This document shows positions 1 to 64,000 of a stretch of DNA of 64,000 nt, piece by piece. Within the stretch, counting starts at the first letter, position 1. Each line of letters starts with the position of its first letter. The translations under genes were made by a program, and so were the position numbers. The notes beneath the pieces were generated by a model, which saw only the letters and a list, made by a program, of their open reading frames with translations, had not been told where the DNA came from and made no database searches. The stretch lies in NCBI GenBank assembly GCA_963760795.1, contig CAVXEP010000007.1:1-64000 (forward strand), given 5' to 3'. Source of the DNA: an uncultured delta proteobacterium (GTDB taxonomy: Bacteria > Desulfobacterota > Binatia > UBA9968).

Positions 1-170
1 CGCAGCATCTCTGGAGAGAAATCGTCGCGGTGCACCGTCCCGCCGGGAAAAACGTAGAAGCCGCCAAAAAAACGCATGGTTTCCGGCCGGCGAGTCAGGA
101 GAATATCGAAGCCACCGATTTCATCGGGCCGCAAAAGAACAACAGTGGAGGCGTTACGAGGGTGAACCAT
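1..170 (-). CDS. NUDIX hydrolase (NUDT19-like), 5' part; runs off the window edge
   Basis: Manual translation (not in the ORF track): MVHPRNASTVVLLRPDEIGGFDILLTRRPETMRFFGGFYVFPGGTVHRDD. The ASTVVLLR...LLTRR...F.GG.YVFPGG pattern is typical of the family. Confidence 0.8.
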   Translation of the reverse strand, partial: MVHPRNASTVVLLRPDEIGGFDILLTRRPETMRFFGGFYVFPGGTVHRDDFSPEML

Positions 171-177
171 AGCCAAT

Positions 178-365
178 CAAATACGAAATCCGAATATCGC
201 AATCCTCAATCCGAAACAAACTCAAATAACTATCAAACTCGGAAAATCCAAAACGCGGAATCCAAATTAAATTTGTTTCGTGCTTTCTCTATTTTGGGTC
301 ATTTGAATTTGTTTCGTGCTTCGTGCTTGGGTCCGCGGGGCCGCTTTCGTGCTTTGAACTTTGCA
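178..365. repeat. AT-rich imperfect inverted-repeat intergenic element (AAATxCGAAA / TTTCGTGCTT units)
   Basis: aaatacgaaatccgaa...ccgaaacaaa on the left; tttgtttcgtgctt repeated at about 272, 308 and 346 on the right. Confidence 0.5.
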
Positions 366-400
366 ATTCACCTTACCCTTACCCCTCACGCCTTACGTCC

Positions 401-1517
401 CTATTCCTTGAGCCCCAGAACGTTGTAAGCAACAACCGCGCGCTGGAAACCCTTCAATGACAACTCGCCGATCGGCTTCGACATCGGCGAGATCGGCGAT
501 ACTGGCGAGCAAGCGTTGCGGAAGCAAGATTTGCCCCGGCTTGGCCTCACCGCATAGGCGCGCAGCCAGATTGCAAACCGTGCCGATGGAGCCGTAGTCC
601 CAGCGCCCTTCGAAGCCGATGGCGCCGATGGTGGCGTAACCCTGGGCGATGCCGACGCCGAAGCCGAGGTCGTAACCGAGCTTGCGCCATTTGCCGGACA
701 ATTCCTCACTGCGCTCGCGCATCGCCAGCGCCATGCGCACCGCGCGCTCCTGCGGGTTAGGCACCGGCACCGGATCGTTGAAGATCACCATCATGCCATC
801 GCCGATGAAGCACTCGAGCGTCCCCTCGTGCTCCATGATCAATTGGCCCATGGCCGCGTGATACTCGCGCAGGACGCCCATCACTTCCTCGGGCTCGGCG
901 GTTTCAGCGAACGCGGTGAAGCCGCGCAGATCGAGAAACACCACGGTCACATCGCGCCGGTGCGTCTTGAGCGGATCGTCGGCGCCGCCGGCGACGATCA
1001 ATTCGGCGAGCTGCGGAGAGAAGAATCGTTTCAGCCGTTCCAAACGTTCCAGTTGTTCCACTTGTGTCTGAACACGCAATTCCAGCGTCTTGTTCCACTC
1101 GGCCAATTGCGCCGCTTGCATTTGCACCGTGTCATGCAGTTCTTTGATGCGCAGCAGCGACTTCACCCGCGCCAGCAGCTCCGATTGATTGATCGGCTTG
1201 GTAAGAAAATCATCCGCGCCGGCGTCGATGCCCTTGACCCGCTCCTCGCTGGGATCGAGCGCCGTGACCATGACCACCGGCAGCATCGCCGTCGCCGGAT
1301 TATTGCGAATCGTCAGGCACACCTCGTAGCCGCTCATCTCCGGCATGACGACGTCTAAAAGAACTAAATCCGGCGGCTCTGCATCGATCTTCAGCAACGC
1401 CTCCCGTCCCGACGCAGCCGTAATCACCGCATAGCCCTTCACGCCCAGCAGATCGGCCAGAAGTTTCACATTGCGCGGCGTGTCGTCGACGACGAGAATT
1501 TTGGCAGGTGTATTCAT
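401..1517 (-). CDS. Response regulator receiver fused to a class III adenylate/guanylate cyclase (frameshift near 480)
   Basis: REC domain (ILVVDD, LLDVVMP, KP) followed by cyclase motifs VVFLDLRGFT, FIGDGMM, GTVCNLAARL. The natural C-terminus (PIGELSLKGFQRAVVAYNVLGLKE*) lies in the alternative frame ending at 401. Confidence 0.9.
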
Positions 1518-1669
1518 TGTAGAAAATTAGTAAGGAGTAAGGTGAGTCAGGAGTGAAGGTTGGTCCAAGCCCGGCGACTTTTCACGATTTTACGATCTTT
1601 CCAAGCTTACTTGGCGTCTTTGCGCCTTTGCGGGAGAATCTCCACTCCGATCGCCTAACCCCTTACCAC

Positions 1670-2055
1670 TCACGCCTTACGATTCTCCCCTAGAACCCGT
1701 TCCACTTCAGCGAAAAAATCTTTCAACGTGATCGGCTTGGTCTGATAGCCGTCGAAGCCTTCGGCCAACATCGCCGTCCGGTTATTCGTCATCGCCGATG
1801 CGGTGATCGCGATGATCGGGATGCTCTCGCGTCTGCGCATCGGCCTTCAACTGCTTCATCGCCGTGATGCCGTCCATGCCCGGCAGCTGGATGTCCATGA
1901 GAATCAGCGCCGGCGCCTCGCTGCGCGCCAAGATCGAGCCCCACCTCCGCGGTCTCCGACTCGATGGTCCGATACCCCTTCACCTGCAGCACATCGCGGC
2001 ACAGCTTCCGGTTCTTCTCGTTATCCTCGATGATTAGAATGAATTCGCCAGCCAC
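1670..2055 (-). CDS. Single-domain response regulator (DivK/CheY-like), frameshifted
   Basis: MAGEFILIIEDNEKNRKLCRDVL...; other frames give ILMDIQLPGMDG and IPIIAITASAMTNNRTAMLAEGFDGYQTKPITLKDFFAEVERVLGENRKA*. Confidence 0.85.
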
Positions 2056-2108
2056 GAGATTCTCCTCGTCTAGTGTGACGTAACGTTGCGCTCAATACTT
2101 CGAGATTA

Positions 2109-2559
2109 TTCACCACGAAGGTCACGAAGGACACGAAGGTTCAGAGAACAAATCTTCTAATGCCCTTTCTCAAGACATCAACGTTAAAGTTGATCAAAAG
2201 CCCAACTCCGACTTCAGTAAGTTTCATGTAGGTCAAAACTTGCGCTTCATGAATCTTGAGCAATTGATCGACGCTCTTCAGTTCAACAATCATCCGGTCA
2301 TCAACTAACAGGTCGATTCGATATCCACAGTCGAGCCTGATCTCTTTGTATTTAACAGGTAGTTCAACCTGAAGCTTAAACGGTATATTTGCCTGGTTCA
2401 GCTCGTAAGCCAAGCACTGCTCGTAAGTCGATTCAAGCAAACCAGGCCCGAGCTGGCGATGCACTTCAATCGCACAACCAATCACCTTGTTCGATAATTC
2501 ATCAAACTTCACTATCGTATTACTCTTACCTTCGTGCCCTTCGTGTCCTTCGTGGTGAA
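2109..2559. mobile_element. Putative GxxExxY-nuclease element bounded by 32 bp inverted repeats
   Basis: Left arm 2109-2140 TTCACCACGAAGGTCACGAAGGACACGAAGGT. Right arm 2528-2559 reverse complement TTCACCACGAAGGACACGAAGGGCACGAAGGT (30/32 identical). It encloses only the GxxExxY gene, has visibly lower GC than its flanks, and sits between the kinase and its response regulator. Confidence 0.65.
2141..2512 (-). CDS. GxxExxY family protein (PD-(D/E)XK-like nuclease fold)
   Basis: IGCAIEVHRQLGPGLLESTYEQCL (GxxExxY motif), RIDLLVDDRMIVELKS (D...ExK), HEAQVLTYMKL, GLLINFN. A GTG start at 2512 gives 123 aa; the frame stays open to 2587. Confidence 0.92.
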   Translation of the reverse strand: MKFDELSNKVIGCAIEVHRQLGPGLLESTYEQCLAYELNQANIPFKLQVELPVKYKEIRLDCGYRIDLLVDDRMIVELKSVDQLLKIHEAQVLTYMKLTEVGVGLLINFNVDVLRKGIRRFVL

Positions 2560-2589
2560 CACCTCCAACAGCAAACTGAGCTGCCACAC

Positions 2590-5500
2590 TTATTGAATTG
2601 GCAGCGTAAATGTAAAAGTGCTGCCTTTGCCCACTTCGCTTTCGACCCAGATTTTGCCGCCGTGCATTTCGACGAAACGTTTCGTCAGCGTCAAACCCAG
2701 CCCCGTCCCTTCGCGCTTGTGCGCGTAGTTGCCGCTGGCTTGGCGGAACTCTTCGAAGATCGCTTCTTGGTCTTCCTTGGCGATGCCGATGCCGGTGTCG
2801 ACGACCGACAGGATCACCGCGCTGTCGCCCAACCTCGCCTCGACCTTCACCTGCCCGCCCTCGGGCGTGAACTTCACCGCGTTGGTCAGCAGGTTGACGA
2901 GGATCTGTTTGATCTTGCGCTCGTCGCCGGTGAAGTCGCCCAAGCCGCTCGTCGATCGCGCTGGTCGAGTTTGATGCCGTGCCGGCTGGCGCGCTCGCGC
3001 ACCAGTAACATGGCGTTGTCGATGGCGTCGGGCAGATGAAACGTCGTCACCTCCAACTCCATGCGCCCGGCTTCGACCTTGGACAGATCGAGGATGTCGT
3101 TGATCAGCGACAGCAGATGGCGCCCGGAGGAAAGAATGTCGTCGACATATTCATTTTGCTTGTCGTTCAACTCGCCGAAGTATTTTTCCAGCAGCACTTC
3201 CGAGAAGCCGATGATCGCGTTGAGCGGCGTGCGCAGCTCATGCGACACGTTGGCGAGAAACTCCGACTTGTGCCGGTTGGCCGCTTCGATCTCGCGGTTC
3301 TTGTCGCCGATCTCGCGGAACAGCCGCGCGTTGTGGATCGCCAGAGCCGACTGCGTCGCGAAAGTTTGCAGCAGATTAATCACTTCCGGTTCGAACTCGC
3401 CGGCTTGCCGCCGCCAGACCGTCAGTCCTCCCATGATCTGCTGCTCGCGCAAGAGCGGCACCGTCAGCAGCGAGCGGTAACCGAGACGGGTGAGCAGCGG
3501 TCTGATCCGCGAAGCCGTACGCTCCTGCTGATCCAACGTATCCGCGAATCTGCACCGGCGCGCGAGTCATCGCCGCCTGACCCGCGGCGCCTTCACCCAG
3601 CCGTATGCGCGCCGCTCTGAGCCCTTCGACCGCTTCGGCTTCCATATGGTGGCTGGCCCGCAAATTAAACTCTTGCGCCGCCTCGTCATATTCGTAGATG
3701 ACGCCGCAATCGGTTCCCGACAGATCGACGGCGCGGGCGACGATGGTTTCCAGCACGGTTTCAAGATCGAGGCTGGAGCTCACCGCCTGGCCGACTTCGC
3801 TCAGCGCTTTCATTTCCTCGACCGACTCCACCAGCTCGCGCGTGCGTTCTTGCAATTCTTGGAACAGTCGGACGTTCTCGATGGCGATGACGGCTTGGTC
3901 GGCGAAGGTCTTGAGGAGCGCGATTTGCTTGTCAGTGAACGGTCGAACCTCCGTTCGGCGAATCAAGATAGCTCCAATGGGAACACCTTCGCGGAGCAGC
4001 GGCGTGGCAAGAACCGTCCGAGCACCGAGACCGTTCTGAGCGAAGCTTTGACGTCTGCGTAATTCGGTTTCCGACCTCCGCCGCAAGATCATGGATGTGA
4101 ATGGTTTGCCGATCAAGGATGGCTCGGCCAGCATGGCAGACCGCGAGTTAATGGACGGCTGTCGATACCGGTCTGGCATGCGGTCCATATTTCGCCACTG
4201 TCTTGAAGAAGTCGCCATCGACACGGATAATCGCAGCATCAGTCGCGTCACACAGCCGCGCGGCATTCTCTGCCACCACATCCAGCACCGGCTGGATATC
4301 CGTCGGCGAGCTGGCGATCACGCGCAGAATCTCGCTCGTCGCGGTCTGTTGCTCCAAAGCTTCGGTGAGCTGGCGGTTGCGAGTATCGAGCTCGTTGAAC
4401 AGCCGGACGTTTTCGATGGCGATGACGGCTTGGCTGGCGAATGTCTCAAGAAGTTTGATCTGTTTATCGGTAAACGGGCGCACTTCGGTGCGGCGGATTA
4501 GAATTAGTCCGATGAGGTACTCCCTCGCGCAGCAATGGCGCGCAAAGCAGCGTCCGAGACCCCGAAACGCTTTTGGGAGCGCCTTGCTTTCAGGAAACTC
4601 AGTTTCGACCTCCACGGCGAGATCATGAACATGAATCGTTTGCCGGTCGATGATCGCTCGCGAGGGCGCATGGCCACGGGTAATGAGCCACCTCTCCTCC
4701 AGACCAGGCGCCGGCATCGACCCATAAGGATGCCACGGATCGAAGGCAATCACCCTCGACGACGTTGGATCTGAGCATCCGTTGCGTCACAGAGCCGCGC
4801 CGCATTTTCGGCAACCACATCGAGCACCGGCTGAATATCCGTCGGCGAGCTGGCGATGACGCCAAGGATCTGGCTCGTCGCCGTCTGCTGTTCCAGCGAC
4901 TCGGTGAGCTCTTGGAACAACCGCACGTTCTCGATGGCGATGACGGCTTGGTCGGCGAAGGTTTTGAGAAGCGCGATCTGCTCTTCGGTGAACGGGCGCA
5001 CCTCGGTGCGCCGGATCGCGATGGCGCCAATGGGAACGCCCTCGCGGAGAAGTGGAACGGCCAGCAACGTCCGGATATCGCCAGGCGCTCATGAGCACGC
5101 CTATTGTCCGCAGAGTATTCGTCGCGACCTCTAGCGCATGTCGTGGATGTGGACAGTCGCCGATCGAGAACGGCACGGCCATCGCAGCCAGACTCGCTGG
5201 CTGCATCGGCCTGGGCTTTCGCCGACTACCGTAGTACTGCGGACCGACATGCCGTAACTGCGCAGACCATGCGCACCATGTCACCATCGACGCGAAAGAT
5301 CTGCGCATCGCTTGCGTCACAAAGCCGCGCGGCATTCTCGGCGACAACATCCAGCACCGGCTGAATATCCGTCGGCGAGCTGGCGATCACGCGCAGAATC
5401 TCGCTCGTCGCCGTCTGCTGCTCCAGAGCTTCGGTAAGTTGGCGGTTGCGATCTCCGAGTTCCTTGAACAGCCGCACGTTTTCGATGGCGATGACGGCTT

Positions 5501-8500
5501 GATCGGCGAAGGTTTTGAGCAACGCGATCTGCTTGTCCGAGAAAGGGCGAACTTCGGTGCGGCGAATAAAGATGGCCCCGATTGCAACCCCCTCGCGGAG
5601 CAAAGGTGCAACTAACATAGTACGAAGACCGACGGCTTGTGTAAACTTCCAGCCTTCGGGAAATTCGGCCTGAGCCTCCGGGCTCAACATGTCATCGACG
5701 TGTACGACCGCTCGATCGATCATAGCTCTGCCTGGAGGCAGACCCCGGATGAGAGGTCTAGGTTTATCGCGGTCGGGGATAGGCATAGATCCGTGTGCGG
5801 CCACGAGCCGATAACCGGCGCCGTCAATGCGGTAAATGTTGGCGTCGGCTGCTTCACATAGCCGTGCCGCACTTTCGGCAACCACATCCAACACCGGCTG
5901 AACGTCGGTCGGCGAACTGGCGATGACGCTCAGAATTTCACTCGTCGCGGTTTGCTGCTCCAGCGCTTCGGTGATTTCGCGATTGCGCTCTTGCAGTTCC
6001 TGGAACAGCCGGACGTTCTCGATGGCGATGACGGCTTGGTCGGCGAAGGTCTCGAAGTAGCGCGACCTGCTTCTGGGAGAACGGACCGACATCGGAATGC
6101 CAAACTGTGATTGCGCCGATCGGATCGCTCCCTCGGAGCATCGGCACGGCCAACACGCTACGGAAGCGGGATACTGTCGGAGATCGTCGGGCAAAGTCAT
6201 GCTCGGGTCTTGTGCGACATCGGGAACGTGAAGCAACCTGCGCGGTCGCAGGATCGCTCGCGCCGTCGAATAGATGTCGGCCCGGCGGGGTTGGAAAGAG
6301 CCGCCGGGATAGCTCCAGCGCCGCCGGTGGATAGTTGCAATCAGCGACCATGCGGATCAACTCACCGTCGAAGCGGTAGACCGATCCGAAAAGCGCGCCG
6401 CAAAGCTCTCGACCGAATTTTGGGCGATCGATCGAACACGGGCTGCACATTCGGTCGGCGAGCGGCTGCTGATGACCGCAAGCACCTCGCCCGTCGCCGT
6501 CTGCTGCTCCAGCGCTTCGCGTAAGTCCGCGGTTGCGCGTCACCGAGTTCGTTGAACAGCCGGACGTTCTCGATGGCGATGACGGCTTGGTCGGCGAAGG
6601 TTTCGAGCAAGCTTGATCTGCTTGTCGGTAAACGGACGAACTTCGGTGCGGCGAATCATGATTGCTCCGATCGGATACTCCTTCGCGCAGCAACGGCGCG
6701 CCAAGCACAGTTCGAGTACCGACGCTTGCTGGTGCAGCTCTGGCTTTCAGGAAACTCAGTTTCGACCTCCGCGGCAATGTCATGGACGTGAATCGTCTGC
6801 CGGTCGAGCATCGCTCGGCCGAGGGAGTCTGACCCGGTGTGATCGGCGAACTCCTCAACGGCCTGGCGCCGGCATCGACCCATAGGATGCCACGAGCTCG
6901 CAGCGAAGTCACCCTCGACGGCGATGGATCTGCGCATCAGTTGCGTCGCATAGCCGCGCGGCGTTCTCGGCAACGACATCCAGCACCGGCTGAATATCGG
7001 TCGGCGAGCTGGCGATGACGCCCAAGAATTTCACTCGTCGCGGTCTGCTGCTCCAGCGACTCGTTGAGCTCTTGGAACAGCCGCACGTTCTCGATGGCGA
7101 TCACGGCTTGGTCGGCGAAGGTTTCAAGCAGCTTGATCTGCGCCGGGGTGAAGGGGCGCACCTCGGTGCGACGTGCGTTCAGCGCTCCAATGAGTTCCCC
7201 CTGCTGACGAAGGGGAACGGCCAAGAAGGTGCGAAAGTCGCCGACGGAACCCAACGTTGGGAAATCGTTCTGCGCGCGGACGTCGGGAATGTGGAGCGTG
7301 CCGTGCTCGCGCATCCAGCGAAACTGTGGCTCATCAATACTGATCTCGACGCGGCCAATGGGTATGGGACCAAAATGAGCCCGCGAGAACCATAACGTTC
7401 CCCTCGCGGAGTCGCAGCACCACGTCATCGATCCCACAAACCCGGGCGGCGCTCTCGACGATGGCGTCGAGCACCGGCTGCACGTCCGTCGGCGAGCGGC
7501 TGATGATGCCGAGCACCTCGGCCGTCGCCGTCTGATGCTCCAGCGCCTCGCGCAATTCCGCGTTGCGCTCGCCGAGTTCCTTGAACAGGCGCACGTTCTC
7601 GATGGCGATGACCGCCTGAGTCGGCGAAGGTTTCAAGCAGTTCGATCTGCTTGTCGGTAAAGGGACGGACCTCCATGCGGCGAATATGAATCACGCCAAT
7701 GGCAACGCCTTCACGCAGCAGCGGCGTGCCAAGCACGGTCCGAACGCCAGTCGTTCTGACGCGCTTGCACGTCCGGAAACTCCGCTTCGAGCTCCGGCAT
7801 CAAGTCCGGAATATGGATGATTTGCCGGTCGACAACCGCTCGACCAGCACGGTGACTGACGGTCGATGGGCCGAGCGTCCGCGCGCTCGGGCACAGGCCC
7901 AAAATGTGCACGCGCTCGAAGAACGTCACCATCGACGAGCCGAATGATGCGCATCGTTGGCGCCGCATACTCGCGCGGCATTCTCAGCGACCACATCCAG
8001 CACCGGCTGAATATCCGTCGGCGAGCTGGCGATGACGCCCAAGAATCTCACTCGTCGCCGTTTGCTGCTCCAACGACTCCGTGAGTTCTTGGAACAGCCG
8101 CACGTTCTCGATGGCGATCACGGCCTGGTCGGCGAAGGTTTCAAGCAGCTTGATCTGCGCCGGGGTGAACGGGCGCACCTCGATGCGACGCGCGATCAGG
8201 ACTCCAATGAGTTCCCCCTGCTGACGAAGGGGAACGGCCAAATAGGTACGAAAACTGCCGACGGAACCTACCCTCGGGAAATCGTTCTGCGCGCGGACGT
8301 CGGGAATGTGGAGCGTGCCATGCTCGCGCATCCAGCGAAACTGTGGCTCATCGACACTGATCTCGACGCGGCCAGATGGGTATGGGACCAAAATGAGCCC
8401 GCGGAACCATAGCGTTCCCCTCGCGGAGTCGCAGCACCACGTCATCGATCCCACAAACCCGCGCCGCGCTCTCGACGATGGCGTCGAGCACCGGCTGCAC

Positions 8501-11302
8501 GTCCGTCGGCGAGCGGCTGATGATGCCGAGCACCTCGGCCGTCGCCGTCTGATGCTCCAGCGCCTCGCGCAATTCCGCGTTGCGCTCACCGAGTTCCTTG
8601 AACAGCCGCACGTTCTCGATGGCGATGACGGCTTGGTCGGCGAAGGTTTTGAGCAAGCGAGATTTGTTTATCGGTAAATGGATGGACTTCGGTGCGACGA
8701 ATGAAGATCACACCGATCGCAACACCTTCGCGCAGTAGCGGTGTAGCAAGAGCAGTTCGAATCCCTGTTCGCCTCGCTCTGACGGCGTCTCCGGAAATTC
8801 GTTTTCTACCTCGGCTGAAGATCATGAATATGAATCGTCTGTCGATCGAGCACCGCTCGGCCGACCAACGCGATCCGCGATCGAGCGGTCGACTCGCTCG
8901 CCGGCTCGGAATCGGTGCCGATAGATGCGGCCGACCAGCGAAGCACATCACCTTCGACACGCGAGATCATGCGCATCGATCGCATCGCATAGTCGCGCGG
9001 CGTTTTCTGCAATCGTGTCCAGCACCGGCTGAATATCCGTCGGCGAGCTGGCGATGACGCCCAGGATTTCACTCGTCGCCGTCTGCTGCTCCAACGACTC
9101 CTTGAGTTCTTGAAACAGCCGCACATTCTCGATGGCGATCACGGCTTGGTCGGCGAAGGTTTCGAGCAGCTTGATCTGCGCCGGGGTGAAGGGGCGCACC
9201 TCGGTGCGACGCGCGTTCAGTGACTCCAATGAGTTCCCCCTGCTGACGAAGGGGAACGGCCAAGAAGGTGCGCCAGTCGCCGGCGGAACCCGACATCTGG
9301 GAAATCGTTCTGCGCGCGGACGTCGGGAACATGGAGCGCGCCATGCTCGCGCATCCAGCGAAACTGTGGCTCATCGATACTGATCTCGACGCGGCGCGAT
9401 GGGTATGGGACCAAAATGAGCCCGCGGAACTCATAACGTCCCCCTCGCGGAGTCGCAGCACCACGTCATCGATCCCACAAACCCGCGCGGCGCTCTCGAC
9501 GATGGCGTCGAGCACCGGCTGCACGTCCGTCGGCGAGCGGCTGATGATGCCGAGCACCTCGGCGGTCGCCGTCTGATGCTCCAGCGCCTCGCGCAATTCC
9601 GCGTTGCGCTCGCCGAGTTCTTTGAACAAGCGGACGTTCTCAATGGCGATCACGGCCTGGTCGGCGAAGGTCTTGAACAAGCGCGATCTGCTTATCGGAG
9701 AATGGACGAACCTCAATGCGACGAATTACGATCGCCCCGATGGACGCACCTTCGCGCAGCAGCGGCGTGGCGAGCATGGTTCGAGCACCGATTCGTTGCT
9801 GGCAAATTGCGATCGGGAACTCCCTTCGGCTCCGCTGCAAGTCATGAACGTGGATAGTTTGCCGTCGATAATCGCTCGGCCGGCACGGAATGCGGCTCAA
9901 TCGCACGGTCCTGTGCCACGCGACCATCGAGCGGTCCGTAATGTGCGACTCGCCTAGGAACATCTCCATTCGACGATCAATCAGCGCGTCGTTCGCGTCG
10001 CATAATTGCGCGGCACTTTCGGCGATCGCGTCCAGCACCGGCTGCAGATCCGTCGGCGAACTGGCGATGACGCGAAGAATCTCGCTCGTCGCCGTCTGCT
10101 GCTCCAACGCCTCGCGCAGTTCCGAGTTGGAGGACTCCAGCTCAGCGGTTTTGCTTCTAACCTGCTCAAACAGATTGATGTTCTCGACGGCGACGCCGAT
10201 CTGATCGCACATCGAGTTAATCAGCCGGACTTCTTCGGCAATCAGCTTTCTCGGCTCTTTGCCCAGGCAGGTGATTGTCCCCAAAAACCGTTCTTTGGCT
10301 TTGATTGGAAAAAGCGCGAAGAAACAGTGATCGCGCTGTTGGGTGGCTTTGGTTTGACTCAGTTCCTGATAACGAGGATCGGTCTTGACGTTCTCAAAAA
10401 TGATCGGTTCGCCGGTCTCCGCCACTCTGCCCGTGAGTCCCTGGCCACGGCGAAAGCCTCTAGGGGAAGGTGCTTCTTCATGAGGAGCGAAGGAAGCCAC
10501 TCTATTTAAGTATTCTCTCTGCGGGTCGAAGAGAAAAATGCTCATCGAATCAAAAGCAAAAATCTCCGTTATCTTCCTAATCACTTCGTCCAAGACCGGC
10601 TTGATCTCCAAGGACCGGCTGGCGGCGGTCGTCACATCGTGCAGCGCCGCGAGATCGCGGTTGCCGGCCTCGCGTTCCTGGAACAGCCGGGCATTCTCGA
10701 TGGCGATCACCGCCTGGTCGGCGAAGGTTTCGAGCAGTTTGATCTGCGCGTCCGTGAAGGGTCGGACTTCCGTGCGGCGGATATGAATGCACCCGATCGG
10801 TTGGCCGTTCAGAAGCAGCGGGGTTGCGAGTGCCGTTCGGACGCCGACGGTAAGACCGTGAGCCATTGCACCGGGATACTCGTCTGCAGCAGCGCGAAGG
10901 TCATGGACATGCACCGTTTCCCGGTCGACAACCGCCCGGCCGTGCGGCGTGCTGCGGTCGAGAGGTCCGCTCACACCAATCGGAGACACGGTTGGTACCG
11001 AGCCGAAATGCGACACGGCGTAGTAACGATCGCCTTCCAAGCGGCGAACCAAAGCATCGTCGGCCTCACACAACCGCGCTGCACTCTCGGCAATGGTATC
11101 CATCACCGATTGGATGTCCGCCGGTAGCTCTTGCGATCATGCGCAGGATCTCGCTGGTGGCGTTTTCCCGCGCTAAAGCGTCGGCGAGTTCGCGCTGAAG
11201 GCCTGAGTTGAGCCGGTCTTCTTAGGCTGGGACTTCTTCGCCGCGACAGAGCGCGGCTTGGCCTTGGCCTTCTTCGCACCTTTTTTCTTGAATCGTGGCC
11301 AT
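2590..11302 (-). CDS. Giant multi-GAF (~15 GAF) cytoplasmic sensor histidine kinase, broken by many apparent frameshifts
   Basis: Repeated GAF end motif [12 protein letters not shown] and linker [24 protein letters not shown] at ~510-550 bp period. His[21 protein letters not shown]; HATPase [22 protein letters not shown]. Lys-rich N-terminus from ATG 11302. Confidence 0.88.
6980..9680. repeat. Three near-identical GAF cassettes at ~1,020 bp period inside the kinase gene
   Basis: The block encoding [12 protein letters not shown]...[27 protein letters not shown]...[12 protein letters not shown] recurs at about 6980-7650, 7996-8660 and 9016-9680. Confidence 0.85.
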
Positions 11303-11460
11303 AGAACCACTGGATAGACTGCTGACTTGTACGCCAGGTCATTGCCGAGCGTCAAGGAAACGGTTGGTTACAAATGCGCGTAAGGGGTGAAGGGTCAGGG
11401 GTTAGGCGATTCGGAGAAGAGTATCTTCCGTAAGGCACCAAGGCAGATCACCCTCACGGC

Positions 11461-11489
11461 TTGACGAGCCCTGATTCGCGGACTAGCCT
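11461..11489 (+). promoter_or_regulatory. Putative sigma70 promoter for the antitoxin remnant
   Basis: TTGACG-N17-TAGCCT, 9 nt upstream of ATG 11499. Confidence 0.35.
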
Positions 11490-11498
11490 GAGCCCACC

Positions 11499-11690
11499 AT
11501 GACTAAGGGCAAAAGCCATCAAGCCAAGACGCAGTTAGTAACAAAAGCCACCGTACGCCGGCCAGGTAGCATGCGCGGCAAGATTCGCATCAAAAAGAAC
11601 TTCGACGCGCCTCTTCCCAAAGTGCTACTCAATGCCTTCGAAGGGAAGCCGTGATCGTCCGGCTACTGCTTGACCCATGTCCTTCTTAGA
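11499..11690 (+). pseudogene. Decayed vapBC-like toxin-antitoxin: internally deleted Phd/VapB-like antitoxin (51 aa) and a few codons of a PIN toxin
   Basis: MTKGKSHQAKTQLVTKATVRRPGSMRGKIRIKKNFDAPLPKVLLNAFEGKP* (11499-11654). The overlapping GTGA start then reads VIVRLLLD, and HVLL after a frameshift, resembling the VapC start RLLLDTHVLL. Confidence 0.6.
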
Positions 11691-11957
11691 AAGCGAGGGG
11701 CCCGTGTTCGATTTTGAAAATTGCCACTTTGTGTTTTTCAAGTGCGAGTTCAGGATTCTCAAAGGTTGCCCCGCGAAAGCAAGCTCCGTTAGCAACGTTG
11801 CCGAAACTTTGCGCCTTAGCGCCTTGGCGGGAATACTCCGATTCCGAAAGATATTATCTCGCGTATAGCTCGCCAAGGACGCCAAGGTAAGAACTAACAA
11901 CAAAAGGGGCACGGTTTCCGTGCCCCTTTTTAGTTTCAACTTCGCGACTTCGGTCTA

Positions 11958-13070
11958 TTAGTGATGCGCCGCCTGTTCGTCCAGCGACAGATTGACGTAG
12001 TGATGCGACTTCGACACCGCGCCGATGCCTTTGATGATCGTCTGCCAGTGCTCGCCTTCGTCGTCGCTGTAGAAAACATCGCCGTCGGTGGTGCCGGCGA
12101 AGATGGCGTAGCCGCCGTTCCACGCATCCATCGCCATGCCTTCGATGTTGGCGCGGATATGATCGGGCAAGCCGCCGGCCAGCATGTCCCAAGTCTTGCC
12201 GCCGTCGCGGCTGCGCGCGATGCGCGCATCGGCGGTGTGGAGCTTGCGCCAGGTGCCGGGGCCGGTCTTGGCGCCGGCGACAAATAAAAGATTTGGATCT
12301 TTGGGATGGACGAAGAACGGATCGACATAGCCGATGCGGAAGTCACGTGGCGTCATGCTCGTCCAGCTCGCGCCGCCGTCGCTGCTGACGCAGAAACCGG
12401 CGGCTGTTTCCGGCCCGCAGTTGGTCGTCGGCGCGGTGCCGTAGAGCTTGCTCGGATCGTTGGCCGGCACCAACACACGATGGGCGTCGGGGTTGATATT
12501 ATCGACGGTGGTCCAGGTCTGGCCGCCGTCGGTGCTGCGTAAAAAGCCGCCGACTTCGACGGCGACGTAAATGATGTTCGGATCTTTCGGATGGAACGTG
12601 ATGCTCTTGACGTGGGCCAGATGCGGCTCGCCGGGGAAAGTCCATTTCTCGACACCCGGTACTTGACGCAGCCGCGGCAGCTCGGTCCAGCTCTTGCCGA
12701 GATCGTCGCTGAAATATAAATGCGCCGGCTGGGTGCCCGCATAAATGCGCGGTTTGCCGTTAACCAATTGACTGGCGAGGGAATAGATTTCCTTCTCGCC
12801 GATGCCGTTGTCGCGCCGCTCCCAGCTCTTGCCGAGATCGCTGCTGGCATAAATCTCACAGCTGTAGGTGCCGCCGAACAGCGTCTTGCTGGTCGGTTCG
12901 AAAATCATCGAACTGAAATGCTTGCCCGGCACCATGGTCGCTTGCTGCGCCCAGGCGCCGCCATTTTTTTGGAAAGAAAAAATCCCATCCACCGTGCCGA
13001 CGAGCAACTTATCCGTCTGCGTCTCACCGTTGGTGATCAACTGGCCTCCAGGCGATAGACATACAAACAT
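11958..13070 (-). CDS. BNR/Asp-box repeat beta-propeller protein (WD40/YVTN/sialidase-like)
   Basis: Multiple SxDxGxxW Asp-boxes (SSDLGKSW, SDDLGKSW, STDGGQTW, SSDGGASW, SRDGGKTW, SDDEGEHW). Confidence 0.85.
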   Translation of the reverse strand: MFVCLSPGGQLITNGETQTDKLLVGTVDGIFSFQKNGGAWAQQATMVPGKHFSSMIFEPTSKTLFGGTYSCEIYASSDLGKSWERRDNGIGEKEIYSLASQLVNGKPRIYAGTQPAHLYFSDDLGKSWTELPRLRQVPGVEKWTFPGEPHLAHVKSITFHPKDPNIIYVAVEVGGFLRSTDGGQTWTTVDNINPDAHRVLVPANDPSKLYGTAPTTNCGPETAAGFCVSSDGGASWTSMTPRDFRIGYVDPFFVHPKDPNLLFVAGAKTGPGTWRKLHTADARIARSRDGGKTWDMLAGGLPDHIRANIEGMAMDAWNGGYAIFAGTTDGDVFYSDDEGEHWQTIIKGIGAVSKSHHYVNLSLDEQAAHH

Positions 13071-13860
13071 GATTGGTCTCCTCCCTTGGGTTAAGAAATT
13101 TTAGGTCAAAACGGAAATCCGGGAACCTTCCAGATAGTGGCTGACTCTACTGAACCTCCGGCTATCACGTCAAGCTGAATAAAACCACAGCAGGGCATCA
13201 GGTCGGCAAGATCCCTCATGGAGTCAATTCAAAGCGCAGGCGAATGTTTCGGGATGACATCGTCCAATTCGGGCACTGTCGCACCAACGACCTGCTCTGG
13301 TCGCGTTGCCGGCTGAGGCCGCTCATCGACTGCCTCTTACTTGGAACAAAATATCAATGGCGCAGTCTAATTACCTATAGTAGCGAAAATGGCGACATTC
13401 ATAAATAAAACTGGCTTCTACTTGGCGTTAAACCAAGTGGCTGGAATTTAAATTAAGATTAAATACAAGGACTTCTACCGGGACATGTTCAATCAACAGG
13501 TCAAGAAAGCCGACATGCGCGCGGTGTTTACCGAGAACGCTCGGAACATGAATTCGTATGGCCCTTGCGCCGCAGATCCGCTTTCTCATGAAGAGCTTCC
13601 TAGCCTGGGCGTCTTCTGGTTCAGTGAAACGCCTCCTGATTTCATCCCGGGGCGCGGGCACCGTCCCATTGTGCCTCCTTTGGGCGGCGCCCGCGATGTT
13701 TTCGTTGCGCGAATGCATGGCGCAACGACCCTGGCCATCTGACATCCGCCAACAATGACCCTTCGTGCCGCTGACGCCGGCGACGACGCTAAGGGTTGGC
13801 AAAATCTTTGGACGAGTTAACCGCGGCGGCGTGAGATAGGCTCACGTTCGTTGCCTCCCA

Positions 13861-13899
13861 CACAACGCCCAGGCCGCAAGGCTTGGGCGTTGTGCGTTT
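13861..13899 (+). terminator. Hairpin, possible intrinsic terminator
   Basis: CACAACGCCCAGGC-cgcaag-GCTTGGGCGTTGTG followed by cgttt. Confidence 0.5.
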
Positions 13900-14213
13900 A
13901 AGGGCCAGAACATCACCACGAAGGCACGAAAAATCCCAGCGCGGCGCAGCCTCAACCGAAATTCGGATAATCTGCCGCAAAGACGCAAGGTCGCAGAATC
14001 CGGACAAGGACGGTTAGAACCTTCTGCCAAGATAATTTAGCTCTTCCTTCCGAAATTGGCGTCATTGCGCCTTTGCGAGAGATACTTCCGAATCCGAGTG
14101 CATACAGCTTCCACGATCACTTACACCCGCCGCCTCACGCCTTATCCATGGCCCCGTTCCTTGACGGCGACGCTCGGTCCAAAGTAGATTGCAGCGCAAG
14201 CAAGGGAGAGGAT

Positions 14214-15185
14214 ATGGACCCATTGACCTCGTCAGCGCACTGCACAACGGAACTTGACTTCCACGCCTCGGGCTTTCTCGTTCGCACTCAGGGTAACTGG
14301 ACCGACGGCGCGTTGGCGCAGTTTCGCCATTTCCTCAAACTGCGCCATCTCGAATCGACAACAGACGAATTAGTCCAGGTTCTAGAGCTAGCAAAGCAAA
14401 AATATAGTCTGGGAAACCAGCGTCTCTACGTATGCGCGGCGCAGCCTTGCTGCAAACAGGCTGGCTACGATGTTTCTGACCGAGAACTATCCCGGCTGAG
14501 CAACCAGATCGGCGCAACCATCGTCAAAACCGGCTGCCAAGGACCATGCAAACAAGCGCCGGTGCTGGCGCTGCGGATCGGCGACAAACAAGAAGTATTC
14601 GCCGAAGTGGCGAGCGATGAAGATTGGCGCGCGGTGCTCAAGTTCGCCAAAGCCGCGGTGCACGCCAAGTCCCTGCTCGTCGACACCGGCGCGGCGGAAC
14701 AATTCCGCTTCGATCCGGTGCATGACCACGGCAAACCGAGCGCCCATATGAAGCCCTTGGAATTCCTCCTCGGCCACTTCCGCGGCGAAGGGAGATACGC
14801 CATGGCCGACTACGCCTTTCAGAAGGAAGTCATCGGTAGCTTTGAAGCCGGCGGCCGCTTCATCGCGCTGCGCATGGATGCTTCCTATCCGCTTGCCGAC
14901 GGCCGCAAGGACGTGCACAAGGCGTTCGTCATCGTCGGTTCCGAGCCGACCGGCCAAATCAGCGCCCACGCCTACACCGACGGCGGCGCGATGCGCGAGT
15001 ATGCCATCGAACGCCATAACGATAATCTTGAATTTGCCGACGTGGCCCCCGGCCATGCCAGTCAATGGAAGCGCGCGCGCAAAATACTTCGACCCACGGC
15101 GGACGGTTTTGAAGAACGGCTCGAGGTCGATCCGGGCGACGGTTTCGTCCCCTACTACGTCATTCCGATGCAAAGAGTGGATTGA
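14214..15185 (+). CDS. Fusion of a thioredoxin-like [2Fe-2S] ferredoxin domain and a nitrobindin/FABP-like beta-barrel
   Basis: RBS GGGAGAGGA before ATG 14214. Cys motif C-x4-C-x28-C-x3-C (CAAQPC...TGCQGPCKQAP). C-terminal domain begins HMKPLEFLLGHFRGEG. Confidence 0.6.
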   Translation: MDPLTSSAHCTTELDFHASGFLVRTQGNWTDGALAQFRHFLKLRHLESTTDELVQVLELAKQKYSLGNQRLYVCAAQPCCKQAGYDVSDRELSRLSNQIGATIVKTGCQGPCKQAPVLALRIGDKQEVFAEVASDEDWRAVLKFAKAAVHAKSLLVDTGAAEQFRFDPVHDHGKPSAHMKPLEFLLGHFRGEGRYAMADYAFQKEVIGSFEAGGRFIALRMDASYPLADGRKDVHKAFVIVGSEPTGQISAHAYTDGGAMREYAIERHNDNLEFADVAPGHASQWKRARKILRPTADGFEERLEVDPGDGFVPYYVIPMQRVD

Positions 15186-15232
15186 GGTTGACTGCAAATT
15201 TTGCAGCCTTGTAACGATGAGGAGTGAGTTCC

Positions 15233-16220
15233 ATGTTTAGAACCCCTACGATGATCCTCGCGCAATTGGCCATTGCGCTGCTTACATTGATTCCTAATTT
15301 AACCCACGCCCAGGTTAAGCATCGGATCTCCATCGCCACCGGCGGCACCGGCGGCGTCTATTATCCGCTCGGCGGCGGCATGGCCGCTCTGATTTCGAAA
15401 AATATTCCCAATACTGAAGCGACCGCGGAGGTCACCACCGCATCGGTGGATAATGTCAAACTGCTGCACGGCAACCGCGTCGGCTTGGCATTCTCGCTGC
15501 CTGACACCGCCTTGGACGGCTTCAGCGGCGTCATCAAGGGATTCCCGGAAAAGGCGAATATTCGCGCCTTGATGGCGCTCTATTCAAACTTCATGCATAT
15601 CGTCGCCGCTGACGGCAGCGGCATCAAGTCGGTCGCCGATCTCAAGGGCAAGCGCGTGTCCACCGGCGCGCCCGGCTCCGGTGTCGAGGTCAAAGGGCTG
15701 CGCGTGCTCGAGGCCTACGGCCTCACGCCGAAAGACTTGAAGAGCCAAGAACGGCTCGGCGCCGCGTGAGTCCGCCGGCGCTCTCAAAGACCGCAAGATC
15801 GACGCATTCTTTTGGGACGGCGGCCTGCCCACCGGCGCGGTGCTCGACTTAGCCGCGACCCCGGGAATCAAAATCCACATGATTCCCCATGGCGACGCGA
15901 TTCCTAAAATGGTCGCGAAGTACGGCCCGCTCTACTTCACCGCCAATATTCCCAAGGGCATGTACAAAGGCATCGACGAAGATACCCCGGTGGCGGCGGC
16001 GACCAATCTGTTGATCGCCAATGAAAAACTCGACGAAAATCTCGCCTACCAGATCACCAAGCTGCTGCTCGAACACACCGCCGATCTGGTCGCCGTGCAT
16101 AAAGCAGCAACAGAAATGAGCTTGAAAAATGCCGTGGTCGGTTCGCCGATTCCGTTTCATCCCGGCGCGCTGCGCTACTACAAAGAAAAAGGCATCAAGG
16201 TGCCGACACCAAGCAAATGA
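15233..16220 (+). CDS. TAXI family TRAP transporter solute-binding subunit (frameshift ~15765)
   Basis: Signal peptide, IATGGTGGVYYPLGG, ASVDN, LKGKRVSTGAPGSG, PIPFHPGALRYYKE. Confidence 0.92.
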
Positions 16221-16993
16221 TTGCACCGGCGACGTTCAGGCGGAGCAGTTCAGCATGCTGCATCGCGGTCTGCGCCTTGCTCGCGGTGATTTATCCGGCG
16301 AGCAACAGCCAGGCGCAAAATATTCCCCAGCAGATCGTCACGTGGGAGTCCTATCTCCCCCCTTTGGAAAAGGCGGGTACGGGGGGATTTTCGACACCAA
16401 TCTTGTCAGCCATCGTCCAAGGCAGATCCCCCTCGGTCCCGCTTTTTCAAACGGGGATGCAGACACAGCCGCAATTCTCAGACTCGCTTCGAAGCCTGGA
16501 CATGGACAAGACTCAATCGATGTGCGTTGAGCTATTGAGCGACACGGGCGCACAACGTAGCGTACCCATAGATCTCGGCGGCGCCATGCGCCTCAGTTTC
16601 CGCCACTCGATCTATGGCAGCCAAGTCGAAGAATTGTTTGCGCTGCGGCGCGACGGTTTTCAATTGACCCAACTGCGCTACAGTGAAGCGCGCTTGGTGG
16701 ATTTCTACGGCTATGAGAATGCCGACCTTGAAAACGGCGCGTGGGTAGTCAACCCGCCGCCGGTGCTGCTGCCTTCACTCAGCCTAAACACCAGCGCCGA
16801 CGCTGCCATGTCTCTTCATTTCGATCGTCATGACGATTCCAAACCGCTCGCGATCCGACCGACCGGCGCGCTGCGACTTGACTGTCACATCTTGCAAAAG
16901 CAGCCCCCATGGCTGAAGGCTCCATCGACCCATCTCACATCGAGGCGGCGCAGCGATTCATCCAGGAAGAGGCAGGACCGCGGCGCCGTTTGA
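16217..16993 (+). CDS. DUF1850-like protein of the TAXI operon (3' end probably frameshifted)
   Basis: Lies between the TAXI binding protein and the permease; LSFRHSIYGSQVEE motif; N-terminal signal peptide; ATGA overlap with the upstream stop. Confidence 0.65.
   Translation: MIAPATFRRSSSACCIAVCALLAVIYPASNSQAQNIPQQIVTWESYLPPLEKAGTGGFSTPILSAIVQGRSPSVPLFQTGMQTQPQFSDSLRSLDMDKTQSMCVELLSDTGAQRSVPIDLGGAMRLSFRHSIYGSQVEELFALRRDGFQLTQLRYSEARLVDFYGYENADLENGAWVVNPPPVLLPSLSLNTSADAAMSLHFDRHDDSKPLAIRPTGALRLDCHILQKQPPWLKAPSTHLTSRRRSDSSRKRQDRGAV
16356..16457. repeat. Family D palindrome (CCCCCTTT..AAAGG) lying inside a coding frame
   Basis: TCCCCCCTTTGGAAAAGGCGGGTACGGGGGGATTT ... AGATCCCCCTCGGTCCCGCTTTTTCAAACGGGGA; homologous to intergenic copies at 38504 and 58874. 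Confidence 0.75.
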
Positions 16994-18854
16994 CCGGCGC
17001 CATCGGCAAAATCACGTCGGCGCTCGCCGTCGGCATGTCGCTGATGTTTCTCTACTGGGCGTGGGCGAGCGTCACCGCGCAAGTGTTGCGGCTGGTTTTC
17101 CTCGGCCTCGCGCTGACGCTTACTTTCCTGATCTATCCGACCCATCGCAGCGCCAATAGAACCCGATTCCCTGGCATGACTGGCTCCTGGCGCTCGCCAG
17201 CATCGCCGTGGTCGCCTACCCGCTGTGGGATTTCGAAGAGTTTATTTACCGCGCCGCAATGCCGACCCAGCTGGATCAGATTTTTGGCGCCCTGACCATG
17301 CTCTTGGTTTTGGAAGCGACCCGGCGCACCACCGGTTGGGTACTGCCTGTGGTCGCCATCGGTTTTCTCGCCTACGCCAGCTTCGGCGCCTATTTGCCGC
17401 CGCCCTGGACCCATCAAGGTTACCAGCTTGACCGCCTGGTCGGTCATATGTACATCACCCTCGAAGGCATCTTCGGCGTGCCCCTCGACGTCGCCGCGAC
17501 GTTTATCATCTTGTTTACGATCTATGGCGCGGTGTTGGAATTTTCCAAAGCCGGCGAGTTCTACGTCAATTTTTCCTTAGCGGCCACCGGCGGCAAACCC
17601 GCCGCCGCCGGGCGCACCGTCACGCTCGCATCGTTCTTACTCGGCGGCCCTTCCGGTTCCGGCGTCGCGACCACCGTGACACTGGGTTCCGTCGCCTGGC
17701 CGCTGCTCGCCAAAGCCGGCTACGACAAGGACTCGGCCGGCGGCCTACTGTCCGCCGGCGGCATCGGCGCGATCATCTCGCCGCCGGTGTTGGGCGCCGC
17801 GGCGTTTCTCATCGCCGAGTTTCTCAAGATTTCATACCTGGAAGTGCTCGCCATGGCGGCGATCCCGACGCTGCTTTATTACTGGTCGATCTTCACCATG
17901 GTCGAACTCGACGCCAGAAAGTTCGGCGCCATACCGATCGCAGTCGAGGGCGATAGCATGTGGAGTCTGACGCGCAAGTACGGCTTTCACTTCGTGTCGT
18001 TGGTCGCCATCGTCGGCTTCATGATGTGGGGCTACACCGCGATTCTTTCCGTCGCCTATGCCATCGTCCTCGGCATCGCGCTGAGCTACATTCGGCGCGA
18101 CACCGCGCTCACGCCGGAGAAAATCTGGCGGCTGTTCGAAAAGGGCACCGTCGATGTCTTGTCGGTGGCCTCCACTTGCGCGACCGCCGGCATCATCGTC
18201 GGCGTCGTCACGCTTACCGGCCTCGGGCTAAAGTTTTCCCTGATCATCCTCACCCTCGCCGGCAACAGTCTGTTTCTCACCGTCCTCTACACCGCGTTGG
18301 CTCTGTGGGTGCTCGGCCTCGCCGTGCCGGTGACGGCGTCGTATATCATCGCCGCCGTGATTACCGCGCCGGCGATGATCAAGTTGGGCATTCCCGAGTA
18401 CGCCGCGCATATGTTTATTTTTTACTACGCCGTGCTCTCGGAGGTCTCGCCGCCCACCGCGTTGTCGCCCTTTGCCGCCGCCGCGATCACCGGCGGCAGC
18501 CCGTACAAGACGACGATGATGGCGTGGAAATACACCGCGCCGGCGTTCCTCGTGCCGTTCATGTTCACGCTACATCCCGATGGCATCGGCTTACTGTTGA
18601 AGGGCGAATGGAGCAATATCTTGTGGACCACCGCCACCGCGGCGGTCGGCCTCGGCGCCCTCGCCGCCGGCCTGACCGGCTGGTTGATCGTCAAAACCAC
18701 AATAGCCGAACGGGCCATCCTGATCGCCGCCGGCCTGGTGCTGGTCTATCCGAGCCTCATACAAGATGTAATCGGCATCGGCCTATTTGGCTTGGCTGGG
18801 CTTTTACAGTACCGGCGGCGCAGAGCCCCGGCAGTTCGAGAAGCTATGAAATAG
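16909..18854 (+). CDS. TRAP transporter fused permease (4TM/12TM, TAXI type; frameshift ~17160)
   Basis: LEATRRTTG, EGIFGVP, SGSGVATTVTLG, PPVLGAAAFLIAE, AHMFIFYYAVLSEVSPP. Confidence 0.92.
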
Positions 18855-18858
18855 GTTT

Positions 18859-19350
18859 TTACGATCTTCGTCCGATCAGCAGACCGTGAACGAAGAGCTG
18901 CAAGCGCTCACGCTCCTTTTCGTCGCAGCGAAGAAACTCGACACCGGCGACTTGATCGTGCCAATCGCGCAGCACCGCGAGTTCGACGATCACCGGCGCG
19001 GCCTGGTCGGACACCTTGAGTTCCAGTCGCATGATCGCACGCTGGTTGAGCTTACTCGCCGTGGTGAATCTACAGCCGCCCATGGAAATATCGGTCACGC
19101 TGCCGGTGCCGTCAAACCGATCACCGCGAAACAGCACCGGGAAATTCATCGCCATCCGGTCATATTCGCGATGATCCGCGCGCAGCCGGAGGTAGCGCAC
19201 GCCCCACTTAAGAGAACGAAAGCGCAAGCCGCAGATCTGGCACTTGAAGGGATAAATGAAAAACCAGCCCGCCAGCCGATCCCGCAGTCCGGCTCTGACA
19301 ACGCGCCGGACAAACTCGCGGGAACAACTCGGACACTTCACTTGCGACAT
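18859..19350 (-). CDS. PilZ domain protein with an N-terminal zinc-ribbon-like CxxC pair
   Basis: CPSC...CQIC; RxxxR (REYDR) and DISMGG c-di-GMP motifs. Confidence 0.8.
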   Translation of the reverse strand: MSQVKCPSCSREFVRRVVRAGLRDRLAGWFFIYPFKCQICGLRFRSLKWGVRYLRLRADHREYDRMAMNFPVLFRGDRFDGTGSVTDISMGGCRFTTASKLNQRAIMRLELKVSDQAAPVIVELAVLRDWHDQVAGVEFLRCDEKERERLQLFVHGLLIGRRS

Positions 19351-19614
19351 GGGCGAACTCTCCACAGACTAGATGGCATCGTTTCTCCCACAGCTAACAC
19401 ATTGGCAGTTTCCCGCCATACATGACCGGCAAGTTCTTAATCGGCGCTTTCGCAACGATCTCAAATGGCGACCGGATAAAAACAATTTACCGCGATTAGC
19501 AGACTCGCCAAACGGCGCCACGCGGACAAAACTGACATCCGCAGGTAAATTGTCTCAAGGCCCGTCGCCCATGAGGCCGAGCAGTTTGGCGCGCACATGC
19601 CGCCACCTAGCGGG

Positions 19615-20643
19615 CTACTCAGATAGCAGTTTCTTCATGCGATCGGAAATCTCGCGCGGCTGGGAGACGATCTCTTTGGCCAGCGCTTCCAACTGTTCGC
19701 CATAGTCGGGGTCGATCTCTAACTTGCGCGCTTTGACGTCGGCCAAGAACCCTGGATCGGCCATGGTCTTGCGAAAGGCTTCGCGCAGGATCTTTAAACG
19801 TTCAGCGGGAATCGCCGGCGGCGTGATAAACGGCCGGCCGAGATCGCCGGAGGCCAGGATCGCCATCACCAGAGCCCGAGTCGAAGCCGGCGTCTTGTAC
19901 TCCGTCATCAACTCATGGATCGTCGGCACATCGGGCATCTTGGCATCGCGCTTGCGGCCGGTCTGCAACAGGATACGCACCATATTTTTCTTGCGCCAGG
20001 TGGTAAACGGCTCGCGCGCGAAAAAAGTCGGGATGCTCAGCGCCCGGCAGACCACCTCGCCGCGCTCGAAGGCCAAATCCTGCTCCGAGCCGCCCTGATA
20101 ACCCATGACGACGGTGAATTTTGCGCCCATCGCCTCCTCGAGCAGCTTGGGAATAAAATGGCCGCTGGTGCCGCTGCTGGTGGCCGAACACTTGGGCGCT
20201 TCCTTGGCCTTGCGCACATCGTCGATGGTTTTGAACGGCGTGTTCGTGCTCATGTAGAACAGCCACGGCGTATTCTCCGTCGAGCCGACCCAACCGAATT
20301 GCGCCCAATCGAATTGCACTTCTTTCTTGCCGATCACCTGATCGAGATACAGCGACGGCCCGATGGACGCCATCGTCAGACCGTCCGGCTTGGCGACGTT
20401 GTACATGTTGTTAGCCGCGATCATCGACCCGGCGCCGGGCATGTTGACGACCACGAAGTTAGGATTGCCGGGAATATGTTTGCCCATATGCGCCGCCAAG
20501 AGCCGCGCCCAGATATCATAGCCATCGCCCGCCAGGTAGCCGACGACGATGGTCACCGTCTTATTCTGGTAGAACGGCGCCTGGGCATTGGCACTGGCGA
20601 TTGAAACTAAAAGGAAAGCCAAACTGAGCAAAGCTTTTTTCAT
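19615..20643 (-). CDS. Bug/TctC family tripartite tricarboxylate transporter substrate-binding protein
   Basis: FYQNKTVTIVVGY..GDGYDIWARL, NMPGAG, KPDGLT, GYQGGSE. Confidence 0.9.
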   Translation of the reverse strand: MKKALLSLAFLLVSIASANAQAPFYQNKTVTIVVGYLAGDGYDIWARLLAAHMGKHIPGNPNFVVVNMPGAGSMIAANNMYNVAKPDGLTMASIGPSLYLDQVIGKKEVQFDWAQFGWVGSTENTPWLFYMSTNTPFKTIDDVRKAKEAPKCSATSSGTSGHFIPKLLEEAMGAKFTVVMGYQGGSEQDLAFERGEVVCRALSIPTFFAREPFTTWRKKNMVRILLQTGRKRDAKMPDVPTIHELMTEYKTPASTRALVMAILASGDLGRPFITPPAIPAERLKILREAFRKTMADPGFLADVKARKLEIDPDYGEQLEALAKEIVSQPREISDRMKKLLSE

Positions 20644-20673
20644 ATAATTCCTTTTACCATGAACGACCGACGC

Positions 20674-20871
20674 CTAGCGAATCACCCGATCCGCGCGACT
20701 TTCTCCGCCTGCCGCGCGTCGGCCAGAGAAACAGTTGCCAGACAGAAACTGATAGCCAACTACGAACTTGATGGTTTTGCCCTGGAAGAAATTGCTTTGG
20801 CCTGGCGACTCGGATGGCACCAAGCCGAGCAGCAATCCAGCTAGTGCGACGCCAATGACTATGCGGGTCAT
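20674..20871 (-). pseudogene. 5' remnant of a TctC-like gene
   Basis: Signal peptide plus NFFQGKTIKFVVGY, then similarity is lost and the ORF stops at 65 aa. Confidence 0.6.
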
Positions 20872-21030
20872 GGATTGTAAAACCGCTGGGGATTATCGGT
20901 GGCATTCGCTCGGCGCGGCTCGAAGCCGATACTGTCGCAGGATACAGAATACTCCTTAAGAATAAATGTGGGGGGCCGAGAGCGAAGCCATCTTAGATCG
21001 AATGAACCGGAGCGCCAACCGCTTAAGTGG

Positions 21031-21108
21031 ATTGGAGTGGTGGAGCGATGGAGTACTGGGGTCTCAGAACCCCACCACTCCAATACTCCATCGCTCCACT
21101 ACTGCAAT
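21031..21108. repeat. Family C palindrome (GGAGTA/TACTCC units)
   Basis: ATTGGAGTGGTGGAGCGATGGAGTACTGG...CCAATACTCCATCGCTCCACTACTGCAAT; second copy at 34639-34727. Confidence 0.8.
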
Positions 21109-21121
21109 TGCAGTTTGCTAC

Positions 21122-22563
21122 TTACTTCGCCGGCGCCGGCTTCTTGCCGATGGCGGTGAGCAAATCGCTGTAAGGCACGATGCGGCCATGAATCGGCACG
21201 ATGCGGTCGACGTCGATATTCAATCGGCGCACGTTTGCTTCGAGGGCGACGGTGAAAGGATTGGGCACTTTGGGTGGCTCGGCGCCCGCCGGTCCCGGCG
21301 AGAACGCATCGGCCTCGATGAGAATTTTTTCCTTGCGCAGGTAAGCCATGACGATGCCGTCATGATGATTGTTGTTGGTGATCTGATAGAGCTCCACCGA
21401 GCGCGCGCCGTCGGTCAGTACCATGTTGTCGCCCATGGTCTGAAACACCGGCTTCTTGCCCGAGCGCGCCAATCGGTCGGGGCTAAAGTTATGCGAGTTG
21501 AGCGCAGCACGTTCATAATACGGCCGGTTAACCTCGTGGGTGACAATAGTGACTCCTTCCGCCGCGAAGGCGCGCACACCGGAGGTGTGGTCGAAATGAT
21601 GGTGCGTATTGACCAAATACTTGATCGGCTTATTGGGTACGAGCTTTTTGACCTCCGCCATCACCGCCAGCGCGCGCTGCTCGCCATGGGGCGCTTCGAC
21701 GACGATCAAGTAATCCTTCATCTCGATCAGCACGCTGTGCGCCGAACCGCCGGTGATATACCAAACCCCGTCCGCGACTTTTTCGGATTTCGCCGGCCGT
21801 GGGGTCGCCGCGCATCACGCTCGGCACTTCAATGTCCACCGGTGGGTTGGCGCGCACCGCAGTGACCGTCAGATCCAAAGTGATCAAGCCGTCTTGGTAT
21901 TGAATGATCTTGCTGGGAAACTTGACGCCGGCAAAGTCGCGGTAGGCGCCAAAATAGGTCACGACTTTCATGTCGCCGGTAACCGGGTGGCCGTACCAGG
22001 AGTCGACCCGCTCGATGGCGCTCTGATCGTTGACGTAGGCGATAACTTTCTGTTTGCCCTTTTCGACAAATGAAACCACCGTCATCGGCCGGCCTTCGAT
22101 GGTCTGCTTGGTCACCGTGGCGTTGTTGGCGAAGGCGGCGCGCATAACGCCATGGGGCGACGTACCAGATTTGATGTTGGCGTTCGGCAGTTTCCCAGAC
22201 CCGGTGGACGATATCCTTGCCGACAACGTTCCAGGCGTACTCGCCGCTAACGACTTGAATGACCTGCTGCTCCGGCCCGATCGGCAACGTCTCTCCGGCC
22301 ATGCGCACGATCTCATCGCGCATCGCCGCGGCGGTGAAGTCGTAAACCCGCGTCATCGATTTCACGAACTGGCGCGGCCATGCCGCCGCCGGGCTGGTGT
22401 TCTGACCAAGGGAATACATCGTGCCATTGCCGGTGAACTGGAACGTCTTAGTGGTCGAGACATCCAGCGCGTCGGCGATCCGCTGGAGCTCAGTTTCCTG
22501 CGCCTGCGCTTGAAAACCCATGAGCGCGAACAATGCCAGCGCCGTTACGAGTTTGGTAAACAT
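21122..22563 (-). CDS. Secreted MBL-fold metallo-hydrolase (two frameshifts), paralog of the next gene
   Basis: Signal peptide; NTHHHFDHTSG; joined from ORFs 21829..22563, 21630..22316 and 21122..21733. Confidence 0.85.
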
Positions 22564-22698
22564 AGATAGCCTCCTGATTTTTAGGTGGAACCCTGGATCG
22601 ACAACTTAATATGCCAGCCACAGAAAAGTTACAAGACAAAAAAAGGCGCGAGACGCGGCCCATTGCCGCGCTCGCGCCTTTCCCCATTTACAGCGTGA

Positions 22699-24207
22699 CT
22701 ACTTCGCCGGTGCTTTTTCCGCAGGTGCCTTTTCTGCCGGTGCCTTTTCCGGCGGTGGTTTTTTCGCCGCCGCCGGGTCTTTGCCGATCGCTTTCATCAC
22801 CTCGACGTAGGGCACCACCGAACCATGGATCGGCAGAACCCGCTCCACTTCGATATTCAGACGCCGCACGTTGGCTTCCAGGTTGACGGTAAACGGATCG
22901 GGTGTTTTGGGCACGCCGCGAGGACTGAAAGCGTCCGCTTCGATCAGCAGTTTCTCTTTGCGCAGGTACGCCATGACGATGCCATCATGGTGCGCGTTGC
23001 CAACAATTTGATAAAGCTCCACGGAGCGCGCGCCATCGGTCAGCACCATGTTATCGCCCATGGTTTGGAAAACCGGCTTCTTTTTCGCCTTCGCCAATCG
23101 ATCCGGACTTAGGCTCCAGCTATTGGCCGCAGCCCGTTCAAAATAGGATCGGTTCGCTTCATGGGTGACGATGGTCACGCCTTCCGCCGCATAGGCGCGA
23201 ATACCGCCGGAGTGATCGAAGTGATGGTGCGTATTGACCAAGTATTTGATCGGCTTAGTCGGCACCAGCTTCTTTACCTCAGCGATCACGGCCGTCGACC
23301 GATCGTCGCCTAACGGTGCCTCCACGACGATGAGATAATCTTTCATCTCGATCAACACGGAATTATGCGAGTCGCCTTCGATAAACCAAACGCCGTCCGC
23401 GGTTTTTTCAGACTTCACCGTGGTCGGTGTGGAGCGCACGTTAGCCGGCACTTCGACATTGAATGTCGGATTGGCTTGTACTGCCGTGACGATAACATCC
23501 AAGGACGGCAAGCCGTCCTGATACTGCACAATCCTGGTTGGAAACTTGATGCCGCCAAAGTCGCGGTAGGGGCCATAGTTGGTCACCACTTTCATATCGC
23601 CTACCACAGGATGGCCGTAGCTCGACTCAACCCGCTCGATGGCATATTGATCGTTGGCGAAGGCAACGATCTTGCGCTTGCCTTGATCGGTGAACGCGAT
23701 CACCGTCATCTCCCGCCCGTCGATCGTCCTCTTGGTTACGGTGGCATTGCTGGCCAGCGCAGCCCGGACCACTCCATGCGGTGAAATCGCCAGTTCATGC
23801 GCTCGACCGCTGACTTCATGCGGCCGAGCCGGCGTGTTCTTGCCGGCCTCGTTCCAAGCCAGATCGCCACTGACAAGGGCGATGATTTGCTGATCGCCCT
23901 CGAGCGGCTGACCGCCGCCGCCGCTGGGCGGCACCTCGCCCTGAGTGCGGACCATTTGATCGCGCATCGCTGCCGCGGTGAAGTCGTACCTGCGCGTCAA
24001 GCTCTTTACGTAGTATCTCGGCCACGCCGCCATCGGACTGGTCGATTGGCCGACATGCCACATGATGCCGTTGGCGGTGAACTGAAATGTTTTCGTCGTC
24101 GACACGTCTAACGCGTCGGCGATTTGCTGTAGCGCCGTGTCGGCCCCGTTCGCTCTCAATCCCGTAAGCAGCACCAGCGCGAGCGCAATAACAAACCTCT
24201 TTAACAT
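22699..24207 (-). CDS. Secreted MBL-fold metallo-hydrolase with a C-terminal (AEKAP)n tail
   Basis: Signal peptide; NTHHHFDHSGG, HHDG, LPIHG. Confidence 0.9.
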   Translation of the reverse strand: MLKRFVIALALVLLTGLRANGADTALQQIADALDVSTTKTFQFTANGIMWHVGQSTSPMAAWPRYYVKSLTRRYDFTAAAMRDQMVRTQGEVPPSGGGGQPLEGDQQIIALVSGDLAWNEAGKNTPARPHEVSGRAHELAISPHGVVRAALASNATVTKRTIDGREMTVIAFTDQGKRKIVAFANDQYAIERVESSYGHPVVGDMKVVTNYGPYRDFGGIKFPTRIVQYQDGLPSLDVIVTAVQANPTFNVEVPANVRSTPTTVKSEKTADGVWFIEGDSHNSVLIEMKDYLIVVEAPLGDDRSTAVIAEVKKLVPTKPIKYLVNTHHHFDHSGGIRAYAAEGVTIVTHEANRSYFERAAANSWSLSPDRLAKAKKKPVFQTMGDNMVLTDGARSVELYQIVGNAHHDGIVMAYLRKEKLLIEADAFSPRGVPKTPDPFTVNLEANVRRLNIEVERVLPIHGSVVPYVEVMKAIGKDPAAAKKPPPEKAPAEKAPAEKAPAK

Positions 24208-24329
24208 ACCGTCGCCCCCCGTAATTTTAAGTTTATTCGATAAACCAACTGGCTATTTTCCGGCGACACTACCCGATGACCTTGTTCACTGTCAATGCCG
24301 TCATGGCAGCTTTTGTCGACCCGAGCCAG

Positions 24330-24888
24330 CTAATCCTTGAATCGTCCGATCCAGACGGCAAAGGCTTCGAGGAATTTCTTGACATGCTGGCGGGTATTCT
24401 CGTCGGTAAGTTTACCGCTCGCATCGAACAGCGGCGCCGCCGAGGGAATCTTGATCTCCGGCTGCGACATGACATGGGTCTCGGTGAATACGAACGATTG
24501 GCGCAGCGCATGCTGGCAGCGAATCGTCCCACCGAGCCCTGGCGAGCAACCCATCAGCGCCGCCGGCTTGCGGTTGAGCGCGGATTTGCCGCTCGGCCGC
24601 GACGCCCAATCGATGGCGTTTTTTAACACGCCGGGCACGCCGTAATTATATTCTGGAGAAACGATCAGTATCGCGTCGGCAGCGAAGATGAACGCCTTCA
24701 TATCCGCCGCCGGTTCCGGATCGCCTTTGACGAATACATCGTCGTTGTACGGCGGGATATCGCCCAGCCGGCGTATAGATCTGAATCTCCATCCCCGCCG
24801 GCGCCAACTCCGCCGCCGCTCTCAGCAACCCTTTGTTTAGCGAAGCCTCGCGCAAACTCCCACAAATCCCTGCAACCCGTATAGCCAT
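24330..24888 (-). CDS. NADPH-dependent FMN reductase / chromate reductase family (frameshifted)
   Basis: GICGSLREASLN, SPEYNYGVPGVLKNAIDWASRP. Confidence 0.9.
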
Positions 24889-24960
24889 CCGACCTCCAAG
24901 CAAAGTTAATCGAAAACATATACGGTGCGGAGGATGGCAAGGTCAAGCAGGGCGGATATC

Positions 24961-25061
24961 CGTTCAAGAGTTCAAAGGTTCAAGGTTCAAGGCCGGATTG
25001 CAAGAAAACCTATCGGCCGGCGCAACTCCGATTGAACCCTTGAACCTTGAACTCTTGAACG
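24961..25061. repeat. Family B palindrome (GTTCAAG/CTTGAAC units)
   Basis: CGTTCAAGAGTTCAAAGGTTCAAGGTTCAA ... TTGAACCCTTGAACCTTGAACTCTTGAACG. Other copies at 33369-33453 and 41434-41519; half copies at 50248-50276 and 54481-54511. Confidence 0.85.
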
Positions 25062-25112
25062 GGCTTGAATCCGAATCGGCTGGAACGAGCGGAACGAGTG
25101 CAGGAATTTTGT

Positions 25113-25604
25113 CTAATTGAGATACCCACTGCCGCCGCCCTCGGCCTCAGCCACCGCTAAGTTGTGGCGCACGGCGTCGAGATGGGGATGGATCTCCAGC
25201 GCCCGGCGAAAGCACATCGCCGCTTCGCGAAACTCGCTCACTGTCAGATGACAAAGGCCTTGCCCCGCCGCCGCGCCGAAGTGATTGGCATTGCGCGCCA
25301 AGGTTTGCTGGCAGTCGGCAATGGAGCCTTTGAAATTTTTGCGCAGGTAGCGCACCGTCGCGCGCTTGTTCCAACCCTCCGCGAATGCCGGCAGCCGCTC
25401 GATCACGCCGCCGAATAATTCTTCCGCATCTTCTAGTTTACGATTCTGCATGGCATCGACGCCGGCGCGAAACAGGCGGTCCGCCTCAGCATCCCCCGAA
25501 CGACACCAAATTCCCCAAAGCATCGCCTCCGCCGTCGCCGCCAGTTCGGTATCGTCGCCTTTCAAGGCGACCAGCGCTTCTTGTTCGTTGGTGGGGTAAG
25601 ACAT
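25113..25604 (-). CDS. Tetratricopeptide repeat protein
   Basis: PAFAEGWNKRATVRYL, NHFGAAAGQGLC, FRRALEIHP. Confidence 0.85.
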   Translation of the reverse strand: MSYPTNEQEALVALKGDDTELAATAEAMLWGIWCRSGDAEADRLFRAGVDAMQNRKLEDAEELFGGVIERLPAFAEGWNKRATVRYLRKNFKGSIADCQQTLARNANHFGAAAGQGLCHLTVSEFREAAMCFRRALEIHPHLDAVRHNLAVAEAEGGGSGYLN

Positions 25605-25688
25605 TGGTTCAAGCTTCAAGAGTACAAAGTTCAATTTCTAAATTCGCGGGAAAGGACGATTCCGGGGTTCTTCCGGTGAATCATTGAA

Positions 25689-26372
25689 CTAGGCGTTTCT
25701 TAGAATCCATTTCGTCGCCTTCTCGACCACGTCGCGCAACGCCTGTTCATCCGTCTTGCGCGCGCTCTTGAGCATGTGAAACGAATGATCGCCACCTTCA
25801 ACGATACAGAGCGCTGCCTGCTTACCGAGGTTTTTACACAGCGGCTTGAGCAATTTCAAATCGGCCAAGCCGTCGCGCGAACCCTGCAAGAACAGCATTG
25901 GAATATCGATGTTGGCCAAATGCGCGCCGCGCTCGGCGCCGGGTTTGCCCATGGCGTGGAGCGGAAAACCGAAATAGACCAGCCCGCGCACCCCAGCCAA
26001 CGGTTCTTGGGCCGCTGCCAAAGAAGTCATGCGCCCACCCATCGACTTGCCGCCGGCGAACAGCGGCAGACCATCGGATACTTTTTGCGCCGTCGCCACC
26101 GCCGCGCGCACCGTCTCCAACATCACCGCTTCGCTGTCGGGCCGCTTGATGCGCTTCTCCATGTAGGGGAACTGATAACGGAAGGTCGCCACGCCGCGTG
26201 CGGCCAGCTCGGCAGCGCTATCGTTCATGAACTTATGCCACATGCCCGCCCCCGCGCCATGGGCCAGCACCAACAGAGCCTTAGAATCCTCTGGCTTTTG
26301 CAGCAGGCCGGTAACCACGCCGGCTTTGGCATTGATAATAAATTGCAGTTCTTTGATGCCTGGATGACTCAT
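25689..26372 (-). CDS. Alpha/beta hydrolase (KANL3/Tex30-like)
   Basis: LAHGAGAG, GGKSMGGR, FPLH, QGSRD, GGDHSF. Confidence 0.88.
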   Translation of the reverse strand: MSHPGIKELQFIINAKAGVVTGLLQKPEDSKALLVLAHGAGAGMWHKFMNDSAAELAARGVATFRYQFPYMEKRIKRPDSEAVMLETVRAAVATAQKVSDGLPLFAGGKSMGGRMTSLAAAQEPLAGVRGLVYFGFPLHAMGKPGAERGAHLANIDIPMLFLQGSRDGLADLKLLKPLCKNLGKQAALCIVEGGDHSFHMLKSARKTDEQALRDVVEKATKWILRNA

Positions 26373-26390
26373 GCTGTTTTCATAGCATAA

Positions 26391-27602
26391 TCAAAACTTG
26401 AGCACACCCACTTGTTTTTTTTCTTGGTTCCACGCGGCGAGCAAATACCAAACAATCATCAGCACCACAACTTCACCTACGGCCAAGGCCCAACCAAAAA
26501 GATTCGGCAAAAACACCGCCGTGCCCAACTGACCAATCAAGTCCGTGCGCGTAAGCAACAGACGCATCGCCGATGTACCAACGGCAAAAAAAGCCACGGC
26601 GATCCAAAGCTTCACATGGCCTTCGCCGACGCGCCAGATCGATCCCGCGCCGCAGCCGCCGGCCAGCACCATGCCGATGCCGAAGAGGGTGCCGCCGGTC
26701 AAAGCGCCAAACCAAAAAGATGGGAACACCCACTCTGTGGCGTCTTTCAAATCCGTGACTTTTAGTATCGCGAAACCGATCAGACTCATGACCAGCGCCA
26801 ATGCCGCCGCCCGCGCATGCTCGCTCGCGCCGCTCAAGAACGGCTCGCGAAAGGCATTGACCAGACAAAAGCGCGAGCGCTGCAAGACAATTCCAAAAAG
26901 AACACCGAAATAAAGGAATACCGCCAGTCTGCCATGACCCAAGAACTGATAAAGACAGCCGCCTCCGAGCACGAGCGCGAACACCAACACGCCGATCCCC
27001 GGTTGAAGCTTAAACGCCGCCGAAGCAACCGCCGGCCGCGGCAGCGCCTCACAGGTGTTCATGAACGGCAGTTTGCCGGACGCGATGATTTTGCCATTCT
27101 CGCGGATCAAATAACGCGTGCCGATGAAAGCACCGACGATTAACCCCGCCATCATCGCCAGCCCGCTCGCCGATAGCGCCGCGAGCGCGCTAAAAAACCC
27201 GCCGATGTTGCAACCGAACGACAACATCGCACCCGCGCCCATGAACAAGCCGCCCAACGAACCCTTGAGCAATTCCGCGCCCGGCGCAGGGCGCACGGCG
27301 AACTCGCGGCTCAGCAGCGCCGCCACCAGTCCACCGAGCAGCAAACCGATATTCAGCACAGAGCCGGAATATAGCAGCGGCGGCAGCAAGTCGGGCTGAT
27401 CGATGACACCGAGCAATTGGAACAGCGAATCGCCCCAGTTGCGCAAGCCATCCGACGCGGTCCAGGGCTTATCGAAGGCAAAGAGAAAAACATTGAGCGC
27501 GGCGATCACCAGAGCCGAGGAAATCACCGGCCAGGGGCGGCCAAAGATATGATTATATTGATCGCGCAGGAACGCGGTGAAGTTGGCAGGTTGGCGGGTC
27601 AT
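26391..27602 (-). CDS. YeeE/YedE family thiosulfate/sulfur-compound transporter
   Basis: Multi-TM protein with GCNIGGF, LQRSRFCL, LAGGCGAG motifs; directly downstream of soxYZ. Confidence 0.88.
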   Translation of the reverse strand: MTRQPANFTAFLRDQYNHIFGRPWPVISSALVIAALNVFLFAFDKPWTASDGLRNWGDSLFQLLGVIDQPDLLPPLLYSGSVLNIGLLLGGLVAALLSREFAVRPAPGAELLKGSLGGLFMGAGAMLSFGCNIGGFFSALAALSASGLAMMAGLIVGAFIGTRYLIRENGKIIASGKLPFMNTCEALPRPAVASAAFKLQPGIGVLVFALVLGGGCLYQFLGHGRLAVFLYFGVLFGIVLQRSRFCLVNAFREPFLSGASEHARAAALALVMSLIGFAILKVTDLKDATEWVFPSFWFGALTGGTLFGIGMVLAGGCGAGSIWRVGEGHVKLWIAVAFFAVGTSAMRLLLTRTDLIGQLGTAVFLPNLFGWALAVGEVVVLMIVWYLLAAWNQEKKQVGVLKF

Positions 27603-27720
27603 GACGGCGGGAGCGCGCGCGATTCGCAAAGAACAGCCGAAGATAGAAGATAGCGGATCAAAGATCGAAAAAACCATCCTCCATCGTCACTCATTCATCC
27701 TCGACGCTGGTAACGGTGAA

Positions 27721-28053
27721 CTAGGAAAACTGCACATCGCTCTGCCCCTGATAAACCTTACCGGTAGTGTCCGAATAACTCACCGTCAGCTTCCCCGGCT
27801 TGTCGACTTTCAACGGAAAAGTAACACTCGGATTCTGACTCACACCCTGGGTCAGTTCCGTGCGCATCACTTCCTTGCCGTTGTACGCCACCGTCATGGT
27901 GTGGATGAAGTGATAGTTCTTGGGAATAATCTTGTTCGCCTTATCGCGCTGGACGATCTCCATCGGATGGATCACCAACGTGCGCACGCGAATCACATCG
28001 CCCGGCTTGATCGACGACGGCAAGCGAATACTGACTCTGCCTACTTCAGCCAT
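27721..28053 (-). CDS. soxZ: Thiosulfate oxidation carrier complex protein SoxZ
   Basis: VRTLVIHPME, IPKNYHFI, GVSQNPSVTF. Confidence 0.88.
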   Translation of the reverse strand: MAEVGRVSIRLPSSIKPGDVIRVRTLVIHPMEIVQRDKANKIIPKNYHFIHTMTVAYNGKEVMRTELTQGVSQNPSVTFPLKVDKPGKLTVSYSDTTGKVYQGQSDVQFS

Positions 28054-28129
28054 AACTTTTCTCAACCATTTTCCGAAAACGACTTGAACATTTTGAACGT
28101 CTGGAACGATTGGCACGCCGCGCAGCGGC

Positions 28130-28669
28130 TCAGCCCTGCGGCGGCAAATCACAGCCGCTGATCGTCACCCGCACATGCTTGCTCACCGCATAGAGCGTCC
28201 CATCGTTCATCTCCGCCACGACGCGCACATCGGTGGAGGTCGCCAAGCGCACGCTGGTGGCGACAAACGCCCGGCCCGACTCCGGCGTGAACGAAAACTT
28301 GGCCAACATCGGCCGGCGGTTCTTGTCGGAAATAATATAAATGTGACTAACTTGCGCCGCGCCGCTCACCGGCAAGGTCGAATCGATGGTGATAGCAACA
28401 CTGCCGCCATCCTCGGCGATCTGCGGCAGGTCGACTTTGATCTTATCGTCACCGCGCTGGAAAGCACGATTGCCGAACAGCCGTTTTAAGGTCGCTTCGA
28501 CCAGCTCGTCCGGCTGCGGCATGCCCAAAGCACTAGCCTGAGCCTTTACTTTGCTTGGGATCAAAAAATCCTTGAGCACACCAGCGCCGCCAAGCATGGT
28601 ACTCAACAACCGTAGAAACCTTCTGCGACTCAGCGTCAAAGGGTCAGCCTCTGACTTGAATCGACTCAT
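28130..28669 (-). CDS. soxY: SoxY family sulfur carrier with Tat signal and atypical C-terminus
   Basis: SRRRFL Tat motif, PQIAEDG, KNRRP, VRLATS, VRVTISGCDLPPQG*. Confidence 0.85.
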   Translation of the reverse strand: MSRFKSEADPLTLSRRRFLRLLSTMLGGAGVLKDFLIPSKVKAQASALGMPQPDELVEATLKRLFGNRAFQRGDDKIKVDLPQIAEDGGSVAITIDSTLPVSGAAQVSHIYIISDKNRRPMLAKFSFTPESGRAFVATSVRLATSTDVRVVAEMNDGTLYAVSKHVRVTISGCDLPPQG

Positions 28670-28736
28670 TATGGATATGCGCATCGACTGCAATTTAGTA
28701 AATATGACTAAGCCAATCAACTAGCTTAGATTCTCC

Positions 28737-28765
28737 TTGACTTAGCCTGGACGTTTGGTTATTCA
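28737..28765 (+). promoter_or_regulatory. Putative sigma70 promoter of fccBA in the divergent soxY/fccB spacer
   Basis: TTGACT-N17-TATTCA; the inverted repeat CTAAGC-N10-GCTTAG lies just upstream. Confidence 0.35.
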
Positions 28766-28808
28766 CGCAAATACTCAACGAAAGCAATCAAACTTTATGG
28801 AGATATCC

Positions 28809-30053
28809 ATGGCTAAAATCACGCGCAGAAGGTTTCTCCAGGTTAGCGGCATGAGCGTCGCCATGCTCGGCGCGGCGCAAGTGCCGGTGTTCGGCCAAGC
28901 GCGGCGCCGTGTCCTTGTCATCGGCGGCGGCTGGGGCGGCGCCACGGCGGCGAAGTATGTTCGTCTCACCGACCCGTCGATTGAAGTCACCCTGCTTGAA
29001 CCGAACAAGGAATTCATTTCCTGTCCGTTCAGCAATCTAGTATTGGCCGGCGTTGAGTCGCTGAAGAGCCTGACCCTGAACTACAACGGCCTGAGAAAAC
29101 ATGGCGTGAAAATTCGCCATGAGGCTGCCGCCGCCATCGAGCCGGACAAGAAACGCGTGCGCGTTGGCAAGGATTCACTCGAGTACGACCGGCTGATCGT
29201 TTCACCGGGCATCGATTTTCAGTGGGAACAGATCGACGGCTTGGCGCAAGCCAAAGACAAAGTGCTCCACGCTTGGAAAGCCGGTCCGCAGACGGTGCAG
29301 TTGGCCCAGCAGTTACAGTCTATGCCCGACGGCGGCGTTGTCGTCATGACCGTGCCGCCGGTCGCCTATCGCTGCCCGCCGGGCCCGTACGAACGGGCAT
29401 CGATGATCGCTTGGTTTCTCAAGACCAAGAAACCGAAGTCCAAGCTCCTCGTCCTCGACGCCAACAAAGATATCGTCTCCAAGCCCGGACTGTTCAAAGT
29501 GATATTCAAGGAATACGAAGCGAATATCGAATATCGCCCGTCGCAAAAGGCCGAGAAGATCGATGTCGGCGCCAGAGAGATCACCACGGATACCGGCGAC
29601 AAAGTGAAATACGACGTGGTCAATGTCATTCCGCCGCAGCGCGCCGGCGCCATCGCCGTCGACGCCGATCTGGTTGGCGGCGACAAGCGCTGGTGCGAAG
29701 TCGATCATGTCAGCTATGAATCGCTCAAGCAGAAAAACATCCATGTCGTCGGCGACGCGACGATTGGCTTGCCCGTGCCCAAGTCGGGAAACGTCGCCAA
29801 CGCCATGGGGAAAATTTGCGCCACCGCCGTTGTCAGTTTGTTAAACGGCAAAGAAGCGCCGCAGATCGCTCCGGGCAACACCTGCTACAGCTGGGTCAGC
29901 GACAAAGAAGCGATCGCGGTGGTCAACGCCTACAAGATCGAAAACGGCAAGGTCGTTCAGATCGAGCAAAAACTCACACCGGGCAAGAGCGTCGGCACGG
30001 CGCAAAACTCGCTCGCCTGGCGCGCCAGCATCTGGAACGACATGTTAGGATGA
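28809..30053 (+). CDS. fccB: Flavocytochrome c sulfide dehydrogenase flavoprotein (FccB/SoxF)
   Basis: TRRRFL Tat motif, GGGWGG FAD motif, SCPFSN, YRCPPGPYER, PKSG, NTCYS. Confidence 0.92.
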   Translation: MAKITRRRFLQVSGMSVAMLGAAQVPVFGQARRRVLVIGGGWGGATAAKYVRLTDPSIEVTLLEPNKEFISCPFSNLVLAGVESLKSLTLNYNGLRKHGVKIRHEAAAAIEPDKKRVRVGKDSLEYDRLIVSPGIDFQWEQIDGLAQAKDKVLHAWKAGPQTVQLAQQLQSMPDGGVVVMTVPPVAYRCPPGPYERASMIAWFLKTKKPKSKLLVLDANKDIVSKPGLFKVIFKEYEANIEYRPSQKAEKIDVGAREITTDTGDKVKYDVVNVIPPQRAGAIAVDADLVGGDKRWCEVDHVSYESLKQKNIHVVGDATIGLPVPKSGNVANAMGKICATAVVSLLNGKEAPQIAPGNTCYSWVSDKEAIAVVNAYKIENGKVVQIEQKLTPGKSVGTAQNSLAWRASIWNDMLG

Positions 30054-30067
30054 TCGAGGAGATTTTC

Positions 30068-30670
30068 ATGCGCAGATTACCATTCATGGCAATGAGTTTT
30101 TTAGGATTATTAATTTTTGCCGCAGCGGCCAGCGCCGGCCCCCTCGATTCTCCCGGCGCGCAGAAATCGCTCGTGTGCAGCGCCTGTCACGGCTTTGCCG
30201 GCAACACGCCGGGGCAGCATATGCCGGTGCTCGCCGGCATGAACGCCAACTATTTTAAGAAAGCCATCAAGGACTACGCCGAGGGCAAACGCCCGTCGCC
30301 GGAGATGGAGCCCTACTCGAAGTATATCCTGCAGTTCGGCTTGGATGAGATCGCGGATTACTTCGCCAGCCAAAAAAAGCCTGCGCTAGCCAACGTAAAG
30401 GTCGAGGCCAAAGCACTCAGCCGCGGCGCCACCCTCGCCAGTCAGTGCATCGCCTGCCACGGCCCCAAAGGCGACGGCGACGGCGCACGTGTCATCCCGG
30501 CGCTACGCGGACAACCCAAGGGTTTTCTTCAGACCCAAATGGCGCTGTTCGCCGGCGATAAGCGCAAATTGGAAATCGCGGAATTGGAAGAAGCCAAAAA
30601 GCTTAGCTTCAAAGGACTCAACGAAACCGACTTCGCCGACTTGGCCACGTATTACGCGACGCTGAAATAA
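30068..30670 (+). CDS. Diheme cytochrome c (FccA/c4-like)
   Basis: Signal peptide; two CxxCH motifs (CSACH, CIACH); follows fccB. Confidence 0.88.
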   Translation: MRRLPFMAMSFLGLLIFAAAASAGPLDSPGAQKSLVCSACHGFAGNTPGQHMPVLAGMNANYFKKAIKDYAEGKRPSPEMEPYSKYILQFGLDEIADYFASQKKPALANVKVEAKALSRGATLASQCIACHGPKGDGDGARVIPALRGQPKGFLQTQMALFAGDKRKLEIAELEEAKKLSFKGLNETDFADLATYYATLK

Positions 30671-30696
30671 CCGGCGAACAATCGCAGACAGAATCG

Positions 30697-30734
30697 ACAG
30701 GCCCGGCGTACAAACGTCTGGGCCTGTTTTTTTT
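30697..30734 (+). terminator. Intrinsic terminator
   Basis: ACAGGCCCGGCG-loop-CGTCTGGGCCTGT followed by a T-run. Confidence 0.7.
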
Positions 30735-30863
30735 CAATGAGACGTGTGCCAGCTCCGACGCCGTCGTTTTCAATTCTTCACTATCAATTTTTAATTCCCG
30801 CGCCACTCCTAGCGACACCGTCGCGAAGCTTGTATAAGAACAGTCGGAACTGACTCAGCTTCA

Positions 30864-32045
30864 ATGACTCCGGCAACTACCGACACCCTCTGGACCCGCG
30901 CTTTCGTGCTGCTCTGCATCGTCCAGTTCTTAGGCTACGCGCAACACTTCGTGCTGCAACCGACGCTGCCGATTTACGTCACTCATCTCGGCGCCACACC
31001 GTTTGTCGTGGGTTTGGTGATGGCATCGTTTGCCGCCACCAGCATGATCTTGCGGCCGCTGGTGGGCTACTGGTCCGATCGCTGGAGCGAAGCCGGCGTA
31101 ATGATCTCCGGCCTGTTAATCCAAGGCGCCAGCGTGTTGCTTTGCTACCTGCCGTTTGTCGCCACGACCATGATCGCCAATAGCTGCCGCGGCGTCGGCT
31201 GGGCCAGCGTCAACTCCGGCGGCTACGCGCTGCTCGCCCAAAGCGCTCCCGCCGCCCGCCGCGGTGAAGCGTCGGGTTATTACAGCGGCGCCCAGGGCAG
31301 CGCGACGATTCTTTTGCCAGCCTTGGCGCTCTGGTTGATCGACGCGCCCTTCGGCGGCTTTCACGTCGTCTTCGCGGTTTCCATGACCATCGCCGTCACC
31401 GGCGCCGCCCTCGGCCTGCTGCTGCGCGAACGCGCCGTAAACACGGCGCGTCAACAGCGCAACGCCCTCGCCGGCCCCTGGTGGCGCGAGATCATCAGAC
31501 TTCCTGAAAAAGATATTTTACTCGCCTCCGGATTGCTCTTCGCCCTGCATGTTTCTCTGCCCGCCGTCGCCGGCTTTCTGGTGCTCTACGCGCGCCAGCT
31601 GGGCATCGAGCATTTCGGTTGGTACTACGTCGCCAGCGGCGCGACGAGTTTGATCGCCCGCCCGCTGCTCGGGCAACTCTCGGATAGGATTGGCCGCGGC
31701 GCCGCCATCGGAGCGGGTTTCATTCTCGAAGCCGCGGCATTCTGCGTCGTCGTAAACGCCACCACGCTGGGCGGCATGATCGTCTCAGGAGTGCTCTACA
31801 TGACCGGCTCGTCCATGGGCACCGCGGCGACGTTGGCGCTCGCCCTGCAGCACGCCAACCCGGAACGGCGCGGCCAAGTGATCGCCACTTATTCGATGGC
31901 CTATCCGCTCAGCGCCGGCGTCGGCTCCCTGCTCGCCGGCAGCGCCATTCAAATCGCCGGCTACCGCTGGATGTTCATCTTCATCGCCCTGCTCAACATC
32001 CCCGGCCTATGGATCACCTGGAAAAACCGCGCGAGTTTGCAATGA
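30864..32045 (+). CDS. MFS transporter, tandem paralog 1 of 5
   Basis: LWTRAFVLLC, RPLVGYWSDRW, RRGEASGYY, RPLLGQLSDRIGR. Confidence 0.9.
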   Translation: MTPATTDTLWTRAFVLLCIVQFLGYAQHFVLQPTLPIYVTHLGATPFVVGLVMASFAATSMILRPLVGYWSDRWSEAGVMISGLLIQGASVLLCYLPFVATTMIANSCRGVGWASVNSGGYALLAQSAPAARRGEASGYYSGAQGSATILLPALALWLIDAPFGGFHVVFAVSMTIAVTGAALGLLLRERAVNTARQQRNALAGPWWREIIRLPEKDILLASGLLFALHVSLPAVAGFLVLYARQLGIEHFGWYYVASGATSLIARPLLGQLSDRIGRGAAIGAGFILEAAAFCVVVNATTLGGMIVSGVLYMTGSSMGTAATLALALQHANPERRGQVIATYSMAYPLSAGVGSLLAGSAIQIAGYRWMFIFIALLNIPGLWITWKNRASLQ

Positions 32046-32063
32046 CAATGATGAAGAATCGTT

Positions 32064-32164
32064 TTCACCACGAAGGGCACGAAGTTCACGAAGGTAAAAG
32101 AAATCCTATTCAACACCTATACACACTTTTCCGAACTTCGTGTGCTTCATGCCTTCGTGGTGAA
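32064..32164. repeat. Family A gene-less inverted-repeat element (CACGAAG arms)
   Basis: TTCACCACGAAGGGCACGAAGTTCACGAAGGT ... CTTCGTGTGCTTCATGCCTTCGTGGTGAA. Confidence 0.85.
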
Positions 32165-32176
32165 CAATCCTAATCC

Positions 32177-33358
32177 ATGGCCACGCCACAATCTCATACC
32201 CTCTGGACGCGCACTTTTCTCTTGCTTTGCACCGCGCAATTTTTCGGCTCGTCGCAGCATGCGCTGCTGCAGCCGACCTTTCCGCTCTACATCACGTCGC
32301 TCGGCGGCACGCCGTTTCAAGTCGGCCTGGTGATCGCCTGCTTCGCGGTCACCAGCGTGGTTTTTCGTCCGATCATCGGCGGCTGGGCCGACCAGTGGTC
32401 CGAGCCCGGAGTGTCGTTTTGCGGTTTGACCTTGCTGTCGCTCGCGGTGTCGATCTGTTTCATTCCGTTGACCGAAGCGACCATGTTGGCCAACGCACTG
32501 CGCGGCATCGGCTGGGCCGCCATGAGCGCCGCGGGATATTCCATGTTAGCGTTAAGCGCGCCCACCGATCGCCGCGGCGAAGCTTCTGGATATTATAGCG
32601 GCGTGCAAGCCAGCGGCACGATACTCTTGCCCGCTGTCGCCCTGTGGCTCATCGCCGCGCCCTTCGGCGGCTTTCGCGTCGTCTTCACCGTCGCGGTCGC
32701 CCTGGCCGCCATCGGCGCAGTTGCTGCCGCCGCGCTCAAGCGCCACATGCCACCGCGCACCCAAGAGCGCCACAGCGCACCGTCCGGTCCCTGGTGGCAG
32801 GAAATTCTCAGTGTGCTAGACCGCGAGATCATTCTCGCCTCGGTCCTCTCGTTTATGTCCCATGTCACCTTCCCGGCGGTGGCGAGCTTTTTGGTGCTCT
32901 ACGCCCGCGAACTGGCGATCGACAACATCGGCTGGTTCTACGTCGTCAGCGGCGCCACCAGCATCCTCGCCCGGCCGCTGCTCGGCAAAGTCTCCGACCG
33001 CATCGGCCGGGGGCGCGCGCTACTCGCCTGCTTCATCCTGGAAACTCTCGCCCTGGTACTGCTGGCTTTCGCCGCCAATCTGTTCGCCTTAATCATTTCC
33101 GGCGCGCTTTATATGCTTGGCCTCGCTATGAGTAGCTCGACGACCCTCGCCATCGCCATGGAACAAGCCAGACCTGAACGGCGCGGCCGCGCCATGGCGA
33201 CCTTTTCCATCGCTCTACCGCTCAGCAATGGCATCGGCGCTTTGATCTGCGGCAGCCTGGTACAATGGTTCGGATTCTTCGCCATGTATCTCGTCCTCGC
33301 CGCCCTCGGCGCCAGCGGACTGTTCATCACCATCGCCAACCGGGTGAGGCTGAAATAG
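32177..33358 (+). CDS. MFS transporter, tandem paralog 2 of 5
   Basis: Same motifs as paralog 1. Confidence 0.9.
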   Translation: MATPQSHTLWTRTFLLLCTAQFFGSSQHALLQPTFPLYITSLGGTPFQVGLVIACFAVTSVVFRPIIGGWADQWSEPGVSFCGLTLLSLAVSICFIPLTEATMLANALRGIGWAAMSAAGYSMLALSAPTDRRGEASGYYSGVQASGTILLPAVALWLIAAPFGGFRVVFTVAVALAAIGAVAAAALKRHMPPRTQERHSAPSGPWWQEILSVLDREIILASVLSFMSHVTFPAVASFLVLYARELAIDNIGWFYVVSGATSILARPLLGKVSDRIGRGRALLACFILETLALVLLAFAANLFALIISGALYMLGLAMSSSTTLAIAMEQARPERRGRAMATFSIALPLSNGIGALICGSLVQWFGFFAMYLVLAALGASGLFITIANRVRLK

Positions 33359-33368
33359 CTCAGGGGGC

Positions 33369-33453
33369 CGTTCAAGGTTCAAGAGTTCAAGGACAGAGAT
33401 GCCACTCCGAAGTGCTTCTGCCCTTGAACTTTTGAACCCTTGAACCTTGAACG
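33369..33453. repeat. Family B palindrome
   Basis: CGTTCAAGGTTCAAGAGTTCAAGG...CCTTGAACTTTTGAACCCTTGAACCTTGAACG. Confidence 0.85.
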
Positions 33454-33468
33454 AATTCTTATTTTCTT

Positions 33469-34636
33469 ATGACCGACACCATCTGGACCAAGACGTTTAT
33501 TTTGCTCTGCGCCGCGCAGTTGCTGGGATATGCGCAGCATTTCATGCTCGCGCCGGTGCTGCCGCTTTTCCTCACGCAATTGGGTGCTCCTCCGGTCGTC
33601 GTCGGCATTGTGCTCGCCTGCTTCGCCGTCACCAGCGTCGTGGTCCGTCCGCTGGTCGGTCACTGGGCCGACCGTTGGAGCGAAGCCGGCGTGATGATCT
33701 CCGGTTTGCTATTTCAAGCCGTGAGCATTTTTCTCTGTTTCATTCCGTTCGTCCCGGCCACGGCATTAGCCAACGGCCTGCGCGGCATCGGCTGGGCGGG
33801 TTTGAACACCGGCGGTTACTCGCTCCTGGCGCTGATCTCGCCGGAAAAACAACGCGGCGCCGCCTCCGGTCTCTACAGCGGCGTGCAGAGCTCGGCGCAA
33901 ATCTTTTTTCCGCCCTTCGCCCTCTGGCTGCTCTACGGCTCCTTCGGCGGCTACCGCCTGGTGTTCGTCGTCACGGCGATTTTTTCCATCGCCGGCGCGC
34001 TCACCGGCTGGACGATGGCATCCTCGGTGCCACGTCCGGCGAAAGTGCACGGCACCCATGAAAAAACCGATTGGTGGCGCGAAATATTTCATTTCGTCGA
34101 GCCGGAGATTTTCCTGCCGTCGCTGCTCCTGCTCTGGCTCAACCTATCGCTGCCGGCGATCACCAACTTCATAATTCTCTACGCCAAAGAACTTGGCATC
34201 GGCAACTTCGCCGCCTATTTCGTTGTCATAGGCGCCACCAGCATGCTCGGCCGGCCGCTGCTCGGTCGCCTGTCCGATCGCATCGGCCGCGCTCGTTCCA
34301 TCGCTGCCGGCTTTGCCTTGCAGGTGATCGCCCTGGTTCTGATCACTGTGATGTCGCAATTTATTGGGCGTGATTATCTGCGGCGCGATATACATGCTCG
34401 GCAACGCCATCGGCAGCTCGACGACGCTGGCGTTGGCCGTCGAACGCGCCGATCCCCAACGGCGCGGTAAACAGATGGCGACCTTCTCCGTCGCCTACCC
34501 GTTAAGTTATGGCGTCGGCTCGCTCATCACCGGCAGCGCCATCGACATCGCCGGCTACATCGGCATGTTTCTGCTGCTGGCCGCGATCCAAGCGGGTGGA
34601 TTGATTTTTATCGTCGGGCGGCGCGCGAAACTGTAA
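33469..34636 (+). CDS. MFS transporter, tandem paralog 3 of 5 (frameshift ~34365)
   Basis: Joined from ORFs 33469..34470 and 34364..34636. Confidence 0.88.
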
Positions 34637-34638
34637 AG

Positions 34639-34727
34639 GATTGGAGTGATGGAGTACTGGAGTGCTGGAGTGATGGGCGTTCCGAAAACCCAATACTCCA
34701 TTACTCCAACACTCCATCACTCCAATC
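34639..34727. repeat. Family C palindrome
   Basis: GATTGGAGTGATGGAGTACTGGAGTGCTGGAG...CAATACTCCATTACTCCAACACTCCATCACTCCAATC. Confidence 0.85.
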
Positions 34728-34777
34728 TTCGCCGTCCACCGCATGAGTTTTTCCCGCCGCCATGCTAGACCACAACG

Positions 34778-35962
34778 ATGTCCGTTGCATCGACGAACCG
34801 ATCCCTCTGGACGCGAGCGTTTGTGCTGCTCTGCTTGGCGGAATTTCTTTGCTATGCGCAGCACTACCTTTTGCAGCCGGCGCTGCCGCTCTATATCACC
34901 TACCTGGGTGGCTCGCCGTTCATCGTCGGTCTAGTGATCGCCGCCTTCGGCGTCACCAGCGTCATCTCGCGGCCGATCATCGGTTACTGGGTCGATCGCT
35001 GGAGCGCTCCCGGGATGATGTTTCTCGGCATGATCGGCCAGGGGCTCAGCATCTTGTTTTGCTTGCTGCCGCTCAACGCCGCGGTGATTTTTTCCAACGC
35101 GCTGCGCGGCATTGCTTGGTCGAGTATGGCGGCATCGGGTTACACGCTGCTGGCGACCTCCGCGCCGCCGCAACGTCGCGGTGAAGCATCCGGCTATTTC
35201 GGCGGCGTCCAGTCCAGCGCGACGATCATTTTCCCCGCCATTGCGCTTTGGATCATCGACTCACCGATGGGCGGTTTTCGCGCGGTATTTCTGTTGGCGA
35301 TGGCGTTCGTTTTCAGCGGCGCAATCGCGGCGTGGGCCCTGGCGCGCGTCGCACCGCAGCACAGCCAGGAAAGTAATACTGACAATCGAGATTCGTGGTG
35401 GCGCGAGATTGTCAATGTCGTCGACCGCCATATTCTCACCGCGGCGTTGCTGATATTTACTTTGAACCTGTCGCTGCCCTGTTTCTCCAGCTTCATTGTG
35501 CTTTACGCTCGCGATCTCGGCGTCGGCAACTTTGGTTGGTATTACGTTGCCGTCGGCGTGACCAGTGCGCTCGGGCGCCCGCTGCTCGGCCGCTTTTCCG
35601 ACAAACTCGGCGCCGGCCGGTCATTGCTGATCGCCTTCAGTCTAGAGACTGCGGCCTTGCTGATCATGCCGTTCGCAAGCAGTCTGCCTGGCTTAATCTT
35701 GAGCGGCGCACTTTTTTACACCGGCGCCGCCATCGGCGGCGCTCGGATCATGGCACTGGCAATGGAATCCGCGCCGGCACAGCGTCGCGGCCGAGCGATG
35801 GCGAGCTATTCCACCGCCTTGCCCCTAAGCAACGGCACCGGCGCGTTGATCAACGGCATAGTCGTCGATCTGGCCGGTTTTCGCTGGATGTTCACCATCG
35901 CCGGCATCCTCTGCTCGATGGGTTTCATCGTGATCTGGAAACAATGGGCAAAATTGAAATGA
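34778..35962 (+). CDS. MFS transporter, tandem paralog 4 of 5
   Basis: Same motifs as paralog 1. Confidence 0.9.
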   Translation: MSVASTNRSLWTRAFVLLCLAEFLCYAQHYLLQPALPLYITYLGGSPFIVGLVIAAFGVTSVISRPIIGYWVDRWSAPGMMFLGMIGQGLSILFCLLPLNAAVIFSNALRGIAWSSMAASGYTLLATSAPPQRRGEASGYFGGVQSSATIIFPAIALWIIDSPMGGFRAVFLLAMAFVFSGAIAAWALARVAPQHSQESNTDNRDSWWREIVNVVDRHILTAALLIFTLNLSLPCFSSFIVLYARDLGVGNFGWYYVAVGVTSALGRPLLGRFSDKLGAGRSLLIAFSLETAALLIMPFASSLPGLILSGALFYTGAAIGGARIMALAMESAPAQRRGRAMASYSTALPLSNGTGALINGIVVDLAGFRWMFTIAGILCSMGFIVIWKQWAKLK

Positions 35963-36008
35963 CCCGCGGCACGATAATCGATCAGGTCAGCCAAAGCGAA
36001 AGAGTCCT

Positions 36009-36091
36009 TTCACCACGAAGGACACGAAGAGCACGAAGTTCGGAATTAAATTACTCGAACCCTTCGTGTCCTTCGTGCCTTCGTGGTGTAA
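36009..36091. repeat. Family A gene-less inverted-repeat element
   Basis: TTCACCACGAAGGACACGAAGAGCACGAAGTT ... CCTTCGTGTCCTTCGTGCCTTCGTGGTGTAA. Confidence 0.85.
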
Positions 36092-36122
36092 ATTATCCAT
36101 CCCATAAGAGCTTGACGCTGCC

Positions 36123-37307
36123 GTGACCATCGCCAACCACGCATCTGTTTGGACCTCCACGTTTGCCCTGCTCTGCATAGTCCAGTCGTTGGGCTATGCG
36201 CAGCAGGCCATGCTCAACCCGACGATCCCGCTCTACATCACCCAATTGGGCGGTTCGCCCTTCGTGGTCGGGTTAGCCATTTCCTCGTTTGCCGCGACCA
36301 GCGTGATCGCCCGGCCATTTATCGGATATTGGGCCGACCGCTGGAGCGAGTGCGGCGTATTGGCCTTCGGCCTGATCATGTTGGCGGCGAGCATGCTGCT
36401 GTGCTTTTTCCCCTTCGTCAGCATGGTCCTGCTCGCCAACGCCCTGCGCGGCATCGGCTGGGCTGGAGTCAACGCCGGCGGCTACGCTCTCTTGGCGCGC
36501 ATCGCCCCGGCATCGCGCCGCGGCGAGGCTGCGGGATATTACAGCGGCGCGCAATCGACGCCGACGGTGCTTTTTCCCGCCGTCGCGCTGTGGCTATTGT
36601 ACGCGCCTTTTGGCAGTTACAATTTGGTCTTTACCATCATGATCGCTTTGGGCCTAGCCGGAGCCGGTGTTTGCTATTTCATGTCCCGTCAGGTTCCCAC
36701 CGTGGAGCGTCAGGCCGACTCACAACCAGCGTCGCTCCCTTGGTGGCGGCAAATCTTCAGCGCGGCGGAACATGGCGTGTTGCTGCCCGCGGCGCTGATG
36801 TTCTGCAGTCAGCTGAGTTTCCCGGCGATCACCAGTTTCATCGTGCTTTACGCCCGCGAGATCGGCATCGGCGCCATCGGTTCCTATTTCGTCGTCAGCG
36901 GCATCGCCAGCGTGCTCGCCCGCCCATTGCTCGGCCGCGTCTCCGATCGCATCGGCATCGGCTATTCTCTGGTCGCGACTTTCACGTTGCAGTCCCTCGG
37001 CCTCATGTTATTAGTCGCTGCGTCAAACCTCGCGACGATCTTGTGCGCGGGCGTGCTCTACATGCTCGGCATGGCGATCGGCGGTTCGGCAACGCTGATC
37101 ATTGCGATGAAGCGAGCCACGCCGGAGCGGCGCGGCCGGTTCATGGCATCATTTTCAATCGCCTACCCGCTCGGCTACGGCGTCGGCGCGTTTATCACGG
37201 GTAGTGCCGTCGACATGGTCGGCTACACTTGGACTTACGTTTTGCTCGCCGTGCTCGGCAGTTCAGGACTGGCGCTGACTATCCTCAATTGGCGAAAATT
37301 GGAATAA
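36123..37307 (+). CDS. MFS transporter, tandem paralog 5 of 5
   Basis: Same motifs as paralog 1. Confidence 0.9.
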   Translation: MTIANHASVWTSTFALLCIVQSLGYAQQAMLNPTIPLYITQLGGSPFVVGLAISSFAATSVIARPFIGYWADRWSECGVLAFGLIMLAASMLLCFFPFVSMVLLANALRGIGWAGVNAGGYALLARIAPASRRGEAAGYYSGAQSTPTVLFPAVALWLLYAPFGSYNLVFTIMIALGLAGAGVCYFMSRQVPTVERQADSQPASLPWWRQIFSAAEHGVLLPAALMFCSQLSFPAITSFIVLYAREIGIGAIGSYFVVSGIASVLARPLLGRVSDRIGIGYSLVATFTLQSLGLMLLVAASNLATILCAGVLYMLGMAIGGSATLIIAMKRATPERRGRFMASFSIAYPLGYGVGAFITGSAVDMVGYTWTYVLLAVLGSSGLALTILNWRKLE

Positions 37308-37379
37308 ACGACAAGCGCTTGTCGCCCTTTCTAGTTTACGCTAAGAGGGAGTGGGTCAAATCGAAAAGAGGAGCTTGCA

Positions 37380-38381
37380 GTGAAATTCGGCATCTTTATC
37401 TTCGGCGACAATCATCCTGAGCTCGGCCGCTCCAATCAGAAATATTACGAAGAAGTTTTGACCATGGCCGAATGGGCCGAAGAGTTGGGCTTCGACTCTT
37501 TCTGGTTGGGCGAGCATCATCTTTACTGGTACGGCACCTGCGTCTCGCCGCCGATGATCATCGCCGCTCTCGGACAGCGCACCAAACGAATTCGCCTGGG
37601 CCCGGCCATCGCCGTGCCGTCGTTTCACAACCCGCTCATCGTCGCCGAAGAGTACGCGCTGGCCGACAATCTGTGCAACGGCCGCTTGGAATTCGCCCTC
37701 GGCAGCGGCTTCTCGCCGGTGGAGTTCGAGCAATTTGGCATGTCGATGGAGGAAGCCAAAGAAAAATTCTGGGAAGGCACGGAGATAATATTCAAGGCGT
37801 GGTCACAGGAAACGTTCTCGCACCACGGCAAGCATTACAACTTCGATAACATCTCGCTCTACATGCAGCCACTGCAAAAACCCATGCCGCCGACCTGGCT
37901 CGCCGCCTCCAGCGACGAGACCTTGATCAAAGCCGGGCAGATGGGCCTACCGATGATGGGCATTCCATTCGCCCGCTCGCAGAACCTCGCCGACGTAAAG
38001 GCGAAAAACGATCTCTACACCGAGACGTTTGCCAAAGCGGGGCATAAGAACAAGCCGGAGATCATGGTTGCCATGCATTTTTATCTGCACGAGAATGAGC
38101 AAGCCGCGGTCGCCGGCGCGCGGCCCTACTTCGAGCGCGCCATCTCGTTTCACAAGACCCACCGCCGCCCCGGCTCGAAGATTCCGCAACTCGACAACAT
38201 CAAGCAAGAACGCTTGGCGCTGTTCACTACGCCGCAAGATACCGTCGCCATCCTGCGCGAATACGAAAAGATCGGCGTCACCCATGTCATCGGCATGGTC
38301 AACTTCGGCGGCGTGCCGATGGGCGACGTGCGCCGAACCCTGGAGCTAATGTCGAAGGAAGTCTTTCCCAAGTTCAGATAG
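37380..38381 (+). CDS. LLM class flavin-dependent oxidoreductase
   Basis: MKFGIF, AEELGFDSFWLGEHH, NPLIVAEE, GRLEFALGSG. Confidence 0.9.
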   Translation: MKFGIFIFGDNHPELGRSNQKYYEEVLTMAEWAEELGFDSFWLGEHHLYWYGTCVSPPMIIAALGQRTKRIRLGPAIAVPSFHNPLIVAEEYALADNLCNGRLEFALGSGFSPVEFEQFGMSMEEAKEKFWEGTEIIFKAWSQETFSHHGKHYNFDNISLYMQPLQKPMPPTWLAASSDETLIKAGQMGLPMMGIPFARSQNLADVKAKNDLYTETFAKAGHKNKPEIMVAMHFYLHENEQAAVAGARPYFERAISFHKTHRRPGSKIPQLDNIKQERLALFTTPQDTVAILREYEKIGVTHVIGMVNFGGVPMGDVRRTLELMSKEVFPKFR

Positions 38382-38503
38382 AAAGGTCCTTCAAGAAGTC
38401 TCGTCCGCAACGCTCTTGCGCACCTAGCCGCCCATCTGAACATAACCACAAGTTTCGCCACGCCGTAGAGCTGACGAAGTAAATCGCCAGCTGATGACAG
38501 AGC

Positions 38504-38645
38504 ACCCCCTTTGGAAAAGGGGGATGAAGGGGGATTTGCTTGTGGTGTGGGGCGGTTTTCTTCAACGAGGCTCGGCAATACACCGGGACGATGGCGCAGG
38601 CTGAAAGCAAGAATCTCCCAAGGCCCCTCTTTTCCAAATAGGGGT
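38504..38645. repeat. Family D palindrome
   Basis: ACCCCCTTTGGAAAAGGGGGATGAAGGGGGATTT ... AATCTCCCAAGGCCCCTCTTTTCCAAATAGGGGT. Confidence 0.75.
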
Positions 38646-38863
38646 AACGGAAAACATGCCACGACTAGAGCGCTTAACCAAATTTGATTGCGCTACCACA
38701 CCCGCTGTGTCCAGCCGAGACTTATGGGTTACGATGAGGCAGCCATATCGAAAATCGTTGCCGTAACTGCTAAGTGATGGGAGTCACTTACAGTCGCGGC
38801 GGGACAGACAAGGTATGCGCATGAGACAAACACTTTATCGGCGGAATCATCAGCACGGCGATT

Positions 38864-39277
38864 TTGTTGGGTACGCTATCGTCACTCCATGCCAACGAAC
38901 CCTCGCCAGCGGGTCTATGGAAAACCATCGACGATAGCTCCGGCCAGGTGAAAGGTTTGGTGCGCATTCGCGAAGCGAACGGCCGCTTTGAAGGGAAAAT
39001 CGAAAAGATCTTCCCCAAACCCGGCGAGGATCCGGCGCCCAAGTGCGATAAATGCGATGGCACGCGAAAAAACCAGCCGGTCCTCGGCATGACGATACTC
39101 TGGGGCCTGGCCAAGCAGGCGGACGACTACCAAGGCGGCGAGATCCTCGACCCGGAGAACGGCAAAGTCTATCGCGCCAAGATGAAACTCATCGACGGCG
39201 GCAAGAAGCTCGAAGTGCGCGGTTTCATCGGCGTGTCGCTGTTCGGCCGCAGCCAAATCTGGCTGCGCGAGGAATGA
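38864..39277 (+). CDS. DUF2147 domain secreted protein (true start probably ~38821, frameshifted)
   Basis: GLWKTIDD, CDKC, GGEILDPENGKVY, LEVRGFIGVSLFGRSQIW. Confidence 0.88.
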   Translation: MLGTLSSLHANEPSPAGLWKTIDDSSGQVKGLVRIREANGRFEGKIEKIFPKPGEDPAPKCDKCDGTRKNQPVLGMTILWGLAKQADDYQGGEILDPENGKVYRAKMKLIDGGKKLEVRGFIGVSLFGRSQIWLREE

Positions 39278-39325
39278 AGCATTGCTGCTCTTTGGATCAG
39301 CTGTGAGAAAAAGTAGGACCCTGCC

Positions 39326-40783
39326 ATGACCGAAGTATATTTCCAAGACACCACCATCCGCGACGGCGCCCAGAGTCTGTGGGCCTACAACATCCGCACC
39401 GGGATGATCGCGCCGATCTGCGCGCAACTCGACGACGCCGGCTTCGAAGCCATCGAGCTCGGCGGTCCCATTGAAATCCCCAAGTGCGTCAAAGAGCTGC
39501 GCGAAGATCCCTGGGAGCGCTACCGATTGATTATTCCGAAATTCAAACGCACGCCGCTGCGGTTGGTGCATGGCTCGCGCAGCGGCTTCGCCATTTATCC
39601 CGATGCCCTGCACCAACTCTTCGATACCTGCATGGCCAATGTCGGCGTCAGCGAAGTGCGCATTTCCGATTCATGGAACGATGCCGCGGACTGGGCCTGG
39701 CGCGTCAAGCAGGCCAAGAACGCGGGCCTGAAACCGATTATCAATTTGATCTACACCGTGTCGCCGCGCCACACGGACGAATATTACGCCAAGAAAATTC
39801 GCGAAGCCAAAGCCCTCGATGTCTATCGGACCATATTCAAAGATCCGGGCGGAATCTTGACGCCAGAGCGCACCAAGACCGCGGTGCCGGCGATTCTCAA
39901 AGCCGCCGGCGATATGACGGTGGAGCTGCACACCCACTGCACCACCGGCCTCGGCACGCTATGCTGTTTGGAGGCGATCAAAGCCGGCATGGTGCATATC
40001 AACACGGCGATTCCACCGCTCGCCGACGGCTCGGGAAACCCGTCGCTATTCAATGTCGCCATGAACGCGCGCGCCCTGGGCTATAAAACCATGATCAACG
40101 AAGCACCCCTGCGCGAGGCATCCAAGTTTCTCACCGCCTGCGCCAGGCAGGCGAATCTTCCCATCGGCAAAACTCCCGAGTACGACTACGCGCAATATGT
40201 CCATCAAATCCCCGGCGGTATGATTTCCAACCTGCGCCATCAATTGAGCCGTGTCGGCATGGATGACAAAATCGATCAGACTCTAGAAGAAGCCGCCCAG
40301 GTGCGCGCCGATTTCGGTTATCCGATCATGGTCACGCCGCTGTCGCAGTTCGTCGGCAGCCAGGCCGCCATCAATGTGATCGTCGGCGAACGCTACAAAC
40401 AGGTCACCGACCAGACGATTGAATACGCCATGGGTATCTGGGGCAAAGAAGGCGCGCAGTTCATGGACCAGAACGTCAAAGAGAAAATACTCAATCGCCC
40501 GCGCGCCAAAGAGATCGCCGGCCGCCCCCACCCAACCGACACGCTCCAAGAGCTGCGCAAAAAGTACGGGGGCAAGAACGACGAAGAACTCTTGTTGCGA
40601 TTTTTTTCCAGCAAAGAGGACGTCGACCGCATGTACGCCGCCGGCCCGGCGCGGACCTATACGAGCGGCGATAATCCGCTGGTCAATCTCGTCGACGAGT
40701 TGTCGAAACAAAAAGACCGCGCTAGCGTCTTCATTCAACGGCCCGGCTTCACGCTGCGCATGCAACGCCGCAGCGCAGCATGA
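39326..40783 (+). CDS. Pyruvate carboxylase subunit B / oxaloacetate decarboxylase alpha-like carboxyltransferase without a biotinyl domain
   Basis: DTTIRDGAQS, EDPWER, LHTH, HQIPGGMISNL, GYPIMVTPLSQFVG; no C-terminal MKM biotin motif. Confidence 0.85.
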   Translation: MTEVYFQDTTIRDGAQSLWAYNIRTGMIAPICAQLDDAGFEAIELGGPIEIPKCVKELREDPWERYRLIIPKFKRTPLRLVHGSRSGFAIYPDALHQLFDTCMANVGVSEVRISDSWNDAADWAWRVKQAKNAGLKPIINLIYTVSPRHTDEYYAKKIREAKALDVYRTIFKDPGGILTPERTKTAVPAILKAAGDMTVELHTHCTTGLGTLCCLEAIKAGMVHINTAIPPLADGSGNPSLFNVAMNARALGYKTMINEAPLREASKFLTACARQANLPIGKTPEYDYAQYVHQIPGGMISNLRHQLSRVGMDDKIDQTLEEAAQVRADFGYPIMVTPLSQFVGSQAAINVIVGERYKQVTDQTIEYAMGIWGKEGAQFMDQNVKEKILNRPRAKEIAGRPHPTDTLQELRKKYGGKNDEELLLRFFSSKEDVDRMYAAGPARTYTSGDNPLVNLVDELSKQKDRASVFIQRPGFTLRMQRRSAA

Positions 40784-40902
40784 GCTAAACAACTGGAACC
40801 CTTGGAACAATGCAACAATTGGAACCCGTCCAAGGTTTTGGACGAAACGTAACGATGGAACGACTTGAACAGTTTGAACCTGTTCAGTTTGAGAGGTAAA
40901 CC

Positions 40903-41430
40903 ATGGCACGCGTGACGTTAATCGGCGAAGCCGATCATCCCGAGCTCGCCGACTCCATCGCCAAGATCAAAGGCGCCCGCGGCGGACGGCTGATCAACGT
41001 CTATCGCTTGATGCTCCATAGTCCGGCGCTGGCCAACGCCTGGTTCGAGTTCAATCAAGCGGTGCGCTACGGCACCGAGATCGACGGCCAGTGCCGCGAG
41101 ATCGCGGTCATCCGCGTCGCGCTATTGAACAAGGTCGAGTACATCCAACGCGCCCATGGACCGGCCTACGCACTGAAAGAAGGCTTGACGCCCGAGCAGG
41201 TCACCGCAATCGGCGACTGGCACCCGTCGAAGTTATTTAACCACAAGCAGCGCGCTCTGCTCGCCTACACCGACGCCATGACACGCGAAGTCGACGTGCC
41301 GGACAGCGTGTTTGCCGAACTGCGCCAACACTTCAGCGAGCGGCAGGAGGTCGAACTGACCATGCTCATCGGCGCCTACAACATGCTGACAAGATTTTTG
41401 CAGGCACTAAAAGTCGACCCGGAACCCTGA
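40903..41430 (+). CDS. Carboxymuconolactone decarboxylase / AhpD-like protein
   Basis: NVYRLMLHSP, REIAVIRVA, ELTMLIGAYN. Confidence 0.85.
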   Translation: MARVTLIGEADHPELADSIAKIKGARGGRLINVYRLMLHSPALANAWFEFNQAVRYGTEIDGQCREIAVIRVALLNKVEYIQRAHGPAYALKEGLTPEQVTAIGDWHPSKLFNHKQRALLAYTDAMTREVDVPDSVFAELRQHFSERQEVELTMLIGAYNMLTRFLQALKVDPEP

Positions 41431-41433
41431 GCA

Positions 41434-41519
41434 TTCGTTCAAGGTTCAAACGTTCAACGTTCAAGGTCAGAAACCGGAGTTCAACGTTAAACTTTTGAAC
41501 CGTTGAACTGTTGAACGAA
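41434..41519. repeat. Family B palindrome
   Basis: TTCGTTCAAGGTTCAAACGTTCAACGTTCAAG...TTTGAACCGTTGAACTGTTGAACGAA. Confidence 0.75.
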
Positions 41520-41523
41520 ATTT

Positions 41524-42600
41524 ATGATTAAATTCGTCGTCGAAAACGACACCTTCCTGCGCTTGATCCAAGTCGTCCTCGACCCGTCGGCATCCGAAGA
41601 ACGCATTGCCGCCTTCGCGCACTTTTGCTTGCACGACCTGGCGGATTTTCGCGGCTGGTGTGACAGAATCCGTGCCCAGGCGAAAAATCTTTACCCATCG
41701 GATGTCCGCCTGGTCGACAGCCAGCAAGAGTTACTAACGAATCTCCCAGGCGCAAATGTCGCCGTTGTTGAAGAACTTTCTTTCGGACCGCAAGAAGTCG
41801 GCGCCGCCGGCAAAAACCTCAGATTCGTGCAAAAGTACGGCTTCACGACGCGCAACATCGACCAAGCCGCTTGCGACGGCGCCGGTGCACAAGTCTTAAC
41901 CATCCGCCGCCGGGCGAATATTTCGACTGCGGAACAAGGCTTGATGCTCATGCTCGCGCTGGCGCGCCAGGTGACGCAGAACGTAAACCTGATTAGCAAT
42001 GAACAACTCAGCAATGCCGGCTACCAGCCAACGACCTACAATCGCCAACACACGCCCAACGGCAACTGGGCGCGCATCCCCGGCATGGTGACGCTCTACC
42101 AGCGGCAACTCGGCATCGTCGGTCTCGGTGAGATCGGCAGGGAACTAGCTTTGCGCGCCATCGCCCTCGGCATGCGCATCGTTTATCACCAGCGCACGCG
42201 CTTGCCCGCCGAAGTAGAAGAGCAATATCAGGCAACGTACGTGAGGCTAGACGAACTGCTTGCCGGCTCGGACTTCATCAGCCTGCACTTGCCGCGCAGT
42301 CCGGCGACCGTCAACTTCATCGGTGCAGGTGAACTATCAGTCATCAAGCCCGGCGCATTCCTAATCAACGTCTCGCAACCGAACTTAGTCGAACGCCACG
42401 CGCTGCAACGCGCCCTGGAATCGCAACGCCTCGCCGGTTTCGGCCTCGACACGTTCTACGAAGAACCGGGCGACGCCAATGACCCGCTGATAAAATTCCC
42501 CAACGTCATCGTCACCCCGCATATGGGCGGCTCACCGCGCTGGAACTCGCTGGACGACATCGAAGAAGTGATCGTCAACCTCGGCAGGTTATTGGCTTAA
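41524..42600 (+). CDS. D-isomer-specific 2-hydroxyacid dehydrogenase
   Basis: GIVGLGEIG, SDFISLHLP, LDTFYEEP, VTPHMGG. Confidence 0.88.
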   Translation: MIKFVVENDTFLRLIQVVLDPSASEERIAAFAHFCLHDLADFRGWCDRIRAQAKNLYPSDVRLVDSQQELLTNLPGANVAVVEELSFGPQEVGAAGKNLRFVQKYGFTTRNIDQAACDGAGAQVLTIRRRANISTAEQGLMLMLALARQVTQNVNLISNEQLSNAGYQPTTYNRQHTPNGNWARIPGMVTLYQRQLGIVGLGEIGRELALRAIALGMRIVYHQRTRLPAEVEEQYQATYVRLDELLAGSDFISLHLPRSPATVNFIGAGELSVIKPGAFLINVSQPNLVERHALQRALESQRLAGFGLDTFYEEPGDANDPLIKFPNVIVTPHMGGSPRWNSLDDIEEVIVNLGRLLA

Positions 42601-42643
42601 TTTAGAGAACACGGCGTTTCAGTAATAAATACGCGAATTCTTC

Positions 42644-42729
42644 TTCACCACGAAGGACACGAAGATCACGAAGTCCGGAATTTAATTTTTGCCCAAACCT
42701 TCGTGTCCTTCATGCTCTTCGTGGTGCAA
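42644..42729. repeat. Family A gene-less inverted-repeat element
   Basis: TTCACCACGAAGGACACGAAGATCACGAAGT ... ACCTTCGTGTCCTTCATGCTCTTCGTGGTGCAA. Confidence 0.85.
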
Positions 42730-42762
42730 CGCATTTCCCAATCAAACCGCCAGCGCGCGATA

Positions 42763-44028
42763 TTAGCGCCGGGCTTCCAGGCTTTGCACATATTCGCGCG
42801 GATTCGCCTCGGCGGGAATAACTTCGGATAATACTAGAATCTTTGACGCATGAGCGGCGCTCGGTTCGCGCAGGAGATGCGGCGGCTCGCGTCCGCCGGC
42901 AACGTCCCGGATCGCCTTCAGCAACAATTTGCGCGCCGCAACGATCGGCTTGTCCGAGCTCACCAGGTTTTCCTCAGTGCGATTTTGCACCGTCCCTTGA
43001 GATTCCGTGGCAAAGGCATCCTGGGCATGGAAATGAAACCCCATGCCGCTGAACGTCTCTGCCCGCATCGACTCGCGGTCCTGCAAATAGCGATTGTCAC
43101 TCTTCCGTTTCAAGTGATTGCCGTCGGTGGTTTCCACGCGAATTCTGTCGCGCAGCTCCTGCGTCAACGCGCGCTCGCGGCTAAAGATGAACGCATACTT
43201 CCAGTGCGCGTGATCGTCGATCGGCACATGCCAGTGCGCCGAATAGCCTTCGCCGGTGGTCGAGCCGTTGAACGCGGCCAGGTTTGGATAGATATAGTTG
43301 GTCACGCGCAGATATTGCCGGCCGTCGCCCGGCTTTCTGATCGTGTAGATGCGCAAGCCAAAGTCGGTGACGTCGACTTCGATGACCGGCATCTGATCCT
43401 TGCTCACCAGCGAGTTGGGCGTGGCGGTGCTGCCCGGAACCACCCGCTGTTTGTCGCGCTCGCTGTCTTGCATATTGCGATGCAGAAACGACAGGTGCAG
43501 CGGATCGATATTGCCCTCGTTGGCTTGCAGATAATTGCAGCTGACTTCGATCTTCGTCACCGCGCGATTTTCCGGCGCGACGGTGAGAAATTCATAGGGC
43601 GGCAGCACCGGCGCATCGCCCGGTCCCATATAGACAAAAATTATCCCGCCCGCTTCGACGCAAGGATAAGACGGCTGGCCGACATCCCAGCGCCGCTCCT
43701 TCTCCGGCAGCCAGTCGCCGCGCAACAACACTTTGCCGCAGGTGTCGAAAAGCCAGCCGTGATACATACAGCGCAGCCCATCGGGCTCGACCCGGCCATA
43801 AATCATATCGACACCCTGGTGCGCGCAGTAGCGGCCGATCAACGCCGGCTTGCCCGCGCCGTCGCGGAACAGAATCAACTCTTCGCCGAACAGCTGCACC
43901 GGGAATGGCTTGTCCGCCGCTAACTCCTCGGACAAAGCCGCCGGCTGCCAATAGCGCCTCATCAACTCACCGCAGGGCGTGCCCTTGCCGGTCTGCGTCA
44001 GTAAATTATTTTCTTCTTCAGTGATCAT
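42763..44028 (-). CDS. Rieske aromatic ring-hydroxylating oxygenase alpha subunit (phthalate 4,5-dioxygenase/LigXa-like)
   Basis: GTPCGELMRRYWQP, CAH...CMYHGW Rieske motif, EGNIDPLHLSFLH, QDAFATESQG. Confidence 0.9.
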   Translation of the reverse strand: MITEEENNLLTQTGKGTPCGELMRRYWQPAALSEELAADKPFPVQLFGEELILFRDGAGKPALIGRYCAHQGVDMIYGRVEPDGLRCMYHGWLFDTCGKVLLRGDWLPEKERRWDVGQPSYPCVEAGGIIFVYMGPGDAPVLPPYEFLTVAPENRAVTKIEVSCNYLQANEGNIDPLHLSFLHRNMQDSERDKQRVVPGSTATPNSLVSKDQMPVIEVDVTDFGLRIYTIRKPGDGRQYLRVTNYIYPNLAAFNGSTTGEGYSAHWHVPIDDHAHWKYAFIFSRERALTQELRDRIRVETTDGNHLKRKSDNRYLQDRESMRAETFSGMGFHFHAQDAFATESQGTVQNRTEENLVSSDKPIVAARKLLLKAIRDVAGGREPPHLLREPSAAHASKILVLSEVIPAEANPREYVQSLEARR

Positions 44029-44060
44029 CGTGAAGATCTCAAATTAAGTAAAGACTGTTA

Positions 44061-44135
44061 TTCACCACGAAAGATCACGAAGAGCACGAAGTTTAAGAAT
44101 TCTTCATCCGAAACCTTCGTGTCCTTCGTGGTGAA
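44061..44135. repeat. Family A gene-less inverted-repeat element
   Basis: TTCACCACGAAAGATCACGAAGAGCACGAAGTT ... ACCTTCGTGTCCTTCGTGGTGAA. Confidence 0.85.
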
Positions 44136-44153
44136 TATTCCCTTCTCAACACT

Positions 44154-45251
44154 CTACTTCAACACAGCCTCGGCTAGCTTCGCGCCCGGCAGCCAAGAGT
44201 TGTTACACTTATCTTCAGTAAAATTCTGCACGCGCCGGAACTCTTCCACTGTCAGAACATCCTTGGCCGCCTGTCCATCCAAACCTTTGGCATCGACATC
44301 GAGCCGGCGCGACGGCTGTTGCGCGGTTTTGTTGTGCAGTTCCTGCCCCTCGCGGCTGAGCAGCCAATTGAAAAATACTTTTGCCGCGTTGGGATGGGGC
44401 GCGCCTTTGACGATGCCGAGGATACCGTTGCCGCCGCTGACGTAGGTGCCTTCCTTCAGCGTCGGCAGATGTTTGACCGGCAGGTTGGCGTCGAGGAACG
44501 CATCGAAGTCACGGAAGCCGACGCCGATGGTCATGGCCAAACTGCCTTTCGCCAACGCGTCGGCAATCTGGCGCGCGTTACGGCTAACGAACAAATCCTG
44601 CTGCGCCAGCTTTCGAATGTACTCCTCGCCTTTGGTATCCAAGAGAAATGCCCACATCGCCAGCCCGCCTCCCGGCACACGCGGATCGCGCAGGCCGATC
44701 TTGCCTTTCCACTTGGCATCGAGCAGATCGTTGTAGCTGCGCACATCCTGCGGCTTGACCAGGTTGGTGTTGTAATAGATCGACGGCGTCATCTGCGCGA
44801 CAAAGCTGTAGAGCAAATTCTTGCCGCTCTGATTGTCGGCCCATAGATGGCCGCCAAACCACTTGGTCGGATCCTTAACTTCAGGGAGAATCATCGCGGG
44901 GGCCAAAGGCTCATAGATATCGGATTTCAGCAGTGAGTTGCCGGTGCACGGTCCGATCAGAAACGCGTCGATCGACGCCACCCCGGCCTGTTTCTCCGCG
45001 ACGATCTTGCTCATCAAGTTCGGTCCCGGCGCTTGGACGAACTCGCTGTCGAGGTCGAAACGTTTTTTCAGCGCCGCCTGCGCTTCGATGCGAAAGTCGC
45101 TGCCCGGCGGCGCACCGATGACGACCTTGCCTTCCTTCTTCGCCGCCGCGATCAACCGTTGCCAATCGGCATTAACCTCCGCAGACCTACCCGGCTGAGC
45201 GGCATTCAAATAAGCCAAGATGACGTATAGAAACACCTTCCAACAGCTCAT
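44154..45251 (-). CDS. Extracellular solute-binding protein (Fe/thiamine/polyamine-type ABC family)
   Basis: AAAKKEGKVV, YNTNLV, DLLDAKWKGKI, APHPNAAKVFFNWLLSREGQ. Confidence 0.88.
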   Translation of the reverse strand: MSCWKVFLYVILAYLNAAQPGRSAEVNADWQRLIAAAKKEGKVVIGAPPGSDFRIEAQAALKKRFDLDSEFVQAPGPNLMSKIVAEKQAGVASIDAFLIGPCTGNSLLKSDIYEPLAPAMILPEVKDPTKWFGGHLWADNQSGKNLLYSFVAQMTPSIYYNTNLVKPQDVRSYNDLLDAKWKGKIGLRDPRVPGGGLAMWAFLLDTKGEEYIRKLAQQDLFVSRNARQIADALAKGSLAMTIGVGFRDFDAFLDANLPVKHLPTLKEGTYVSGGNGILGIVKGAPHPNAAKVFFNWLLSREGQELHNKTAQQPSRRLDVDAKGLDGQAAKDVLTVEEFRRVQNFTEDKCNNSWLPGAKLAEAVLK

Positions 45252-45263
45252 TGCTCGAACCTT

Positions 45264-46269
45264 TCACGACGACGTTAACAAATCGAATATAACTCTCGAT
45301 AATTCTGCATACCGATCGGCCGTCTGGCGATGCTCGATTTCCAAATACACTTTCAGCATCGCCCGGCACAGCGGTGTTGCCACACCCAACCGCTCGCCCT
45401 CGCGAATGACCGCGCCGATAATGCCATCCACTTCGGTCCTCTCGCCGCGCTTCAACCCGCCGCCGGTTTCCTTTTCGTCCTTCCAGCTCCGCGCCATCTC
45501 TTCAACCGCCACCATTCTCTCTGTCGGAGAGCGGCTCGGATGAAAGTCGTTGGGATCGTACTCCGCGAGCTTTTCCAAGCGCGCGCCGGCGGCTTCACCC
45601 ACTTTGACAACCTCAGTGATAAATTCTGCGAACAACCAGCGGTTCGCTTCGCTCTCCCAGATCGCCGGCATCTTGGCATCGGCGATCCAGCTGAGCATGC
45701 GCATGCTGGTAAACGTCAGCTTGCTCCACATGACCCCGTACATGTTATCGGCGATCTTGGTCGGCATCACCGGATCGAGCATATCGTGGAGCGCATTGAG
45801 CTGCGCCGTGCGCTGGCCGTGGATATGACCGATGTAGAGATAGCCATTTTGATAGGTGCGCACATGGCCCGGGGCGATTTTGATACTGCGCATGCGCACC
45901 ACCGCGCCGATGGCGCGGTCGGCGCCGACGCGGTCGGCGACCAACGGCAGATTCATGCCGTTTTGCAGCGACACCACGACCGCGTCGTCGGTCATATGTT
46001 TTACCATCGCATCCAGCACATCCTTCGTCCCCTCGGACCTCACCGCGATCATGACCAGATCGAATTTTCCTGAGACTTCACTCGGAAATAGAATCTGCGG
46101 TTTGACGGTGAACGAATCGTTCGGCAGATCGACGCGCAAGCCGCGCAGCGCGGATGGCCTGAACATGCTCGCGGTCGGCATCGCACAAGATCAGATCATG
46201 GCCGGCGCGCACCAGTCTGCCGCCGATAATGCCGCCCACCTGTCCAGCGCCTATGAGAATTGCTCGCAT
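45264..46269 (-). CDS. Ketopantoate reductase (ApbA/PanE) family oxidoreductase, frameshifted
   Basis: LIGAGQVGG, SLQNG, WSKL, RTEVDGIIG. Confidence 0.8.
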
Positions 46270-46362
46270 CGTATAATTCCGACCCTCGGCAAACGGTCCG
46301 CCCATCTTAATCACGATCGTGCAAAGATGCCAATTGTCCAGAGATGACAGCGGACAACCGGA

Positions 46363-46392
46363 TTGACAGTAAAAACACCCGGACGTTATAGT
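46363..46392 (+). promoter_or_regulatory. Putative sigma70 promoter
   Basis: TTGACA-N18-TATAGT upstream of AGGAG and ATG 46429. Confidence 0.5.
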
Positions 46393-46428
46393 TCCGAGCG
46401 GTCTGCGAAAACGTTAGGAGATACCATC

Positions 46429-47417
46429 ATGCGCCGAATCGTTTCATTCAGTCGTCTCTCTGATTATCTGTGTGCTCTCTCGTGAGCGTCGCCACAGCCC
46501 AAGAACGCATGCGCATCGCCTGGGCCGGCAGCACGCCGTCGAACACGCCGATCTGGGTCGCCGACCAGAAAGGCTTTTTCAAGAAGAATGGCCTTAACGC
46601 CGAGGTCATCAGCATCAGCGCCAGCACCATAGTGATCCAAGCGCTGCTCAGCGGCGAAGTCGACTTCATCATCGCGCCATCAGCCACACTGGTAACTTCG
46701 AAGATGGCGGGCGCGGACACGGTCATGGTGTCGACCAACCTGCCGCTCTTCATCGATCACATCGTGTCATTGGGCAACATCACCAGCGTCGAACAACTCA
46801 AAGGCAAAATCGGCGGCGTCAACCGCTTGGGCACGACCTCCGACATGACGCTCCGGCTCGCCCTGCGCCGCTTGGGAGTGGACCCGGAGAAGGAAACCAA
46901 AATCATCGCCACGGGAGAAAATCCCCAACGCCTCGCCGCGCTGGCCAACAACATCACCCAGTTCACGCTCTTAGGCGAGCCGCTGGTGCGCGAAGCCGAA
47001 AAACTCGGCTTCCGCGATCTCTACGACATCGGCACGTTGAAGATTCCCTATCACGTCAATGCCATCGTCACCCGGGAAAAGACCGTCAAAGAGCGCCGCC
47101 CGCTGGTGCAAAAAGTCGTGCGCGCCTTCACCGAAGCGCTGCACTACATCCACACCAACAAAGAAGACACCAAAGCGCTCATCGGCAAGAATCTCAAAAC
47201 CAAAGACCCCGAAGGACTCGAGCGCGCCTACAAAGCCTACAACGCCGCCTTTCCCGAAGTTCCTTATCCGCACGCCGAAGGGGTCAAAACCCTGCTCGAC
47301 GACATCGCCCCCCGCGACAAAAAAGCCGCCGCCGCCGATCCGAAGAGTTTCGTCGATATGAGCTTGGTGCAGGAATTGGAAGCGTCGGGGTTTATCAAGC
47401 AGCTTTATAGAAGATAG
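46429..47417 (+). CDS. ABC substrate-binding protein, NMT1/THI5/SsuA-like (5' frameshift)
   Basis: PIWVADQKGFFKKNGL, LKGKIGGV, FVDMSLVQELEASGFIKQLY. Confidence 0.88.
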
Positions 47418-47517
47418 CGATCTGCCAAACTCTGACAAATAGGCAGGAGCAGACAAATACGACGGAGGAACAGCCACGCAATCATCGACAAACAACCCGC
47501 CGCTCCGATCGTTCCTG

Positions 47518-47981
47518 TTGTCAGAGGTCCTTAACTTCGTGAACCTTGCCCGCTCATGTCCGGGGGTAAGCCGCATCGCTCTCATCGGTTCGCTGACGAC
47601 ATCCAAGCCCCAGCCAAAAGATGCCGACGTGCTCGTGTCAGTCGCCGATGACGCTGATCTCACAATGCTGGCAAGGCTGGGCGCAGCCTCAAAGGAAAGG
47701 CCCAAAGCCAAAACTCCGGCGCCGACATCTTTCTCGCCAATCCCGAGGGCGAGTACATTGGCCGGATATGTCACTGGCGCGAGTGCCGGCCTTTCATTCG
47801 GCTCGCGTGCGACGCACAGCATTGTGGCAAGCGCGAGTTTCTTCACGACGACCTCGACGCCGTCACTCTTGCAGCGAAGTTGGTGAAAGAGCCTCCCGTT
47901 GAGCTCTGGCCAAAAGTTGTACGCCGAATCAAAGTTCCTAAAGATGTAGAGGCGCAGTTATTACGGCCTTTGGAGGCATAG
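47518..47981 (+). CDS. Nucleotidyltransferase-like protein with a Cys/His-rich C-terminal part (frameshifted; start unclear)
   Basis: RIALIGSLTT..PKDADVLV (GS + DxD). After a frameshift ~47685 it reads GADIFLANPEGEYIGRICHWRECRPFIRLACDAQHCG...LRPLEA*. Confidence 0.6.
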
Positions 47982-48092
47982 CTCCCGTCGTGACAACAAA
48001 ATCGGCAATTCCTGACGATTGTACAGATGAGGCGAAAGGAAATTATTCAGATCAGGTGACGTGCAGGCATGAGGCAGCAGCAATAAATGGGA

Positions 48093-48207
48093 AGGGCGAC
48101 CAGCCGGTCGCCCCTACAAATCCGAATTCTTTTTTTGCGCCCTTTGCGTTCTTTGCGGCCAAGTCTTCCGAATCCCAACTTTGTGACTTTTGTGCTCTTT
48201 GTGGTTA
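48093..48207. repeat. GTAG-type REP hairpin plus family E (CTTTGCG) units
   Basis: AGGGCGACCAGCCGGTCGCCCCTAC; related copies at 52345-52369 and 61585-61608. CTTTGCG units also near 1614, 11807, 13975-14080, 54378 and 61540-61645. Confidence 0.7.
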
Positions 48208-48220
48208 AATCATCCGACTC

Positions 48221-49303
48221 CTAATTCAACCCGTAAAACACCCGCGGATTGTCTTCGACGATTTTCTTGTGCATGCCGGCGCTGATGCCGCCGTCGTCTT
48301 TCAGCGTCGTCAACGCGTCTAATTCGGTCGACGAATCGGCGTGGCCGTAATCTGTGCCGATCATCAGAGTATTTTCACCCATGCAGCTCTTGATCAGGTA
48401 GGGCACATCGTCGCCGATCTGACAGGTGACGAAGATGCCGGACCGCTCCAGCAGATCGTTGGGCAATTTTTTGTTCACCGTGTCCAAGCGGCGGCGCAGC
48501 TCGTAGATCACCCAGGGCACCCAGGACGCCGCGGTCTCGATAAAACCGAAGCGCAGCTTGGGGAACTTCTGCGGGATGCCGCAATTGAGGATGCGGAACA
48601 TCGCCCCGACGTTAAAAATCCGATACTGATTGAAAAAGTCGCGGCTGCCGTCCGGGTTGACCATCATGTCCACCGCCGCGGCGCTGCCGTTGGCCTGGTG
48701 TAGGCCGATGCAGAAATTCAACTTCTCGGCTAATTCGTACATCGGGAAGAAGTACGGATCGCTGATCTGCCGCGCCCCTTCGAGGGGGCGCATGAACACC
48801 CCGCAGCCGCCGTTTTCCTTGGCGAACTTCAACTGATCCAGCGCATCCGGCATGCTCAAGAGCGGCAGCGTCGCCATCCAGCGCAGCCGCCCGTTGCTCT
48901 GTCTCCAGACATCCGCCATCCAGCGATTGTAGGCGCCGCACAACGCCACTTCGGTATCGGCGCGCTCGGTGACCTGATCGAGAAAGATGCTGGTGTAGAG
49001 CACCTGGATATCGATCCCCAGCTCGTCCATATGCTTGACCCGCCCCGACACGTCGGCAAGATCGCGGGTCGCCATGGTCGTCGACACATCGCGGCCGATC
49101 TCGGCGGACTTCTTGTCGAGATCGTCCTTGCTGAAGGTAAAGCGAAACAAACCGCGAATCTTGCCGTCGATGACCCAATGGGCTTTCTGGTTGTCGTCTT
49201 CCGGCTTGAATAGCTGGGGGCGAAACTTTTTTTCCGATGGTGTCAGGTAGTCCCAAGTCAGCGGACTTTCAACGACATGCGCGTCAGCGTCTACCCATCC
49301 CAT
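48221..49303 (-). CDS. Amidohydrolase_2 family protein (decarboxylase/hydratase-like)
   Basis: VDADAHVVE, MDELGIDIQVLY, AYNRWMAD, FPKLRFGFIE, GTDYGH. Confidence 0.88.
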   Translation of the reverse strand: MGWVDADAHVVESPLTWDYLTPSEKKFRPQLFKPEDDNQKAHWVIDGKIRGLFRFTFSKDDLDKKSAEIGRDVSTTMATRDLADVSGRVKHMDELGIDIQVLYTSIFLDQVTERADTEVALCGAYNRWMADVWRQSNGRLRWMATLPLLSMPDALDQLKFAKENGGCGVFMRPLEGARQISDPYFFPMYELAEKLNFCIGLHQANGSAAAVDMMVNPDGSRDFFNQYRIFNVGAMFRILNCGIPQKFPKLRFGFIETAASWVPWVIYELRRRLDTVNKKLPNDLLERSGIFVTCQIGDDVPYLIKSCMGENTLMIGTDYGHADSSTELDALTTLKDDGGISAGMHKKIVEDNPRVFYGLN

Positions 49304-49399
49304 AGCGATTTCCTCCGTCAATCTATTTTGGATTTGTGATATTGGATGGGCGATCTGCCGACTTCGACCTCTAACCTTAGACTGTCGGCTATTACCTTC

Positions 49400-50165
49400 T
49401 CAATGCAGCACGGCGCCGCCATTGACAAGAATCGTCTGGCCAGTGACGAACGTGCTCAGATCTGAAAGCAGATACAGCGCCGTCCCGACCAGATCTTCCG
49501 GCTGCTCGATGCGCTTGAGAATGCGCGTGGTCGCCGTCCGTTCATAATTCTTCAACGCTTCGTCAGTCGCTTTATCCTCGCTCATGGTCGCGCCGGGCGC
49601 CAGCGTGTTGACACGAATATTATCCCCGCCCAACTCGCGCGCGAGCACGCGGCTGAACCCTACCACCGCCGCCTTCGAAGTCACATAGTGCATCATCGTC
49701 AAGCCGCCGTTGAACGCCATGTTCGACGAGATATTGACGACGCTTCCTTGTTTACGTTGCTGCATGGCGGGCACCACCGCTCGGCTGGCATAGCCACAGC
49801 CCTTTGACGTTGACCGCCATGATGCGGTCCCAGGCTTCTTCGGTGATATCCTGCCAGCTGCCTTTTTCCGCCGGCACGCTCATAAAAATCGCCGCGTTGT
49901 TGATCAAGCCGTCGATCTGGCCATAGGCGCCGAGAGCTTTTGCCGCCATCTCTTGGCAGCTGGGAAAATTCGCCACGTCGACTTTGGTCGCAAGCGCTTT
50001 GCCGCCCTTGTCGGCGATCGCTTTGGCAACGCCGTCGGCGGCCTTATCATCGATATCGGCGACCACTGCCGTGCCGCCTTCACGGGCGATCCCCATGCAA
50101 TAGGCACGGCCAATGCCATGTCCGCCGCCGGTCACCACCACCACTTTGCCGTCTAGTAAACCCAT
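49400..50165 (-). CDS. SDR family oxidoreductase (frameshifted)
   Basis: TGGGHGIG, NNAA, YVTSK, NIRVNTLAPG, VTGQ. Confidence 0.9.
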
Positions 50166-50281
50166 GAGCAGTTCTCCTCTAGCAGCAATACTTATCGCAA
50201 TTACCGTCAGGACTTCAACGCGCTATCGCGACCGACCGAGTCCGACGTTGAACCTTGAACTTTTGAACCTTGAACGCACAA

Positions 50282-51338
50282 CTAGGGCTTGAGAATCTTT
50301 TTCAATTTCGCTTTCAGCTCCGCCGGCAAGCCAAAAAACTCGTTGACCAGCTTCTGCACCTGCGTCGCTGACACCGGATCGATGTCGAGCTTGCCCTTGT
50401 CCGCTTCGGCGAGAAATTCTTTATCGGCGAAAGTTTTGGTCAATGCCGATTCCAAGGCCGCAGCGCGGTCGGCCGGAGTCCCCGGTGGAACCGTGTAGAC
50501 TTTGGCGAATTGATTGGGCGCGTAGGCGCCGAATCTGAGCAGCTGTTGCTGCTCCTCGGTCTTGGCGATCTGCGCAATGGTCGGCACGTTTTTGACCGGC
50601 AGCGCCGCGATCGGCTGATCGCCGACCTGCGCGAGGATTTGCCAATCGCCGTTTTTGACCCTGTCCAGCGACGTCACCTTGGTCGATTCCCAGCTATTGA
50701 AAAATCCGTCTAGCTCGCCGCTCTCCATCGCCAGGCGCACGTCGGCAGTGCCCTTGTAACCGCTAACGACCTTGATGTTCGCGCCCAGCAGATCTCGCAA
50801 CAGCATCGGCCCCTGTTCCACCGTGGAGCCAGGGATGCCGCCGATGGTGAGCTGCTTGGACTTGGACCCGATCAGGTCGTCAAACTTTGCGATGCCGGAT
50901 TTTTTTGTCGCCAGCAGCAGATAGGTCTCGCCGATCGGCACGCCGAGAAAGCGAAACTTCGCTAGATCGAATTGCACGGCTGGATTGCCAAACTGCTGCT
51001 CCAAGATAATCTGGCCGCTGAAATTGCCGATCACCGTGCCGTCTTTGGGCGCGGCGTTGAACATGTGGTTGGCCAGGATAATGCTGCCGGCGCCGGCCAT
51101 GTTTTCGACGATGATACTGGGATTGCCGGGAATATGTTTGTGCAAATGCCGGCCGATCAGCCGCGAATAGGCGTCGTAGCCGCCGCCGGCGGAGAAGCCG
51201 ACGATGATTTTTACCGTCTTGCCGCGGTAAAAATCCGCCACGGCCTTGTCATCCGACCGCGGCAGCCCAAGCTTGCCCGGCCACGGCCAAGCAGGCGATG
51301 AAAGATAGCAGCTCAAATAGTGCGAATAACTTTTTCAC
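50282..51338 (-). CDS. Bug/TctC family substrate-binding protein (5' frameshift)
   Basis: DFYRGKTVKIIVGFSAGGGYD, PKDG, GYKGTADVRLAMESGE; GGAGG RBS before GTG 51338. Confidence 0.88.
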
Positions 51339-51519
51339 GACTACCTCCACGGAAAAGACTCTTTGGTAAACTGGGCTATCACTGCGCTCCAATGGCTGTC
51401 AACCGTCGGTCGAATCGAGCGGAAATAACGCCAAGCTCTGGACAGCGGTTTATAAGTGGGATACCGAATCAAACGACTAATCTTCGGACTCACGGACCGC
51501 GAAACTGGAGGAGATTACA

Positions 51520-52317
51520 ATGGCCGGCCCCGAACACAAATTCACCGAAGTCCAGGGCATCAAACTGCACTATTTAGAATGGGGCGAGGCCGGCAAACCC
51601 GACCTGCTGCTCGTCCACGGTTGGACCAACTTCGCAGCGAGCTGGACCGGGGTCGCCGAAAATTTTCGCGACCGTTACCACATCGTCGCGCCGGATTTGC
51701 GCGGCCACGGCGAATCCGACAAACCGCAAACCGGCTACCGCTTGCGGGATTTCGCAGAAGACATTCGCCAGTTGATTAAGAATTTAGAATTGACCAAGCC
51801 CGCCTACGTCGGCCATTCCTGGGGCGGCAACATCGGCACGATCCTCGCCGCAGACTCGCCGGCATTGATCTCTCGCGCGTTCCTGGAAGATCCGGTCTAC
51901 TGGCGCATGATTCACGCCTTCATGACGAGCCTGCCCGGCGCGCTGGCACGGCGCGCCAAACCGGAAGCGGAGATCCGCGCCGAAGCGCAGCAAAAAGGAT
52001 TGTCAAAAGCAGACGAAAACCTGGAAGTCTATAAAGCGCATCACTTCTCGCCCCACGCCCTGACCCGCCTCCAGACCGACAACCGCGACTGGGCCATTGA
52101 GTTTGAGACTTACTTCAAGCGCATCGCCGTGCCGACGACGATCCTGGTCGCCGACCACAAAGCCGGCGGCGCCATCATGCGCGAGGAAATGACCTACCTC
52201 CAACGTATCGCATCGCCCCAAGTGAAATTGGAATTCTGGGAAAACGTCGGCCACGGCATGAAGGCGGCCAAGCCGGCGGAGTACAACAACGCATTGGAGG
52301 CGTGGCTCAAGCAGTAG
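51520..52317 (+). CDS. Alpha/beta fold hydrolase
   Basis: LLVHGW, PDLRGHGES, GHSWGG, C-terminal GH. Confidence 0.9.
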   Translation: MAGPEHKFTEVQGIKLHYLEWGEAGKPDLLLVHGWTNFAASWTGVAENFRDRYHIVAPDLRGHGESDKPQTGYRLRDFAEDIRQLIKNLELTKPAYVGHSWGGNIGTILAADSPALISRAFLEDPVYWRMIHAFMTSLPGALARRAKPEAEIRAEAQQKGLSKADENLEVYKAHHFSPHALTRLQTDNRDWAIEFETYFKRIAVPTTILVADHKAGGAIMREEMTYLQRIASPQVKLEFWENVGHGMKAAKPAEYNNALEAWLKQ

Positions 52318-52379
52318 CGGTTAATCCGCGTGAAATGGAATTTCGCAGGGGCGACCGGCCGGTCGCCCTCTTCTCGTTA

Positions 52380-53210
52380 CTACCCGCTGTGCTTCTTCAC
52401 CCATTCAAGAATGACCGCATTAGTCTCTTCCGGCGCCTGCCAGAAAAACCCATGGGACTGGCCCTTGAGCATTTTCATTTCGGCACCGCGGATGCGCTCC
52501 ATCAGCACTTGAGCTTGCGCCCGGTGATTGCTGCCAACCGTATCGGCCTCGCCGATCAGCACCAACGTCGGTGCCTGGACATCGCCGAGCCGGTGCGTGC
52601 CTTCGAAGTTGTGGCGCGCGATGCACAGATGAATGAACGGATCGAGCTTGGCGTGGGTCGCCCAGGCGACTTTGAAAAACGCTTCGACCTGATCGCGGTG
52701 CGCCGTGCGATAATCCTTGGTGAAAAATGTGTCCGACTCGACGATCTCATCGTAAATAAATTTCTCGAAGCCCATCTCGACCATGTCGTATACCAAGCGG
52801 TGCGGCAAACCCGGCACGCAATCCGAACCGGCCCGGCCCGCGGTACCGGAACCGCTCGCCGCCATAATCAGGCTTTTTACTTTGCCGGGAAAGTTTTGCG
52901 CCAGCGACAATGCGATGCGCCCGCCCATGGAGTGGCCGATGAAGTGGGCCGCCGGCAGTTTCAAATGATCCATCATCGCGACGATGTCCAAGGCCATCTG
53001 CTCGATGGTGTAAACAGATTGCGTCGGCACCGAGCGGCCGCAGCCGCGCGGATCGTGGAAGATCAATTGCAGAGAGTTAGCCAGCGGCATCTGCCAAGGC
53101 TTCCAGACCTCGCCGGAATAAGCCGTCGACGGCACGAAGATCAGCGGCTCTCCGTTGCCGTGGGTTTCGTAATAGAAATCGACACCGGTCGGTAGTTTTA
53201 CATTGGGCAT
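52380..53210 (-). CDS. Alpha/beta fold hydrolase
   Basis: DPRGCGRS, GHSMGG, GEAD, SHG. Confidence 0.9.
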   Translation of the reverse strand: MPNVKLPTGVDFYYETHGNGEPLIFVPSTAYSGEVWKPWQMPLANSLQLIFHDPRGCGRSVPTQSVYTIEQMALDIVAMMDHLKLPAAHFIGHSMGGRIALSLAQNFPGKVKSLIMAASGSGTAGRAGSDCVPGLPHRLVYDMVEMGFEKFIYDEIVESDTFFTKDYRTAHRDQVEAFFKVAWATHAKLDPFIHLCIARHNFEGTHRLGDVQAPTLVLIGEADTVGSNHRAQAQVLMERIRGAEMKMLKGQSHGFFWQAPEETNAVILEWVKKHSG

Positions 53211-53253
53211 GGTGCGCTCCTTTGCCTGTGACTCAGCGGCTTCGGCCCATGAA

Positions 53254-53338
53254 AGATTTCTCGCTGCGCTCGAAATGACACAGCTAGCGTAGTTCATAGA
53301 GCGTCGGCATCTGTCATCCCGAACGCAGTGAGGGATCT
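53254..53338. repeat. Family G palindrome (GTCAT...ATGAC type)
   Basis: AGATTTCTCGCTGCGCTCGAAATGACA ... TGTCATCCCGAACGCAGTGAGGGATCT; related elements at 60238-60318 and, degenerate, 13209-13259. Confidence 0.75.
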
Positions 53339-54312
53339 AGTATTGAACTCTTCACTTCGCCGCGCGCTTTATAAAACCCTTCCTTCTCCAACTGCGCGAC
53401 AAAGCGCGTGTCGAGAAAATCCTCCGGCTTAGCCGTCTTGGCCTTGGGCTCGGTGGGCAGCAACTCGCCGATGATCGTCTCCATGCCTCTGCGCGTCACG
53501 TACGGGATCGTCTCGATGTAAGCGCGCGCTTCGCCGTAGGTCGCTTCGAGAATCTCCGGATCTTTGATGCGCGCGTATTTTTGAATCGCGCGGATGCCGG
53601 CGGCTTTGTTCGCCTTCAAAAACTGCACGCCTTCGCTGTAGCCGCGGATGAAACGGCGCGTCATCTCTTCGTTGGCCTTGATGAACGACCGGGTCGAACC
53701 GAGGGCGACGGACACATACTCTGGGCCGTCCTTGGTCACGTCCATCAATTCGCTCAAGCCGGCTTTACGGGCGCGGAAATTAGTCGGCGGTGACAGCGCG
53801 CCGGCATCGACCTGACCAGCGACCATCGCGGTAAAGATATTCGGCACGTCGACCAATTGCAGCATCTGATACTCTTCCGGCTTGATGCCGGCGTTGTTCA
53901 TCACCCAAAGCGTCACGCTATGGGTCGACGAGCCGAGCCGCGTAATGCCGATTTTCTTGCCGCGCATTTCAGCAAAGCTCTTGATCTCCGGCCGTGCCAT
54001 GAACGAGAACACCAAGCGATTGGCGACGCCGGCAATAATCGCGACGTCGGCGCCCTTGAGCGCTGCCGTGACCGAATTGCGGCCGTCCATGTAGGAATAG
54101 TGAAGCTCACCCGCGAGCATGACTTGAATCGCCCGCGAGGTCGACGGGATATGCACCAACTCGACTTCAAGGCCGTTCTTCTTGAACAACCCTTCCTCCT
54201 GCGCCACCCAAGTGCCGCTCATGTTGCTGGCGAACGAAGTCCACGCCACCCGCGCCTTCATCTGCGCCCAGCCGGCGCTCGGCAAGAGCATTAACGCCAG
54301 CGCAGAGATCAA
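53314..54312 (-). CDS. ABC substrate-binding protein, NMT1/SsuA-like
   Basis: WVAQEEGLFKKNGL, RGKKIGITRLGS, FLDTRFVAQLEKEGFY; the 3' end runs into the repeat. Confidence 0.88.
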   Translation of the reverse strand: MISALALMLLPSAGWAQMKARVAWTSFASNMSGTWVAQEEGLFKKNGLEVELVHIPSTSRAIQVMLAGELHYSYMDGRNSVTAALKGADVAIIAGVANRLVFSFMARPEIKSFAEMRGKKIGITRLGSSTHSVTLWVMNNAGIKPEEYQMLQLVDVPNIFTAMVAGQVDAGALSPPTNFRARKAGLSELMDVTKDGPEYVSVALGSTRSFIKANEEMTRRFIRGYSEGVQFLKANKAAGIRAIQKYARIKDPEILEATYGEARAYIETIPYVTRRGMETIIGELLPTEPKAKTAKPEDFLDTRFVAQLEKEGFYKARGEVKSSILDPSLRSG

Positions 54313-54534
54313 CGCAACGGAGCAACATTTTGAGACAGCATCATCGGCATTCCCGGCCTTTTCATAAATAAAGATTTAGCCGCAAAGAACGCAGAAGGCG
54401 CAAACCCTCATCGAATTATCCGCAGCGAAGGGCTGGCAACCTCCCCCGTTCTCCGGTGGAAGCTAAGATGGAAATCCGGCCTTGAACTTTGAACTTTTGA
54501 ACCCTTGAACCGCGCGGCGCAAAAAGTGCCGCGC

Positions 54535-55533
54535 TTAATTCGGCAACCAGCACACCGCAGCGATCTCGCTCAGCTCTCTTCTCAACTTCGTCCACGACGC
54601 GCCGCCGTCGTCGCTGCGGTAAAGATATCCGTAGCGGCTCGCGGCAAAAATAACATTCGGGTCGTCGGAATTGTTCGCAAACGTCCACATGGTCGAGTTG
54701 GGTTCCTGCGGCAGCGGCAGAAGCTTCCAGCTCTTACAAAAGTCATCGCTTTGCGCGATTGCGCCGGAGGTTCCCGGCGTGAAATCGCCGAAGCTCACCA
54801 AGATTTTCTTCGGATTGGCCGGGTCTACGGAAATGCCGCGCAGATAGTTTTCTTTGCGCGGATAATCCCACGGCAGACACTTTTGCATGTCGCGCGGCTC
54901 CCAGCTCTTGCCGTTATCCGTGCTCGCATAGATCTCCCGGTTGGCCATGACGAATGCCGTCTTGGGCGGACCGGCGCTGACCGCGACGTTGTGAATATCG
55001 CGCCGTCCGGTCACTTCGACGATGCTCCAGGTATCGCCGCCGTCGCTGCTATGACGGGCGCCGTCGACTTCGAGACCCGCCCAGATATGGTTGGGCTCGA
55101 CGGGATCGACGGCGATGCCGGTGAACCTTGGCGTGCCGACCGCCTCGCATTCCGTTGCCACTTCCACCGGCCGTTTGTCGAAACTGCGGCCGCCATCCTT
55201 CGAACGAAACAGCATCGCCGGCGTCGGCGTGCCGGTGCCGACAAACATGTTATCCGGATTCACCGGATCGATGCCGATCGCCCAGACATAGTGCGGATTG
55301 AGCGCCGAGTCGAGGTACTGCCAATTGGCGCCGCCGTCGGCGCTGCGATAAAGCCCGCGCTCGGTACCGGCAAAGAGAATATTGTGCTGCTTCGGATTCA
55401 TCGCGATGCAGCGCACCGAAGCCTCGTAGGCAAATCCCCGCCGCGGCCCGATGCGCGCCCAAGTCTGGCCATTATCCTCGCTGCGCATGATGCTCTGTCC
55501 GATAGTTCCGACAACGATAGTTACGTCTCGCAT
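54535..55533 (-). CDS. BNR/Asp-box beta-propeller protein
   Basis: SEDNGQTW, SADGGANW, SKDGGRSF, SSDGGDTW, STDNGKSW, SDDGGASW. Confidence 0.85.
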   Translation of the reverse strand: MRDVTIVVGTIGQSIMRSEDNGQTWARIGPRRGFAYEASVRCIAMNPKQHNILFAGTERGLYRSADGGANWQYLDSALNPHYVWAIGIDPVNPDNMFVGTGTPTPAMLFRSKDGGRSFDKRPVEVATECEAVGTPRFTGIAVDPVEPNHIWAGLEVDGARHSSDGGDTWSIVEVTGRRDIHNVAVSAGPPKTAFVMANREIYASTDNGKSWEPRDMQKCLPWDYPRKENYLRGISVDPANPKKILVSFGDFTPGTSGAIAQSDDFCKSWKLLPLPQEPNSTMWTFANNSDDPNVIFAASRYGYLYRSDDGGASWTKLRRELSEIAAVCWLPN

Positions 55534-55588
55534 ATTTCCTCCGAAAACGACTTGAACGTTTTGAACTGCTTGAACGATTTAAACGAGT

Positions 55589-56569
55589 CTATACGTTGAC
55601 CCGGTGCATATCCTTGGTCCGCGGTCCCGCCGCCGCTCCCGGCGGAAAGATTGCGTCGAGCCGTGCTAAATCTTCTTTGGTTAATTTTATCGCCGTCGCT
55701 TTGATGTTCTCTTCCAAATGCGCCCGCGTCTTATTGCTGGGGATCGGAATCACGTCACTTCCCTGAGCCATCAACCACGCCAGCGCCAGTTGCGCCGACG
55801 TGCAATGCTTCTCGCGCGCCATCTCTTCGAATCGCGCCAGCAGCGCCAGATTCTTTGCCAGATTATCGCCTTGAAATCGTGGGTGATTGATCCGGCCGTC
55901 GCCGTCGCTCATGTCTTTGGCATCATGCACAGCGCCGCCGAAAAAGCCGCGGCCAAGCGGCGAGTAGGCCATGAAGCCCATATTGAATTCGCGGCAGGCC
56001 TGCACGTTGCCGCCTTCGGGATCGCGCGACCACAGCGAATATTCCATCTGCAGAGAAACGATCGGATGAACCTTGCGCGCGCGCCGGATCGAGTTAGCGC
56101 TCGCTTCCGAAAGGCCGATATAGCGAGTCAGGCCGCGCTCCACCAGTTTCGCCATGGCGCCCACCGACTCTTCGACGGGAATATCCGGATCGACCCGCGA
56201 CATGCAGAAAACATCGAGGGCATCGATCCCCAACCGCTTCACGCTTTGCTCGCAGTTCTGGGTTAAATATTCCGGCGTGCTGCCGCTGCGATTACCCGTG
56301 GCATCCGGCGCGCGCGGGCTGCCGGATTTGGAATGAATGACGATGCGCTCGCGCCGCCCTTGCAGCGCCTTGTTGATCAACTCATGGTTGTGACCCTGGC
56401 CATAGCTTGCCGAGGTATCGAGAAAGTTGATGCCGAGATCGAACGCCTTATGCAGCGTCGCGATCGATTCGTTATCGTCCGCCGGCCCATAGGCGCCAGA
56501 CATACTCATGCAGCCCAAAGCTAAGCGCGAGACTTTGAATTCCGTCGAGCCGAATTGAACGTAATCCAT
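55589..56569 (-). CDS. Aldo/keto reductase
   Basis: LGCMSMS, FLDTSASYG, IGLSEAS, YSPLGRG, AQLALAW. Confidence 0.92.
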   Translation of the reverse strand: MDYVQFGSTEFKVSRLALGCMSMSGAYGPADDNESIATLHKAFDLGINFLDTSASYGQGHNHELINKALQGRRERIVIHSKSGSPRAPDATGNRSGSTPEYLTQNCEQSVKRLGIDALDVFCMSRVDPDIPVEESVGAMAKLVERGLTRYIGLSEASANSIRRARKVHPIVSLQMEYSLWSRDPEGGNVQACREFNMGFMAYSPLGRGFFGGAVHDAKDMSDGDGRINHPRFQGDNLAKNLALLARFEEMAREKHCTSAQLALAWLMAQGSDVIPIPSNKTRAHLEENIKATAIKLTKEDLARLDAIFPPGAAAGPRTKDMHRVNV

Positions 56570-56624
56570 ACTTCCTCCGTATCGAGTTCAGAGTTACCGC
56601 AGGTGGACGGACCAAGTCAAACCG

Positions 56625-57653
56625 CTATTTCCCCAACAACTTCTTCATCCGCTCGATCACCTCAGCGTCTTTCGTGATCACCTCCTTGGCGAGCCGCTCC
56701 AGCTCTTCGCCAGAAGTGTATTCGATGTCGATGCGGCGCTTCTTGGCGTCAAACAAGAGTTCCGGGTCATTGAGCGTGCGCATGAACGCTTCGCGCATGA
56801 TCTTTGTATACTCGGGAGGCGTCGCCGGTGGCATGACATAGGGACGGCCGAAGGAATTGGACGCGATCAACAAATTCGCCAGCTTCTTGATCTGCTCCGG
56901 CGCTTTGAACTCATCGAGCAGCTCATAGACTGTCGGCACGTCGGCGAGGCGCGCGTCGCGCTTGCGATGGCTCTGCACCACGGCACGGGCAAAGCCGGTC
57001 TTGCGCCAGTTGGCGTAGAGGTCGCCGGTGAACCAACCGGCGATGGTAAAGGCGCGGCACTGCACTTCGTTGCGCTCCACCGCCAGATCGATTTCTGGTC
57101 CGCCCGGATAACCGGTGACGACGTGGAACTTCGTGCCGATACCGTCGTTCAATAGCGTCGGCAAATAGTGGCTGGTTGTGCCGGTGCCGGTCGATCCGCA
57201 CTTCGGACCTTCAGCAGCCTTGCGCACGTCAGCCACGGTCTTGAACGGCGCGTCGCCGCGTAGATACATCAAATCTTCAGAGCGATCCGGGCTGCCGATG
57301 TAAATATATTTCGACCAGTCGAACTGGACATCTTTGTTGCCGCCCAGTTGATTGAAGTACAGCGCCGCATTGACGGTGCCGAACGTCAAGCCGTCGGGCT
57401 TGGCCACCGAGTAAACATAGTTCGCGCCGACAATATTGCCGCCGCCCGGCATGTTTTGCACGACCACTTCCGGTTTCCCTGGAATATGCTTGCCGATATA
57501 TTGCGCCACCAACCGGCCATAGAGGTCGTAGTTACTGCCCGCCGTGCTGCTGACGATCAGTCGAACCGTCTTGCCTTGATAGTACGGGACTTGGCCATGA
57601 ACCATCGCCGTAGACGATAAAATAACCAACAGGACTAGAACAAAACGGTTCAT
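56625..57653 (-). CDS. Bug/TctC family substrate-binding protein
   Basis: YYQGKTV, NMPGGG, KPDGLT, GYPGGPEIDLAVERNEV. Confidence 0.9.
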   Translation of the reverse strand: MNRFVLVLLVILSSTAMVHGQVPYYQGKTVRLIVSSTAGSNYDLYGRLVAQYIGKHIPGKPEVVVQNMPGGGNIVGANYVYSVAKPDGLTFGTVNAALYFNQLGGNKDVQFDWSKYIYIGSPDRSEDLMYLRGDAPFKTVADVRKAAEGPKCGSTGTGTTSHYLPTLLNDGIGTKFHVVTGYPGGPEIDLAVERNEVQCRAFTIAGWFTGDLYANWRKTGFARAVVQSHRKRDARLADVPTVYELLDEFKAPEQIKKLANLLIASNSFGRPYVMPPATPPEYTKIMREAFMRTLNDPELLFDAKKRRIDIEYTSGEELERLAKEVITKDAEVIERMKKLLGK

Positions 57654-57808
57654 CACATTCTCCTTTTCGTACATGGACCCCGTAGGAGAGTCTCGTATCA
57701 AGATTGACAGCTCCGGGCAATCTCATTAGAACGGGAACCATTGCACAGTGGAGTGATGCGCGGCCGGCAACGGCCGCGAGTACCGGCGGAACAAACCAGG
57801 AGAACCCG

Positions 57809-58816
57809 ATGAGAAAACAGTTGTCGCTCCACCTCGTGCTGGCATTGCTGGTCTGGTTCGCGCCACGGACCGCCAACGCTGCCGAGAAACTCGATAAGGT
57901 TCGCTTCACCTACGCGCCGCTGTCCGCCAGTGGATTTCTCTGGTTCATCGCCAAAGACGCCGGCTATTTCGAGAAAAACCGCCTCGATGTCGACATGTAT
58001 TTCGAAGGCGCATCGCCGATCATGGTGCAGTCTATTCTCGCCGGCGAGAATCAGCTCGCCGGCGGCTTGGGGCCGACCGTAGTCACTAACGTCTTACAGG
58101 GAGGAGATGTCATCCCGGTCGCCTGTATCACGCATACGTTTACCACCCCGATGTACGTCCAACCTTCGATCACTACATTGCAACAGCTGCGCGGCAAGAA
58201 GATCGGCGTCAGCCGCATCGGCGCGGTGTCCCATTTGACCGCCGACTCGATCCTCCGCCGCGCCCGCGTCGGCGACGTGACGATTATTCAAACCGGCGGC
58301 ATTCCCGAGTCCATGGCTGCGGTCATGACCGGCAACGTCGATGGTGCTATGGTCAACCCGCCGAACAACATAATTCTTAGAGAAAAAGGCTTCCGCGAGC
58401 TGGTCGGCTCGAAACAACTGAAGGAAATGAATCTGCGTTTTCCCGAAAACGGCGTCATGGGCAAGCGATCCTGGGCCGAGAAAAATTCCGACGTCGTCAA
58501 ACGATTTATCAAATCCCTCGCCGAAGCCTTGAAGCGCATGCACGACGACAAAGATTTCGCGATGAAAACCTTGGGCAAATACACCAAGGTCACCGACACA
58601 AAAATTCTCGAAGAAAGCTACCGCTTCGGCATCGACAGTTTCTTCAAGGACTTCAAAACCCCGCCCGACGGCATCCGCCTCATGGTCGACCAGCTGGCCT
58701 CCTCGCGCATGATCGACGCCAACCTGGCGCAGAAAACCCCGCTCACCGCCTACTATGAAAATCGCTACGTCGAAGAGCTGGAGCGAGAAGGTTTTTTCAA
58801 GAAGCTGTGGCAGTAG
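57809..58816 (+). CDS. ABC substrate-binding protein, NMT1/SsuA-like
   Basis: AGGAG RBS, signal peptide, IAKDAGYFEKN, LRGKKIGVSRIG, LEREGFFKKLW. Confidence 0.88.
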   Translation: MRKQLSLHLVLALLVWFAPRTANAAEKLDKVRFTYAPLSASGFLWFIAKDAGYFEKNRLDVDMYFEGASPIMVQSILAGENQLAGGLGPTVVTNVLQGGDVIPVACITHTFTTPMYVQPSITTLQQLRGKKIGVSRIGAVSHLTADSILRRARVGDVTIIQTGGIPESMAAVMTGNVDGAMVNPPNNIILREKGFRELVGSKQLKEMNLRFPENGVMGKRSWAEKNSDVVKRFIKSLAEALKRMHDDKDFAMKTLGKYTKVTDTKILEESYRFGIDSFFKDFKTPPDGIRLMVDQLASSRMIDANLAQKTPLTAYYENRYVEELEREGFFKKLWQ

Positions 58817-58873
58817 CGCAGTGGCTTGCGTATTTGCTGAATCAGAAATAGGTTCACTAAAATGCTCAGGCCA

Positions 58874-58959
58874 TCCCCCTTTGGAAAAGGGGGACTGAGG
58901 GGGATTTAAATTCTGCGCGCATAAGAAAATCCCCCCTTCCCCCCTTTTCCAAAGGGGGG
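58874..58959. repeat. Family D palindrome
   Basis: TCCCCCTTTGGAAAAGGGGGACTGAGGGGGATTT ... AAATCCCCCCTTCCCCCCTTTTCCAAAGGGGGG. Confidence 0.85.
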
Positions 58960-59049
58960 TTCATGAGGACCCATGCTGCAAATTGTTCAACGAACTTCTG
59001 AGTCAGGACACAAGTTCGTAGGCACAAGGCAACCCGAATTGAGATCCAG

Positions 59050-60036
59050 ATGACAGGTCGTTTTCTTATCGTAAACATCATGCTGGTGCTGGCGCTAGTC
59101 ACGCAACCGGCGCCCGCCCAGGACAAACCGAAAATCTATGTCGGCCCGTCAAGCAAGACCCTCGGCTACAGTCCACTGTGGGTCGGCTCGAAGAAAGGGT
59201 TTTTCGAGCAGCAGGGATTGGACGTGCAAGTGGTGGTGCTGCGCGGCATGCCGATGGTCGTCCAAGCCCTGGCGGCAGGATCGATCCACTTCGGTTCCGG
59301 CGGGCCCGAGCCGTTCATGGAGTCGAGCGACCGCGGCCTCGATTTCATCATCACCGGCGGCGTCATAAACGGCATGACAGCGGCCATCGTCGCCGGCAAG
59401 AAATATAAAAGCTTCGAAGATTTGCGCGGCACGACGGTGGGTTCGTCTTCATTGACCGGCGGCACCGTCACCGCCTTTCGCGAGGCAATGAAACAGAAAG
59501 GACTCGAATATCCCCGCGACTACAAGATCCTAGTGGTCGCCGGCGGTTCGTCCGGCAATCTCGCAGCGCTCCAATCCGGCCAGATCTCCGCCACGACGGT
59601 CGCCGTGCCGCTCAACTACGCCGCCGAGGAACTGGGATTTCATAGCATCGGCCGTCTGCTCGACGCCGTCCCGCAGTTTCAATCGGCGGCGTTGGCCACG
59701 CGCCGTTCCTGGGCCGAGAAAAATCGCCCGCTCATGGTGCGCTTCATGAAAGGCATGGTGCAGTCGCTGCGCTGGATGCACAACAACAAAGATGCCACGG
59801 TGGAGTTCTTGACCAAGGAGATCCAGCTAAAACCAGTCCACGCCTTGAAAGGCTGGGAGTACTATACACAAAACCGCATCTGGCCCTACGACGGCGAACC
59901 CAACATGGAAGGCATGAAACACAACATTCGGGTCTACTATGAACAGACCGGCGCCAAAGCCCCGGTGCCGGATGTGTCTAAGTTTGTCGAGATGAGTTAT
60001 CTCAACGACGCGCTGAAAGAAATGGGAAAGCGGTAA
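59050..60036 (+). CDS. ABC substrate-binding protein, NMT1/SsuA-like
   Basis: Signal peptide, PLWVGSKKGFFEQQGL, DLRGTTVG, AALQSGQISA. Confidence 0.88.
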   Translation: MTGRFLIVNIMLVLALVTQPAPAQDKPKIYVGPSSKTLGYSPLWVGSKKGFFEQQGLDVQVVVLRGMPMVVQALAAGSIHFGSGGPEPFMESSDRGLDFIITGGVINGMTAAIVAGKKYKSFEDLRGTTVGSSSLTGGTVTAFREAMKQKGLEYPRDYKILVVAGGSSGNLAALQSGQISATTVAVPLNYAAEELGFHSIGRLLDAVPQFQSAALATRRSWAEKNRPLMVRFMKGMVQSLRWMHNNKDATVEFLTKEIQLKPVHALKGWEYYTQNRIWPYDGEPNMEGMKHNIRVYYEQTGAKAPVPDVSKFVEMSYLNDALKEMGKR

Positions 60037-60097
60037 CAGTGAAGCGGAAGATTCCGATTCGCAGAGCGATCCCTTGCGTCGACAATACCGAACTTTC

Positions 60098-60169
60098 ACT
60101 GCCATCTGTGAGAATCGTCACATTGACGAGTTAGAGCGAGAAGGGCTTTTAAAGAAGCTTTGCCAGTGA
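60098..60169 (+). pseudogene. 3' relic of an NMT1-like binding-protein gene
   Basis: TAICENRHIDELEREGLLKKLCQ* aligns with the C-terminus TAYYENRYVEELEREGFFKKLWQ* of 57809..58816. Confidence 0.65.
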
Positions 60170-60237
60170 TGAACCTATTGGCGGTTGCGTCAGCCTACTT
60201 TGTAAGCTTGGCCAAATATTTGATATTGACGACTTTT

Positions 60238-60318
60238 CCGTCATACCGGCGAAAGCCGGTATCCAGGAGCGGTAGGGCGGGAGTAAAACGTGGATGCCGG
60301 CCTCCGCCGGCATGACGG
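60238..60318. repeat. Family G palindrome
   Basis: CCGTCATACCGGCGAAAGCCGGTATCCA ... TGGATGCCGGCCTCCGCCGGCATGACGG. Confidence 0.85.
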
Positions 60319-60402
60319 ATCTTCGGTGTGCCGGCATGAGTACGATCTCAGCGATCTCTGAGCGAGATATCAATCTACTTCATTGCATTCGGAAGACTTC
60401 GG

Positions 60403-61479
60403 TTACATCCCCCTCACCGCCGGCATCACTTCCTCCGCGCACAATCGCATCGACTTCAGCACTCTATCCTGCGCCAAACTCCCAGACGCGATGTTGAGCA
60501 TGAGCTGTTCTGGATGCATCGCATCGACGTAGAATTTGATCTTCTCGACGCACTCCTCCGCCGTGCCCCAGACCGCCATGATGTTCGGCCACTCTGCTTC
60601 GACGGCTTTTCTGGCCTTTTCAGGCGTACAGAGTTTTTCGAAGGCTTCGCGTGAAGCGCTCTTGCTAGCGTAGGTTTGAATCTTTTCAGTCTCCACCGGA
60701 CGGCTCAGTCTGCCACGCAGAAACACATCCGCCTGGCTCGACAGCGCGAGGGCACCGTTTTCGATCGCCTCTTCGCGGTTTCGTGCGACATGGCAGTGAA
60801 TACCCAGAACGACGTCGCTCGATTTGCTCGCCGGCAAATTCTTTCGATAGGTCTCGGTCAAACCACGCACGAGATCGAAAGGAATACCCAAATAACCGGG
60901 CTGCACTAACCCTTGGCCAACCTTCCCCGCAAAGCTCGCGCTATCCGGCGTCGTTGCCGCCGCGGTGTAGATCGGCGGATGGGGCTGCTGCACCGGCGGC
61001 GGGCTCAGCTTGAAGTCACGGATCTGCCAGAAGTCGCCGTCGAGTTTTTCGATATAGTCGCCTTTGAAGATCTCGACCAGCATGCGGATGCCCTCTTCGA
61101 AGCGCGCGCTGCTGGTGGCGGCGTCGACGTTCATGCGATTGATCACCCAAGGATGGCCGCGGCCCAGGCCGAGCATGATTCTGCCTTCGGTTAATAAGTC
61201 AGCCGCAGCAACTTGGCTCGCCAACATCGCCGGATGGTGAATCGGCATGCTGATGATGCCGGTGAGAAAGCGAATCCGCCGCGCCCGCTGCGCCGCGGCG
61301 ACGTAAACTCCCAGGGGAAACGGCGAGCACGAGAACAAATCCTTGCCGTAACTCTCGGTGATCGAGAAGAAGTCGTAGCCAAGTTCATCGGCGACGGCGA
61401 TCTGCTCCAACACCTCCGCGTAAAGCTGATGCTCCGACTTGCCCGGATAGGAAAACTCGGTGAATAATCCGATCTTCAT
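60403..61479 (-). CDS. LLM class flavin-dependent oxidoreductase
   Basis: MKIGLF, ADELGYD, HPAMLASQVAAADLLTEGRIMLGLGRG, PPPVQQPHPPIY. Confidence 0.88.
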   Translation of the reverse strand: MKIGLFTEFSYPGKSEHQLYAEVLEQIAVADELGYDFFSITESYGKDLFSCSPFPLGVYVAAAQRARRIRFLTGIISMPIHHPAMLASQVAAADLLTEGRIMLGLGRGHPWVINRMNVDAATSSARFEEGIRMLVEIFKGDYIEKLDGDFWQIRDFKLSPPPVQQPHPPIYTAAATTPDSASFAGKVGQGLVQPGYLGIPFDLVRGLTETYRKNLPASKSSDVVLGIHCHVARNREEAIENGALALSSQADVFLRGRLSRPVETEKIQTYASKSASREAFEKLCTPEKARKAVEAEWPNIMAVWGTAEECVEKIKFYVDAMHPEQLMLNIASGSLAQDRVLKSMRLCAEEVMPAVRGM

Positions 61480-61664
61480 TGGTGATTTGGCAGATAAGAC
61501 AATGGCGGGCGATTATCCGCCCCTAGGGATTCCAATTCTTTTTTGCGTTCTTTGGACTCTTTGCGGTTAATTGTCCCCGTCCGCGGGCGGGTTTAATACC
61601 CGCCCTACGAATTCCCTTTGCGTCTTTTGCGTTATTTGCGGCCAACCGATCCGAGATCCCAACC

Positions 61665-62744
61665 TTACTTCGCGCGCCGCTGCACGCCAAAAGTGCGGTT
61701 GTATTGATCGATGATGTCATTCAAGTTCGGTCCGATCGACGACGGGCTCAAGAACACGAAATCTTTTTGAAATAGCTCCTGCACCCAGGCTCGGTGCTTG
61801 ATGCCGCGGCGCACGGATAAGCGCCCGACCTCAGCCATGCGCGTTTGGCCTTCTTCCGACAGCATCCAATCGATAAACAAGACAGCGGCAAAAGGATGGG
61901 GTGCCCGCTGCATCAGGGTGACGAAGTTAGGTTCGCCGGCATAGGGATCGAGCACGCGGTAATCGATGGGCGCGCCCTGCTGCTTATATTCCGACACGCG
62001 CCGGCCGCGTGCCGCGATGGCGATGGCCGACTCGCCGGCGAGCATGAGCTGCACGCGCATGACACTGCTCGACCCGGGCATGGCGAGATCCTGCTTAGCC
62101 AAGCCTTGCATTAACTCGTTGCCCTTGGCTTTGCCCATGGTTTCGAGGAGAACGTTGAACCAGGTGTACTCCTCGGTGCCCAAACTCATCTTGCCCTTCC
62201 ACTTGGGATGCAATAAGTCGGCGTAGCTGCGCGGCGCGTCAGCGGCGGAAACCTGCTTGGTGTTGAAGCCCAGCACTAGCGGCGTCACGTCGAAGGCCTG
62301 CCAAAAACCCTCGGGATCGAACGCACCAGACTGTAGCGCACTCCGCTCAGGCGAGAGATACGGCGCCGACAGCTTGCGCTGCTTGAGCTGCCACATCTCC
62401 ACCGGCGCCGAGCCGATCACGTCGGCGGCGAATCTGCCGGCGCGCGCTTCGGTGTCCACCCGGGTGAACAAGCCGGACGGCGTCGCGCGATAAGTATTGG
62501 TCTTGAGAAACGGGTAGGCTTTTTCAAAATGCGGCAAGATCTTCGGGTAATCGGTCAAGCTCAGCGAAGTATAGAAGACGATCTCGCCTTCTTTCTTCGC
62601 CCCTGCTTCGAGAAAAGTCTTGCGCTCGGCGCCGGACAGCGCCGAGGCTTTTTTGACGACTTCCTCGACGGTGGCAGCGATCCCGCTCCCCGACGACCCC
62701 ACCATCAGCCAGCCAACAAGCAGCAGGCGAATAATTTTCTGCAT
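61665..62744 (-). CDS. Extracellular solute-binding protein (Fe/thiamine-type ABC family)
   Basis: GAKKEGEIVFYTS, FNTKQV, DLLHPKWKGK, APHPFAAVLFIDWMLSEEGQ. Confidence 0.88.
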   Translation of the reverse strand: MQKIIRLLLVGWLMVGSSGSGIAATVEEVVKKASALSGAERKTFLEAGAKKEGEIVFYTSLSLTDYPKILPHFEKAYPFLKTNTYRATPSGLFTRVDTEARAGRFAADVIGSAPVEMWQLKQRKLSAPYLSPERSALQSGAFDPEGFWQAFDVTPLVLGFNTKQVSAADAPRSYADLLHPKWKGKMSLGTEEYTWFNVLLETMGKAKGNELMQGLAKQDLAMPGSSSVMRVQLMLAGESAIAIAARGRRVSEYKQQGAPIDYRVLDPYAGEPNFVTLMQRAPHPFAAVLFIDWMLSEEGQTRMAEVGRLSVRRGIKHRAWVQELFQKDFVFLSPSSIGPNLNDIIDQYNRTFGVQRRAK

Positions 62745-62759
62745 GGACAGTCGCCGCGA

Positions 62760-63137
62760 TTACAGATCGTTGCGGCGAACCGGGCCCCAGCCCGTCGTCG
62801 AGATGTCGATCAAGTTGCCATCGGGATCGCTGGCCCGCCCTTCGGCGTAAGTCGCAATGCGATCCTTCGGCGCGCCTTCGGGATAGACGTCCATGATCCG
62901 CTTGGTGGTTTCCTGAGCATCGTCGATATGAAAGCCGAAGTGATACAGCCCCGCCGGATGTCCCGGCTCTTTGGGATCGTTGGCATTTAGAATCGCGAGA
63001 TTCACCTCGCCGTCGGAAAGATGCACCGAACCGTTCTTGGTTTTGTACATCTCCTGCATGTCGAAAACCCGCTTGTAATAATCCGCCATCTTCGCCGGCT
63101 GATGCGTCAAGATCGCCAAATGTCTGAGCTTTGCCAT
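62760..63137 (-). CDS. VOC/glyoxalase family protein
   Basis: KLRHLAI, LSDGEVNLAIL, GLYHFGF, DPDGNLIDIS. Confidence 0.88.
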   Translation of the reverse strand: MAKLRHLAILTHQPAKMADYYKRVFDMQEMYKTKNGSVHLSDGEVNLAILNANDPKEPGHPAGLYHFGFHIDDAQETTKRIMDVYPEGAPKDRIATYAEGRASDPDGNLIDISTTGWGPVRRNDL

Positions 63138-63286
63138 GATCGTCCCTCCAATATATTTGCAAGTCATGTCAGCGCTATCACCGCACAAATAGCCTGTCAA
63201 CGCGGGTTCCACTTCCGACTTTCGGAAACTGTTTGAACGTTTTGAACGGCTTGAACGGTTTGAACGATTCCAGCGCTCCGCGCGCG

Positions 63287-64000
63287 CTATTCGATCACCA
63301 TCGTCGTGCCAACGCTGTTGGGCGTGAACGCCTCGGGAAACTCGCGCGCGATCAGATGCGTCGCCTTCCAGCCGGTACAGTGCTGCGGCACGATGACGCC
63401 GGGATTGAATTCTTTCAACGCCTGCACCGTCAGCTGAACGATCGGTTCGAAGATCGGCCCGGTCAAGTGAAAGCCGCCGATGACCGCGTGAATTTGCTTC
63501 ATCCCGGTCATGTCGCGCGCGCATTTCAACGTGTTGACCACGCCGGCGTGGCCGCAGCCGGTAAGCACGACGAGTCCCTTGTTCTTCACATTGATAACGA
63601 TCGCTTGATCGTCGTGAATCCACGGGTCGGGCTGCCACTTGCCATCGATCAGTGCGACTTGATTGGGGCTGCCTTTTTCAAACGGCGTCGTCCGCGGAAT
63701 CTGCCCGGTCACGAGCGCGTTGCCGCCGATCAACATGGTCGGCCCACGCTCCTCGATGATCTGCACATCCTCGCCTTCAAGATCTTTTTTGCTCGGCGGA
63801 ATATGCTCCGACTCATGTCCGTCGCCCTGAATGTTTTTCCTTTTCAGGTAGGCGTCGGGATGGAGCACGATCGGCACCCGCGGCCGGCCATAGCGCTTGA
63901 TGAATCCTAGCAAGCCGCGCGTGTGGTCGGTGTGGCCATGGCTCAAGACCACGGCATGAAGCTCGTTGCCCTTGATGTCGAGCACGTCCATATTATGCAG
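63287..64000 (-). CDS. MBL-fold metallo-hydrolase (MJ0448-like), 5' end outside the window
   Basis: VLSHGHTDHTRG, DDQA, LTGCGHAGVVN, IGGFHL, PQHCTG. Confidence 0.88.
   Translation of the reverse strand: MHNMDVLDIKGNELHAVVLSHGHTDHTRGLLGFIKRYGRPRVPIVLHPDAYLKRKNIQGDGHESEHIPPSKKDLEGEDVQIIEERGPTMLIGGNALVTGQIPRTTPFEKGSPNQVALIDGKWQPDPWIHDDQAIVINVKNKGLVVLTGCGHAGVVNTLKCARDMTGMKQIHAVIGGFHLTGPIFEPIVQLTVQALKEFNPGVIVPQHCTGWKATHLIAREFPEAFTPNSVGTTMVIE

Follow-up and report, generated by a model that had tools for sequence, protein, structure and literature searches.

The DNA at positions 2109-2559 of the window, as we call the whole 64,000-nt stretch that was analysed, carries a GxxExxY nuclease gene between two inverted arms, the whole making up a discrete unit that stops abruptly at the outer edge of each arm. 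Chance flanking of the gene by a repeat is excluded. We put the prospects at about even that this unit represents a discrete cassette that has spread horizontally and encodes a nuclease acting on the cassette's own heptamer arms. The original prediction had presented it as a candidate new class of minimal mobile element, which overstates the case; its logic is that of RAYTs and REP sequences and its anatomy that of ORF-bearing 23S rRNA intervening sequences. No literature linking GxxExxY or PDDEXK_3 genes to flanking repeats was found.

The arms located by a repeat finder are 32 nt long, 94% complementary (30/32) and 387 nt apart, and each of them contains three CACGAAG/CTTCGTG units with a 9-nt period (Table 1). 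The window contains 20 copies of CACGAAGG, where 2.1 would be expected, and none of 100 shuffles reached that number. Translation is likely to start at the GTG at 2512-2510, giving a protein of 123 aa, and the TGA at 2143-2141 abuts the arm that ends at 2140. The GC content of the element was 44.3% (42.6% for the gene), compared with 56.2% and 60.4% in its flanks and 58.2% in the whole window. No sigma-70-like promoter site was found in the region 1500-3200 around the cassette, and a comparison of the window with Rfam gave no match of any kind. The original description was thus borne out by the repeat finder as regards arms matching at 30 of 32 positions with three CACGAAG each, by the protein profiles and the position of the TGA as regards a gene of about 123 aa whose stop codon abuts the left arm, and by the GC values as regards an element AT-richer than the host genes. 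The reported lack of a target-site duplication also held, with none seen here or in 30 elements aligned at their ends.

Table 1. Coordinates of the cassette, its neighbouring genes and the gene-less repeats in the window
Feature	Position	Strand	Remarks
Response-regulator receiver gene	1670..2055	-	Downstream of the cassette, same strand; frameshifted ORFs 1789-2055 and 1670-1840
3' arm (gene orientation)	2109..2140	-	Reads ACCTTCGTGTCCTTCGTGACCTTCGTGGTGAA; begins immediately past the stop codon
GxxExxY/PDDEXK_3 gene	2141..2512	-	123 codons plus TGA stop at 2143-2141
Leader	2513..2527	-	15 nt from 5' arm to GTG start; a promoter inside the arms would not fit
5' arm (gene orientation)	2528..2559	-	Reads TTCACCACGAAGGACACGAAGGGCACGAAGGT; 3x CACGAAG, 9-nt period; kept in five syntenic species
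Histidine kinase, multi-GAF (HisKA, HATPase_c)	2590..6912	-	Upstream of the cassette, same strand; frameshifts give several overlapping ORFs in the window
Partial solo arm (CACCACGAAGGCACGAAA)	13915..13935	+	Single CTTCGTG about 150 nt upstream, at 13760
Gene-less hairpin, ends TTCACCACGAAG...CTTCGTGGTGAA	32064..32170	.	Occupies the spacer that separates two MFS transporter genes; DNA fold -25.9 kcal/mol, z -7.1
Gene-less hairpin, CACGAAG family	36010..36088	.	MFS transporter genes on both sides; DNA fold -29.4 kcal/mol, z -8.6
Gene-less hairpin, CACGAAG family	42644..42727	.	Between convergent genes; DNA fold -18 kcal/mol, z -4.2
Gene-less hairpin, CACGAAG family	44062..44135	.	Between two minus-strand genes; DNA fold -19 kcal/mol, z -6.1

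The window protein matched the profiles PF13366 (PDDEXK_3; E 1.5e-44, 151.5 bits, cut-off 22) and TIGR04256 (GxxExxY; E 1.6e-45, 154.2 bits, cut-off 35). The G-x-x-E-x-x-Y motif is represented by G24-L-L-E27-S-T-Y30, and the catalytic-type residues D67 and E77-L-K79 are present; across 78 sequences E27, Y30, E77 and K79 were invariant and D67 was found in at least 90%. An AlphaFold2 model of the protein had a pLDDT of 94.7. The best solved matches in a fold search were all PD-(D/E)XK nucleases (Cas4, lambda exonuclease, AddAB, Hjc) but weak, the top one being the Cas4-type 4ic1 SSO0001 (E 3e-3, TM 0.58), and a sequence search of the PDB with the window protein gave no match. Profiles, residues and model thus agree with the PD-(D/E)XK fold ascribed to GxxExxY originally. 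Pfam and NCBIfam returned PDDEXK_3 and GxxExxY only and no recognised transposase (DDE, HUH, serine or tyrosine recombinase), and tblastn against a phage collection gave no GxxExxY match. The profiles of PADLOC and PHROGs yielded only Cas4-like matches (best E 6.5e-4, PADLOC Cas4), which were too weak for GxxExxY to be assigned as a defence protein.

A search of 1.84 billion cluster representatives returned 22,770 clusters, formed at 50% identity, with E-values of 0.001 or less, and 7,824 at 1e-10 or less. In its listing of GxxExxY/PDDEXK_3, a 2012 survey of the superfamily gives the function as unknown (PMC3424549). The commonest length among database relatives was 123 aa, while several near-identical entries had 143-150 aa instead because gene callers often extend ORFs through the arm, an extension that reads HHEGHEGHEG in the window. 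Of the nearest 120 relatives in the database, 97 come from contigs shorter than 3 kb, which may hint at multicopy repeats breaking assemblies; metagenomes are rich in short contigs in any case, and the figure was therefore given no weight.

Relatives of the cassette were drawn from loci (L-numbers) retrieved in one genome scan. In 54 of 81 gene copies (three copies at contig ends having been dropped) the flanking inverted repeats scored beyond the 99th percentile of shifted controls. About 1% of the 1618 shifted control positions reached this strength, as did the surroundings of only 7 of the 524 other ORFs in these loci that were 200 aa or longer. Flanking inverted repeats, which the original prediction proposed to look for around GxxExxY genes from many genomes, were thus found to be general and to extend over many phyla, and the repeat is too rare to flank genes by chance. 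The strict flank test was failed by 27/81 copies, and most failing copies that were inspected had one arm or an adjacent complete hairpin. The top 7-mer within 250 nt of the gene fitted C-R-N-N-R-A-G in 73 of 84 copies, the heptamer types being CACGAAG (47), CACAGAG (13) and seven rarer ones, and the arms elsewhere in the family are arrays of 2-4 heptamers. In the 54 relatives, the gap between arm and start codon had a median of 18 nt, the 5' arm abutted the start codon in 10, and the stop codon lay no more than 3 nt from the arm in 21. Complete relatives measured about 420-455 bp.

Arms and gene recur in unrelated contexts in at least ten phylum-level groups, and the clade armed with CACGAAG includes, among others, Binatia-like MAGs, Planctomycetota, Desulfobacterota, Kiritimatiellia, a Bacteroidales MAG and Ectothiorhodospiraceae. 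Protein identity across distant phyla was 55-70% and the distribution patchy. The GC content of the gene was below that of its flanks in 81 of 83 copies, with a mean gap of 9.4 points, and six of the 83 contained in-frame stops. Cassettes were almost always found in short spacers between co-directional genes, with both neighbours on the strand of the gene in 49/66 loci and in 6/6 annotated plasmid records; one plasmid copy lies between fabD and fabG, and other contexts were hisD and hisC, pheA and an aminotransferase gene, livK and livH, and a pair of CoA-transferase genes. Culturable carriers include Planctopirus hydrillae JC280 (L014) and Arcicella (L059, L060). Distant relatives with 37-42% identity (L084-L086, L088) were accompanied by simple inverted repeats, direct repeats or none.

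The ends of the unit coincide with the outer ends of the arms. Blastn homology to the window element stopped about 5 nt or less from these ends in at least 12 loci (e.g. L009, L015, L027 and L057), and two pairs of copies, each pair within one genome, shared 462 nt at 89% (L035/L048) and 439 nt at 95% (L037/L038), the flanks being otherwise unrelated. These were the closest within-genome pairs, and nothing near-identical was observed. Lining up 30 elements gave the conserved termini tTCA-CCACGAAG...CTTCGTGG-TGAa. As to copy number, two genomes carry two copies at different loci and three contigs carry two copies each.

These three contigs each hold two divergent paralogues with different heptamers, namely CACGAAG and CGCAGAG in L020, CACGAAG and CGCCAAG in L034, and CACGAAG and CACGAAC/T in L017. 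On the protein tree the heptamer changed 12 times, as against a mean of 25 after shuffling, and none of 200 shuffles gave so low a number; this covariation is confounded with host phylogeny and was therefore given little weight, the paralogue pairs within contigs being the cleaner evidence. The covariation of repeat type with protein clade that had been suggested for these genes was thus recovered both in the pairs and on the tree, with L052 and L041 as exceptions.

As had been proposed, the cassette lies between a histidine kinase, recognised by Pfam, and a response regulator, which was identified by tblastn with the intact orthologue from L005, the 88-aa response-regulator fragment of the window having no Pfam match. 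Kinase orthologues were present upstream of the cassette in L001, L002, L003, L005 and L006, and the cassette occupies the same kinase-regulator junction in five other species, that is in 6/6 syntenic genomes including the window, in a set of loci retrieved by gene search so that empty sites could not appear. The original prediction had raised the case of relatives carrying the gene here without the arms; the five syntenic species all keep them. The position of the start codon is conserved in these relatives, as GTG in four and TTG in one. Among the six syntenic copies pN was 0.05-0.12 and pS 0.58-0.93, with dN/dS no higher than 0.09 in all comparisons that yielded a dS value. Of their 36 heptamers, 33 were intact, while the bases of the spacers between them varied. 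The window copy is an old resident, and its protein is under strong purifying selection. Site-stable copies were found elsewhere too, L007/L010 and L009/L057 being at their own sites. Nothing shows mobility of the window copy, which is orthologous in the five species.

The window also contains four complete gene-less hairpins and one partial copy (Table 1). In L042 two hairpins enclose an internally deleted GxxExxY gene, and except for these two no gene remnants were found in the loops of 24 gene-less hairpins. In the remainder of the loci the cognate heptamer was enriched about 2-fold only. A profile search of the window and all loci revealed no further distant GxxExxY paralogues beyond the known ones. 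Other families of tandem-unit hairpins, of GGAGT type and GGTTCAA type, are present in the window, and the profile search found no GxxExxY partner for either of them in the window or any locus; a tandem-unit build alone therefore implies no binding by the protein. The RAYT/REP-like relation suggested originally thus stands as regards the flanking inverted arms and the dispersed gene-less hairpins, and is unsupported as regards mobility of the window copy.

The same observations can be read in other ways. We consider it rather unlikely, though deserving of attention, that the cassette is an RNA-level module resembling rRNA intervening sequences, in which the arms act in the read-through transcript only and gene and arms covary by travelling together. 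The stem of about 30 bp would then be cut by an RNase III-type double-strand RNase, so that the nuclease mRNA is excised and the host genes are insulated from polar effects, and the stem would also control translation of the gene, the real substrate of the protein lying elsewhere. The Coxiella 23S intervening sequence, as described in PMC4990558, has almost the same anatomy, with 444 nt, a 28-bp terminal stem, one small ORF, low GC and RNase III cutting. The RNA of the window element is likewise predicted to fold closed by its terminal stem (-176.6 kcal/mol, z -7.75), and a need for read-through fits the co-orientation with both neighbours (49/66), a leader too short to hold a promoter, and the position of the 5' arm at the start codon (10/54). 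However, arm mismatches read on the coding strand showed no G.U-compatible excess (26 G.T/T.G against 29 A.C/C.A), and a stem requires complementarity alone, not identical tandem heptamers with invariant cores and drifting spacers. The occurrence of gene-less hairpins between convergent genes as well, and the window being without an Rfam match, also speak against an RNA-level module, which would moreover leave the arrival of the unit at new sites unexplained.

It is improbable that the hairpins are independent REP-like repeats, either host or selfish, and that a free-standing GxxExxY gene inserts preferentially into their loops with the arms as its target. The pairing of CACGAAG arms with one protein clade across many phylum-level groups is easier to understand if arms travel with the gene, the fit is tight (stop 0-3 nt from the arm in 21/54), and the loops of gene-less hairpins are not conserved as a target would be. 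Such insertion would, however, account for gene-less hairpins with the same ends outnumbering the gene 4-5 to 1 in the window, for tandem-unit hairpin families that exist without any gene, and for several Bacteroidota/Gemmatimonadota loci in which the gene stands beside complete hairpins and not inside them (L049, L051, L067, L068 and L087). We are still more sceptical of a domesticated host factor, that is a sequence-specific nuclease or binding protein that is used on heptamer hairpins genome-wide, for example in mRNA processing or stability or in the control of replication or recombination, and that no longer moves, its own arms being autoregulatory. While the fixation of the gene at a single junction across six species, with dN/dS no higher than 0.09, the heptamer cores conserved in gene-bearing copies and recognisable in gene-less ones, and the filling of spacers inside gene clusters by hairpins, as by REP sequences, would suit such a factor, the foreign GC in 81/83 copies and the patchy distribution over distant phyla at 55-70% protein identity would not, and several copies per contig or genome, in-frame stops in 6/83 and deletion derivatives are the marks of a selfish family that turns over. 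An ordinary 421-aa gene of the window (42763-44028) was indeed found to lie between two separate hairpins, the outer arms of which can pair, yet the chance that a common repeat merely happened to flank a small gene twice is negligible, as this is refuted by 54/81 copies against about 1% of controls, by recurrence across phyla and by retention at orthologous sites.

Returning to a cassette whose nuclease acts on its own arms, the gene would be transcribed by read-through from the host operon, and the long-range stem would bury the initiation region and so throttle translation. The nuclease would recognise its own heptamer arrays on arms folded back in single-stranded DNA or in a cruciform, and cut there. 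The PD-(D/E)XK fold alone is unable to rejoin DNA, and any mobility must therefore lean on host repair. Host recombination or repair could then copy or keep the cassette between hairpins that share its arms, in a manner both homing-like and RAYT/REP-like, and the outcome would be a cassette that duplicates and spreads slowly, is passed on horizontally, and gives rise to gene-less derivatives or partners. More tentatively, and at somewhat less than even prospects, we propose that a class of hairpin repeats extending over many phyla has its dedicated nucleases in the GxxExxY proteins. In this PD-(D/E)XK counterpart of RAYT/REP, the protein would read a C-R-N-N-R-A-G code on both arms, and the cassette would live in operons, spread when its nuclease triggers copying from one cognate hairpin to another, and seed the gene-less ones.

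The heptamer arms give a large nuclease family a fixed, testable partner and thereby make its role a concrete question for biochemistry, and the paralogues on the same contig provide built-in specificity controls. Should the protein indeed act on the arms, the few repeat-associated nucleases that shape bacterial intergenic DNA would be joined by another fold, unrelated to the first, and the tandem-heptamer hairpins would have a possible explanation. For annotation, it matters both that GxxExxY ORFs are often run through the arm and that conserved operons, among them fabD-fabG and hisD-hisC, contain cassettes.

Among known repeats, the cyanobacterial STRR sequences are, like the arms of the cassette, intergenic tandem-heptamer arrays able to form hairpins, and to our knowledge no gene is associated with them. 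Cas4/RecB-type PD-(D/E)XK nucleases provide both the nearest solved folds and the nearest weak profile matches of GxxExxY, which in contrast is about 80 residues shorter and has no matched iron-sulfur cluster module and no CRISPR context. With insertion sequences and MITEs the cassette shares terminal inverted repeats, a single gene, short gene-less derivatives (the two in L042), several subterminal repeats per end that resemble binding sites, and foreign GC; in contrast to insertion sequences, it lacks both a target-site duplication and any DDE, HUH, serine or tyrosine recombinase, and its sites are stable across species.

Homing-type maintenance is also comparable with the mechanism proposed here, in that a cut by a small nuclease leads host recombination to copy or retain the element, and one homing endonuclease, I-Ssp6803I, is itself a PD-(D/E)XK enzyme. 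In TnpB of IS605-family elements, a cut at the vacant or cognate site lets host recombination retain the element, according to PMC10690162. In contrast to these systems, the cassette has no intron, intein or guide RNA, and its homology arms would be only about 30 bp long.

The RAYTs (TnpA-REP) are HUH/Y1 enzymes of the IS200/IS605 kind, in contrast to the PD-(D/E)XK fold of GxxExxY. Both systems consist of a nuclease-type gene flanked by inverted cognate palindromic repeats of which many gene-less intergenic copies exist, and in both the gene is long kept at a fixed site and the repeat type goes with the gene lineage. They differ in that REPs, as characterised in PMC3733652, consist of one short palindrome each, tagged GTAG or CGTC, whereas cassette arms hold 2-4 heptamers, and in that RAYTs are described as typically single-copy (PMC5581495), whereas GxxExxY occurs twice in some contigs and genomes. 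The 23S rRNA intervening sequences of Coxiella and Leptospira resemble the cassette, on the description in PMC4990558, in being about 440-450 nt long, with a terminal inverted repeat that makes a stem of some 28-32 bp, a single small ORF filling the loop and a GC content below that of the host, in being gained horizontally and then kept vertically, and in relying on transcription by the host. They are placed in rRNA helices and encode the S23p four-helix bundle, in contrast to the cassette, which lies between protein-coding genes and encodes a nuclease, and no gene of S23p type was found among the 36 low-GC small ORFs of the loci. GxxExxY cassettes may be kin to such ORF-bearing rRNA intervening sequences.

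Each of the factual statements on the window cassette in the original prediction was upheld when arms, gene, GC content and neighbours were re-measured. The 451-bp unit with near-matching 32-nt arms was recovered by a repeat finder as two arms, 94% complementary and 387 nt apart, each composed of three CACGAAG/CTTCGTG heptamers with a 9-nt period and outward ends TTCAC/GTGAA. The ORF enclosed by the arms, described as a GxxExxY gene of ~123 aa, matched both PF13366 (PDDEXK_3, E 1.5e-44) and TIGR04256 (GxxExxY, E 1.6e-45). The mechanical ORF start at 2587 translates the arm as HHEGHEGHEG, and the profile match runs from residue 30 on; the GTG at 2512, a start position kept in syntenic relatives, gives 123 aa, the length of most database relatives. 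The TGA stop (2143-2141) abuts the arm directly, as had been stated, and only 15 nt separate the start codon from the other (5') arm. The claimed AT-richness was borne out, with 44.3% GC in the element and 42.6% in the gene against 56-60% in the flanks, as was the location between kinase and response regulator genes. Both neighbours are frameshifted compared with intact orthologues in L005 and other loci (L-handles denote loci of other genomes carrying GxxExxY relatives), reflecting either assembly indel errors or pseudogenes.

Coordinates of the cassette, its neighbours and associated repeats
Feature	Locus	Position	Strand	Remarks
GxxExxY cassette	window	2109-2559	minus	
Arms	window	2109-2140; 2528-2559		32 nt each
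Multi-GAF histidine kinase gene, upstream	window	2590-6912	minus	overlapping ORFs; tandem GAF modules of 530-540 nt
Receiver-domain gene (response regulator), downstream	window	1670-2055	minus	overlapping ORFs
Receiver-cyclase gene, next downstream	window	393-1517	minus	flanked by CCTTAC/GTAAGG-type repeat
CCTTAC/GTAAGG-type repeat	window	376-397; 1660-1681		95% alike
CCTTAC/GTAAGG-type repeat	window	1530-1560		inverted partner
Short repeats	window	180-360		TTTCGTGCTT and AATCCGAAA types
Complete gene-less hairpins	window	32064-32170; 36010-36088; 42644-42727; 44062-44135		ends and heptamers of the cassette; loops ~20-45 nt
Partial arm	window	near 13915		
GGAGT-type hairpins	window	21031-21108; 34639-34727		intergenic, no gene inside; arms of 7-8-nt units
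GGTTCAA-type hairpins	window	24970-25060; 33369-33453		intergenic, no gene inside; arms of 7-8-nt units
Five tandem MFS transporter paralogues	window	30864-37307	plus	four of 393-394 aa
Extent of blastn homology (reversed window coordinates; arms span 10042-10492)	L009; L015; L027; L057	10042-10494; 10042-10492; 10042-10492; 10044-10492		
Hairpins with internally deleted gene	L042	2019-2171; 2285-2437		adjacent
Cassette on plasmid NZ_CP155749.1	L083	1464-1917		CGCGAAG arms
Four 5' arms upstream of one gene	L003	9800-10000		tandem copies
Three 5' arms upstream of one gene	L005	9700-10000		tandem copies
Several arms on either side of gene	L031	9770-10500		
Intermixed different repeat family	L037; L038	9904-10586; 10400-10620		56-nt inverted repeat, CTCACAAAAGATCG-type direct repeats
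Tandem-unit hairpins bracketing ordinary ~250-300 aa genes	L020	10750-13540		AATCCGAAAT and GAGATTG types in L020/L062
Tandem-unit hairpins bracketing ordinary ~250-300 aa genes	L062	1950-2000; 7390-7450; 13250-14100		

The window contains 20 occurrences of CACGAAGG, with 2.1 expected; the repeat is therefore a family, and the question becomes whether its flanking of the gene is special. The flanks of GxxExxY genes, which the original prediction had proposed to search for inverted repeats, were analysed in loci of the best 80 of 210 relatives (54-90% protein identity, one genome per species), using the best ungapped inverted repeat between 130 nt upstream and 130 nt downstream of each gene copy. 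Once three contig-end copies were dropped, 81 could be tested, and 54 of these scored above the 99th percentile of a background of 1618 shifted positions taken from these loci. In a fairer control, 524 other ORFs with a length of 200 aa or more in these loci were scored, and only 7 reached this level, which speaks against chance flanking by an abundant repeat. Inspection of 26 loci that had failed the test or were without a detected tandem unit revealed that many of the 27 failing copies keep one stop-adjacent arm, irregularly spaced arms, or complete hairpins beside the gene.

Wherever arms were recognised in these loci, they consisted of arrays of 2-4 heptamers. Typing of 84 copies by the commonest 7-mer within 250 nt of the gene, with strands pooled and no preset pattern, gave CACGAAG (47), CACAGAG (13), CGCAGAG and CACGGAG (3 each), CAGTGAG and CGCAAAG (2 each), and CGCCAAG, CGCGGAG and CATGAAG (1 each); all nine types fit C-R-N-N-R-A-G, and 11 copies had another 7-mer. 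Judging from the extra 5' arms in L003 and L005 and the several arms on either side of the gene in L031, arms seem to amplify locally. More distant relatives were provided by eight plasmid records (37-57% protein identity). Copies from Bacteroides and Bernardetia have CACAGAG arms, the Gemmatirosa copy is surrounded by CGCAGAG hairpins, and the Sphingomonas parapaucimobilis cassette (L083) lies between fabD and fabG, its annotated ORF having no stop ahead of the 3' arm, reading through the arm and ending 2 nt short of the fabG start. The Treponema copy has a simple 11-bp inverted repeat, two of the eight have direct repeats and one has no flanking repeat; the arm rule therefore weakens below ~45% identity.

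Arm type was found to be linked to gene lineage. The suggested co-variation of repeat type with protein clade was seen on the protein tree, where 12 changes suffice to explain the heptamer labels, compared with a mean of 25 after shuffling (0 of 200 shuffles as low), a test confounded by host phylogeny and with exceptions at L052 and L041. Cleaner evidence comes from three contigs, each with a pair of divergent paralogues that lie a few kb from one another and differ in their arms: CACGAAG and CGCAGAG (L020), CACGAAG and CGCCAAG (L034), and CACGAAG and a CACGAAC/CACGAAT type (L017). The link is less clear-cut in two pairs of near-identical proteins, each from one genome, of which L035 and L048 both have CACGAAG arms, and L037 and L038 have no more than partly degraded CACGAAG-type arms, mixed with other repeats. 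In L037, the intermixed family lies between the 5' arm and the gene.

Arms and gene together constitute a discrete, horizontally distributed unit. In blastn comparisons of the window element with copies in other contexts, both limits of the homology fell at the outer ends of the arms, give or take a few bases. Thirty elements aligned at their ends share the termini tTCA/CCACGAAG...CTTCGTGG/TGAa and measure 418-514 bp between terminal motifs (418-455 bp in 26 of them); as already noted for the window copy, none displayed a target-site duplication. At different loci of one genome, L035 and L048 have only 462 nt in common (89% identity), and L037 and L038 only 439 nt (95%), with unrelated flanks in each pair. 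In 81 of 83 copies the gene had a lower GC content than its flanks (mean difference 9.4 points), and gene GC nevertheless followed host GC (r = 0.83). Going by record titles, CACGAAG arms accompany the window protein clade in Binatia-like and 'delta proteobacterium' MAGs, Desulfobacterota, Planctomycetota, Verrucomicrobiota, Lentisphaerales, Kiritimatiellia, a Mariprofundus strain, Alphaproteobacteria, Ectothiorhodospiraceae and a Bacteroidales MAG. Sharp ends, unrelated flanks, GC content and the spread of these arms across taxa thus indicate that the gene and its arms spread together as a unit.

The window copy is old. Kinase, cassette, receiver and receiver-cyclase genes occupy the same place, on one strand, in loci of five other species (L001, L002, L003, L005 and L006), with identities to the window, in that order, of 90, 85, 84, 85 and 84% for the nuclease, 92, 74, 77, 76 and 78% for the kinase C-terminus and 80, 82, 79, 76 and 75% for the cyclase; these loci were found via the gene, and so only occupied sites could appear. 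Among the six nuclease genes, pN was 0.05-0.12 and pS 0.58-0.93, the latter near saturation, and dN/dS is therefore at most ~0.09. All six syntenic copies possess the arms, and relatives with a bare gene at this site, envisaged as a counter-argument in the original prediction, were not seen among them. Heptamers were exact in 33 of 36 cases, with a one-base change in each other, while the 2-nt spacers between them vary and their complementarity is not kept; heptamer cores and protein are both under constraint. Further sister pairs on the tree also have a site in common, flanked by livK-like and livH-like genes in L007/L010 and by a pair of CoA-transferase genes in L009/L057. Shared sites and low dN/dS thus argue that cassettes stay in place long-term under selection.

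The cassettes reside inside ordinary operons (hisD-hisC, pheA-aminotransferase, ftsY-ribD, epimerase-UDP-glucose dehydrogenase, fabD-fabG, radA-FAD protein). By a longest-ORF heuristic, the upstream neighbour was on the gene strand in 62 of 71 loci, the downstream one in 65 of 77 and both in 49 of 66; in annotated plasmid records both were co-directional in 6 of 6. The gap from arm to start had a median of 18 nt (at most 1 nt in 10 of 54 copies) and that from stop to arm a median of 6.5 nt (at most 3 nt in 21 of 54). No promoter-like or terminator-like site was detected within window 1500-3200, and the nuclease gene is probably transcribed by read-through. In the predicted RNA fold (-176.6 kcal/mol, z -7.75), the entire element is closed by a long-range stem, which may hide the initiation region and keep translation low.

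Gene-less copies of the hairpin exist as well, the window having a single GxxExxY gene. All four complete copies gave stable DNA hairpin folds (z -4.2 to -8.6) and almost fill their gene spacers, three co-directional and one convergent. In L042, within an arm array beside an intact copy, two hairpins hold a gene reduced to residues 1-21 fused with ~ten C-terminal residues, evidence that deletion derivatives are formed. Of 24 gene-less hairpins whose loops were inspected, the others contained no gene remnant. In the rest of the loci, outside the gene surroundings, enrichment of the cognate heptamer is only ~two-fold. The GGAGT and GGTTCAA hairpins are without a gene, and the tandem-unit build is therefore broader than the GxxExxY family. 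Each of the four spacers between the MFS paralogues is nearly filled by a hairpin, three different families being represented.

An AlphaFold2 model of the window nuclease (pLDDT 94.7) had Cas4 SSO0001 as its top fold match (E 3e-3, TM 0.58), followed by lambda exonuclease, AddAB nuclease domains and Hjc. Every one of these is a PD-(D/E)XK enzyme, and each match is weak; the PDB contained no sequence match. In an alignment of 78 sequences, E27, Y30, E77 and K79 were invariant and D67 nearly so, and 6 of 83 locus copies had an in-frame stop. The family comprises 22,770 representatives at E <= 0.001, and its function is given as unknown in a 2012 superfamily survey (PMC3424549). Two-domain fusions among the top scorers (database proteins P0121, P0122 and P0125, 266-295 aa) have a second domain without the D...ExK catalytic residues, resembling a pseudo-dimer, a hint that the working unit may be a dimer.

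We consider the chances about even that the nuclease acts on its own and gene-less arms, and that host repair copies or retains the cassette. The enzyme would recognise the folded-back heptamer arrays and cut there, and host recombination or repair would then copy or retain the cassette. Several points stand against this: movement and recent copies were not seen in the loci compared, nor target-site duplications in the 30 aligned elements, a PD-(D/E)XK fold by itself cannot rejoin DNA, and the other tandem-unit hairpins have no GxxExxY gene. The main rival is that the arms act at the RNA level, by analogy with ORF-bearing 23S rRNA intervening sequences; RNase III cuts the Coxiella one, a low-GC element of 444 nt that has a single small ORF and a terminal stem of 28 bp (PMC4990558). 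A pure stem function is made somewhat less likely by the invariant heptamer cores beside drifting spacers and by coding-strand mismatches that show no G.U-type bias (26 vs 29). An RNA-level role and nuclease action on the arms can both be true.

A literature search, including by arm sequence, returned nothing tying GxxExxY/PDDEXK_3 genes to flanking repeats. Repeat-associated nuclease genes are as such a known kind, and a nuclease acting on its own arms would follow the same logic as RAYT/REP or homing systems.
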